The position numbers and the translations under genes are program-made. DNA of 64,000 nt, taken from Heterodontus francisci (Eukaryota). The notes beneath the pieces were generated by a model. It saw only the letters and a program-made list of their open reading frames with translations. It had not been told where the DNA came from and did no database searches. The DNA lies in assembly GCF_036365525.1 (NCBI RefSeq), contig NC_090406.1, positions 29,618,854-29,682,853 of the forward strand, read 5' to 3'. Shown piece after piece: positions 1-64,000 of this stretch (position 1 is the stretch's first letter; each line of letters begins with the position of its first letter).

Positions 1-138
1 TTGCACTAGGTATGATTCCAACCAGCAGAGAGTTTTCCCCTGATTCCCATTGACTCCAGTTTTGCTAGGGCTCCTTGATGCCATACTCGGTCAAATGCTG
101 CCTTGATGTCAAGGGCAGTCACTCTCACCTCACCTCAC
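1..138 (-). mobile_element. CR1/L2-group LINE reverse transcriptase fragment (cut by the window edge)
   Basis: Minus strand reads EVRVTALDIKAAFDRVWHQG, the LINE RT 'LDxxxAFDxVxH' motif. Confidence 0.7.
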
Positions 139-142
139 TTGG

Positions 143-280
143 GGAGGTGGTGCATAGTGATATTATCACTGGACTAGTAACCCAAAGACCCAGGTTATTG
201 CTTTGGCGACATGGGTTCAAATTCCACCACGGCAGATGGTGGAATTTGAATTCAATTAATAAATCTGGAATTAAAAGTTA
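143..280 (+). mobile_element. 5' part of a SacSINE1/Deu-domain-like SINE, interrupted by an RTE insertion
   Basis: tRNA-like head with a B-box-like GGTTCAAATTCC. The SINE-like sequence resumes at about 2781, right after the RTE tail. Confidence 0.55.
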
Positions 281-2780
281 AAATCACACGCAGCTTCCAC
301 AGTGCGGACTACGACACTGACCACTCCCTGGTGTGCAGCAAGGTTAGCCTCAAACCAAAGAGGCTGTATCACTCCAAGCAGAAGGGCCGCCCGCACATCA
401 ACACGAGCAGAATTTCTAATCCACAGCTGTTATGTAAGTTTCTAAATTCACTCGAAAAAGCCCTTCAAAACACTCCCACAAGGGATACAGAGGCCAAGTG
501 GGCCCACATCAGAGACGCCACTTCTCAGCAATGACCACCTATGGCAAATGTGTGAAGCGGAATGCAGACTGGTTTCAATCTCACATTGAAGAGCTGGAAC
601 CTGTCTTAGCCACTAAGCGCATTGCACTGCTGAACTACAAGAAAGCCCCCAGCGAGTTAACATCCGTAGCACTTAAAGCAGCCAGAAGCACTGCACAAAG
701 AACAGCCAGGTGCTGCGCAAATGACTACTGGCAACACCTAGGCAGTCATATTCAGCTGGCCTCTGACACCGGAAATATCAGAGGAATGTATGATGGCATT
801 AAGAGGGCTTTTGGGCCAACCATCATGAAGATTGACCCCCTCAAATCTAAATCAGGGGACACAATCACTGACCAACGCAAGCAAATGGACCGCTGGGTGG
901 AACACTACCTAGAACTGTACTCCAGGGAAAATGTTATCACTGAGACCGCCCTCAATGCAGCCCAGTCTCTGCCGGTCATGGATGAGCTGGACGTACAGCC
1001 AACAAAATTGGAACTCAGTGATGCCATTGATTCTCTAGCCAGCGGAAAAGCCCCTGGGAAGGACGGCATTACCCCTGAAATCATCAAGTGCCAAGCCTGC
1101 TATACTTTCAGCACTGTACGAACTGCTTTGCCTGTGCTGGGACGAGGGAGCAGTACCACAGGACATGCGCGATGCCAATATCATCACCCTCTATAAGAAC
1201 AAGGGTGACCGTGGTGACTGCAACAACTACCGTGGAATCTCCCTGCTCAGCATAGTGGGGAAAGTCTTCACTTGAGTCACTTTAAACAGGCTCCAGAAGC
1301 TGGCTGAGCGTGTCTACCCTGAGGCACAGTGTGGCTTTCGAGCAGAGAGATCCACCATTGACATGCTGTTTTCCCTTTGACAACTACAGGAGAAATGTCG
1401 TGAACAACAGATGCCCCTCTACGTTGCTTTCATTGATCTCACCAAAGCCTTTGACCTTGTCAGCAGACGTGGTCTCTTCAGACTACTAGAAAAGATTGGA
1501 TGTCCACCAAAGCTACTAAGTATCATCACCTCATTCCATGACAACGTGAAAGGCACAATTCAGCATAGCGGCGCCTCATCAGACCCCTTTCCTATCCTGA
1601 GTGGCGTGAAACAGGGCTGTGTTCTCGCACCTACACTGTTTGGGATCTTCTTCTCCCTGCTGCTCTCACATGTGTTCAAATCTTCAGAAGAAGGAATTTT
1701 CCTCCACACAAGATCAGGGGGCAGGTTGTTCAACCTTGCCCGTCTAAGAGCAAAGACCAAATTACGGAAAGTCCTCATCAGGGAACTCCTCTTTGCTGAC
1801 GACGCTGCATTAACATCTCACACTGAAGAGTGTCTGCAGAGACTCATTAACAGGATTGCGGCTGCCTGCAACGAATTTGGCCTAACCATCAGCCTCAAGA
1901 AAATGAACATCATGGGACAGGACGTCACAAAAGCCCCATCCATAAATATCGGCGACCACACTCTGGAAGTGGTTCAAGAGTTCACCTACCTTGGCTCAAC
2001 TATCGCCAGTAACCTGTCTCTCGATGCAGAAATCAACAAGCACATGGGAAAGGCTTCCACTGCTATGTCCAGACTGGCCAAGAGAGTGTGGGAAAATGGC
2101 GCACTGACACGGAACACAAAAGTCCGAGTGTATCAAGCCTGTATCCTCAGTACCTTGCTCTACGGCAGCAAGGCCTGGACAACGTACGTCAGCCAAGAGC
2201 GATGTCTCAATTCATTCCATTTTCGCTGCCTCCGGAGGATCCTTGGCATCAGGTGGCAGGACCGTATCTCCAACATTAAAGTCCTCGAGGCGACCAACAT
2301 CCCCACCATATACACCCTATTAAGCCAGCGGCGCCTGAGATGGCTTGGCCATGTGAGCCGCATGGCAGGATCCCCAAGGACACATTGTACAGCGAGCTCG
2401 CCACTGGTATCAGACCCACCGGCTGTCCTTGTCTTCGCTTTAAAGACGTCTACAAACGCGACATGAAGTCCTGTGACATTGATCACAAGTCGTGGGAGTC
2501 AGTTGCCAGCGATCGCCAGAGCTGGCGGGCAACCATAAAGGCGGGGCTAAAGCGTGGCGAGTCGAAGAGACTTAGCAGTTGGCAGGAAAAAAGGCAGAAG
2601 CGTAAGGAGAGAGCCAACTGTGTAACAGCCCCGACAACCAATTTTATCTTCAGCACCTGTGGAAGAGTCTGCCACTCTAGAATTGGCCTTTATAGCCACT
2701 CCAGGCGCTGCTTCACAAACCACTGACCATCTCCAGGCGCTTACCCATTGTCTCTCAAGACAAGGAGGCCAAAGAAGAAG
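281..2780 (+). mobile_element. RTE-clade LINE, 5'-truncated, with frameshifts and stops
   Basis: ORFs 498-1196, 1411-2466 and 2340-2726 give KAPGKDGI, FIDLTKAFD, GVKQGCVLAP, LFADD, YLGS, RRLRWLGHV and a C-terminal CGRVCHSRIGLYSHSRRC motif. Short 3' UTR ending in a (GAA)n tail. Confidence 0.93.
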
Positions 2781-2975
2781 AATGATTGCCATGAAAACAT
2801 TGTCGATTGTTGTAAAAACCCAGCTGGTTCTCTAATGTAATTTTGGGAAGGAAATTTGCCATCCTTACCTGGTCTGGCCTACATGTGATTCCAGACCCAC
2901 AGCAATGTGGTTGACTCTTAATGCCCTCTTAGATGGCCAAGCAAGCCACTCAGTTGTATCAAACTGCTACAAAGT
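2781..2975 (+). mobile_element. 3' part of the SacSINE1/Deu-like SINE
   Basis: GGAAGGAAATTTGCCATCCTTACCTGGTCTGGCCTACATGTGA...GCAATGTGGTTGACTCTTAA resembles the Deu-SINE core as recalled. Confidence 0.55.
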
Positions 2976-2979
2976 TGGG

Positions 2980-3890
2980 GAATTTCAGAGCGTAGGGCTC
3001 AGGCAGCAGAAGGCACATCTACTAACGCTGTATTGATGAAAATCAGGGGTGCGCATGAGGCTAGAATTGGAGGAGTGCAGAGATCTTGGAGGGTTGCAAG
3101 GCTGAAGGAGGTTACAGAGATAGAGCAGGGTGAGGCCATGGAAGGGATTTGAACATCGGATTAGAATGTTAAATTCAAGGCATTGCCAGAGTGAGCATAG
3201 GGGTAATGGGTAAGTTTAGTTTAGTTTAGAGATACAGCACTGAAACAGGCCCTTCGGCCCACCGAGTCTGTGCCGACCATCAACCACCCATTTATACTAA
3301 TCCTACACTAATCCTTTATTCCTACCACATCCCCACCTGTCCCTATATTTCCCTACCACCTACCTATACTAGGGGCAATTTATAATGGCCAATTTACCAA
3401 GGACTTGGTGTGAGTTAAGATTGGGGCAGCAGAGTTTTGGATGAGCTGAAGTTGTGGGGGGGATGGAAAAAAGGGGGAGACTGGTCAGAAGAGCATTGGA
3501 ATAGTAGAGTCTGGAGCTAACAAATGTATGGACTATGGTTTCGGCAACAGATGGACTGAGACAGGGGTGGAGGCAGGCGATATTATGGAGGCGGTTGTAA
3601 GTAGCCTTGGATATGGGGGGATCACAATCTCAGCTCAGGAATAAATTGGATGGGAATGTTGTAAACAGCTTCAGATAGTGCCCAGGGAGAGGGATGGAGT
3701 TGGTGCATAGGGAACAGAGTTTGTGATGGGGTCATCTTCACAATATTTAATTGGAGGAAATTTCTGCTTATCCAATACTGAATGCAGGGGTCAAGAAAGG
3801 TGGTGATAAGGTAGATCTGGGTGTCATCAGCATACATGTGGAATGTGTCATTGTGTTTTGATATGATGTCACCAAGGGGTAGCCTGTAGA
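2980..3890 (-). mobile_element. Decayed L2-like LINE 3' region, with a SINE tail inserted at about 3215-3400
   Basis: Minus ORF 3622-3837 reads YADDTQIY...[10 protein letters not shown], typical of L2 RT. 3225-3398 matches the tail of the SINEs at 24960 and 47431. Confidence 0.65.
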
Positions 3891-5751
3891 TGAAATATAG
3901 AAATAGATATCTTAATTGGCTACTGGTGCCCCCTGATGCCTCAGATTTGACATTTGTATCCTCACATTTAAATCCGTATATGAATATTTATTTTGCTGTA
4001 TTATTTGCTGCCTTTTTTCATGATGTGCAGAGGCAGAGGAGTGTGCAGCAGCCCCCTACTCAGAATTCAAAGCGAAGTGACTTTGATTGGCACCTACTTC
4101 GGAGTCCTTCGAAAGAGGGGAGGGGCCCTGATTTACAGATGTCTCCAGTTAATGATAGGTTGGTGGTCAGAAAATTCTGCTCACAAACCAATGTTGGTAC
4201 TTTTCACACGAACAGAGAATAAAACATTTAGCGTGTTTCAAATCCCCAGTTACCAACTGTAATACTGAGTGATTTAAAATTCCTTACGAGCCGGACAAGT
4301 GCAATCAGGTCAGTTTGAGGTTGTAAATATGGTAAGAGAAAGCAAGTAATGTATTTATTATTTTACATATCAAGGATTGTAGTCTCACTGTGAAAACTGT
4401 GTTTTATTTATTTATAAATGTCACAAATAAAACCATTTGTTCATTCAAAGCCTGTGTCTACATTTTGTAAGAGTGCTTCTCCAGTCTGCCTTCTGTAAAC
4501 ACAGAATTCATATTGTGGCATGCGATATATACTAGGAGCTGGGGTATGGAGCAAGTGTTCTCTGTTCTAATCCTGGATCATGCTAATCATTCATTTAGAT
4601 ATTGGACAGAAAAGAAACTATCTGGATTACAGGAGATATGAGATCTATTTACTGGGGTAACTGATATCTAGTCTAGTTACTTGTAAGATTATGGAATGGT
4701 AAATCTATAAAATATGCAATGAATATCAGTGAGAAGATATTAGATGAGTCATTTCTGCTTTTCAGCACTTTCACACCAGAGCTCGCTTTTGAATCATCTT
4801 ACACTATCCAGACTTTATTTTATTAACAGGTATACAAAGCCCAAATCCATCACAACCAGAACACTGTAAAAATTCCTCTACTTGCAAGTCATTCTCTCTC
4901 TCAAAGTCAAACACAAAGATGCACCAACCAACACCACTTTTATTAATTAAACAATACCCATCATAACTAATGCCACTGTAAAGTTAAGCATGGAGAATTA
5001 CAAAAAGAACTTGATTCTTAAATGTATCTCAGTCTTAGCTAGGTTTTTACTTATTGACAGTATTACAGAGCTATGTTCAATATCCAGAACTAGAATACAG
5101 TTAGTAAGGTTAAGCTTACAGTTCGTATTCAACATGATCCAGGCTACTTCCGAAGTGAAAACATAAACATGACCTCTTCCCTTAATGGGTTGGCTTATGT
5201 AGCTTTGCCTTCCTCCTGACTCATCCTGAGGAGCTGCTGTCCATGGTAATTGTCACCATCTATGGTTGTTGTCTTTCTTTGAATATCATGCTCTCAACCA
5301 CTCTTAAGTGACTTAGCATGCACTTTATCTCTTTATACTGAATAATATTGCTTTCCTTTCTCTGGGTTTGGAGATGTAAACCGTTAAGCATTAGCTATGA
5401 TGCACTTTAGAGTTTACTTCTGTTCAATTAAACTTTTAATTCCCTGCTTCTTTTAGAAATGCTTCAAAAATTCTTCAGTTTTTTTTCTAACTTTCCTGAA
5501 ATATTTCTTTCTCTACTTTCTAGTTTTGCTCTGGATTCTATGGGGGTTAAATTGATTAGCACCCCCCCCCCAAAAAAAAAAACAGGCACAGGGCTTGTGG
5601 TGAACCCATGCCCATTCAGTGAAATGTAGGTAGTATACCACTATTGTGCAGCTTGCTCATAATAATATTAGCCTGCAGCCAGTGCTCCCGTGCTGTTCAT
5701 TAGCTGCACAGCTCAGCAGGGCCCCAATATGGTTCCAGCCTAGCACTATTT

Positions 5752-5980
5752 AAATCTGAAATAAAAACAGAAAATGCAGGTAATACTGACCACCACTGAC
5801 CACCTCCAGGCGCGTATCCATTGTCTCTCGAGATAAGGAGGCCCAAAAGCAACTGATGTAAAGTCACAGACCTGAAGCATTAACTGTTTTTCTCTCAAAA
5901 TGCTGCCAAACCTTCTGAGTATTTCCAGAAATTTCTGTTTTCATTTCAGATTTCCAACATCCGCGGTATTTTTCTTTTCT
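5752..5980 (+). mobile_element. Short Penelope terminal (pLTR) remnant with a degenerate hammerhead motif and an inserted RTE 3' end
   Basis: 5752-5786 is an inverted copy of about 5918-5953. 5853-5885 reads CTGATGTA-AAGTC-ACA-GACCT-GAAG-CATTAACT. 5789-5848 matches the RTE 3' UTR at about 2719-2775. Confidence 0.6.
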
Positions 5981-6120
5981 ACTACTTAAAGCTGGTCTGC
6001 ACTACTTGAAATCAGCCCGCACCTCTTCAAAGGAAGGTGCATTGTGGCTATTGGAGGTACTGAGATTATTGGGATTAGTGTGCTGTGCAACAATCAACGA
6101 TGATTGGCCATGGAAAAAAG

Positions 6121-6240
6121 TGGACACCAAGGTTTTCAGGTGCTGCGCTAGAGGTTTTGGTGAAAGAGGCGAATGGAGGAGAAATGTCCTGTACTCTCAG
6201 GGCATGCTCAGAAAGCAATGGCAAGAAATAGTGGAAGAGC
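6121..6240 (+). pseudogene. Decayed Harbinger-type Myb/SANT (NAIF1/MSANTD-like) coding fragment
   Basis: TPRFSGAALEVLVKE, then after a frameshift WRRNVLYSQG..LRKQWQEIVEE. Same pattern as 15128-15350. Confidence 0.5.
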
Positions 6241-9200
6241 AATCCAGCAATCTGTTCTCCACAGATCTGCTTCCTAAAGATCTTCTATGGATCAGTCTTC
6301 AACCTTGCTGATTTTGCTAACCTCTGTAATTATGTGGACCTCATCTTGGGTTGTAATGTTGTGGCCATGATGCAACTATTGGAGACATTGTCCCTAATGA
6401 AAAGCTGTCAATTCAGTAGTTTGTTACCTACAATAGAAGATAGAACCATCCAAACTCTTCAGAGCTGCAGTATTGAGGTACACCTCATTTATTTCATCAG
6501 AGCAATGCTGTGTGTCATTCTGGTCTGCATAGGATTAGATTTCATCAGCTTTCTTATCCTTTCAGTTATATTTCATTTGCCACAACATAGCTTGAACCAG
6601 AATAATTTTGTGATAAAATTTCTTTGCAGTCAAGTTCATTACCTGCAGGTGCTATACTGCAGGCAAGTTCTGCAGTGATAGTACAGTTCTTGTTCATTGT
6701 TTGGGTCCATCAGTATAGAGTCATAGAGTTATACAGCACAGAAGTAGGCCCTTCGGCCCATTGTGCCTGTGCCGACCAAGTATAATCACATCTAAGTGGC
6801 TAAAGAACTTTGAGACAGCTCTGTGACTATATGGTTGGCCTGCTGGTAGTAGTTTGAAGCATACCATGTAGTGGTCAGTCCAGCATTCTGCTCCACGGCG
6901 TTGGTCATTCTTACATGCTGCAAATTACTTTGCCAAATGCTGTTGTAATCAACAAGAAGCCACATCTTTGTTACAGGATGCATCCAGGATGTTTCATGTT
7001 TGTCTGTCTGAAAGAAGATTGCACTAGGGAAAGAAAGAGCTTGCATTTATTAGTGATAACCAGTGTATGCTTGACATAACGGCTGCAAAACCGGACTCCA
7101 TAGCACTGCTGGTGTCGTCGCTACAGGAGCCCGGAGTGTCAAAAATGATTAATTTGCTTCCAGCCACAGCCGTGGTGCACCATACTAGTGTGGGCATGCT
7201 GTGTATGTGCCGGAAGCATGTAGAGTGGAAATATCACTCAGCATCTAATGTAAAACTCGCCCCCCACCCCACCCCCCCCAAACCACAACTTGCATTATTT
7301 AACGGGATTAGCATGGGACTTCCAGGTGAGTTGCTTGTAACTTTCTTTTGCTGCTGCAGAGTTAGTGGGAGATCTGTCTACTGTGTTGTTGGAGGAGTTC
7401 TGAATAGTTGTTGGAGTCAGAAGAGAGTGGTGCTGGACTTTTCCCTTAGTGTTCAGTAGCATTTCAAGGCCTGTCATCAGAAAGCCTGCTATTGCTCATG
7501 GGGCTATAATTACAGTCGCTCTTGGCTGCAGAACAACAGAAACATTGAGCACAGGCAGCAGAGAGGGCAAGCTGTGCACAGAGGGTGGAGGAGAGGGAAG
7601 GCTCTCAGTAGAAGGCTGTACCAACTTTGGGTCTTCGGGGAGCATTTCTCCTACCTCACCTCAGCCAGGAGCAGTGTTTGAGGTGGCTATGTTTCACCAG
7701 AACAGTGTCACCTCCTTCAACTGGACCAGCAACCTCAGAGCAGGGAAAGGTGGACAGGCATTGGCTGTGGTGATCATGATGACCCAAAATTTCTAGACCT
7801 CGGGATCCTTGCAGACTGGAGTCAACAGCATTGCTAACCTCTCACAGCTCTCTGTGCATAGCTGCGTCAGGGAGGTAACAGATGCGCTGTAGGCCATGAG
7901 AGGGGACTTCATCATCTTTTCTTGAACCAGCAGGAAGAGTGGGTAAGTAGCTTTGCCAGCGTGGTGAGATTCCCAATGGTGCAGGCAGCACAGTCTGCGG
8001 GTGCCGTATATCTCACTCCAGTCAGCCTGGTCCCATCCAGTGCAACAGTGATGTCTGAACAAGCCAGTTTTCAAGCTATCAAAACAGTTCTCTATTCCAT
8101 TCTTTCAATGACTTGCCAGTCAAGAAAGGTTCTGATGTTGCACAAAGCCAATGTCAAGTTCTGTTCTTTGTCAGTTTTATGACTGGAATATAAACGGTAA
8201 CCTATTAGCCACAGTGAAATGGCCTGACTGTTAACATTTGGGCCACCTTTTCTAGTCCTTTTCCCCATGCATGTGCATAGCATAATCCCTAAAAAGGGCT
8301 TCTCAGTTATCTAGGATACTGCTAAAAGTAGCTGCAGCATTAGATATCCAACGCAAATCGACTTGAATCCCTTCATGTAAGTCCACAGTTGAAGCTCCCT
8401 GCAACACCATTCCTTGCTGCTTTACTAGTCACGCACCGCGACAGTGCTTCTATTTCCCTGTCTGCCCTGCAAAAACGGCTGTGTCCCTTATTTTGTGATC
8501 CAATGGCAAACACAAAATGAAAATTTCGAGATTAACATCAACAATCTTTCAACACTTTCCACTTCCCTTTAATGCAGTAGACGCTGTTGTAGCTGGAGAT
8601 GGAGGATTCACTAATCTCATTGCATTAAATTAGAGCCATCAGTAATGAAATGATGATTGTACTTGGACAGGGACTAGGCATTTAACAGCATAACTGCTGT
8701 TTGTCCAGCCTCCACACTTTCACCTTCTCAGCATGAGTGGTCTTATCAATAGCAGAGCTACAGCTGGGAAATAGGTATTCAGGTCATGAAGACTGGCAAG
8801 CCTCTTCACCACAACCTGTAGATAGGGTTGTGTGACATGTAGGAAGAGAGGGCAGAGGAAGAAAATGGTGCTGAAAAGCCACCTGCAGACTAGGCAATAG
8901 AGACTGGAGTGAGTTGTGAAAGGTAGTCTAGCCCATTCATTTTCAAAGACCTGCAAATAATTCCCCACTTTATTTTCACAATTTTTTTGCTATAATTCAC
9001 AAGAGGAAAATACAGTCTTACAGTACATAAGCAAATGAAAACATGTGTTTTCACAATTGTCAACTTTCATAAAATTGTTATGCTAAGCAACCTTTTGGAT
9101 TTAAATAGCTGTCATTTAAAATCTATATATGTTATAATATGCAATACAAGTTGTACTAGAGCAGTACTAAGGGAGTGCTGCATTGTTGTAAGTGCTACCT

Positions 9201-9994
9201 TCCAATGAGATAATACATCAAAGTCCCATCTGCCCACCAGGCTAATTTAGGTGATAAAGGTGCTATCATATTACCTGAAGAGAAGCAGGGAAGTCGCCTG
9301 GTCATAGAGTCACTACAGCACAGGAGGAGGCCATTCAGCCCATCAAGTTCATGCCTAATCAAACATTCAACCCTCAACTAAAGTTACTAAAACTGTCATT
9401 CATCTCATTGTTGTTTGTGTAATCTTGCTTAGGGCAAAATGGCTACTACATTTGCCAACATAATAACAGTCACTGCACGTGAATGCACAATATTTGAAAA
9501 GCTTTGAGGTGCTTCTGAGAGATGCGTTAAGATTTCAAACAAATACTAGTCTTTAGGTGCTTTTGCAGGGGTGTTTGTTTAATTTAGATTGTTGCAGGCA
9601 GTGCTTATGCACAGTCATTTAAATCTAGCTGTCATACAAACTGAATGTAAAAATTAGAATCCCCTTTCTTAATCATCTATTTAATTTTAAATTGAATTTA
9701 TTTATCCAGAATGCATCCACCTGGTCATTTCTTTATATAGCTACTGAAATTCTTGTAGCATGTGAGGCCTTGTGAGAAAAATGAATATTTCCTTAATTTT
9801 CCTAGAACCATTATGCACAGTGCCTGCACAGGCCACAGCTGAATCCCAAAGTTTTTATGGCTATTTACCAGATGAAATTGGGAGAAGTTTCTTCATACAC
9901 ACTGCCTCATTAGCCATCTCCATCTTCAGCAGTGGCAATATCTATCTGCAACTTTTCCTACCTTGTTGCAATGTCATTGGTGTGTGTGTTGAGT

Positions 9995-10744
9995 TTACAG
10001 AATCAGACACATCCTTGAGGTCTGTGCACATGCTTTGAAACGCCTCTTCCTGCTTTCATTCAGCCTGGTTCTTGCAGGGCAGTTGCTCACCATGATAGGA
10101 TCCTCTGAATAGCGCCTCTTTTGGCTCTGGTGGAGAATGATGCGGTAAGTCCCAGTAATGGGACTGCGGGAGTCCCAATTAAGATTATTGCAGATGTGTT
10201 CTTCTGTGATTCCCAGGTTCCTCAATGCTTTCTTCACCTCCCTTTCCTCTTCCTTTAGAGGTAGAGAGCTGGCTAGGTGGGCTGGATTCAAATGGAATGG
10301 TTGGTATGGCTCTGGACATCCCAATCCCCTCAGCCACGGACTGTCCAGGATGTTGGCCAGGGTGTAGCGGTTTGTTGGAATGGGTTGAAGAATTCCATGG
10401 ATTAGTTTCTGGCAAGGATCTGATACATAAGCTGGAATTGTGTATGATCCTAATAAAATATGCTTTTTCAGCTTCCTGACAGTTTCTCCATAGAAAGGCA
10501 AGGTTGCTGTCACCATGAAGTACAGTAGGATACCAAGAGCCCAGATGTCCACGTGAATTCCAAAGTAGCTCTTCTCTCTGAATAACTCTGGAGCTGCATA
10601 TGGAGGGGAGCCACAACAAGTTTTTAAGGGTTCATTCAGTGGACACAGTGCACTGAAGCCAAAGTCACCCACCTTCACACAGTTAGTGGTTGAGTAGAAC
10701 ACATTTTCTGCCTTGAGATCCCGATGGACCACATTGTTCTCATG
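9995..10744 (-). CDS. NIM1K: NIM1K-like Ser/Thr kinase, last coding exon (coding exon 3)
   Basis: Acceptor ttacag|CAT. Encodes HENNVVHRDLKAEN, KVGDFG, TCCGSPPYAAPE, DIWALG and ends TSRMCLIL-stop (TAA 9997-9995). 750 nt, phase 0. Confidence 0.93.
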   Translation of the reverse strand, partial: HENNVVHRDLKAENVFYSTTNCVKVGDFGFSALCPLNEPLKTCCGSPPYAAPELFREKSYFGIHVDIWALGILLYFMVTATLPFYGETVRKLKKHILLGSYTIPAYVSDPCQKLIHGILQPIPTNRYTLANILDSPWLRGLGCPEPYQPFHLNPAHLASSLPLKEEEREVKKALRNLGITEEHICNNLNWDSRSPITGTYRIILHQSQKRRYSEDPIMVSNCPARTRLNESRKRRFKACAQTSRMCLIL

Positions 10745-10969
10745 CTGTAAAGGAAAATGGTAAGTTAGGCAGGCCAAATATGAAGCAATGAGGGAAGGAA
10801 CAGATAAGAGAAAATAGCCAGTCAGTTGTAATAAATGTACTAGGAGAACTAGGACCACCAAATACCAGGGCTACCACCAACGTCAGCTCCATTACTCCAT
10901 TCCAGTAATGACCTCACCCCAGAACATAGCCAAGATTAACATTTGTAATATTATCATCCTTTTTTCATA

Positions 10970-12065
10970 TTCGTGGTGTAGGGGGTAACATATTAGCATG
11001 GATAGAAGATTGGCTGGCTGGCAGAAAACAAAGAGCATGCATAAAGAGTTCTTTTCTGATGAGCAGGAGATCTGTGCTGGGGCCTCAACTTTTCACAATT
11101 TACATCAATGACTTAGATGAGGGGAGCAATGTCATGGTAGCTAAATTTGCAGATGACACAAAGATAGGTAGGAAAGTATATTGTGAAGAGGACATAAGGA
11201 GGTTGCAGACTGATATAGATAGGTTGAGTGAGTGGGCAAAAATCTGTCAGATGGAGTGTAATGTGGGAAAATGTGAAGTTGTTCACTTTGGCAGAAAGAA
11301 TAGAAAAGCAGAGTATTACTTAAATGGAGAACGACTGCAGAATTCCAAGGTGCAGAGGGATCTAGGTGTTGTAGTGCATGAGTCACAAAAAGTTAGTATG
11401 CAGATACAGAAAGTAATAAAGAAGGCTAATGCTATCCTTTATTAGGAGAGGAATTGAAAATAAAAGTAAGGATGCTATGCTTCAGTTATACAGAGTATTG
11501 GTGAGACATCTCGAATATTGTGTGCCGTTTTGGTCTCCTTATTTAAGGAAGGATGTAAATGTGTTGGAGGCAGTTCAGAGGAGGTTTACTAGATTGATAC
11601 CTGGAATGAGCGGGTTGTTTTACAAGGAAAGGTTGGACAAACTGGGCTTGTTTTCACTGGAGTTTAAAAGAGAGAGGGGAGACCTAATTGAAGTTTAGAA
11701 GATCCTGAATGGTTTTGACAAGGTGGATGTGGAAAGGATGTTTCTTCTTGTGGGTGAGTCCAGAACTAGGGGGCACTGTTTTAAAATTAGGAGTCACCTT
11801 TTTAGGGCAAAGATGAGGAGAATTTTTTTATCTCAGAGGGTTGTGCGACTTTGGAATTCTCTGCCTCAGAAGGTGGTGCAGGCAGGGTCATTGAATATTT
11901 TTAAGGTGGAGGTAGATAGATTCTTGTTAGGCAAGGGAATCAAAGGTTATCAGGGGTAGATGGGAGTGCGGAATTCAAGACACAAACAGATCAACCATGA
12001 TCTTATTGAATGGTGGAGCAGGCTCGAGGAGCTGAATGCCTACTTCTACTCTTAATTCGTATGTT
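10970..12065 (+). mobile_element. CR1 LINE 3' fragment
   Basis: SVLGPQLFTIYINDLD, KFADDTK, LEYCV..WSP, VQRRFTR, RVVRLWNSLP, followed by a CR1-type 3' UTR. Confidence 0.9.
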
Positions 12066-12087
12066 CACTTTACTTCTCTGACACTCT

Positions 12088-12820
12088 GGGCTGGATTTTC
12101 CTGTGATCTTCGGGACCCCGATGTTGGGACCAAATAGGGCTCCCAAGCCCACACTTGCCAGCAGCAAGACTGGCTCAGCAATCTTCCGGGAGATGGCCTC
12201 CTAATTGGCCGCCTCCACGCTCCCTATCCAATTAAGGACGCCGGGCGTGCTCTTGATATTGCTAACCCAGTCAGAGGGTCAGCAGCTCTGGAGCCTCAAC
12301 ACTCCCACCGGGAGAGGTGGGCGTTGATGAGGCAGGTCGGGGACTGCGAGGGCATCGCTAAATGGAGGCACCCTTGCTGGCCTGCACAACAATGCAAAAG
12401 TTAACACATGGCCTGCAGGTCCATTGGGATGGAGAGGAAACCCCTCCACTGGATAGGGATCGGCCGCGATTACAGCCTTTAATGCTTGATGCCCCGTCAA
12501 TGGAGCATAGAGCCTGCAGCTCTGATGGCCACTCCCCACCCCCCACCCCCCCCCCCCGAGCCTGTCACAGGGAGGCTCCGTTGAGCTGGTGGACTCTGCA
12601 AGCAGCAGTGGGCCACTCTGCAAGCGGCAAAATGCTGGGCAGGACACAAAATCAACCCTAATTGGGGTTTCAATTACCTTAATTGGCTGCCTACCTCCCT
12701 GGTACAGGTAGCCAATCCATTACCCAAACCACCCCTGGGAAACTTCCCGCACAGCGGGAATGTGTTGGGAAGCCGTCCCGACACGGCTCCCCACTATTTT
12801 CTACCAGTACCATTCCCTGG
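12088..12820. mobile_element. Probable non-autonomous DNA transposon (GC-rich, starts GGGCTGGATTTT)
   Basis: The left-end motif recurs in the window (16697, and reverse complement AAAATCCAGC at about 19530). Right end not resolved. Confidence 0.4.
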
Positions 12821-12957
12821 CCTGTGTCATTACTGCTCCTTTGCTTCCATCAATACTGCTCCAAGACATCAGTTAGCACTGTTCCCAATACCAGTTTGCT
12901 ATTCAGAGTTGGCATGTAATAATCTGAAATAACACAATAATGATGACTCATCTTTTT

Positions 12958-13435
12958 AGAGGCACTGGAGACTGTGCAAAATTTACAAAGATTATACCAG
13001 AGCTGAGAGATTATGCCTATAAGGAAAGATTGAACAAACTGGGGCTCTTTAAAAGAGAAGGCTGAGGGGTGACCATTAGAGATCTTTAAGATTATGAAAA
13101 AGTTCAATGGGGTAGATGTAGGGAAGATGTTTCCACTTGTGGGGGGGGCGAAGGAAATAACAAACTAGGAACCATAAATATAAGGTAGCCACTAATACAT
13201 CCAATAGGGAGTCAGGAGAAACATCTTTACCCAGAGAGTGCTCAGAACCCACTATCACCAGGAATAGTTGAGGGAATAGCAGAGATATATTTAAAGGGTA
13301 ACAAGATTAACACATGTCGGAGCAGGACATAGAAGATTATGCTGATAGGGTTAGATGAAGAGGGGTAGGAGGAGCCTCAGGTGGAACTGGCATAGCCCAA
13401 TTGGGCCGAATGGCCTGTTTCTGTGCAGTACATTC
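12958..13435 (+). mobile_element. Degenerate CR1 3' fragment
   Basis: Nucleotide similarity to the other CR1 3' ends (GGGCCGAATGGCCTGTTTCTGTG). Confidence 0.7.
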
Positions 13436-15072
13436 TAGTTCATTATTCTCCCACATTCTGAAAATATGTGAATGTGCTTGAAATCACATCAGACTTTCAG
13501 AATGATCCCACGCTTTACATTCATCCTCAATCTCTGGATTACAAATCCCTACCTGCGGGTTAGGAGTTCTGAGAAGATAGTCAAGTATAACAACGGGAAT
13601 TTGTTCAGATCTGACCAAGTTCCTCAACATGCAATCCATCACTGAAAACCACCCTGACAACAATATATACAACAACAACTTGAATGGAATAGCACATTTA
13701 ATGTGGTAGCATCTCCTAAGACACTAGTGGACATTAGTGGAAGAGTGAAAGGAGGTGAACAACTGTCAAGAGTAGAGGGACAGTGCCTGAGGAAAAGGAA
13801 GTATTAAATGATATCAACAAGTATTGGGTGAGTCCAAAGACATTGACCGTAGCAGAAAATTCTGTAGTTCTGGATTAGTTTTAAATTTGTTAGGGCCCAT
13901 CCTTCTGGGTATCTGCTCCTACCTCAGGGGTTTCCTTTCAGATTAAGACAGGGGATCTCGTGCAATTATGGAACCCTGCCCCCTCCCACTCACTCTGTGA
14001 AACTCCCAGGGAATATTTGGTTCTTTAAGGCTTCCTTATCTGAATAAGGTAGAGGTAATTCTTGTACACCTCCCTGAGTGCCAGAGACAAATATATCTAA
14101 TTCAACAACACACCAGCGGTTTGGCCATCTTCTCTCCAATTTCTGTTGCATCTACCCAACCTTTTCTGTTGGACCTACACTGTGGATTCCTTTTTCCCCA
14201 GAAGGATAATTGTGTTCTAATCATGCTGAAGAAGAGGAGGATTAAAAAGCAACAGTGATACACTGCTCCCAAAATAGTTGACCTGACATTTTACTGATTT
14301 AAAGTATAGGATGGACATATTTTAAATATGAGTATTTTGTAATGGTGTTGTGTTTTGAAATTGCATTGTGCATTGTGTACTCTAGAGGCTGTAGTAGAAC
14401 ACAAATGCTAGTAAAGAGAAAGTGAAACTAAAACAGACAGAATGAGAGGAAAAGCCTTTATGTTCAGCTGCTGCAGTCTATGCCTCATATCCTATACTAA
14501 ACGCAGCTGAATCTCACTCCAGTCCTAAGGGCATCACAGTATCCTGCTCTGAATCTCACAGAGGCTACCTTCATTGGTTGTTCTTTCTTCCTTTTTCTGG
14601 ATCTGTGCTGAGGAAGTTTGGGGGAGGACCCACAGAAGTAACTCCTGGTCCAAGGTTACTCGGGTCACTGTAAACCTCCTCTTTATAGCTCCAGCTGTTG
14701 ATTTTGCAGATAGTCAAGCATCACTGAAAGACTCCTGGTCCATTGAGAGTCCAAGCAGCTACATCTTCGGCTGACGGTATTTTTGTAGGGTAGCTCAGAG
14801 TGCTAATAATTGGGTTACCCTTCTTTTTGAGTGCAAAGATTGTGATTCGCGACCTGCCCATGCCCATGCAAATTGAAGTGGACACCATGCAATATTCATG
14901 TACCCATCTCATCTGCATGATTGTAGCATTGGCCCGAATGGCTCCAGTGTTGCTTCTCTGCCCTCTAAGCTGTCTGCAGCCTCTGTGCACAGCAGAGGGG
15001 CCCAGCAGCATTGTATGCTGATCATGTGGTACAGGCAGGCTGCCTATTAAAGGGAGGCTGCACATCTGAGAT

Positions 15073-15960
15073 CATGGCTGATGGAAAATCATTTTGAAAG
15101 GTTGGAAGACTATCTCAACAGACAAAGGAGAGGGTTCAATGCTTTAGTGATGATGCAGTGGATGCTCTGGTCACTGAGGTGGACTCCAGGAGGGAGGCAA
15201 TGTTTCCCCAGTTGGGAAAGAAGCCCTCTAGACACAGCCTGAAGAGACAATGGGATCAGAGCGCCAGGGAGGTGAATGCCTGGAATCTGACACCACAGAC
15301 GTAGCAGCAATGCGGGAAAAAAATACAATGATCTCACCCAGGTAGTCAATGTGAGTGAATGCATCCTCACTATACAGCTCATGCAGACCATACCAACAAC
15401 CTCTCTCTCCACTCAATGCACACCCCCAATACTCATCCAGCAGCACTTCCTGGCACTCAGGACTCACACCTAACATTCACCTACTCCACCTCACTCACAC
15501 ACAATGCTGCCATCATCACAGCCACCTCTCCCTGCTTCCAAACACCTCCAGATATTCAGTCATGGCAGGAACACCCAAGCACAGTGCCACACAATCACTG
15601 ACACTCTGCCCTCACTCTTGCAGGAGAAAGATGCCCATAACACCAGGGGGAGAAAGAAGACAGGAGATGGGAGCCCCACGACTCCATCCTCTGAGCCCCC
15701 TGGAGGTGATGGTGCAATGCATCATGAGGCAACATAGCTCATGGCATCTGACACAGCAGAGGCTGTCTACAATGATGATAAGTGACAGACTTATGTCCTT
15801 TTTCAACTCCCTTCTCACCCTCATCCTGAGATGTGGCATCAGTGGAAACTAAAGATGGCGTGACCATAGAACTCCTGCTTTTCTCACCTCCCCTGCCCAC
15901 CCTCTGCTTGTATGCTTTCAGATACAAAAGAACTGCCACCTGGACACCCTTAGCAGAGGC
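15073..15960 (+). pseudogene. Intron-containing Harbinger Myb/SANT-like accessory gene remnant
   Basis: FSDDAVDALVTEVDSRREAMFP..LKRQWDQSAREVNA..T*QQCGKK/YNDLT, with donor GTGAGT at 15351 and acceptor ttgcag|15624 EKDAHNTRGRKKTGDGSP. Stop at 15302 and one frameshift. Confidence 0.6.
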
Positions 15961-18585
15961 AGAAGGGAGAGGTAGAGCTACCCCATGAAAGTGATAAGGA
16001 TACACGGTCACTTAATCTTACACATGCAGCCAACAGCTCAGATACTTGCACTGCGAGGACCTTAGAGGGTAAGGGCACCCAAAAGGCAGGTACAAGGGGA
16101 TTGCACAAGGGTGATTAGTTCATTGATGTTTGTATAATTGGATGTGTTGTTGCATAAAGAGGTTTTGTGAAGGTTCTTGTTGGTGGCTTTTATTGCTGGA
16201 TGGGGAAGGAGCCATTGTGATGGGGAGTGTGAAATGGATCTGAGGGTGGTGATTGTTGGGTCCAAGTTGGGATGAGAAAGTTGTTTGAAGTGGAAGCATA
16301 GCTCCACAATCCTCTGTCTGATAGTCCATTCAGTTACATGGGGTCCAGGATGCCTCCTCCCTGCCTCCTCCAATTCCTCATCCCTCTCTCCTCAACAGAG
16401 CTGCCTCGTCAAATAGCATTCTCTGTTCCATTTCCTGCTTATGCTGCAGACCCGGAGGCATTAAAAGAACTGCCCCCTTATCTGGGTCAGATAGTCATCT
16501 CTCCTCTTTAGTTGAATTTCTAAACTGGCAGAAAACACGTCCAGGCATCCAATAACTGTGCCTAAGGAGAAGTCACTGTAAACCACCTCACCTTCAACTC
16601 ATGGCACCCCTTTAATCACCCCTTTAATTCGCACAGGTTCAGGTCCCATCTTGCAGCTGCACACCTAATCTTTGGTGAGTGATGTATAAATTCTTGGGCT
16701 GGATTCATCTTCCAATTCTGGCGTCGCATAAGCTGGTTGGGCTGTATGACACCAGGATAGCATCAGTGCGAGCTCTTCCAGCACAAGCAGGGGACCCACC
16801 TGTGGGCAACCTTCTTCTGCCTTTATGTTGGGCAGACCGCTCCGGAAGCAGCTGTAGTGCCGGTCTCCATCGTGCTGCCTCAATGAATTTCTAGCACAGA
16901 TCCTGTCATCATTGAACAAATGTCTTACATTACATGCAGTGACATTTGCCATTCAGGACTTCCTTCAGGCTAACTCACTGCAGATTAGGCTGCATTGAAT
17001 ACCCTATAAATAGGATCATGGCCCACCTCTCCAAGAACCTGCTTTGCCCATTGTCTTGTATGAGATTTCAGGATACCCATAGGGATTGCAACAAAGATGA
17101 GTTTGATGGGGGAAAAAACTTAATAGGCTAGAGATACCTATAGTTTTCTTCATGATCCACCCAACTCAGCTGTGATTCCTTTCTTCCCAACCCACCCTGG
17201 ATCTGAGGAGCAGATCAGGTCTGGTGCTTGGGTTTAGGGTATCATCAGAGATTACCCTCTTTATTTTGTTTGTCAAAGATTCTATGTTCTGACAATGTTG
17301 TCCACCATCATCTAATATCTAAACTGGTGACTGATCCAGGATGGCGTTTTGTCATCTGTGGGAGAAAAGCAAGTTCCTCCTGACCAGGGGAATGCTTCAG
17401 GATAGTAACCCTGCCTTGGTCCTTTGCTAGGAAACTGGCTAACCAATGCCTACTTTCACGTACCATTCCACCTGGTTATTGCAGGTATCTCAGATTCAAT
17501 TTTTAAGATCAGTGTACACGGCTCTGTGCACCCAAATCCTTAACAACCATATTCTTACTATTCAGCATGCTCATGAAAGATGCATCCATTGCTGCAGTTT
17601 AACTGCAGTAGCAGCACTTACATGTGTATCCTTGTTTAAATGTCCAGTTTTGTGAAGGCTATTGTCAACAAGCATCTCAACTTATTCCAAAAGCTTGACT
17701 TCTTCATTTCAAGAAGTCTCATCTGTCATCATAGCAGTACATGATTTTCAGACAATCCCTGCTTTGCAATCCTCCGATATGACTGGTGCCACCGTCATGC
17801 AGAGGTCAATATTATAGCAGATCACTACCTGCTTGTACTCGGGCTGAATGTAGATAGCCCCATGCATAATATTGTTCATGTGATCTCTGCATTTGAATTT
17901 GATTCATCAGCATTTTCACAAGTGTCCCAGTTGATGGAGGCAAATGAGAATGATGGTCTCGGGAACTAATATTCCTCAGGAAATTTGCGAGCAAACACCA
18001 CCTTGATCACTGACCTTAGTCATAAATGTTCCCCTACTGAGGTAAGGAAAGCAAGATCAAGAGGCATGGACACAAGGCCAGTTGATTATGCAGAGTCTAC
18101 CTGCCACATAAACAACTGAGCAGCACAGATAACTCCAATTCACTTCAGTGAAGGATAAATCCTTTAAGAAATAAGTGGTATATGGAGGAGAGCAGAAGAA
18201 GAAAAGAATGACCTACCTTGTAGAATCTTCCTCTTTCTCTGAATGCTGTGGCAACCTCTACACTATGCTGCTACCTGGTCATTCCATGAGGTCTTTGAAG
18301 AATATAAAATTGATACTGCTTTCTTCCTCTCACAAAATCCTCTGGAAGTCTGAAAACTAAATGCAATCTTGTGGATACGCCAGACTTTATTAATGGTGCA
18401 GGATTGGAAAGATTGTATGGGCAATCTACCTTAAAGCATTTCGACCTTAAAAGGAGATTGTCCATTAGGTGAATGTAATGGATCAGTGCAATTCAGTTGT
18501 GTGTAAAGAACACCATATCAATTTAAAGATTACACTACAAGACAGACAATCTTTTTTTTTAGCCAATACCACACCTCCCACTTAC

Positions 18586-18854
18586 CATATGTTTGACAGC
18601 TGATACAATCTGAACAAATATAAATTTACTCTCATATTCCAAGAGTCGTCCCCGCGTGCAGATCTTGGTGAATAGATCCCCTCCGTCTGCATATTCTAAG
18701 GCCAGGTACAGTCGAGTTTGTGTCTCCAGCATCTCGTACAGGCGGATGATATTGGGATGATGAAGTTTCTCCATGCTCAGAACTTCACTTATGAACAGTT
18801 GCTGTGCCTTCTGGATCAGTTGCTTTTTATCCATGATCTTAATCGCTACCTTTT
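18586..18854 (-). CDS. NIM1K: NIM1K-like kinase, coding exon 2
   Basis: Acceptor ttgtag|AA AAG GTA gives (E)KVAIKIMDK..MEKLHHPNIIRLYE..LEYADGGDLF..AVKHM. Donor ATG|GTAAG. 269 nt. Confidence 0.93.
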
Positions 18855-19090
18855 CTACAAATTACAAAGAGAAAGATACTGGTTACTTTCTATTATTAAT
18901 GGCAATGTACTGGGTGTAGTCTCTGCAATTCTATAATGCAGTCAATGGAAGCAGTAGATAAGTTTCTTTCTGAATGAATGTGTTGGTGATTCATCATTCA
19001 GGTGACTACTTGTGGTGTGCTCAGAGCGCTGCACATATATCAGTGTGAGTGTGTACTAGGATCTAACAAAATTCTTCATTTACTGAGATA

Positions 19091-19542
19091 CTGAGATGGA
19101 TTTTAAGAAGCCCCCATGTCGGGTTCCAAGGCAGGGGGGCACCTGAAGTTGGCTCCAGTTGAGGCTCGCCATAGACCACGATGCCGGCAGGGCCTGGCCC
19201 GATCCTCCCGGCAGCGGCAAGGCACCACGGAGGCCCTCCCGCCGCTTGGCGACAGGACCACAATCACCACATTCAAATTAGTAAAATTAATGCATTTAGA
19301 TGTACTTACCTCAGATCTTGAGGGCCCACCTGCATGGGCACATGCAGCTGAGGCCATTTCCGGGGACGGACAGTCTACTCCCTCCATGTGATTGTGGGGG
19401 GGGGGGGGGGGGGGAGGGAGTGGCGGGCCCCCCCCCAACTATTTAAATGAGCCACCGCACTTAAGATTGCGGAAGCTGTTTGGTGTGTGGCCCACATGAG
19501 CAGGCCGCCATTTTTTGAGCTTGCCACCAAAATCCAGCACAC
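19091..19542. mobile_element. MITE-like element with imperfect TIRs
   Basis: Left end ATGGATTTT, right end AAAATCCAGC, GC-rich interior resembling 12088-12820. Confidence 0.4.
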
Positions 19543-20531
19543 TGTGTGCTGTCTGGTACTAGAGTAATCCAAGCAGTTTATAGCCTTTGCATGTTTTTAA
19601 GCTGGTTTAATGTGGCCCCTCTGAGTTTAATCAAAGTTTGTAATCTCCCTAAGGACAATCACTTCTGTGGATCTAATATAATTTTGGGGAAATGAGCATT
19701 GACAGACCAATGTTTCTTTACGATGGTATGAATATACAGCTACGTTGCCATGCAGCCGAGAGGACAATTCAGAGTACAATGTATTAATAGGATTGACTTA
19801 AGAATGCCTATTGTCAATTTCCATGGTAAAATGGTTACTCATGAATCTGATACTGTTCCTCATATTGGTATTACTCATTTGAACTCACTACTTTACAGAT
19901 GCAGGCCAGGTACTCTAGCAACTGAGTGTCCTACCCTTTGCAGAGTGTATGTAATCTTGGGATTAATCAGGATGTGTACCCCTATCTTGGTTGTGAAAAG
20001 CTGAGATGAAAATACAAGTATGTTGGAGTCAGCAAAAGGGCATGAAAGGTAGACTGTTTTCTTTGATAGTACACCCATGAGTCAAATTGTGAAAATAGGG
20101 AGGGGCAAAAAACATTTTAGAAGCTGTTTAACAGATCCATTAGAAAGAGCAGGCTCAGTGGGCTGAGTGGCTCTTCCTCTTCCATATATTCACAAAGGAT
20201 CTTTCTTTACTGTACCTGCTTCCTTCATACATCTCCTTCATTTTTTCCAGCTGAGTGAATAACAGTGCAAAGTTCTATAATAACATGATGACTCATCTAG
20301 AAAAGATCACGCTCACCTCAAGCCTTCAATTTTCCAGATTATTGACAGCATTACCTTTGTTAGGGCAACCTGAGCTGAACCAATTATATCGTGGCAACTG
20401 GGGTGGGCCGGTTGCGGGAGGGGGAGATTCTGTGCCTTGCTCAATAAAAACCTGAAGATCCCTGTTCCAGTATCCACGCATGTAGTTTGGAATAAAATGC
20501 AACCAATATTAATGATTTATAGTCACTTAAC

Positions 20532-23530
20532 CACAGAATTACAGAATCGTTACAGTGCAGAAGGAGGCCATTTGGCCCATCGTGTCCGCACTGCCTCTCT
20601 GAAAGAGCAATTCCCTTAGTTCCATTCCCCCTCCTTCTCCCCGTAACCCTGTACATTCTTCCTTTTCATATAACTATCTAATTCCCTTCTGAATGCTTCA
20701 ATTGAACCTGCCTCCGCCACGTTCTCAAGCAGCACATTCCAGATCTTAACCACTCGCTGCGTAAAAAAGTTTTTCCTCGTGTCACTTTTGCTTCTCTTAC
20801 CAAAAACTTTAAATCTGTGCCCTTTTGTTTTCGATCCTTTCACGAGTGGGAATAGTTTCTCTCTATCTACTTTGTCCAGACCCCTCATGATTTTGAATAC
20901 CTCTATCAAATCACCTCTTAGCCTTCTCTTCAAGGAAAACAGTCCTAACTTCTCCAATCTATCTGCATAACTGAAATTCCTCATCCCTGGAACCATTCTC
21001 GTGAATCTTTTCTGTACTCTCTCCAGTGCCCTCACGCCCTAAAGTGCGGCAAGAACTGGACGCAATACTCCAGCTAAGGCCAAACTAGTGTCTTATACAA
21101 GTTCAATGTTACTTCATTCCTCTTGTACTCTATGTTCCTATTAATAAAGCCCAGGATACTGTATGCTTTATTCACCACTCTTTCAACCTGTCCTGCCACC
21201 TTCAATGACTTATGCACATATACACCTAGGTCCCTCCACTCCTGCACCCTCTTTAGAATTGTATCCTTTATTTTATATTGTCTCTCCATTTTCTTCCTAC
21301 AAAAATTAATCACTTCACATTTCTCTGCATTGAACTTCATTTACCACCTGTCTGCCTATTCCACCAACTTGTTTATGTCCTTTTGAAGTCCTACACTATC
21401 CTCCTCACAGTTCACAATGCTTCCAAGTTTCATATCATCTGCAAACTTTGAAATTGTGCCCTGTACTCCAAGGTCTAGTCATTAATAGATATCAGGAAGA
21501 GCAAGGGTCCCAACACTGATCCCTGGGGAACTCCACTACAAACCTTCCTCCAGCCCAAAAAACATCCATTAACCACCACTCTTTTTTCCTGTCACTCAGC
21601 CAATTTTGTATTCATGTTGTTACCGTCCCTTTTATTCCATGAGCTACAAGTTTGCTCACAAGTCTGTTGTGTGGCACTGTATCAAACGCCTTTTGAAAGT
21701 CCATGTACACCACATCAACAGCATTGTCCTCATCAACCCTCTCTGTTACCTCCTCAAAAAACTCCAGCAAGTTAGTGAAACATGATTTTCCCTTACGAAA
21801 TCCATGCTGGCTTTCCTTAATTAACTCACATTTGTCCATGTGACTATTGATTTTGTCCCGAATTATTTTTTCTAGAAGTTTTCCCATCACTGAAGTTAAA
21901 CCCTCTGGCCTGTAGTTGCTGGGCTTATCTTTACACCCTTTTTTGAACAAGGGTGTAACGTTTGCAATTCTCCAGTCCTCTGGCACCACCCCGAGTCTAA
22001 GGAAGACTGAAAAATTATGACCAGTGTCTCTGCGATTTCCACCCTCACTTCTCTCTGTATCCTTGGATGCATCTCATCTGGTCCTGGTGCCTTATCCACT
22101 TTAAGTACAGACAGCCTATCTAATACTTCCTCTTTATCAATTTTAAACCCCTCTAGTGTCTGACTTACCTCCTCTTTCAACATTGCCTGGGTTGCATCTT
22201 CTTCTTTGGTAAAGACAGATGCAAAGTATTCATTTAATACCTCAGCTATGCCCTTTGCCTCCATGTGTAAATCCCCTTTCTGGTCCCTAATCGGCCCCAC
22301 TCCTCCTTTTACCACCCTTTTACTATTTATATGCCCATAGAAAACTTTGGGATTTCCTTTAATGCTAGCTGCCAGTCTCTTTTCATGTTCTCTCTTTGCT
22401 TCTCTTATTTGCTTTTTCACTTCCCCTCTGGACCTTCTAAATTCAGCCTGGTTCTCAATAGTATTTTCTACCTGACATCTGTAATAAGCACACCTTTTCT
22501 TCTTTATCTTAATCTCTACCTCTTTTGTCATCCATGGAGCTTTGGATTTGTTTGCCCTATTTTCCCCTTCGAGGGAACATACTTTGACTGTGCCCAAACT
22601 ATCTCTTCTTTGAAGGTAGCCCATTGTTCATCTACCGGTTTTCCTGCCAACTTTTGACTCCAATTTATTCACCCCGGCTCCATTCTTAATCCATTGAAGT
22701 TGTCCTTCCCCCAGTTAATTATTCTTACCCTGGATTGCTCTTTGTCCTTTTCCATAGTCAGCCTAAACCTTATGATACAATGATCACTGTCCCCTAAATG
22801 CTCTCCTACAGATACTTGATCCACTTGGCCACCTCATTCCCAAGAACCAGGTCTAGCAGTGCCTCCTTTCTCGTTGGACTAACAAAATACTGTTGTAGAA
22901 AATGTTCCTGAACACACTCTAGGAACTCTTGCCCCTCACTGCCCTTTATGCTAATATTATCCCAGTTTATGTTTGGATAATTAAAGTCCCCCATTATAGC
23001 TACCCTATAATTTTTGCACCTCTCTATAATTTCCTTGCGAATTTGTTCCTCCACGCCCTTCCCACTAGCTGGTGGCCTATAGACAACACCGAGCAATGTA
23101 ACCGCATCTTTTTTGTCCCTTAGCTCCAGCCAAATTGATTCTGTCCTTGACCCTTCTGTGACATCCTTTTTCTCCAGCACTGCAATACTCTCCTTAATCA
23201 ATACTGCCACCCTTCCCCCTTTTTTCCCTTTCCTATCTTTCCTAAACACCTTGTATCCAGGAATATTCAATACCCAATCCTGCCAATAGAGCCCCCAGGT
23301 CTCTATTATAGCCACAACATCATATTTCCACATGGCAAGCAATGCCAGTACCTCACCAGTCTTATTAACCACACTCCATGCATTCACATACATGAACATT
23401 AACCCTGATTCAGACTTTTTTACTTTCTCTCTTACTCTGACCACACCTAATAACTTACTCTTCCCTACTGTCGTGCTATCTATCTCCCTCAGTATTCTGT
23501 GCACCTTGGTATTCCTCTCTGATGCTTGCT
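20532..23530 (-). mobile_element. CR1 LINE with near-complete but frameshifted ORF2 (APE endonuclease + RT)
   Basis: MYVNAWSVVNK, DVVAIIETW, VYRPP, GDFNYP, LLDLV (endonuclease); KAPGPD, NYRP, QHGF, DFQKAFD (RT); 3' ATTCTGT-type tail near 20535. Confidence 0.92.
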
Positions 23531-23869
23531 CCTGGTTTCCACACCCCTGATAAGTTACCAGTTTTGCACCTCTCTGTAATTTCCCTCCAATCTGAGCTCC
23601 CTCTGAGGTTCTCATCCCTCTGTTGGTTCTGGCCTGAATCATTAGATTTCTGTTCTGGTCCCAAGAACAGACTGTCATATCTTGACCCAGCACAGCCTTC
23701 TTGAATATCCCTTTCTTCATAATCTCTTGGTGGGCTAAGATTTGTGAATTTTGCCTGTTTGAATGCTTGTCTGTCTTATTAAATTCTAAACCTCATTTTG
23801 ATTGCAGGTAATGGTATTTTGTAATTGCAGCTGTTATCTGAAGTCAACAGAACATTTCAGCTGCAGATG

Positions 23870-24900
23870 GGATGAGATAGGGGCAGAAATAGGCAATGTT
23901 ATGGAGCTGGAAGTGGGTGGTCTTCGTGATGGAGAGGATATGGGGTCAGTAGTTCAACTCAGGAGAGAATAGGATATAGAGGTGAAAAACAGTCTGATTC
24001 ACCCTCAGACATTGACCAGACGGCAATGCAGTGACAAGCGTGCAGAGTTTTTGATGGGACAAAGACAATGGCTTTAATCTTCACATTGATTAACTGGAAG
24101 AAATTGCATCTTAGTAAGAGTGGAGTCATGTGAAGGTAATTCCACTGAGTTGGAAAATGGAGGAGAGGCTTTGGAGGAAAATATAGTGGCCAACCATATC
24201 AATAGCTGTAGAAAAATGAGAAACATGAGGAGAAGTAAATGCACCATGGTCAGATTCAGAGAGGATGTCATTTACGATTTTTGTTAGGGATGTTTCAGTG
24301 ATTTTCCAGGGGTGGAAACCTAATTGCAGAGATTCAAGCATGGAAGTGCATAAAGCTGAGCATAGATTTGGCAGGCACAACCACATTCAATTACTTAGGA
24401 GGGGAAAGAGAGTTAGAAGATGAGGAACAGAGAGGATGAGATTTTCTTTCAGGAGGATCTCATGACGGTGATTTTGAAAGGAAGAAGGACAGTATCTCAG
24501 GACTGGGAACCATTTACAATGTCAATTAACATGGCGGACAAGAAGGGAAGTTGGGTTTCATGGTTGTGGAGTCAAGGAAGCAGAAACTGGGTCGCCTGGA
24601 CAAGAGCGGAGATAGGAAAGAAACTTGAGAAAGATATGGGTTCAGGGCTACGGCAGGGAAGAACTGGGGGAGAAAGTTTTGGCTTGGTGGCTAACAGGAA
24701 GTGGTGAAGCAGCAAAAGATGAATGGATAGTCTCAATCTTAATGATAAAGAGGTCCAGGAGTTCCTTCCACTTAGTTTTGAAGGTGAGAATGGTGCAGGG
24801 GAAGGGAAAATGGGTTCAAGGAGATGGTTGCTATTGGAGAAATGAAGCTAAGGGGCATCTTTGCTTTCCTGAGTGGTGGGCGGTTTTGGCAGAGGACTGT
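23870..24900 (-). mobile_element. Decayed L2-like LINE
   Basis: Minus frames give LESLQLGFHP..TETSLTKIVNDIL, L2 RT-like. Confidence 0.55.
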
Positions 24901-24944
24901 GAGACTGACAGTACTTGATGTGATTCTGCCCGATCTGGTGATTT

Positions 24945-25262
24945 TATTTATTTATTTATTTAGAGATACAGCATTGAAACAGGCCCTTCGGCCCACCGAG
25001 TCTGTGCCGACCAACAACCACCCATTTATACTAACCCTACAGTGTTCCCATATTCCCTACCACCTACCTACACGAGGGGCAGTTTACAACAGCCAATTTA
25101 CCTATCACTTGCAAGTCTTTGGCAGTGGGAGGAAACCGGAGCACCCGGCGAAAACCCACGCGGTCACAGGGAGAACTTGCAAACTGTGCACAGGCATTAC
25201 CCAGAATCGAACCCGGGTCCCTGGAGCTGTGAGGCTGCGGTGCTAACCACTGCGCCACTGTG
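24945..25262 (-). mobile_element. tRNA-derived SINE (HE1/V-SINE-like)
   Basis: Minus strand has A-box TGGCGCAGTGG and B-box GGTTCGATTCT, a central GTTTGCAAGTTCTCCCTGTG motif and a (TAAA)n tail. Highly similar to 47420-47775. Confidence 0.85.
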
Positions 25263-25441
25263 ATGTACAGCTCGACCAGTTGTATGAAAGATATGTTCAA
25301 GTCTGCGCCAGTTGGAGGCAATGACCATGATGGGAGAGAGCAGAGGTTTTGCTGGAGACATCAGAGATGGGGACAAGGGTGTGGTTGAGCAAACTCAAAG
25401 CTGCTTAAGTGATGAAGCGATTAAAGGACCATGAGCTCATT

Positions 25442-26115
25442 GAATGGTGGGGTCCTACTCTTTCCCTGGTTATCCTCTTCCTATTGATATACTTATAGAA
25501 TATCTTGGGATTTTTCCTACTTTTACCAGCTAGAGCTTTCTCATATCCCCTCTTTGCGCTCCTAATTGCTTTCTTAAGCTCCATCCTACACTTTCTGTAC
25601 TTCACTAATGCTTCCGTTGATTTGCTCTCCTTGTATTTGCTAAAAGCCTCTCTTTTCTTTCTCATTGTACCCTGAATGTTTCTGGTCATCTATGGTTCTC
25701 TGGGCTTGCTGCTCCTACCTATTAACTTAGAGGGAATATGTTGGGCCTGTACCCTCCCCATTTCCTTTTTGAATGCCCCCCACTGCCCTTTTGCAGATTT
25801 CCCGACAAGTAACTCTTTCCAATCTACCTTGGCCAGATCCTGCCTTATTTTACTAAAATTCGCTCTCCCCCAATCCAAAACCTTTTTTTGCAACTTGTCT
25901 ATTTCTTTCTCCATAACAAGCTTAAATTGTACCATGTTGTGGTCGCTATCACCAAAATGCTCCCCCACCAACACATCAACCACCTGTCCGGCTTCATTCC
26001 CCAGAATTAGGTCCAGCACTGCACCCTCCCTTGTTGGATCCTGTACATATTGAGCTAAAAAGTTCTCCTGTATACAATTTAAGAACTCCTCTCCATCTAA
26101 GCCCTTAACATGATC
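25442..26115 (-). mobile_element. CR1 endonuclease/tether segment, inverted relative to the adjacent CR1
   Basis: LDLILGNEAGQV..GDSDHN; KNPKIFYKYINRKRITRERVGP. Confidence 0.85.
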
Positions 26116-26124
26116 ACTATCCCA

Positions 26125-27220
26125 CCCTTCAAAATTGGCTTAGCTGTAGGAGACAGAGAGTGATGACAGACGGCTGTTTTAGTGACTGGAAGCCAGTGTC
26201 CAGTGGCGTACCACAGGGATCTGTGCTGGGTCCCCTATTGTTTGTCATTTATATAAACGACATAGATGACTATGTGGGGGATAGGATCAGTAAGTTCGCG
26301 GATGACACAAAGATTGGCCGAGTGTTTAACAGTGAGTTGGAGTGTCTTGGGTTACAGGAAGATATAGACGGGATGGTCAAATGGGCAGAAAAGTGGCAGA
26401 TGGAATTTAACCCTGAAAAGTGTGAGGTGATACACTTTGGAAGGAGTAATGTGACACGGAAGTATTCAATGAATGGCCTGACACTGGGAAGTTCCGAGCA
26501 ACAAAAGGACCTTGGCGTGTTTGTCCATAGATCTCTGAAGGCAGAAGGGCAGGTTAATAGGATGGTGAAAAAGGCATATGGGACACTTGCCTTTATCAAT
26601 CAAGGCAAGATTACAAAAGCAGGGAGGTCATGTTGGAGTTGTATAGAACTTTGGTAAGGCCACAGCTGGACTACTGTGTGCAATTCTGGTCACCACATTA
26701 TAGGAAGGATGTGATTGCACTGGAGGGGGTGTAGAGACGATTCACCAGGATGTTGCCTGGGATGGAACATTTAAGCTATGAAAAGAGGTTGGATAGGCTT
26801 GGGTTGTTTTCGCTGGAGCAGAGAAGACTGAGGGGTGACCTGATCGAGGTGTACAAGATTATGAGGGGCATGGACAGGGTGGATAGGGAGCAGCTGTTCC
26901 CCTTAGTTGAAGGGTCAGTTACGAGGGTCACAAGTTTAAGGTGAGGGGCAGGAGGTTTAAGGGGGATTTGAAGAAGAACTTTTTTACCCAGATGGTGGTG
27001 ATGGTCTGCAATGCACTGCTTGGGAGGGTGGTAGAGGCGGGTTGCCTCACAACCTTTAAAAAGTACCTGGATGAGCACTTGGCACATCATAACATTCAAG
27101 GCTATGGGCCAAGTGCTGGCAAATGGGATTAGGTAGACAGGTCAGGTGTCTTTAATGCAGTGGTGCAGACCCGATGGGCCGAAGGGCCTCTTCTGCACTG
27201 TATTATTCTGTGATTCTGTG
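26125..27220 (+). mobile_element. CR1 3' RT segment with intact 3' tail
   Basis: [21 protein letters not shown]; ends ATTCTGTGATTCTGTG, the CR1 octamer repeat. Confidence 0.92.
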
Positions 27221-27742
27221 AAAGGCTTGGTAATACAAGAACATTACATTGATTAATACCATCCCACTCTGGGAACACAAATCAAAGAACATGTGATTAA
27301 ATACTCTAATTTGAAAATGTTAAGATTTTAATTTTCTTTGCCCCAAATGTGACAACAAAAAGTGTAAAGAAGGTGCTCCCACTGTCCAGAATGTCTATAG
27401 TCCGAGTAGAAGCTAAAGTGAATGTCGTTCAACCTGCAGTCAACTGATTATGAAAATTAAGTAGTACTAAACCAACCTCACTGACAGTGGCCATCTTCTG
27501 TGATAATCTGTAGGCTTTATTCCCAATGCTGGGTTACTGGTGCCTTAAATGGGCCATGTTCTCAAATTCAGTTTAACAATGTCAAAGATGGTTGATAATT
27601 GTCCCTGGTATTTTCCTCCATTAATTTTAACTATTCCTGAAATGTGTTGTTTATAGATGAATTGTCTGATCCGTACTATTTCATAATGTTTAGTTTAGAA
27701 AACAATTTTATCATTACATCATTGTACAACAGGGTTGTACAA

Positions 27743-28428
27743 CAGGGTTGTCCAACCTTTCGCGTGAGGGGCCACATTACAATTTTTGTCTTACATAGGG
27801 GGCCGGTGAGACAATTTTGGAAAGATAAAGGCAGTAAAAATTTATCTTACTCTTAATCAAAGCAGCCAACAAATGTACATTTTGTGAAGAAGCTTTAAAT
27901 GAGAAAACTAATTTATTGACTTACTTTCTTGATCACTCTCTCTCTGTATCCCCCCTCTCTCTCTGTCCCTTCCTCTCTTTCCCCTCCCTCTCTGCCCTCT
28001 CCCTCTCTCTGCCTCCCTCCCTCTCTCTGTCCCTCCCTCTCTCCCTCAGAGAGTGGCAACACTCAGCAGATGGTTGATCAGGTTTTCTTTAAAACATCGC
28101 AAGTCAGTTTCGCTGCTGACAGTGGGAACAGCCATTCACCAACCGGACAGATTCAGGGTTTTCTGGCGAACTTTTAAAAAAACCCGAATCTGTCTGAAGT
28201 TTGGGGAACGGCTGTTCCCACTGTCAGCAGCTGTCAGCTGTGAAACTGACTTGCGATGTTTTTAAAAAGGCCGGTCTGCAAGAAGAAGACAAGGGGAAAT
28301 TTCCCATCTCCAGTCACTGAGACCTGGTGAGGATGAGGAACAGCCCCGGGTACAGTTTACACCCGCGGGCCAGATGGAAACCTTTGGCGGTGGATTCTGG
28401 CCCATGGGCCATATGTTGGACAACCCTG
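27743..28428. mobile_element. Non-autonomous hAT (Charlie-like) DNA transposon
   Basis: Perfect 14-bp TIRs CAGGGTTGTCCAAC / GTTGGACAACCCTG. 8-bp TSD TTGTACAA at 27735-27742 and 28429-28436. Confidence 0.9.
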
Positions 28429-28674
28429 TTGTACAATATCGGAATCACAGTATGGCACCAACTTGGATATCGTAAGGGAAACAGAGAGCCTGGTGTTTCT
28501 AATCTCAATACCAGTGTGAGCTGCTCCTAAAGCCCTGCATCTTTGTTTACATCCTGTTCTCCTGCAACAGTAGACAAGCTGTTTACATCATCTCTCAACT
28601 GATATGTTTACAATATCTCTTAATCAGCCAGACTCCTTAATAGTCTGGACATGATTGGGGTCGGGCAGACATAC

Positions 28675-28966
28675 CTTTTGTCAAGCAGTGTATTCCCACT
28701 TTCACCTTTGAGAAGTTCCCAATGCCAATCTCTCCCCGGAGTTGGTAAAATCCAATCCTTTTTCCAAGTATCAGTTCATTTTTCACTTCCTTGTTGTTCC
28801 TCATGTCATAAATAACTTTTTCAAAGGGTGTGAGTAATACGTTTTGCTTTTCTCCCTCCTCGTCATCATCCGTCTTGCATTGCACCAGCTGCTTAACACC
28901 TTCGGTCGGGCTGAGGTAACCCTTCAATCCCTCATTGTGAACAGAAAGCTTTGCTACAGCCATCAT
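28675..28966 (-). CDS. NIM1K: NIM1K-like kinase, coding exon 1 (the exon probably starts at an acceptor at 29360 and includes 5' UTR)
   Basis: MMAVAK..LTPFEKV..LGKRIGFYQLRGEIGIGNFSKVKVGIHCLTK; donor G|GTATG, phase 1. The three exons (292+269+750 nt) give 436 aa. Polypyrimidine tract + CAG acceptor at 29361. Confidence 0.92.
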
Positions 28967-29649
28967 TAAGCTTCACAGTTTAAAAAACATCTCAGTCAAA
29001 GCCTTCATGGAGAAGTTCCCCTCTCAAAGAAGTATCCTCTCTTGGAATAGTTGCTCCTTGTGGAGTCTCATCTCAAGAGAATCTTGACTCCTAATAATCT
29101 CCTTTCTCCAAAGACGCTTCCCAGACTTCAATACAATTTGTTAGTCTCTGTACTTCGGAAAGCCCAGATCTAAATGACCATGCCACAGAAGATGGCCGCT
29201 GTCAGTGTGATTGGAGTATTGCTACTTCATCTTCATAATCAGTTGACTGAAGGTTGAGCAACATTCACTTTATCTTCTACTCAATGACTGCATAGATTTT
29301 GGATGATGGGAGCACCTTCTTCAACTTCTAGATAACACCTGAAGATTCTCTGAGGTGACACTGGAGGAAAAATAAATTTATTTTCAGTAATGAGCACTAA
29401 GCAGATCTGTGGAAAGAGCTTTATATGATAGGTAGCCAAAAAAAATCCACGCTACAGCTTATAAAATAGCAAGAGATCTGCCCAGATAAAACTATCTTGT
29501 ATTTTGGGTGTTACAGGCAAACTGAGATTGGAATGTCTGTGTTCAACTGCTTGCACTTATTCAGTACTAAAGTTCTTCACAGAGGAGAAAACGAACCCTG
29601 AGCAGTGGCAGGAGGAGCAGGATCAAAGTCAAAAATAATGTCCTACGTG

Positions 29650-30590
29650 ACTGTTAGGTTGGGAACTATCTGTCCTCACCCTTCTTGACCTGACTGCGAC
29701 CTTTGACATGACTATCCTTCTCCAATGCCTCTCCTCTGATGTCACGTGGATGGGACTACCCTCACCTGGTTCCATTCTTTTTTCGATCCAATCATAAACC
29801 AGAGAATCTCCTACAATGGCTTCTCTTCCCACTCCTGCACCATTACCTCTGGAAGCCCGCAGGATTTATCCTTGATTCCCTCCTATTTCTGATCTATGTG
29901 CTGCCCCCCAGTAAAATCATCCAAAAACTAGTGAGATTCCACATATAAACTGAGCAGCCCCAGCTCCACCTCATTGCCACCTCTCTTGATCCCTCCACTG
30001 CCCATGATTAATCACGCTACTTGACTGGTATCCAGTATTGGATGAGCAGAAATTTGCTCCAGTTAAATATTAGGAATACAGGAATATTGTCTTAAGCCCC
30101 CGCCACAAACTCTGTTCCCTAGCCACCGATTCCACCTATTCCCTGGCCACTGTTTGAAGCTGAACCAGACCATTTACCAACTCAGTGCCCCCATATCTTC
30201 TCCAACACCAAAACTCCATAATATCCCCCATCTCTGTCCCCGCCTCAGGCCATTGGCTGCTGAAACCCTCATCCACACCTTTGTTAACCTCCAGGCTCAA
30301 CAATTCCAATACTTTCCTTGTTGACATCCCCATCTTCCACCCTCCATAAAGGTGAGCTTATCCAAAACTCTGCTGTCTGTATCCTAACTCATACCAGATC
30401 CCATTCTCCCATCACCCTGGTCCTGGTCTAGCAACACCTCAAATTTAATATACTCATTCTTGTGTTCAAATCCCTCACTGCTCCCTACCTCTGTAACCTT
30501 GTCCAGCCCGACAACTCTGCAAGAACTCTGCGTTCCTCCAATTATGGCCGCTTATGCATTTTCTTCACCCCACCAGTGGTGGTGTGCCTT
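29650..30590 (+). mobile_element. Decayed L2-like LINE 3' region
   Basis: Remnants of LLDLTATFD, WMSRNLLQLN and LIQNSA motifs. Confidence 0.6.
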
Positions 30591-32109
30591 CCCTTCAAGA
30601 ATGTAATTCCTGAAAGATCAGAATGTGTCTAGTTTTGAACATTATTGTGAAGGCAAAAGGAGAGCTTTGTGTAAATCAGGTGTTTGCATCATAAAATTCT
30701 ACATGTCTGATTTTCATGCAATAACTTATGCAAATTAACCTCTAGTGCCATTTATGCAAGATCACAGTGTGCTCGCAGAAAAGGCCTCTTGGAAAATCAT
30801 GTAATGCAAACGTGGAATGGAGAGCTGGCGAAATAGCTCCCCATGTAATTTCCAGCTCCTGCATGCCCAAAACCAATTGGCAAGAACAATGTTGGGCAAA
30901 TAATCTAGCCCTCAAACAGGAAAGGTGTGTTAGAGTTGGACGTGGAAGAGAAGATGCAGTGGTTGAGAGTGAGCATTTTTGGTGGGGAGGGGGCTGGTTG
31001 AACAGAGCCTGAGGAAGGGGTATCAGTGAAAATTGGGCTAGGTACAGGTAGTTGTGAAGCCAGGAGTTGGGTGGGGATAGTTGAGCACACAGACATACCT
31101 CGTGCATGAGATGAGCCTAAAGAGTCCAGGGGGAGAAAGAAAAGGGAAGAAATGTGCTGATTTGAAGAGTGATACAAGACCATTCAAGAGTATCAAGCTG
31201 TTGTCGGGGGTGGGGGGGTGGGGTGCAGAGGGGTGCAGGAGTGTTGTTTTGGGGAGGTCAGGTAGGGGAGGCTGAGACATTTGAATAGAATGTCTCCATC
31301 TGCAGGGACCAGTTGGATGATAGTTAGTTTCGATCCAATGCCAGGCAGGTGGGATCTGGAGCTGATGAACTGGTCAAGGTTTAGGGCCAGTTGGCTGATA
31401 TTCATAAGTATTCCCATGAAAGCTGATCTTGTGGATTGAGCTTGCGAGGAAGTTTGCAGCAGAGATTCTCTTTGCTCTCTGGGGCTGGAGCTTCATAGGC
31501 AGATGATGCAATTTGCATCCTGCAGGTTAACCAAAGGAGTCCTTTTTAGCCAATATGGCATGTTCTGTTCAACACTAAAACTCAGCCTCCCTCTTAGGTT
31601 TTAATGGGAGTTTTAGATGAGAGAAAACAATACAAGCTTGAAATTGATTAATCTTGAGCATATCTACAGGTTCCATCTTAATTGCTGTCAACAAGTAATA
31701 AACAAGGAAAAACAGTGTTAACACAGGGCCAGTGTGATAGTATGCATAAGAAGTATTTAAATAAAGCAAGAACTTGTATTTATATATCAGCGTATCACAT
31801 CCTCAGGATATTCTACAGTGCAAGCAATTAATTACTTATTGAAGTGTAGGTACTGAGGCAAATGTGGTACCCACTTTATGCACAGTAAATGAATAAATAA
31901 CTAATTAATCTGTTTTGGTGGTGTTTCATGGTGTAGTGTCAGCCAGGATACTGATGTACATCCTGGATTCTTTTGTGTCTACCTTAGTGGATGGACAGGG
32001 CCTCAATTTAACCTCTCATTTGAAGGATGGCACCTCCAACAATGCACCATTCCCTCAGTACTCCACTGAATTGTCAACCTAAACTGTGTCTGCAGCAGGA
32101 TTCCTGAAG

Positions 32110-33050
32110 AAATAAACCTTGCATTTATATAGCACCATTAATGTAGAAATACATACCATGGCACTTTACAGAGGCATAATCTGACAAAAATGGACCCTAA
32201 GACAAGGGAGGAGCAATTAGGAAAGGCATCTAAAAGCTTGGTCAGAAAGGTGGGTTTTAAGGAGGGTCTTAAAAAGGAGGGAGGTTCAGAGGCTGGGAAG
32301 TTTAGGAAGGAAATTCTAAAACATGGAGCCAAGACAGCTAAAGGCATGGCCACCATTGGTGGGGTGATGAGAATGGAGCGTGTACAAGAGACCAGAGTTG
32401 GAGGAATGCAGATATCTCAGAGAGTTGTAGGCTTGTAGGCAGTTAGAGATACCAAAGGGCGAGTCCATGAATACAAAGGTTCAAATTTCACATTGTTTTA
32501 CAATCCTCTAATGCTTCCTATATAGGTCAACAAGTACAGGGCAGAATAGTGAGTGATGGGGTATGGCCAGAAGAGTTTTGGATGAGCTAAAATTTCTGGA
32601 GGAGGTAGGAGCAGAAGCCAGCCAGGAGAACACTAGAATAGTTGAATTTGGAGGTGACAAAAGCGGAAGGTGGACTGAGGCAACAGCAAAGGTGAGCAAT
32701 GCTGTGGAAGTAGAAATAGGAGGTCTCTGTGATGGAGCAGATATGGGGTTGGTTTGGCTTGGGGTCAAATATGACATCAAAATTGCAAATAGTCTGACAC
32801 AATGGCTAGAGAGGAGAACAGAACAGGTGACAAGGGTACAGAGTGGTGGGTTTAAGGATGATGACTGCAATCATCCCACTGTTTGAGGAAACTGTAGCTC
32901 ATCTAGAACTGGGTATTGGACAAGCAGTCAGACAACACAGATAGTGGAGGAGCCAAATGGGTGACGAGGTAGAGCAGGGTGTTATCAGCATACTTGTGAA
33001 AGCTGACCCCATGTCCATGAATGATATCATCACAAGGCAGGACACAAGGT
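32110..33050 (-). mobile_element. Decayed L2-like LINE 3' region
   Basis: Similar to the other L2-like tails (48350-48685, 58130-58412). Confidence 0.55.
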
Positions 33051-33792
33051 GTCTTTGTAACTTTAGATGTTGGCCAAGCATAAAATGGCCTTCCTCATCG
33101 AGAACATGCAATACTACAAGAGCTGGCAGTGACAGTATCACTCTCCCACACTTTTTCAAGTGTCCCTTTAGCATTCCCTCTTTAAGGAAAGGAGCAGCTC
33201 AAATTCCCTAGAGTCAAAAAGGTCAGTACAATGGAGCCCTCAAAATGTATGCAAAGAAGCTAATGCAAACATGAGGCAGACCTTGCAAACAAAAAAAAAT
33301 GTTTGGCAAAAATGTTCCCTTTTCTGATGGCCTACTAACCTAATATTATCAGTAACGACTAGAAGTTCCCAGTTTATCAGGGTGTGGCCTCCAGCATCAA
33401 CAGAGCCTTGCCTGATGTCACAAAATCCATTCAAAGTCCTCAGGGAATTTGCATATTTGAATGAGCCCCATGCATGACTCCCGCCTCAAAAAAGTTCCAA
33501 TCCCAGGATTTGGATGCACGGTGTCCTTGACCTGAATTCGTAACCTTGCTGACTGTGTGTGATGCTTGCTGCTGGTGGTGGTGGTGGTGGTGATGGAGGT
33601 GTGGGGTCTGGTAAAATTATGGCTTCAACGTCTAAATGTAGGTGTGAAGAATGATTATTTGGGCAAAGTTCCAGAGGACTGCCTCTGCTTATTGAACTGT
33701 GTCCAAACAAAAGTCAGTGCCTATAGGACAGCAAGTTATATATAAAAAAAAGCTGGCAACTATACACACAGTATATAAAAAGAGTGCATTCA

Positions 33793-34150
33793 GATGACAG
33801 GGTAGATGCAGGCAGGATGTTCCCGATGGTGGGCGAGTCCAGAACCAGGGGTCATAGTCTAAGAATACGGGGAAACCATTCAGGACTGAGATGAGGACAG
33901 ATTTCTTCACCCAGACAGTGGTGAGCCTGTGGAATTCGCTACCATAGAAAGCAGTTGAGGCCAAAACATTGTATGTTTTCAAGAAGGAGTTAGATATAGC
34001 TCTTGGGTCTTCAAAGGGATCAAAGGGTATGGGGCGAAAGTGGGAACAGGTTACTGAGTTGGATGATCAGCCATGATCCTAATGAATGGCGGAGCAGGCT
34101 CGAAGGGCCGAATGGCCTACTCCTGCTCCTATTTTCTATATTTCTATGTA
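33793..34150 (+). mobile_element. CR1 3' end fragment
   Basis: ..RTRGHSL.. and 3' UTR GAAGGGCCGAATGGCCTACTCCTG with a TTTCTAT tail. Confidence 0.85.
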
Positions 34151-34664
34151 GTTCAACAGGTCAGACCACCACCGATGCAAACCAGCAGATTGGCATCCCT
34201 AGTGATTCAGGCTGAGCAGATTAGAGTCTTGATGGTGCAGGCCAGCAGATCGGAGTGCCTACTAGTGACAGCTCATCTGACCTACCAGGAAAGAAGTCTC
34301 TTCCTAATTCTCTCACTCTGCTGCTGTTTGTTGTGCTCCAATTATTGGACACTTTTCCTGTGACCAAGCCTAGTGCTCAAGAGGAGCTGCAAAATTTCTA
34401 TCCTGTCCCAACATCACAATTACCAAAGCTGGACTGTAGCTACACTTGGAGCTGGCAATATAGTAACGGAATCATAAGTAATTGGTAGGTAAGAGTAGGA
34501 CTAAGCTTCAGATTTTTAATGGTTCTTGGTATCAGTAAAGAAGCTCCTTGTGTCACATTGTTCCATTAAGTGTCAAGCAATTTGGTAATTGAGTAATTTT
34601 AGCATTGAATTAAATTTGCTATCAGAGAGAAAATACCATGTCACAATTTCACAAGATTAGTTAC

Positions 34665-34956
34665 CTGTTTAATTGAATTTATGTAATTTCTCTTTCTTTT
34701 CCATCTGCTATAGCTTATGTCAATCTGTCGGTTCTGTCTTGCCCCGTTGCTTGAAGTGCCTTCGTCCCCTGCTTCAGTATCTTCTGATGTCCTTTGTTCC
34801 TGTGTCAGCTGCACATGGTGGAGTCTGGAAAGGGCTTCAACCACCAGCGAATGCTGTGAAGAACAGACAGCGATAAGACTCTTCACTGGGTTAATCTAAT
34901 TCAGTCACTGACAGTCTTAAGAAGGAGGATTAATGGAGTTACTTTTCCTTTTTATA
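34665..34956 (-). promoter_or_regulatory. Putative TATA promoter and non-coding first exon of the NIM1K-like gene
   Basis: Minus-strand TATAAAAA at 34956-34949 and a donor AAACAG|GTAAC at 34665/34664, in non-repetitive sequence. Confidence 0.5.
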
Positions 34957-35269
34957 TCTGGCCTGGTTACTCTTAACAGGATTTCAAGAATTACTGCCTG
35001 ACCTGAAATGATTCGGCTCCATTTATTAAAATGTTCCATTAGCGGAATCATTTCCTTTAACCAAATGTAGACGAGCATTTTACAACAACATGTCATGTGT
35101 TGCTGGCCATGCCCTACAATGCAAAGCTCCTGAAACCACTTCTCAGTGTCAATGCTTCATTTCTCACACAAAAACACCAGCTTACACTGTTATACCTTCA
35201 ACATAGAAAAATATGTTCTAAGGGGCTTCACAGGAGCATAATCAGACAAAACCCGACACAAAACAAAAG

Positions 35270-35536
35270 GGGGTGAAATTAATCCATGCCAGCACCGTGA
35301 AACAGGTTCGTAGCAAGTCGGGAGTTTTCATTTTTCATTGACTTGGAAAATATTGCCAAGATTTTTAATTTCAAATCAAGTAAAAGAGACAGTGGGACTA
35401 GGAAACAAGTCTCCAAAAAGAGTTTGAACAATTATTCTGTGAACTTAAGTGTAAAGAAGATTGGGCACGGTGAAAATTCGGCTGCCGATTCGCTACAAGC
35501 CTGTTTCGCGCTGCTGGCATAGACCAATTCCACCTT
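35270..35536. mobile_element. Palindromic MITE-like element
   Basis: Imperfect inverted ends GGTGAAATT..ATGCCAGCA..GAAACAGG..GTAGC versus GCTAC..CCTGTTTC..TGCTGGCAT..AATTCCACC. Confidence 0.65.
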
Positions 35537-36043
35537 TGAGATTTTAGGAGGCGATGACAAAAAGCTTGACCAAAGAGGTGTGTAGTAAGGAGTGTATATA
35601 AAGTAGAAGAAGGTGAAGAACTTTAGAAAAAGAATTTCAAAGCTTAGGGCCTAGATGACTGAAGACAGGGCCACCAATATTGGGACAAAGTGAATCAGAG
35701 TGCACAAAAGCCAGAGCTGAAGGAACATGTGAGTTTTTTGTGTGTGTCAGTCCCCACTTCTCCCACAAAGATGCGCATATTTTTTTGGGTACACTTTTGT
35801 GTGTATATGTAATACCCATTCAAATCGTGTGTCTGTCTGTTTTATAACGTTCCTTGAGACATTTTACTACTTTGAAGGTACTACATAATAAAAGTTGTTT
35901 TTGTTGTTCACTTCTACCACTACAGTGTGTTTGGGGACCCAGATATACTTGTCTCCACCCCATGCTTTAAGTTCCTGTCCTGGCCTCTCTTTGGCAAACT
36001 CTTTCATCAGAGAGGCTGGGTCCACCATCTCTAATGCCATATG

Positions 36044-38218
36044 GAATAAAGACAAGAAATGCTGGAAATACTCAGCAGGTCTGGCAGCATCTGTGGAGAG
36101 AGAAGCAGAGTTAACGTTTCAGGTCAGTGACCCTTCTTCAGAACTAGCAGATATCAGAAATGTGAAAGGTTTTAAGCAAGAAAAGTAGGGATGGGGCAAG
36201 AGATAACAAAGGAGAAGGTGTAGATAGGACAAGGTCACAGAGAATAACCGACCAGAAGGTCATGGAGCAAAGGCAAACAATATGTTAATGGTGTGTTGAA
36301 AGACAAAGCATTAGTACAGAATAGGTGTTAACGGACTGAATATTGAACAGCCACAAGTACAAACATGAAAAAAAGTGGGTAGGCAAACTGAACAAACTAA
36401 GATAAAATAAAATAAAACAAACACAGAAAAAATATGAGAGCGGGGAGAGAGTTGAAATGGCAAGCAACTGGAAGCTCGGGGTCATGCTTTCAGACTGAGT
36501 GGAAGTGTTCCGCAAAGCAGTCACCCAGTCTGCGTTTGGTCTCCCCAATGTTGAGGAGACCACATTGTGAGCAGCGAATGCAGTATGCTACACTGAAAGA
36601 AGTACAAGTAAATTGCTGCTTCACCTGAAAGGAGTGTTTGGGGCCAGGGATAGTGAGGAGAGAGGAGGTAAATGGGCAGCTATTACACCTCCTGCGATTG
36701 CAGGGGAAGGTGCCATGGGAAGGGGACGAGGTGGTGGGGATAATGGAGGAGTGGATCAGGGTGTCACGGAGGGAACGATCCCTTCGGAATGCTGACAGGG
36801 GAAGGGAGGGGAAGACGCATTTGGTAGTGGCATCACGCTGGAGGTGGCGGAAATGGCGGAGGATGATCCTTGGGTTATGGAGGCTGATGGGGTGGAAATT
36901 GAGGACAAGGGGAACCCTGTCAAGGTTCTGGGAGGGAGAGGAAGGGGTGAGGGTAGAGGTGCGGGAAATGGGTCGGACACGGTTGAGGGCCCTGTCAACC
37001 ACAATGGGGGGGAATCCTCGGTTCAGGAAAAAGGAAGACATATCAGAAGCGCTATCATGGAAGGTAGCATCATCAGAGCGGATGCGTCGGAGATGGAGAA
37101 ACTGGGAGAATGGAATGGAGTCCTTACAGGAGGCAGGGTGTGAAGAAGTGTAGTCGAGGGAGCTGTGGGAGTATGTGGGCTTATAATGAATATTAGTAGA
37201 CAGCCTACCCCCAGAGATGGAGACAGAGAAGTCGAGGAAGGGGAAGGAAGTGTCAGAGATGGACCATGTAAAGGTGAGAGAAGGGTGGAAATTAGAAGCA
37301 AAGTTGATAAAAGTTTTCCAGTTCGGGGTGGGAGCAGGAAATAGCACCGATACAGTCATGAATGTACTGGAAAAAAAAGTTGGGGGAAGGGGCCTGAGTA
37401 GGACTGGAGCAAGGAATGTTCGACATATCCCGCAAAAAGACAGGCATAACTAGGACCCATGCGGGTACCCATAGCAACACCCTTTACTTGAAGGAACTGA
37501 GTGGAGTTGAAGGAGAAGTTGTTCAATGTGAGAACAAGTTCAGCCAAGTGGAGGAGGATGGTGGTGGATGGGGAATGGTTGGGCCTCTGTTCAAGGAAGA
37601 AGCAGAGAGCCCTCAAATCGTCCTGGTGGAAGATGGAGGTGTAGAGATATTGGACGTCCATAGTGAAGAGGAGGTGGTTGGGGCCAGGAAACTGGAAATT
37701 GTCAAAATGATGTAGGGCGTCAGAAGAGTCACGGATGTAGGTGGGAAGAGACTGGACCAGCGGCGAAAAGATAGAGTCAAGATAGGAAGAAATAGGTTCA
37801 GTGGGGCAGGAGCAGGCTGACACAATGGGTCTGCCGGGACAGTCCTGTTTGTGGATTTTGGGAAGGAGGTAGAAGCGGGCTGTCTGGGGTTGCTGGACTT
37901 TGAGGTTGGAAGCTGTAGAGGGAAGATCTCCAGAGGAGATGAGGTCACTGACAGTCCTACAGTCCTGTGGACAATCGCTTGAGGTTCGGTGGTGGGGTGG
38001 TGGTCCAGAGGAAGGGAGGAAGAAGTGTCTGAAAGTTGGCGCTGAGCCTCTACAAGGTAAAGATCGGTACGCCATTCAACAACAACTCTTGTCTGCAGGT
38101 TTGATGACCATGTTGGGGTTAGACCTGAGAGAACGGAGTGCCTCAAGTACAGAGGGGGACAGGTTAGAGTGAGTAAGGGGGGCAGAGAAATTGAGATGAC
38201 CAATGTCTCGCTGACAGT
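36044..38218 (-). mobile_element. Penelope-like retroelement (Neptune type), 5'-truncated, RT + GIY-YIG
   Basis: YLLPKIHK, PGRPIVS, TMDVQYLYTSI, GVAMGTRMGPSYA, YIHD, CNRRRCNSC linker, YCIRC..NIGETKRRL..EH. 14-bp TSD TCTAATGCCATATG at 36030-36043 and 38219-38232. Confidence 0.93.
36109..36145 (-). ncRNA. Minimal type I hammerhead ribozyme motif (intact core)
   Basis: Minus strand AGTT-CTGAAGA-A-GGGTC-ACT-GACCT-GAAA-CGT-T-AACT: stem I AGUU/AACU, CUGANGA, stem II, GAAA, palindromic ACGU in place of stem III, predicted cleavage after GUU. Confidence 0.8.
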
Positions 38219-38533
38219 TCTAATGCCATATGACCAGGATGAATCTAGTGTTCAGCTTTACAATGTATGTGGAACCCACCAGGGAAATCAGAAGCAGGAT
38301 TTTTACCTAGTCAGGTTGTCGTTACTATAAAAGGAGATGATCCAACTGTGTCCCAGCACTTATTGAGATCAGGTCATTAATGGCCTTTCAAGTGGCTATC
38401 CAGCATCACCTTTTCCATATACATCCCACCACAGGCACTGGCCACTGCCATTTAAATAAGGTGATTTCCCCCTGACACCAGATATTCTGAAGCAGCAGGC
38501 CCATGTATTTTCAGGGCTTTTTTTTTAGAACTT

Positions 38534-39460
38534 ACATAAGAACATAAGAAATAGGAGCAGGAGTAGGCCATTCGGCCCCTCAAGCATGCCCCGCCATTCG
38601 ACAAGATCATGGCTGATCCGCCCCAGACCTCAACTCCTCTTTTGTGCCAGCTCCTCATAGCCCTCAACTCCCCGATATTTCAAAAATCTATCTACCTCCT
38701 CTTTAAATACTTTCAGTGATCTAGCCTCCATAACTGTCTGGGGTAGAGAATTCCAGATATTCACTACCCTCTGAGAGAAGAAATTCCTTTACATCTCAGT
38801 TTTAAATGAGTGTCCCCTTATTCTGTAACTATGTCCCCTAGTTCGAGATTCCCCCACTAGTGGAAACATCTTCCCAACATCTACCCTGTCAAGCCTTCTC
38901 AGAATCTTGTACATTTCAATGAGATCACCCCTCATTCTTCTAAACTCTAATGAATAAAGGCCTAACTTGTTTAGCCGTTCTTGATAAGTCAACCCCTTCA
39001 TCCCAGGAATAAGCCTAGTGAATCTCTTTTGAACTGCCTCCAATGCCAATATATCCTTTCTTAAATGCAGGGACCAAAACTGTACACAGTACTCCAGGTG
39101 CAGCCTCACCAACACCCTAAACAGTTGTAACAAGACTTCCCTATTTTTAAACTCCAACCCCCTAGTAATAAAGGCCAAAATTCCATTTGCCTTCTTAATT
39201 ACTTGCTGCACCTGCATGCTAACTTTTTGTGTTTCATGTACAAGAACACCCAGATCCCTCTGTGCTGCAATTTTTTGAAGTCTGTCTCCATTTAAATAAT
39301 AGTCTGCCTTTTGATTCTTCCTACCAAAGTGCATGACCTCAATCTTTCCTACATTAAACACCATCTGCCTAATTTTTGCCCACTCACTCAACCTATCTGT
39401 AACCCCTTGCAGATTCCTTATGTCCTCATCACAATATGCCCTCTCACCTATTTTTGTATC
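38534..39460 (-). mobile_element. CR1 3' fragment
   Basis: ORF 38789-39391 is a CR1 RT C-terminus, with a TTCTTATG tail. Possible 6-bp TSD GAACTT (38528, 39461). Confidence 0.9.
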
Positions 39461-39674
39461 GAACTTGTTGCGAGTAGCTGCTCTGTTATAGGAAAGCTAC
39501 GAAATGGAAGGTTAGAAAGTCTAAGAGGGAGAGAGGATGAGAAAATTAACAAAATATATAGGTCCCAAATTTTCTTCAGGTCTGTGGAGCAGAACTTCTG
39601 CCCACTAATGATGAGTGCTGTTGACCATGATGGATTTTGAGGGTCAACTCTTCAGCAAAATGGTGGGCAACACA

Positions 39675-39985
39675 GGTAAAGCCTGGCTACCCGACCCAAA
39701 CCCGACCAAACCTGACTACATGTGTCGGGTTCGGGTCGGGTTGGGTCTGTATTCTGTGTCCAGCATTTGGGCTCAGGTCGGGTTGGACTGTACTGTTTTG
39801 TTTTGTATTGTTTTCTTTTTAAATCTATGATTTTTTTTCTGTTTCAATAATATGTTTGATATTTTCAGGTCGGGTCAGGCATGAGAAAAAATTAAAGGAC
39901 TCGGGCTCCGGTTGGGTTCGGGATGGCTGTTGTCGGGTCGGGCCTGGGTCGGGTTTTAATTTTATACCCGAGTCAGGCTTTAAAC
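39675..39985. repeat. (ACCCG/CGGGT)-rich repeat, probably the subterminal repeats of a non-autonomous DNA transposon
   Basis: Multiple ACCCGA and TCGGGT units in opposing orientation, forming a local hairpin. Confidence 0.5.
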
Positions 39986-41729
39986 ACAGGAGCATCACTT
40001 CTGTTCGGGAGGGGAAAACTATGCTTGTCAGGAGGTGGGAAGAAACCTGTTGTTGCATAGATTAAAAAATCTGCAACATGTTCTGGGAGTAGAAGCAAGT
40101 AAATGAATTTTCTTGCAGCATATGTCAGCACATTAAAACCCAGTGAGTACTCACCTGGCTTTTTTGTGCTTCTGTAGGAACAGATTCAGATGAGGCAGCA
40201 TCATTTCCAGGTCCCCAAAGACTTAACAGCAACTCCATTGCAAGTGCCAGAGGTTCCAGCCAATTCACTGGTCGCCACAAATCCAAAGTGTTGAGCTCAC
40301 TTTTTCTCAGATGCTGACACACCAGTGCTAATGGAGCAGATCAGGTTGTACAGGGTAAGACTACTGGGAATTCATGGAAGGAAACCAGTGAAAGGATCAC
40401 AACAGCCATGTGTAGAGAGGTGTCAGTGGTTCAGAATGCGACATGTCTCACATCCAAGATTGCAGCCAGTACTAGGAGGTCACTGACCTGACAAAGGCAG
40501 GCAAGATAAGAGAACTGCCACTTCCTCCTATTCATTTTGGCACCATGGATCCCCTTTGATGTTCTCACTTCTTCAATGGAATTAAAAATCATCATGCACA
40601 GCACAACATAGTTTAATGGCTCTGTAACCCCTTCACCTGGAACCAGTTTTTGGAATTCCTCTCACCAGTCTTTCCTGCACACAACTTCAAACTTATATTT
40701 TTGGTGTACTTTTTTGCAGTTGCTCTTGTGTACTATCAGCTGTTTCCTGGCAGCTGGGAGATATCCATCCAATGATTGCCTTCGTCCAATGTTACTACTC
40801 TTATTGCAGGAGAAAATGCCACATAGTTCACAGGAGAGGCAAGCCACTTTTTGTAGGACCTAAGGCTGCTCATAATGGGCAAGCAATGAAGTTGTTGGGA
40901 GAACCATTCCACATTGGTTGTCACCAACAGAGGGTTTGGTGGGTCTTTTCTAGCTGTAGGTGAGTGTGTGTAAAACAGTGCTGGTACCTGTTGTGGTAGT
41001 AGTTAACTTTACTCAACTGCCAGAAAACCCCAGAACATTGCTTTCTCTACTTAATCTGTCTCTCTGGGTGGTGCTGACTCAATCTTAGTTCCTTTCCTCT
41101 TCAACTGAGAAGGAGGAGGAGGAAGAGGATTCTGGCTATGGTCCATCTCTTTAACAGGTGTGCCACTCACCTTCTCTTCCCCATCCCCCCAACTCAAAGA
41201 CTTTCAACCAGAAGGACACAGATTGTAGGAATAAGCAATTAATACTGAGGGAGTCATAGAACTAGGAGTGGAAGATTCAGCTTTTCTTAGAGATGGCTAG
41301 CCTTGGCTTAGGAGCCAGTGGGCTCAAATCTCATGATCTCTCATCTGAAAACACTGATGTTTAATGAGCATCATACTATGTGTACACGTTGAGGTTCAGC
41401 AGATGACACCAGTTCATTCTCATTAGATACACACTTCAAAATAAAAAGTAGTGCAGGGCTATGGGGCAAGAGTAGAGGAGTGTGGGTAGCTGTTTTAAGA
41501 CACAACGGGCTGAATGACCACCTTTAGCGCTGCAAGATTCTATAATCAAGGAATCATTTTCCTCCTTGCAGACATCAATGGAGCATGCAGCAGCGTCATT
41601 GCAGACCAGAATTATTCTCCATCCTAATAGTATAGCCCAGAAGGTCAGTGTATTCTCCATATTGGAAGCATAGTGTGCAGCCCTGGGGGATAGACTTGAA
41701 AGAGCCCTGCATTCCAACCTTCAAAGACT

Positions 41730-42780
41730 TAGAATCATAGAAACATAGAAGTTACAGCACAGAAGGAAGCCATTCTGCCCATTGTGTCCATGCCAGCTCT
41801 CTGCAACAGCAGCTCACCTAGTCCTACTCCCCTGCCTTTTCCCCATAGCCCTGCAAATTTTCTCTCTTCAGATAATTATTCAATTCCCTTTTGAAAGCCA
41901 GAATTGAATCTGCCTTCATCACACTCTCAGATAGTGCATTTGGATCCTAGCCACTCACTACATAAAGTGTTTCCTTATGTCACCACTGTTTCTTTTGCTA
42001 ATCACCTTAAGTCAGTGACCTCTGGTTCTCGATCCTTCCACGAATGGGAACAGTTTCTCCCTATCTACTCTTCATCATTTTTGAACACCTCTATCAAATC
42101 TTCTCTTTTCCAAGAACAGCCCCAACTTCTCCAATCTATCCACAGAACTGAAGTTCTTCATCCCTGGAACCATTCTCATGAAACTTTTCGGCCACCTTAA
42201 TGCTTACAAGTGTGGTGCCCAGAACTGGACACAATTGAGGCTGAACCAGTGTTTTATACAGGTTTATCATAACTTCCTTGTTTTTGTATTCTATGCCCCT
42301 ATTTATAAAGCCCAGGATCCTACATGCTTTACTAACCGCTTTCTCAATCTGCCCTACCACCTTCAATGATTTGTGCACAAAAACCCCCAAATCCCTCCAC
42401 TCCTGCAGCCTCTTTATAGAATTGTACCTTTTTATTTTATATTACCTCTCCTCATTCTTCTGAACAAAATGAATCACTGCACACTTCTCTGCATTAAACT
42501 TCATCTGCCACTTGTCCACCCGTTCCACCAGCCTGTCTAAGTCCTCTTGAGGTCTATCACTATCCTCCTCACAATACTTCCAAGTTTTGTGTCATCTGCA
42601 AATTTTGAAATTGTGTCTTGTACACCCACGTCTATGTCATTAATGTAGATCAAGAAAAGTAGGGGTCCTAACATCAACCTCTGGGGAACCCCACTGTACA
42701 CCTTCCTCCGGTCTGAAAAACAACCGTTCACCATTACTCTGTTTCCTGTCACTCAGCTAATTTTATATCCATGCATCCAT
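41730..42780 (-). mobile_element. CR1 3' fragment
   Basis: [27 protein letters not shown] on the minus strand; TTCTATG tail. Confidence 0.85.
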
Positions 42781-42794
42781 CCACACACCTTCCC

Positions 42795-42975
42795 CTTTAT
42801 TCTCTTCCCCACCAACCGCCCCCCCCCCACTTTCACTTGCTTAAAGCCTAATTCTTTTCTAACCTTTGCAGTTCTGATGAAAGGTCACAGACCTGAAACA
42901 TTAATTCTGCTTCTCTCTCCACAGATGCTGCCAGACCTGCTGAGTATTTCTAGCACTTTCTGTTTTTATTTCATA
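42795..42975 (+). mobile_element. Solo Penelope terminal (pLTR) fragment carrying a hammerhead motif at 42870-42906
   Basis: AGTT-CTGATGA-A-AGGTC-ACA-GACCT-GAAA-CAT-T-AATT followed by CACAGATGCTGCCAGACCTGCTGAGT, which is shared with the Penelope ends. Confidence 0.75.
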
Positions 42976-42989
42976 TCTATGCTGTTACT

Positions 42990-43520
42990 GTCTCCACATT
43001 TAAGAAAGGACGTACTTGCACTTGAGCAGTGCAGCGAAGATTTACGAGATTGGTCCCTGGGATGAGGGGGTTGTCCTATGATGAGACGCTGAGTAAATTG
43101 GGTCTATATTCTCTGGAGTTTAGAAGAATGAGAAGCGATCTAATTGAGACATACAAGATTCTGAAAGGGCTTGATAGGGTAGAAACTGAGATTGTTCCCA
43201 CTGGTCAGGGAATCTAGAACACGATAACACAGTCTCAGGATAAGGAGTCAATCATTCAGGACTGAAATGAGGAGAAATTACTTCACTCAGAGGGTTGTGG
43301 ATCTTTGGAATTCTCTACCTCAGAGTGTTGTGGATGCTTCATCATTGAATACATTTAAGGCTGGGATAGATAGATTTTTGGTCTCGCAGGGAATGAAGGG
43401 ATATGGGGAACGGGCAAGAAAGTGGAATTGAAGCACAAGATCAGCCATGATCATGTTGAATGGCGGAGCAGACTCGATGGGCCACATGGTCTACTTCTGC
43501 TTCTATTTCTTGTGTTCTTT
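42990..43520 (+). mobile_element. CR1 3' fragment
   Basis: VQRRFTRLVPGM..LGLYSLEFRRMR..DLIE; CR1 3' UTR. Confidence 0.88.
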
Positions 43521-43979
43521 TATTCCACAGGTTCTAACTTTGGTGACAAGCCTGGTATGTGGCCTTTTATCAAATGCTGTTTTGGAAGTCCATGTACACC
43601 ACATCAACAGCATTACCTTCATTAACCCTCTCTGTTACCTCATGAGGCCAAGCTACTGGAAGCAACCTCAGCACTTTCAGCACTTCCAAGATCATGTCTA
43701 TTTCAAACCGTATTGCATCTGCCTAGTTAAAGCCAAAACTCGAAGCAAACTTGAAGGTGAAACTCATCCAAATCTCCCCTTTACCAACCCCACTCCACAT
43801 CCAAATCCAAACTAGAGTAACCAACCCTCCAGGAATTGAAGATTTATCTCCAGGACACTCCTAGGATGCATTCATTGGCAATTTTAACCCAGTCCCAGCC
43901 CACCCTCCTTTCCCAATGCTTAACCCACATCTTCCCCATGCCAAGCTGAAGGTTGAAACGCCAACTACACTCACCGCCT

Positions 43980-44218
43980 AACCTGATTGGTGCAAAGTCT
44001 GTGTCAAGAATCATGCTGCGCGATCTGATTGGACCAATGGCCAATCTGTTCTATTATTGGTCAATTTACTTGACCAGTGCTTTCGCAACCCCTGTTGTGA
44101 TTGGGGAAGGTCGTTCTCCAATTCTGTGCTATGATTGGCGGAGGGAGTGATTGACGGGAGACAGTGCGTTATGATTGGCTGTTCTGGACTTGCGCCCTGG
44201 AAGGCGGGAAGGCTGGTG
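43980..44218 (+). promoter_or_regulatory. POLE4 promoter: CCAAT-box cluster plus E2F-like site
   Basis: CCAAT/ATTGG at 43986, 44028, 44034, 44041, 44056, 44100, 44118, 44134 and 44174. GGCGGGAA at 44203-44210. CpG-rich, no TATA box. Confidence 0.75.
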
Positions 44219-44437
44219 ATGGAGGAGCAGCAGAACCCAACGGCGGCAGTGGAGCCGGGCCAAAGCCCACAGTTGGAGGCCGAGGCTGAAGTGGAGAGGC
44301 CCGGCTCTGCCCCGCTCCCTGGGCTGCAGCAGAAACTGCTCCGGTTGCCACTGAGCCGAATCAAGGGGCTGATGAAGGCCGATCCCGAAGTATCACTGGC
44401 GAGTCAGGAGGCCGTGTTCGCCATCGGCAAAGCCACG
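44219..44437 (+). CDS. POLE4: DNA polymerase epsilon subunit 4, exon 1
   Basis: MEEQQ..RLPLSRIKGLMKADPEVSLASQEAVFAIGKAT, the start of the histone fold; donor ACG|GTGAG. Confidence 0.92.
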
Positions 44438-44659
44438 GTGAGTGTGTGCCGAGCGACCCCGGGGATCCCGACCCAGCCCAGAGCAGCAACAGCCCGTCTG
44501 AGGTTCTGACTGGCAGCGTTGGAGGCCGCCGGTCCTTCCTGCGTTTCAGTCACCGTCTCCAGGGGGTAAAACTCCAGTATTGACGGATCTTTGCCTGCGT
44601 TTGTAGTTTTGGTCCTGAATCCCCCCACGATAGAATGGCTTTGGAGGGAGTGTATTATT

Positions 44660-45075
44660 ATTACCAGAATAACACCTGGACTCCAAATGTTAAATTGTGA
44701 GGAGAGATTACACAAATTAGCCTTGTATTCCTTGGAATTCAGAAAATTAAGGGGTAGAGGGACAGAAACTTTTGGCTAGTTGAGGAGTCTAGGATTGGGG
44801 CATAGTCAAAGAAAATTAGAGCCAGAGCTTTTAGGAGTGAAGTTAGGAAACATTTCACACAAAGGATGGTAGAAGTTTTTGGACTCTCTCAAATTGCAAT
44901 TGATGCTAATTGCATCAATTTTAAAACTGAGTTTTTTTTCCTTAACCAAAGGTATTAAGGGATATGAGGCAAAGACACGGTGATGGAGTTAGTTGACTGT
45001 GATCAGCTGTGATCTCATTGAATGGTGGAATAGGCTTTGAGCGGCTAAATGTTCTTCTACTGTTCCTTTGTACTC
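44660..45075 (+). mobile_element. Degenerate CR1 3' fragment
   Basis: TRITPGL..EERLHKLALYSLEFRKLRG; CR1-like 3' UTR. Confidence 0.75.
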
Positions 45076-45237
45076 TTGCACTCAAATAGTCACCCTGTGC
45101 ATGTTGGCATGGGGCAGCCCAGTGGCACCTCTAGAAAGGGGCTCCCTCTACTCGCTGAAGTCAATCATAACTCATTCCCCTGGTGCTGTGGATTTGCTGC
45201 CTCCTTTTCACCTTTACCAAGGCTTGGATATTTTCCT

Positions 45238-47374
45238 AAAATAAAAGCAAAATACTGCGGATGCTGGAAATCTGAAATAAAAACAAGAAATGCTGGAACC
45301 ACTCAGCAGGTCTGGCAGCATCTGTGGAATGAGAAGCAGAGTTCATGTTTCGGCTCAGTGACCCTTCTTCGGAACTGACAAATATTAGAAAAGTCACAGG
45401 TTATAAGCAAGTGAGGTGGGGGTGGGGCAAGAGATAACAAAGGAGGTCTAGATTGGACCAGGCCACATAGCTGACCAAAAGGTCATGGAGCAAAGGCAAA
45501 CAATATGTTAATGGTGTGTTGGAAGACAAAGCATTAGTACAGATTAGGTGTAAATACACTGAATATTGAACAGCAGCAAGTGCAAACCTGAAAAAAAACA
45601 GTGGGTAAGCAAACTGAACAAACTAAGATGAAATGAAATAAATGCAAAAACAAGATTGTACAAAAGAATGTAAAAAAAAAAGAAAAAATAACTAAAAATG
45701 AAAATAAAATGGGGGGCTGTCATGCTCTGAAATTATTGAACTCAATGTTCAGTCCGGCAGGCTGTAGTGTGCCTAATCGGTAGATGAGATGCTGTTCCTC
45801 GAGCTTGCGTTGATGTTCACTGGAACACTGCAGCAATCCCAGGACAGAGATGTGAGCATGAGAGCAAGGGGGGAGTGTTGATGAATGTATCGGTGCCGTT
45901 TCCTGCTCCCGCCCCGAACTAGAAAACTTTATCAACTTTGCTTCCAATTTTCACCCTTCTCCCACCTTTACATGGTCCATCTCTGACACTTCCCTTCCCT
46001 TCCTCGACTTCTCTGTCTCCATCTCTGGGGATAGGTTGTCTACCAATATCCATTATAAGCCCACCGACTCCCACAGCTACCTCGACTACACTTCTTCACA
46101 CCCTACCTCCTGTAAGGACTCCATTCCATTCTCCCAGTTTCTCCGTCTCCGACGCATCTGCTCTGATGATGCTCCCTTCCATGACGGTGCTTCTGATATG
46201 ACCTCCTTTTTCCTCAACCGAGGATTTCCCCCCACTGTGGTTGACAGGGCCCTCAACCGTGTCCGACCCATTTCCCGCACCTCTACCCTCACCCCTTCCC
46301 CTCCCTCCCAGAACCGTGACAGGGTTCCCCTTGTCCTCACTTTTCATCCCACCAGCCTCCATATCCAAAGGATCATCCTCTGCCATTTTCGCCACCTCCA
46401 GCGTGATGCCACTACCAGTCGCATCTTCCCCTCCCTTCCCCTGTCAGCATTCCGAAGGGATCGTTCCCTCCGCGACACCCTGGTCCACTCCTCCATTACC
46501 CCCACCACCTCGTCCCCGTCCCAGGGCACCTTCCCCTGCAATCGCAGGAGGTGTAATACCTGCCCATTTACCTCCTCTCTCCTCACTATCCCAGGCCCCA
46601 AACACTCCTTTCAGGTGAAGCAGCGATTTACTTGTACTTCTTTCAATGTAGTATACTGTATTCGCTGCTCACAATGTGGTCTCCTCTACATTGGGGAGAC
46701 CAAGCGCAGACTGGGTGACCGCTTTACGGAACACCTCCGCTCAGTCTGCAAGCAGGACCCTGAGCTTCCGGTTGCTTGCCATTTCAACACTCCCCCCCTG
46801 CTCTCATGCTCACATCTCTGTCCTGGGATTGCTGCAGTGTTCCAGTGAACATCAACGCAAGCTCGAGGAACAGCATCTCATCTACCGATTAGGCACACTA
46901 CAGCCTGCCGGACTGAACATTGAGTTCAATAATTTCAGAGCATGACAGCCCCCCATTTTATTTTCATTTTTAGTTATTTTTTCTTCCTTTTTATTTTACA
47001 TTCTTTTTTACATTTTTTACAATCTTTTTTTTGCATTTATTTCATTTCATCTTAGTTTGTTCAGTTTGCTTACCCACTGTTTTTTTTCAGGTTTGCACTT
47101 GTATTTACACCTAATCTGTACTAATGCTTTGTCTTTCAAAACACCATTAACATATTGTTTGCCTTTGCTCCATGACCTTTTGGTCAGCTATGTGCCCTGG
47201 TCCAATCTAGACCTCCTTTGTTATCTCTTGCCCCACCCCCACCTCACTTGCTTATAACCTGTGACTTTTCTAATATTTGTCAGTTCCGAAGAAGGGTCTC
47301 TGATCCGAAACGTTAACTCTGCTTCTCATTCCACAGATGCTGCCAGACCTGCTGAGTGGTTCCAGCATTTCTTG
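45238..47374 (+). mobile_element. Penelope-like element with inverted 5' pLTR, in POLE4 intron 1
   Basis: 45881-46945 encodes the RT thumb, CNRRRCNTC and GIY-YIG (VVYCIRC..YIGETKRRL..EH). About 45282-45880 is an inverted copy of about 46786-47375. 14-bp TSD TTGGATATTTTCCT at 45224-45237 and 47375-47388. Confidence 0.93.
47282..47318 (+). ncRNA. Minimal hammerhead ribozyme motif (CCGAAGA core variant)
   Basis: AGTT-CCGAAGA-A-GGGTC-TCT-GATCC-GAAA-CGT-T-AACT. The mirror copy at 45340-45376 (minus) has GAAA-CAT-G. Confidence 0.7.
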
Positions 47375-47419
47375 TTGGATATTTTCCTTATGTCCCAGTT
47401 ACCAGACTGTTGTATTTTA

Positions 47420-47775
47420 GTTTTTTTTTTAAGAGATACAGCACTGAAACAGGCCCTTCGGCCCACCGATTCTGTGCCAACCATCAACCACCCATTTATA
47501 CTAATCCTACACTAATCCCATATTCCTATCACATCCCCACCTGTCCCTATATATTTCCCTACCACCTACCTATACGAGGGGCAATTTATAATGGCCAATT
47601 AACCTATCAACCTGCAAGTCTTTGGCATGTGGGAGGAAACCGGAGCACCCGGAGGAAACCCACGCAGACACAGGGAGAACTTGCAAACTCCGCACAGGCA
47701 GTACCCAGAATCGAACCCGGGTCCCTGGAGCTGTGAGACTGCGGTGCTGACCACTGCGCCACTGTGCCGCCCCTG
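47420..47775 (-). mobile_element. tRNA-derived SINE (HE1/V-SINE-like)
   Basis: Minus strand GGGCGGCACAGTGGCGCAGTGG...GGTTCGATTCT; highly similar to 24945-25262. Confidence 0.85.
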
Positions 47776-48349
47776 TTTATAGATAACAGTAAAATGTCCC
47801 AACAACAGACAAAAAAATTGACATTGAACTGAAGATTTTAAGACAAGTGACTAAAAGCTTGGTCAAAAAGTAGGTTTTAAGGAAGGTAGAGAGAAGTTTG
47901 GGGAGGAAATTTGAATTTAGATCCTTGACAGCTGAAGTTGTGCCTCCCCCCCCCCCCCCCCCCCCCCGCCCCCAACCAGCTGCTTGTTTTGGGGGAGGGG
48001 GGCAGTGTGTAAAATTCCAGCCATGGTGTCTTGGCATGTTCCTAATGTCAGGAGGGCAGAGATGCTGTGAAGGTAATCCATCCTGTTGGCAGCTGTATAG
48101 AGGCAGACACAACTTGGATGCTGCCAGCAGCTGCTGCTACTAGTGCCAATATATTTCTCCTATCAGGTTACCTTCCTGGTTAATTAACTGTTGTGAACTG
48201 TTGCAATGTACCAACTCTACCACTCTTTCCAAGCATCGTTTCTGTGGAATCTGCATGCATGCAGTTGGTTCACATAGAACACAGTCACCATGATGGCTGG
48301 TAACCAATAGAATTACTGACTAATGGGCACAGTATAAGTGAACAACGAT

Positions 48350-48685
48350 AACTTTTATTTTTATATGGCTTATTTAACATAAAGCGTCTGAAGGCGCTTC
48401 ATAGGAGCGTTATAAAGCAAAATTTGTCACCGAGCCACACATGGTAATATTAGGGCAGATAAACAAAGTACTGGGTTTTAAGGAGTGTCTTTAAAGGAAG
48501 GTGGAGAAGTCGACAGGCAAAGAGGTTTATGGAGGGAATTCCAGAGCTTGGGGCCTAGGCAGCTGAAGGCATAGCCATCAATAGTGGAGTAATTAAAATT
48601 AGGGATACTCGAGACCAGAAATAGATGAGTTGTGGGGCTGGAGAAGATGGGAGGGGCGAGGCCATGGAGGGATTTGAAAATAAAT
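48350..48685 (-). mobile_element. L2-like 3' end
   Basis: FKSLHGLAPP..AFSCLGPKLWNSL on the minus strand. Confidence 0.7.
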
Positions 48686-49639
48686 GTCACACTTGTGGGA
48701 AGTGCAGTGATGGAAATACAAAAATAAACTGGAGTGTTATTTTAAAAAGACAACTTAAAAGACTGGTACACTTGCCTTCAGCAAGATGGAGGATAAAGTC
48801 ACATGACATACACCTTCCCCTGCACTGAAATGCACATTCATGTCTACCAGAACTAAAATTCATGAACCCTGACTGCAATAAAAGTATAGACACCTCAGTT
48901 TACATGGATGTGTGCTATTTACAAAAATGAGCTAAAATAAAGGCACACTCAGATGCCCCATATCCAACTACAATAAAGTGTGAAAATACCTCATCTTATC
49001 AAAGTAGATTGGCATCAGAAGCTATTGTGTAGCCCTTCAGGAACTGAAACCTAAAGTTCCATGGACAAGACTAACACTTAGTGAGTTTACCTTTTAAAGG
49101 TAACCTTTTTTGGAGAACGTCAAGACATCAGCCAGAGATCTCTAGCAAGGGAGAACATCGAAAGCCATCTACAATTCCAGCACAAGGCTGAGAGAGAGAT
49201 CAATTCCAGTGAAGACAGTTGAACCCTGCTGAGACGAGTTTGCAACCAACTGCAGCAGAAAAATGAGAGTGACTTTTAAACAACTCCACCTGTGAAAATT
49301 GAACCACAAAATGTCAGCACTGTCTTCAAACTGAAGCGTTGACAGCTAGAAGATTTCAACATCCTAGCAAATGCAAGACAACCAGCAAACAGGCCTGCAA
49401 CTTTAAAAACTTATCTTTCAAAAGGATCCCACAAACTTTTACACCTTGAACTCTTAACACCTCCTACCCTATACTTTCTCCCTATCTTTAATGTGCATGT
49501 GATAGTGTATGATGTTGCAATCATTTCAGGTGATATTCAATAAATATTTAATCTTCTGTTTCAAGTCAGTGGGAAAACCTATCACGACCTGTTAATTTGG
49601 CAAACAAAGCACAAGGGCTGAAACGCTAGTTTGAGAAAA

Positions 49640-50461
49640 ATGCTGTCTGCGGTGTTCTGCAGGCCCCACCTGCCAAGAATAAGGCACAGTAATTTCACCA
49701 CATGGACATTAAATTTCAAATTGTTGCTGGGAAGAAAAGGCCTGTAACAAGAAGTTGCCAGGCCCCTGGCTGGAAAGACATTTTTGCATATTAACAGTGC
49801 GTGGAACAAAGGAGCTATCCCCTGCTCCAATACAATCCACAAACCGATGTGGTCAAACCAGTTAGTCACATGACTGACCTGATTTAGCAGTCTGGGTTTT
49901 TTTCTGAATTGTATAGTTTTGAACAGAGTCTGCAGAACGCAGAATGCTCCTGGACTGAAGAAGATTACCTCTCCTGCCTGTCTGTTCCCATCTCTTCCTC
50001 ACGGAACTCCAAAACCCACTGAAGACACATGCACCCCAAGAGAAAAGTCTCCTACAGCGAACAAGGTTTAAGAAGAATACTGGGCCCCAACAAAAAGCAA
50101 GATTTAAGTACAATCAAGGACTCTACGGTGAGCTCGAAGACCCGTAACAAAAACTCTTCAGATATTGGCTCAGACTTTTTCACTTTTTTTCTTTTTCTCT
50201 ATCTGCACGTGTATCGCCTATGCGTGCTAGCATGGGCGTTAACCGAATTAGAGTTGAAGTTTAATAAATTTCAGTTTTCTTTAAACCTACGACCACCTGT
50301 TTGTACTGGTTTCTTTGATCACCACTTTCCAATTATAAGGCAATGATTCACCAAGGGGGAGCCAAAAACCTGCTTGTGTTTAAAATTTAAACCCTGTTAC
50401 AGTAAGACCAGGTGAAGGCTGAAAGGGAACCCTAGACCCCCCCTCTCACCTGATCGTAACA
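49640..50461 (+). mobile_element. Possible solo-LTR-like fragment
   Basis: Ends CTCACCTGATCGTAACA (LTR-like ..CA end) with AATAAA at about 50263. Left TG end not identified. Confidence 0.35.
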
Positions 50462-50826
50462 GCAGTCAGTTGGGAGGTGACAAGCAAAAACCAACCACCC
50501 CATTTCCCAGTTGCCTGTAACACTAGGATGAGAATTTTGAAATTCAGTCATTACTCTGCCTGAGTTTGTATAATCATTTAATCTCTGGTATTAAACAGTG
50601 ACATTGATCATCTTGCAAAAGAGTGGATTAATGAAGCTTTAGACTTAAGAAAAGCTTTCATCTTGGCTCCTGTATTATTTATTACTGAGGCAAAGGTAAC
50701 TTTCCTCCTTGAGGCAGGGTATAGTGGGCTGCCTGAAGTGCTGGGCCTGATTAGGAAAGAGACTAGAGATGTGTGGGGCCTATTGGAAGTATGTATTGGG
50801 CCACATGGAGAGGGAGGATAAACTAG

Positions 50827-51030
50827 GCAATCTGGGTATCCCAATGACTGGACAATGAATGCAATCTGGGTATCCCAAAGACTGGACAATGAATGCAATC
50901 TGGGTATCCCAAAGACTGGACAATGAATGCAATCTGGGTATCCCAAAGACTGAACCATGAATGCAATCTGGGTATCCCAAAGACTGAACCATGAATGCAA
51001 TCTGGGTATCGCAATGACTGAACAATGAAT
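50827..51030. repeat. 34-bp minisatellite, 6 copies
   Basis: Unit GCAATCTGGGTATCCCAAAGACTGGACAATGAAT starting at 50827, 50861, 50895, 50929, 50963 and 50997. Confidence 0.97.
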
Positions 51031-51047
51031 GTGGTTTCTCCTGACAG

Positions 51048-51132
51048 GAGCTGTTTGTTGAAGTAATCGCAAAGGATGCGTACACGTACGCTCTACAAGG
51101 AAAGCGGAAAACTATCCAACGGAAGGACGTGG
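51048..51132 (+). CDS. POLE4: POLE4 exon 2
   Basis: ctgacag|GAG; ELFVEVIAKDAYTYALQGKRKTIQRKDV; G|GTGAG. Confidence 0.93.
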
Positions 51133-51251
51133 GTGAGTCTGCCAGCAGCTTCTGTTATGCCAGACTTGTACTGAGTTGTCAGAGCATACATCAGGGCCTT
51201 TGTGGGATTATAATGTGTGTGTGAGGGGCTAGGTTTTGAAGTGTTGAGCTA

Positions 51252-51349
51252 AGCTGGAGTTCAGGGGCGGTTGCTTCAGTGAGATAGTTGTGGTTTTGAT
51301 AGCTGGAGTTCAGGGGCGGTTGCTTCAGTGAGATAGTTGTGGTTTTGAT
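51252..51349. repeat. Exact 49-bp tandem duplication
   Basis: AGCTGGAGTTCAGGGGCGGTTGCTTCAGTGAGATAGTTGTGGTTTTGAT, two copies. Confidence 0.95.
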
Positions 51350-51394
51350 TTGATTTCCATGTTGCTGAATGATGCCTTTTTATTTCTCTTTCAG

Positions 51395-51436
51395 ATACTG
51401 CAGTTGATGCCACGGATGAATTTGCATTTTTGGAAG
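51395..51436 (+). CDS. POLE4: POLE4 exon 3
   Basis: ttcag|AT; (D)TAVDATDEFAFLE; G|GTAAA. Confidence 0.92.
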
Positions 51437-51919
51437 GTAAATGCTTCCTCCCTCTGCTTAGCAACAAGTAATCTTTATGGTAGCTGTTTTCTCTTGATCC
51501 TACTACCATTACTTCCTACTTAGTTTCCTCATAATTCATGGACATTGTCATCAGGACAGGAGTGTAGGAAACTGATCATGTAACTTTTATTGCTTTGTGC
51601 TCACCCAGTAGAGGAGGTATTGCTGCTGCAAGGTGCAGCAGACAGTTAGTTACCTTGAATTGAGGTACTAATGTGAAGGCTCAAACTTGTTGAATTACAC
51701 AAACTATCTGTGCTGTTGTTAATCTTCCATATGATCAATGGTATCATCATGTGCCCACCCTGTTTCCTCAACCACCTATCTAATCTGTTCTTGAATGTTG
51801 GCATGATCCCATTGCCAATCAGATTCTGGGAGTACATTCCACAGCTTCACAGTTTTTTTTTAAAGTCCTAAATCTCTTGCATTTTAATCTTTTTTTATGT
51901 CCACTTGATCAGGACACGC

Positions 51920-51947
51920 CACACACACACACACACACACACACACA
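51920..51947. repeat. (CA)n microsatellite inside a decayed CR1
   Basis: Direct dinucleotide run. Confidence 0.9.
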
Positions 51948-52429
51948 TCACTGGAAATAGTTTCTTTCAACTGTCTCATCCCTTCACAATTTTAAACACC
52001 TATTACCTTAATGACCTTTATCAAATCACTCAATCTCATTTGTCATGAAAAATGCCCCATTAAGTTTTTCTTATTTATATTTCCTTTATATTAGGCAGCA
52101 TCCTAGTGAATCTGCACTATACCCTCTCAGTCTACTCAAGATACTTCTATAGTTTGGGGCCCAAAACTGCACTGTGCCCAACTGTGATCATGCTATGATC
52201 TTATTCACCTTTACAATTTGACTTGTATTCTATATCTTAATATTCCATTAGCTTTTCTTTTATGCTTTTATCCTGCTTTTGATGAACTGCATATCGCTGT
52301 GCTTTTCCACATTGTCTAGTCTCCGCTTCTAGTTACAGGTTATTTTTTATTATACATCTCCCTCACTCCGCACAAACCGCTCAAAAGTAACTTATTGGCT
52401 GTGAACTACTTTAAGATGTCCTGAAATTA

Positions 52430-52545
52430 TCGACCTGAAACGCTAACTCTGTTTCTTTCTCCATAAATACTGCCAGATCTGCTTGACTATTTCCAGCATT
52501 GTTTTTCAGATTTCCAGCATCTGCAGTATTTTGCTTTTGCTTTAT
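52430..52545 (+). mobile_element. Penelope pLTR tail fragment
   Basis: GACCTGAAACGCTAACTCTG...TTTCAGATTTCCAGCATCTGCAGTATTTTGCTTT; only the 3' half of the hammerhead is present. Confidence 0.6.
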
Positions 52546-52907
52546 CTCTCTGTCTCTCTCTCTCTCTCTCTCTGTGCAAGTCTCTTTCCTTCTGTATATG
52601 ATGTGTGTGCATGTATCTCACACTTTCTCATGGTTATCTTCCTTGGGGACAAGATTTTTTGGTATCGAATGTGTGAAGCAGTAGTGAGAGAATAACATTG
52701 GTTTACACATTCTTCAAATGATTCTAGATAACTTGACTTTTCAAACTCCGCAATCCAAATTTGTAAGGAAGTTTTTTAATGTTCCCAGGTTCCGATGGTG
52801 ATGCTGCATCACCATAAAGGTGGGGACAGCAATGGTCTTGGGCTGCTTATTGTGATCATATTTGTTTTTATGACCCAGAGAGTTTCAATACTCTTTCTTT
52901 CTTCCAG

Positions 52908-52921
52908 GAACTCTGGAGTGA
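52908..52921 (+). CDS. POLE4: POLE4 exon 4 (terminal)
   Basis: cttccag|GA ACT CTG GAG TGA gives (G)TLE-stop, matching the POLE4 ending FAFLEGTL[D/E]. Total 360 nt = 119 aa. AATAAA at 53396. Confidence 0.88.
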
Positions 52922-55900
52922 AATGGAGCCAAGCTTCACTTGAGGCCAAATTGACTATAGATGGAGAGCTGTGTTCAGAGATACTCACTGTATGCTTGTA
53001 TGTACATTTTGTATAATTTGTAAAAAGGGAGTTGTACCTGTTGAGTAATTGTGATTCCAGGTGTGAATGTTGCTGATTAAATGACTACATTAGCTTTTAA
53101 TTTTTATCTTGAATATTATCTTTTAGCCATAGGATCTTTCAGTCGTGCTGCTGGTGAGGTTAGCATGTATGCATGCCAAAAAGAAAATCCCACCACTATT
53201 GGGCCCAGTCAGTAGTTTACACAAAATAGATGATCTTTTACAATATAATTCTAATATATAGCTAGAATCACCACCCAATGGTGTGTATCATCTTGGGTAT
53301 GACATTATGAAAGCTTTCAGAGCACTGTAATCTAAAATCATTGGCTTTTGCACTGTTAATAACACAGCTGGAGCTGTTCTGAAACCTGTACTGCTAATAA
53401 ACAGAAGACTGGAAATGTAACTGCCTGAGCACTCAGTTAATTCCAACTTGAAACTTACTCCTTGTGACCTACTGTTCTACCCTCGTCTTATTAGATGATC
53501 TGGCAGTGAGTTAGAAACTTTCTGTGCAACGTAGGAGGATGGTATTTATTGAATTATGTTTGTGTGTAATTTTGTTAATCATTTCAATCTACCATGCTTA
53601 TTTATGCTACCTGAAGTCATCTTTGTGCCACACAGCTACCAGACATCAGATAATACAACAGCCATACTGTTCCCTTTTCTCTTGAGCCAAAATCACTCCA
53701 TACCATTTCTCCCCCCCCCCCCCCAATTTTCTTTCCTGATAATCAACTCGTTCATTAGCAAGGGGCATTACTGTCAGATATGCATGGCAAATAATGCACG
53801 AGGCATTCAGTTTAGTGTCTGCTTTGGGCAGTAATAATGCATCTAATACTAGGTGCGCAAGGATTTTGTGCTGTGCCATCAGGTGCTGCAGTATGGGGTT
53901 TGTGGGGAAGGGGGAGATTTATAAATTTTGTGTAACATGATGACCTACATTCAAGTGATCCTCTTTGTATAATCCCACATAACCCAATTCTTCTAATTTA
54001 ATGTGACCTGTGCTATATCATGTTTTGTCTGCCTCTTTCTTCAACTGCGCCTCCCTTTCCCCGTCCCCCCAGAAGCCCGCCTCAAATTAGAGAGACAAAA
54101 AAGTCTCCAATAAATGGAACTAAATTGACATTGACCAGAAATTGTTAAACTGGACTTTAAGCTGGTCACAATGCCTGTTAATGCTAATAGTCTGAGGGTC
54201 CAGTTTGAGAGAGTCTCTAGTTTTAAAGGGTAGTTATTGATTACGATTGTCCTTTTACCTTTTTGAGGAAGCTCAGTTTTTATTGACATTTGTGATTGGT
54301 TCATTATGGCTCTTTTCCCACTCTTCCAATTGTTTTAGGAACTGATTTGATTGTCGCTATATCTTTGAGTACTCATGACTCATTTGAGGCTGGGTATCTG
54401 ATCTCAAAATGGAAACTTTTTTTTAAAATTTTTCTTTGCCCCTTGACTCCCAAAGACTGTGGGTCCAAGCCTCACTGACTTGAGCGCTTAATCTAGCTTG
54501 GCGTTTCAGATTAATGTAGCAACAAAAAATATTAGGTTGAGAGGTAAAGAAAGACGTTGGGAAGAAAAACATGGGTACAGGTACAAACCATAACAGTAAA
54601 ATGTTCCTTCAGTGCTTTAGCGGGGAGGAGCTGAGAACTTTAGAAATGCAAATAGGCTAAAAACATGACATGCTCAAGATAATAAACCTTCTGAATGATT
54701 AAAGATATCAATCCTAGACTTGAAAACCTTTTAAATAAAAGATGCCAGGAATAAACGGTACTTAACCAGCATACGAAAGGGAGCACATTTATGCAGCATT
54801 GACCATCAATGAGGGTGTTGTTGACAATAGGGTGGGTCCAACAGATTTAACATGGTCTCCCATTTTTAAAAGTACTGACTTTCTATTTAAGGCAGCCAGG
54901 CAGAGTTTGTGAATAGCAGCCAGAAGGCCCTGAAGCCAAAAGCTATTGCCCCTGCTGCAGACCTTTCTTTCCTTCCAAGCACAAGGCCTTGGCAAGAACG
55001 GGTCCTGTGCTGGAGGAAGGTCAGGTCCTGGTTAACAACCTGAATGCAGAAATATGGGTAGGTTCCAGGAAAATAAGGTGGGACACACTGCTTTATATGT
55101 GCCTAGGTTGTGGGGGCTGGGTGGTGGAAAATCAGCCCTTTAACTTGTATGTGAAAGCTGAGATCAAGAATACTGAATTGAAGGGGAGAATGAGAGATTA
55201 ATAATAATAGGAATGGGCAGCACAATTACAAGTATGAGAAAATGACAGGAGGTTTGAGATTGTGAAAATAATGGAGAGGTAACCGTGAAGGAAAGTAAAA
55301 ATTGCTCTCGGGAGCTTAGTGTAAGAAAATAATTGGGTTTGGAGTGAGTGATTAGGAAAGCAGCAGTTTAAAAGTGAGGAGAAAATTGAATTACAGTTAG
55401 TGGTAGAGAGAATGAGAATTACCGAGGAGACAAAGTATAATAGAGGAAAGTGAGAATAACATATCAAGAGTCTAAGCAGGGAGAGAATAGGATTGAGGAG
55501 TGGAAAGAATGACAGACGATAACCAATGAAGGAGAGTGAGGTCATAGAATGAGATTGAAAATGACTGAAGCAAGACTGGGAACAACAGTGAGGGAGAGTG
55601 ACAGCACAATGGAAAGTGGTACAGGGAGGAACAACAAGAGAGGAGAGGAGAATGTAAGGAGGAGAATGCCTGAGAGATCATTCTTGTTTTTGTATGCTTC
55701 ATTGTTTGGAAGTTTACAAAGGTTTTAATCACCCAGGCTTACAATGGTGTATGCATTTATTCTGTATAATATTTCAATTTACATTTGATTTTTACACAAT
55801 TCGATAGTATGAGCTCTGGCAATAGGTTTCATAATCCTGCATATATTAATACATCAATATAGAATTATATACACATGCATATTTTACAACTGACTGTGCT

Positions 55901-56118
55901 GTGCAGTCACCACATCTTGCTTTGTGGGGGTCTTTTTTTAAAGTCAGTTTCTCAGACAGGCCTCTTTCATGAGTGATCCCATTGCTTCCCGATCTCTTGA
56001 AGATGCCTGTTTCTCACTAAGAGCCAATCACCGTGTATAACTGGCATGTTTTGGTTCTCTGGCAGTTATAGTTTCTTGGCTGATACGATTGGGTGGTGAT
56101 TGAAGTGTCAGTAATGGA

Positions 56119-56522
56119 TTAATGGCACCCACAGCTGCCAGCAACCATGTCGTCATACTGTTTCAGGACCACATTCTCATCGTCATCAAAATAGAGAAGA
56201 TTGATGGAGAAGAGTTTGTCTGGTACGCAGCATGGAGATGCCACGCCATTGGCTAGCTTAAGAGCATTGATAATGGATTGAACAGTGGCATGGTTGGTGG
56301 GTCTCATATTTTGGCCCAGTGGGAAGACACATGCTCCTTTACAGTGGTAGGCATTGTAACCCCGAGGGGAGATAATCCAACCAGACCAGCCAATCTCTTC
56401 AAAGTCTACATACAGAGGATACCTCTGACACGCTTGGAAATCCAAGGACCTTGTGTTTCGGTTCTGGCTTGCTTTGTTCTGAAGTGTCACTCGAGGGAGA
56501 AATGGAGGCTCTGTGGCAAGAT
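56119..56522 (-). CDS. ADMP: ADMP (TGF-beta/BMP family), exon 5: mature ligand
   Basis: tttcag|AT; furin site RNTR; CQRYPLYVDFEEIGWSGWIISPRGYNAYHC..MRPTNHATVQSIINALKL..CC..YFDDDENVVLKQYDDMVAGSCGCH, 7 Cys. Minus-strand AATAAA at 55761-55756. Confidence 0.93.
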
Positions 56523-57373
56523 CTGAAAGTGGAATATATTAAGTTAAATCATCTCATATTGCAGGTTTCTTTTAAAAACAAATCTCTTGTCCTTTTTTGC
56601 AGACGCTAATGTTTGCTGGTGTTTCACAGTCACCAGCACCTTCTGCTACCAAAGCAAAATACTACACCATTTAAAACCGCATAAGCTTCCCTCTCCCCTC
56701 TTTGTGTACAGTTCCACAGATTGGACTTAAGTGTGAGCCTAAACAATAAGCATTTGTTACTATTCACAGCCATATCCTCTCATTAACCAACACCCTCCTC
56801 ACAAGCACTTCAGTCAGTGGTTAGACTCAAATAATTTAAATGTTTGAAAATACAATGAATACTTGTGTGGGAAGTAAGAATGTTAAGTGATTTGTAAGAG
56901 AAAAAGAGAGGAATCGGGATTAAAATAAATAGCTACCCCCATTAGGTGAGGGAGACTGAACAAGCCATCTTGTCGTTATAGTAGTTAGGAGTGGTTGCAC
57001 TGGCTGGTATTTTCTCTCCCTGTCTCCCCGCTGGCAGCACTGAGGCTAAGTGTAATTCTACCCAAGCTAATGAAACAGATTAGGAATTGAACCTACAACC
57101 TTAGATCCTGTATGCCTGAGCAGCACATAGGACAGTGCATGAACCCTTTGAGCCATCAGGAATTAAACGTTAATTGTAATTTATGTACCTGAAAGGAACT
57201 TACAGCTCTGACTCTCATTTAAATGGATCTAGCGGGAGACCCTCTATAGGGTACCTAACAGATTAAACCAACTTGTTCAGGCACATGGCCAATGACAGCT
57301 TTTTGTAAGTGTGTTTAAACACAATGCAGCAGTGAGGCAGACCCTCCTCTTGTATTAATCATGAGCATTTTAC

Positions 57374-57569
57374 CTTTTAAGGAAGTGGAGGTGACAATCC
57401 CTCTCCTCTCGTCATCGGTGAAAAGGACCAGCATTGGTTGCTTGCTGCTGTGATGGTCTCTTTCTGTGGCGAAGCAGCCAATGTGATTGTTGAGCTGCTG
57501 TCTAGCCAGAGTTTGCGCAATGACCAGCAAGCCCTTGTTACTCTTTCTATCCTGTGTCCACGCGTACAC
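57374..57569 (-). CDS. ADMP: ADMP exon 4
   Basis: acag|GTG; VYAW..FATERDHHSSKQPMLVLFTDDERRG; G|GTAAA; 196 nt. Confidence 0.9.
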
Positions 57570-58129
57570 CTGTATAAATAAACAAATATTTCATTAGTCA
57601 AATGCAGCAAGTGTTTTATGTAGTGTAAGACTCCCTCTGTTGTGTCTCATGAAACACTTCTAGATCAGGTATAGTAGGTGTCAGATGCAGAGCAGAAATC
57701 TCCCTTTACTCTGCCCAAATAATATGCGTTAACCCCCCAACCTCAGAACACCATCTCCTATTGCACCAATGTGACAGTTCCATTTTCCACATGCAAGATG
57801 GACACATTGAGGGGCCATTGGGCCCAGCTTCGCTCATCCATACATAATAAGGAAAAGCCCCATCAAATTATGTCTTTTGAAAAACTTTCACTTCATTCCC
57901 TAGAAGCTCATTCACTTGTTGTGTGAAGTTCTTCTCAATATCTGTCCTAAATTTTCCTTGCATCATTTTTGACCTATGTCCTACTTGTTCTAATATCCTA
58001 GCATATATTGAAGCAGTGCGTTGGATTAATCTTATCTATGCCACTTAATTTATACTAGGTCCCTCTCAGTCACCTGTGTTGTTAAAAAGCCTGTTTTTCT
58101 GGTTGTTCCTGAGAAACTCAATCATTTGA

Positions 58130-58412
58130 CGATAGCTGTGACTTCTTTGTACGCTCTTGTGCGTCCCTGATTTTAACCGCTCCACCATTGATTGCTGCAC
58201 CTTCAGTTGCCTTGGCCCCAAGCTCTGAAATATCCTCTCGACCTTGCTTTTCTCCTTTAAGACACTCCTTAAAACCTACCTCATTGACCAAGCTTTTGGT
58301 CATCTGACCTAATATATCCTTTTGTGTCTCAGTGCTGTATTTTTTATAATGCTCCTGTAAAGCGCCTTGGGATGTTTTATGTTAAAGGCACTATATAAAT
58401 ATAAGTTGTTGT
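58130..58412 (+). mobile_element. L2-like 3' end
   Basis: Same tail as the other L2-like copies (AAGCGCCTTGGGATGTTTT..AAGTTGTTG). Confidence 0.7.
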
Positions 58413-59040
58413 ACAATGGATTGAATTGGATTTATGCCTTGGTAACCAAAACTGAACACACTGCTTAAAATGTATCCTGATCAGTTTTAGCATGATACCT
58501 TTGATATACTCAGCTGGTTTTGGAATATAATTTAGCATTCTGTTCTCTTGTTTACTAGACTTTGATTTAACACGCTATTAACAGAATTTACTATTGCTCC
58601 AAGATCTCTTTCCATCCACCCTTGTAGCCTCCAAGTGAGACTGCCAACTTGGTGCTAAATCTTGAACAGATTTCTGCTGTAGAACCATGCTAATCACATG
58701 TACTAATCCGGTGTAGCTTTCAGTCTATTTAGCCTGGTTATTTTCATACAGCATTCAGTAGCACAAGGCCTACATCCTCAGATAGGTCTATATCCTCACA
58801 AGGACCTAGAAATTTGTTGACACTGTGCCCGTTAGAAAGGAGTACAATTGGAGCTCAAGTGCCCAATATGCTGGTTGGTGTGCAAGTGCACATTCTGCCC
58901 CAGCATATTGGTAAAGGCTGAAGTATTGGTGCAGTTCTGCCTGCAGTTACAAAAATATAAGAGATAGGAGTTCTGAGACTGACTTCTAGTTCTAACCTCC
59001 CCAGTCAGGAGAATTGTCTTCCCAACATCTATCCTGTCAC

Positions 59041-59218
59041 GATATAACAAGGGTCTGTGCAGTTACTCCTGGAGATATAACAAGGGTCTGTATCGTTACT
59101 CCCGCAGGTGTAACAAGCATCATTTCAGTTACTGCTGCATTAGCAGCAATGGTTTGTGTGGTTACTGCCACAGCTATAACAGTCAATACGAGTACTCCTG
59201 TAGGTTTAACAAGGGTTT
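59041..59218. repeat. Degenerate 33-bp tandem repeat (about 5.5 units)
   Basis: GATATAACAAGGGTCTGTGCAGTTACTCCTGGA-type units with GTTACT recurring every 33 nt. Confidence 0.75.
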
Positions 59219-59458
59219 TTAAAAGAGCTGACACAGGCACTTCAGGCTGGATGGTCCTGTTTCAGTAATGTTTTATTCTGTGACTGTGATTACGCCTAGT
59301 GATGTTTGTGTGGATGCCGCCAAAGATAATGATATGACAGAGGCCAGCTTATTAGCTTTTGCAACTTACTAGAGGGGATAGTGATTACTCATGCAGGTAA
59401 GACCAGTATCAGAAAAATTATTCTCGTAGGTATTATTGAATAAGGCAATATAACTTAC

Positions 59459-59581
59459 AGCCTGAGTGATTGTGAAGATTTCCCATCTGCTATCATGGAC
59501 TGCCAGTACTCTGGATGACAGCAACCTTTGCCCGTCTGCTGTAGATGTGTTATTACTGTCCAATATCTGGTAGACATTGAC
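59459..59581 (-). CDS. ADMP: ADMP exon 3
   Basis: ttttag|GTC; VNVYQILD..GQRLLSSRVLAVHDSRWEIFTITQA; |GTAAG; 123 nt. Confidence 0.9.
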
Positions 59582-60220
59582 CTAAAACAGAGTATACAGC
59601 TCAGACAAGTTGTAATAGCCAATTATGTTGTAAACAAAGCCAGAAAGCAATCAAAGTGGAATGAGTTCACTGCCTCCTGGCTCTTCCTTTAGTGATTTCC
59701 ACAGACCTGAATGCAAAAACTGTTCTTTGGCTTGCTTCCAACTGCAGCTCGGCAGTGCATGCTACTGAGGTGGCAGGAGATAACTTCCCTCCCACCTATC
59801 CCCATTATACCTGCATGAGAAACCATTCTATCATTAAGTACAGCCAATCGATAAAAACTGCAGTCACCAGGACTCACACTTATTGAGATTGAACTAAGAG
59901 AGATTCTTCAAAACTTAGTTCTTATTTCCAGCCTCTTGCATAGACGCCGTGAGGAATTTCCTGTGGGGGCGTAATCAGGAAGTTACAGCCAGTATTAAGC
60001 CCATTCATGCACTCATTTTTCTAATGTCTATCAGCACCCAAATTTCTTGCCAATCTCATTCGTATATATTGGAATGTAAAAATGGCAGGAATCAGTGTAA
60101 TCAGTCAGGGCCCAATGATTGTGCCAAATTCACATCATACGTTCCTTCCTTAAGTATGACAATTAAAATTTTAAGCCATCATTCATGCATATTAAGTTTA
60201 AGAACATGCACGTGATACTT

Positions 60221-60386
60221 TGGGGCCGCTTTGACTTGGTGTGATAGTGTAAAGCAGGTAAAAATTAATTGGCAGGCCGTTTTACATCTTACATTACTAT
60301 TTCCAATAGAAATAAGGAGGTGTAAAACAGGCTGCTCATTCACGATCATTCATTTTACACTATCACACCAAGTCAAAATTACCCCA
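60221..60386. mobile_element. Small palindromic MITE in ADMP intron 2
   Basis: Perfect 24-bp inverted repeat TTTGACTTGGTGTGATAGTGTAAA (60230-60253 / 60354-60377), an inner inverted pair, and TGGGG/CCCCA ends. Confidence 0.8.
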
Positions 60387-61084
60387 TTCTGATACCATAA
60401 AAATGCATTAAAAGCAGAAAATACAGTGCAGGTCTCAGCAAAAACAATGCAGGTCTCATTGTGGATAAATAAAAAAGTCAGAAAACTTTACCCCCGCTGC
60501 ACCTAAAAGTCTGGACTTAATTTTACACCCGTTTTGAATCAGTGTAATTGCAGGAAATCTGTTGCCTACAGCTCTTTAATCTACAGGTGGTGCCATCGCA
60601 ATGAGCCTTGATGTGTTTGAGCACTAGGATCGTTAGACGGGCGTAAAAGACGGAGGAAATTCAGCCGTAGCGTAATTATGTGGGTAACACTATCACTTGG
60701 GTTTCCTCGATCTTTCACGGCAGAGTTTTGTTTTAGGCCCCGATTATACATATTTCTGGACATAAATATGCAGGAAATTCCACCCATGTTGGGAGGACAT
60801 GCATAAAACTACATAAAGGAACGTTCCTTATCTCTTGATCTCAGTTTTCTGAGTTTTCTTTCTGAATTTCGTTCTCACTTTCTGTTTTCTCTGAATTTCC
60901 TTGTCTTGCTGCATCTTTCACTTTCTGAGTTTCTTTCTGTTTCTCTCTGAATGTCTACAAGTCTCTGTTTCTGTCTTGAAACTCTCCCCAGGAGTTTCTC
61001 TCTCTCACTCTGTCAGTGCGGATTTGAAGTGGGTGGGTGGATGCACTGAGCGGTCAGATTTAGCCGAGCCCCTGGCCCTCTTAC

Positions 61085-61227
61085 CTGGCAGAAGTGGTGC
61101 CTGTGGTACAGGGTGTCCTGTGAGAGTCGGGCCCGCAGTTTGAAGAGGTGCAGCTCGGCGGTCAGGATGGTCTCGCTCTTGGCCACACTGGACAGGTTGA
61201 AGAAGAACTGGAACTGCTGACTGCGGG
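61085..61227 (-). CDS. ADMP: ADMP exon 2
   Basis: atgcag|CC; FFFNLSSVAKSETILTAELHLFKL..RHHFCQ; |GTAAG; 143 nt. Confidence 0.92.
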
Positions 61228-61333
61228 CTGCATGAGAAAGATTTAAAAAAACGGGAAGGTAAGTGAGGCTGAGTGAGGGGGGGTTGCCAGGAACAATCTC
61301 CAACACTCTTCACTACATGGGACAGGCTCTCAC

Positions 61334-61613
61334 TTCTATCCAGGAAGCTCCGCACTGTGTTTCCCACCAGCAGGTCAGGCTGCTTGGTCACTCCGTCCAC
61401 ATCTGCCACCGTGTTGTAGAGGTCCAGCATGTACTGAGGAGGCTGGCGGACCCTGGGAGGGGACTGCGGGGCGTCTTGCATCCCGAACACCTCCAGCAGC
61501 CTCTTCAGTGCCTCGGACCGGACCTGCTGGCTGTGCCCAGACAGACTGGCGGCGCAACTCGGCCCCAGCGACACGAGCAGGAGAAGCAGCGAGGCACCGA
61601 CCCCAGAGCACAT
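61334..61613 (-). CDS. ADMP: ADMP exon 1 (signal peptide + prodomain)
   Basis: Hydrophobic signal LLLLLVSLG; EALKRLLEVFGM, QPPQYMLDLYNTVADVDGVTK..GNTVRSF; A|GTGAG. The five exons total 1146 nt = 381 aa. Confidence 0.92.
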
Positions 61614-61669
61614 GGCACTTCACTCACTCAATGCCGGGATGGGCAGTGGCATCGCGGCCACAGACGGAG

Positions 61670-61945
61670 CCGCAATATATCCACATCCCACCCCCCATTA
61701 GAGCGGAGTATGCAAGCGGCCAATTAGTGGGTGTGAGGGGCTCGAACCCTCCTGCTAACGAGGTGTGACCCCAAACCCAGGGAAGACCGCGTTCTTCGCT
61801 CTCTAATACACAAGTATTGACTGATCCCCGGCCTCACATGGAGACCCCCCACTGCTTCCCTCCCTCCCCATTGTACTCGCACAGTCGGGGCCGCTTACTG
61901 AGCCCTTGAATGAATAATTTCCACTAATGGAACCATTAACTGTAC
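61670..61945 (-). promoter_or_regulatory. ADMP proximal promoter with candidate T-box, FoxH1, homeobox and Sox sites
   Basis: TATATT-like at about 61679-61674 (minus), CCAAT at about 61720, AGGTGTGA 61761-61768, AATACACA 61805-61812, CATTGT at about 61869, several TAAT/ATTA. Confidence 0.5.
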
Positions 61946-62749
61946 AAACGGAGGGAGCTGGTATCGCCGAGGGGGGTTTGGGTCAGCGAAATAGAAAGCT
62001 TGGGCCAGAGAAAGAGATCCTGGATCAGTGAGAGAGAATGTGGGTCAAAGATTGATACTGGGTGGGAGGGAGGGAGAGATTGGATAAGAGACAGATGGCT
62101 AAAGAGAGAGAGGGAAAATAAAATGTCCAGTTGGCAAGAGACTGCATGGGAGAAAGACTGGGTCAGAGATAGATGATTTAAAAAAGAGTTTGGGTCAGGG
62201 AGGGAGATATAAAATGCTCAGATAGAGACTGAGTGGGAGATGGGGACAGTCTTCTTCTGTATCAGATATCCCTGGGCTGATGTTTGCTGCAGGTGGATGC
62301 TGAGATTTGGAGGGAATAGGCCTTCTACCTCCAGATCTGCAAGCAGTTACTCTTCAGGTGACCCTACAGAAATGCATAGGTAAAGTATGTTGGTATCTGT
62401 AGAACACTCCTTATAACATGAATCAATTGCATTTCACATGCAATGACATGATGTAGTGACACTAGGTGCAATGCCTGTAGGAAGAACGTTTGAATGAAGG
62501 ACCAATTTTTTAAAGGAAGAGAAAGATTGATGTATAGGTGCTAGCGTGCATGCTGCTCTGCAATAGGGAGATGGGAGTGTCAGCCCACAAAGTGCAGGTT
62601 AAGCTCTTTCGGGCTTGAAATTTGTAGTGTGCTCCCTTCCATTCCCCCCTCCCCCACTTCTGTTATGGGCTTCCTTTACCTGAAAGCATCAAGTGATTGA
62701 TGAATTGTTGACTCTTTCTTGAGCCCTGACACAACTATGCAATTGGACA

Positions 62750-64000
62750 CTGAGCAGACTCCAGAAGCTGGCCGAGCGCGTCTACCCTGAGGCGCAGTGT
62801 GGCTTTCGTGCAGAGAGATCGACCATTGACATGCTGTTCTCCCTTCGTCAGATACAGGAGAAATGCCGTGAACAACAGATGCCCCTCTACATTGCTTTCA
62901 TTGATCTCACCAAAGCCTTTGACCTCGTCAGCAGACGTGGTCTCTTCAGACTACTAGAAAAGATTGGATGCCCACCAAAGCTACTAAGTATCATCACCTC
63001 ATTCCATGACAATATGAAAGGCACAATTCAACATGGTGGCTCCTCCTCAGACCCCTTTCCTATCCTGAGTGGCATGAAACAGAGCTGTGTTCTCGCACCC
63101 ACACTTTTTGGGATTTTCTTCTCCCTGCGGCTTTCACATGCGTTCAAGTCCTCCTCTGAAGAAGGAATTTTCCTCCACACAAGATCAGGGGGCAGGTTGT
63201 TCAACCTTGCCCGTCTAAGAGCGAAGTCCAAAGTACGGAAAGTCCTCATCAGAGAACTCCTCTTTGCTGACGATGCTGCTTTAACATCTCACACTGAAGA
63301 GTGCCTGCAGAGTCTCATCGACAGGTTTGCGGCTGCCTGCAATGAATTTGGCCTAACCATCAGCCTCAAGAAAACAAACATCATGGGGCAGGATGTCAGA
63401 AATGCTCCATCCATCAATATTGGCGACCACGCTCTGGAAGTGGTTCAAGAGTTCACCTACCTAGGCGCAACTATCACCAGTAACCTGTCTCTAGATGCAG
63501 AAATCAACAAGTGCATGGGAAAGGCTTCCACTGCTATGTCCAGACTGGCCAAGAGAGTGTGGGAAAATGGCGCACTGACACGGAACACAAAAGTCCGAGT
63601 GTATCAGGCCTGTGTCCTCAGTACCTTGCTCGATGGCAGCGAGGCCTGGACAACGTATGTCAGCCAAGAGCGACGTCTCAATTCATTCCATCTTCGCTGC
63701 CTCTGGAGAATACTTGGCATCAGGTGGCAGGACCATATCTCCAACACAGAAGTCCTCGAGGCGGCCAACATCCCCAGCTTGTACACACTACTGAGTCAGC
63801 GGCGCTTGAGATGGCGTGGCCATGTGAGCCGCATGGAAGATGGCAGGAGCCCCAAAGACACATTGTACAGCGTGCTCGCCACTGGTATCAGACCCACCGG
63901 CCGTCCATGTCTCCGCTATAAAGACGTCTGCAAACGCGACATGAAATCCTGTGACATTGATCACAAGTCGTGGGAGTCAGTTGCCAGCGTTCACCAGAGC
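62750..64000 (+). mobile_element. RTE-clade LINE, second copy (5'-truncated, runs off the window)
   Basis: Colinear and highly similar to about 1290-2523 (FIDLTKAFD, LFADD). Confidence 0.93.

Follow-up and report, generated by a model that had tools for sequence, protein, structure and literature searches.

A hammerhead ribozyme motif that looks intact and lies upstream of a putative kinase promoter raises the question of whether it acts in its present place, for the host or for the element that brought it, or whether it is a passenger. We addressed this question for a motif on the minus strand (36109..36145) of a 64,000-bp window of the genome of the shark Heterodontus francisci. Based on its sequence, its predicted fold, a descriptor search against shuffled sequences, and 4,362 exact copies in the genome, the motif was assigned to the minimal type I hammerheads and, within its family, to subfamily B, which has U at core position 4 (U4) and a G·U pair closing stem II.

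On the minus strand, the 5′ strand of stem I (36142..36145, paired with 36112..36109) is followed by core positions C3 to A9 with one additional unpaired A (36134..36141), a stem II of five pairs with a three-base loop (36121..36133), and a segment (36113..36120) that holds G12 to A15.1, a self-complementary stretch replacing stem III, and the GUU triplet. The fold given in the first-pass annotation of this DNA (stem I AGUU/AACU, CUGAAGA, stem II GGGUC/GACCU, GAAA, and GUU) can be read directly in the sequence. The palindrome that it placed at the site of stem III is indeed self-complementary, but is six bases long (36118..36113) rather than the four reported (ACGU). Two other features had been passed over, namely, the unpaired A at 36134, which separates core A9 from stem II and corresponds to an extra base described previously (PMC4209133), and the closing pair 10.1-11.1, which is G·U instead of the usual G-C. 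Based on hammerhead numbering, the cut is predicted between 36113 and 36112.

The core matches the pattern CUGANGA ... GAAA ... NUH, with every position canonical. Helix I has four pairs, helix II has five, helix III is absent, and position 15.2-16.2 is a C-G pair within the six-base palindrome. These features agree with the earlier identification of the motif as the known minimal hammerhead of Penelope-like elements. The descriptor search that had been suggested (core, both stems, self-complementary 15.2-16.2, and U or C at position 4) gave two matches in the window (36109-36145 and 47282-47318) and none in 200 dinucleotide shuffles; no Rfam family matched anywhere in the 64-kb window at gathering scores. 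The isolated 37-mer folds into stems I and II (-5.9 kcal/mol) and is not unusually stable (z = 0.02 versus shuffles). Starting from the 3′ end of the motif, the minus strand at 36114..36091 resembles a 3′ splice site, with a word similar to a branch point, then a pyrimidine tract, and then CAG and ATG; the pyrimidine tract competes with the ribozyme fold.

The closest published relatives (Cervera and De la Pena, 2014; PMC4209133) are the minimal hammerheads in the pseudo-LTRs (pLTRs) of metazoan Penelope-like elements. According to the descriptions in that work, they share with the shark motif the type I topology without stem III, a 4-bp helix I, an extra base between A9 and 10.1, a self-complementary 15.2-16.2, the position in a pLTR, and the occurrence mostly as single dispersed copies of truncated elements. 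Its Latimeria, Xenopus, and cichlid rows include G·U and A-U closing pairs, as in the shark family, and its supplement file 2 has no shark row.

The motif belongs to a 5′-truncated Penelope-like insertion of 2,175 bp (36044..38218, minus) that is 92-93% identical to an intact unit found at another locus (L151). This insertion is flanked on the minus strand by a 14-bp target-site duplication (5′ copy at 38219..38232 and 3′ copy at 36030..36043). As had been proposed, the motif is at the 3′ end of the element, where it sits in the 3′ pLTR (about 36440..36044, minus), 66 bases from the 3′ end of the insertion. Compared with the 916-codon ORF of the intact relative, the insertion begins at codon 278. 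Its alignment shows nine gaps, of which several are frameshifts; codon 852 is a stop; and ~200 bp that cover the end of the endonuclease region and of the ORF are deleted. The locus has a single motif and no tandem array, and a Pfam search found nothing in the window's own Penelope-like fragments. The sequence indicates that this copy is unable to encode its own protein and carries one ribozyme only. Animal non-LTR retrozymes, which have been reported from one chondrichthyan genome (bioRxiv 10.64898/2026.07.22.740005), have a type I hammerhead related to those of Penelope-like pLTRs; each unit of their short, non-coding tandem repeats is described as carrying a ribozyme, whereas the window has a single motif on a 2.2-kb coding remnant.

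The intact relative has three minus-strand motifs (at 8580, 5290, and 2000 of L151, i.e., 3,290 bp apart) in head-to-tail units. The two units between the motifs are identical, with a 916-aa ORF, and the hammerhead has C at core position 4 (hereafter C4, or U4C as a change). Based on these sequences, the family looks recently active. The ORF has matches to RVT_1 (E = 6e-6) and to a C-terminal GIY-YIG domain (E = 0.0018), both under the curated Pfam cut-offs, and a CX2-5CxxC linker and CCHH motif at residues 782-790, 822-828, and 845-863. By the criteria of Craig et al. (2021; PMC8557442), the linker and CCHH motif point to an EN+ element of the Neptune/Nematis type, a typing made by motifs. 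The order of RT and C-terminal GIY-YIG, the linker, the CCHH motif, the pLTRs, and the presence of tandem and inverted copies (tandem motifs in L151 and inverted pairs among the sampled loci) are as described for those elements; the difference is that the clade of the shark family is assigned by motifs, with Pfam matches under curated cut-offs. The anole element PAc (PMC11167929) is likewise reported as an endonuclease-positive Penelope-like element with a pLTR hammerhead and tandem intact units. However, PAc belongs to the Penelope/Poseidon clade and its ORF starts inside the ribozyme, whereas the ORF of the intact shark unit starts 173 bases from the first base of the motif. In addition, the PAc ribozyme was assayed in vitro, whereas the shark motif is described here by its sequence and predicted fold.

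Six copies of the family were found in the 64-kb window. The nearest on the same strand (45340..45376, minus) is 9.2 kb upstream of the motif and has a damaged palindrome and damage in both stems. A second truncated element (about 45.9-47.4 kb) has at its 3′ end the copy at 47282..47318 (plus), which has a C4 core, and the copy at 42870..42906 (plus) is an older one with an A-U closing pair and a damaged palindrome. With 45270-47375 taken as its extent, the second truncated element, of the C4 type, carries a 5′ inverted pLTR, its two motifs are at 45376 (minus) and 47282 (plus), and it is located inside an intron of a plus-strand gene.

Across the 6.0-Gb genome, exact matches to the 37-mer number 4,362 (reversed control: 0), and matches rise to 15,633 when one mismatch is allowed. 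The commonest form has C4 and a G-C closing pair (23,220 identical copies); the same form with U7 has 2,525 copies, and a form with U4, U7, and an A-U closing pair has 1,668. With overlaps removed, direct counting gives a floor of 44,035 near-identical motifs, most of which share the palindrome. This number greatly exceeds the 4,000-9,000 reported in coelacanth and frog (PMC4209133). A sample of 57 stretches chosen by position (622,853 bases, including the window and its neighborhood) contained 60 flank matches and 15 descriptor matches, nine of them U4. Extrapolation of the flank matches gives about 5.8 × 10^5 copies; this sample is ~3 times richer in exact motifs than expected from the genome-wide counts, and we give the rough total as 1 × 10^5 to 6 × 10^5. 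Copies starting within 3 bases of the first base of the motif, as stubs or inverted junctions, were seen at 7/30 A, 10/30 B, and 8/30 C loci, all chosen for a whole motif, such that starts at the cut site are invisible in this tally. Around another locus (L154 and neighboring places, C1 22.61-22.65 Mb), six C4 motifs have spacings alternating between ~5.8 and ~6.3 kb, which suggests a larger tandem duplication that carries the motif.

These counts bear on whether the canonical core at 36 kb is what it seems. Its appearance could be an accident of CpG decay from the common C4 form, in which case the motif would never have been functional in its present form. The commonest form has a CpG at both of the sites where the two differ, an A-type flank was found in 2/30 B loci, and one of the four B-type rows in our tree nests among the C4 copies. 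However, the mirror-image product of double decay occurs 56 times as opposed to 4,362, both repeats of single insertions are of the B form (at loci chosen for that form), and the window copy is flanked by B-type sequence and falls outside the C4 clade in the tree. We regard an accidental origin as extremely improbable, and the ratio of 56 to 4,362 together with the tree position speaks strongly against CpG decay as the source of this core. Because of the same ratio, the form of the window copy is, on sequence evidence, one that was amplified as a subfamily. In the youngest wave, single changes at the core CpG are nearly symmetric (1,083 restore U4 and 933 destroy G5).

The subfamilies appear to be of different ages. 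Within-class ORF distances are 0.026 for A, 0.029 for A′, 0.074 for B, and 0.157 for C (first 30 exact matches per class from one contig, with at least 200 ORF bases in 15, 12, 8, and 13 of these, respectively). A midpoint-rooted tree of the 35 rows with at least 450 bases in an 800-base region is a ladder, with C first, then three of the four B rows and the window copy, and then A and A′. The young clade, which also holds one B row, has support of 98/90, and the deeper forks are weak. From these ages and the weakly rooted tree, the closing pair 10.1-11.1 likely changed from A-U to G·U to G-C, with U4C arising in the last wave.

For covariation, we aligned the 33 full-length copies (25 distinct rows) among the 60 sampled matches, after dropping 27 that were truncated or too diverged. 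The extra unpaired A is invariant (33/33), and 88.9% of cells pair. Two of the nine pairs change on both sides, nearly always at 10.1-11.1 and never in stem I; two such pairs were reached by 31/500 shuffles, and the changes amount essentially to one inherited event. Among the distinct rows, 10.1-11.1 is G-C in 10, A-U in nine, G·U in five, and unpaired in one. This pattern fits selection acting on master elements, yet comes down to that one event.

Once copies are inserted, their core and flank decay at about the same rate. Mismatches numbered 10/297 in the core and 40/891 in the flank of the 33 position-sampled copies (p = 0.50), and 24/639 and 98/1,917 in a set of 71 copies (p = 0.20); both rates are biased low, as copies with >8 mismatches were dropped and the flank served as the search anchor. 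The test is small and pools the family, and selection on one copy lies outside its reach. The end branch of the window copy (0.051) gives a probability of about 0.15 that 37 bases stay unchanged, and the intactness of the motif needs no special cause. Because 4,362 identical copies exist and ~15% of copies of this age are expected to be unchanged by chance, intactness carries little weight as a sign of function. A domesticated host hammerhead would be expected to be single-copy, to be conserved beyond neutral DNA, and to fold as a monomer; in contrast, the window motif has 4,362 copies, no stem III, and no excess of core conservation in the family.

The first-pass annotation described the motif as intact and possibly competent. 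The canonical core and the correct fold of the isolated 37-mer support this description; what speaks against it is that the copy has no dimer partner or protein in cis and that its intactness is expected by chance. By analogy with published relatives (PMC4209133; PMC11167929), competence would need a dimer partner and probably the protein of the element. The minimal hammerheads assayed in PMC4209133 showed no cleavage as monomers and weak cleavage as dimers. For PAc, the ribozyme is reported to cut only with the element protein and to be dispensable for insertion in vitro, and no RNA-seq ends were reported at its cut site (PMC11167929). Among flank-anchored matches from ~59 kb before to 40 kb after the window, we found no intact same-strand partner except one ~71 kb away, beyond the kinase gene.

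Predicted folding depends on the context. With ViennaRNA, whose energy model lacks the core tertiary contacts such that its figures are hints, the probability of stem I is 0.73 for the motif alone and drops to ≤0.01 once 30-300 bases are added on each side. If the RNA instead begins at the motif and extends 30-60 bases downstream of it, stem I has a probability of 0.14-0.26 in the window copy and 0.5 in the intact unit. Because of this dependence on flanks, the fold would be favored in an RNA that starts at the motif and disfavored in read-through RNA, and the same applies to the master. No RNA record is listed across 34550-35550. In three sequencing runs of the same sample (available as contigs only and guessed to be RNA), the kinase coding exon, most of the putative first exon, and the unique DNA just past the motif had no cover. 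The very deep cover of the motif in these runs represents the whole family and is not assignable to the window copy.

A copy with no selected role could still be cut occasionally, if stray or intronic RNA paired in trans with another family copy or received protein from intact elements. The at least 44,035 near-identical motifs, most of which share the palindrome, and the existence of intact ORFs would provide such partners. However, at -8.5 kcal/mol, the predicted active dimer is less stable than two monomers (-11.8) and than an inactive duplex (-20.8), and published dimer rates are low (PMC4209133); we consider such cutting unlikely. Stem II (36121-36133) is nearly self-complementary between two molecules, and the inactive duplex that it may form is predicted to be more stable than the active dimer.

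The remaining question is whether the motif serves its neighbor. The minus-strand kinase gene has its first coding exon at 28675..28963 (coding start at 28963) and later coding exons near 18.6-18.9 kb and 10.0-10.8 kb. Motifs in single-copy DNA suggest a TATA box (34956..34951, minus) and a non-coding first exon (34665..34956, minus; GT donor at 34664) that has one match in the genome. The last exon is 100% identical to a 435-aa H. francisci protein named NIM1-like. Other shark proteins group with it at 80-84% identity, and a second shark set and tetrapod NIM1 are at 52-59%. The gene was previously given as a putative NIM1K; the protein is named NIM1-like and, by these two groups, looks like a second paralog and not NIM1K itself. 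The gene (9995-28963, minus) is likely a NIM1 paralog that cartilaginous fishes have in addition to the set with greater similarity to tetrapod NIM1. The distance of 1.2 kb to the start site given earlier corresponds to 1,158 bases from the cut site to the putative TATA box, although the start itself is putative.

A possible host role is that of a co-opted insulator or terminator, in which the copy would cleave read-through transcripts ahead of the NIM1-like promoter. In favor of this role, the core is canonical, and the motif shares the strand of the kinase gene, with a TATA-like box in single-copy DNA 1,158 bases downstream of it. However, it has no partner in cis, its predicted fold is lost in the read-through context, and its intactness is expected by chance. 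In addition, the first host gene found upstream (44.1-51.4 kb) is on the opposite strand, the next same-strand gene ends ~20 kb away, and with six family copies in 64 kb, one near a promoter is unremarkable. Because the putative TATA box at 34956 lies downstream of the motif, the motif would be outside the kinase transcript on that reading. The suggestion that it cuts read-through transcripts into the kinase is not supported, given its place upstream of the putative promoter and the stem I probability of ≤0.01 with flanks, and we find both co-option and any regulation of the kinase by the motif very unlikely. A dimer-dependent ribozyme guarding a vertebrate promoter would be notable if real, and nothing that we found points to one. 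Regarding the neighboring genes, the plus-strand one at 44135-51450 is small, encodes a histone fold (we take it to be POLE4-like), and runs away from the kinase gene, and the minus-strand one at 56119-61619 belongs to the TGF-beta family (Pfam TGF_beta and propeptide).

The reading that we hold with high confidence is that the motif is the hammerhead of a very abundant Penelope-like retrotransposon, located in the 3′ terminal repeat of a truncated and broken copy, and likely an inert passenger at this locus. Where the elements are intact and in tandem, the RNA that the motif would cut, after GUU, is that of the element itself; judging from published relatives, two motifs likely act together through the palindrome, probably assisted by the element protein. 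The window copy arrived as a single 5′-truncated insertion, as the target-site duplication and broken ORF show, and has since drifted by ~5% without detectable selection on its core. Its intact look was presumably inherited from the subfamily master and survived by chance. Three points weigh on the other side. The canonical core and the correct fold of the 37-mer make it plausible that a short RNA would be cleaved in vitro as a dimer; the intact unit also folds poorly in context, such that the fold test does not distinguish the window copy; and the many other copies could supply partners and protein in trans.

The motif class has already been published, and this locus, as one of thousands of identical remnants, matters little alone. 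The fresher point is the family, with its successive changes of the closing pair of stem II and a youngest, largest wave that has U4C; C at core position 4 is present in no core of supplement file 2 of PMC4209133. The role of the Penelope hammerhead is described as still open (PMC8557442). Our literature search found no shark or U4C Penelope hammerhead and found U4C only in a viroid; such forms may already appear in Lunse et al. (RNA Biol 14:1499) or in supplement file 1 of PMC4209133.

The viroid hammerhead has tertiary contacts. As cited in Perreault et al. (2011; PMC3088659), its U4C form is a natural variant with considerably lower activity in vitro, yet sufficient in vivo. The core change is the same as that of the youngest shark wave, and the likeness extends to sister copies only, not to the window copy; the viroid hammerhead differs in having a full stem III.

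One tentative possibility, which we think is less probable than its opposite, is that the ribozyme was retuned wave by wave. The core change carried by the latest and largest burst (>25,000 identical motifs, with intact tandem elements among them) is reported to weaken cleavage, and weaker or no self-cutting may have accompanied or favored the spread of this burst, with uncut RNA as the template. If so, the window copy would be a snapshot of the G·U stage, and the three forms would be a natural allelic series on what the hammerhead does for Penelope elements. Descriptors that demand CUGANGA miss the largest wave of this family. Among the natural and datable variants offered by this recently active family, it is the most successful one that deviates from the canonical core.
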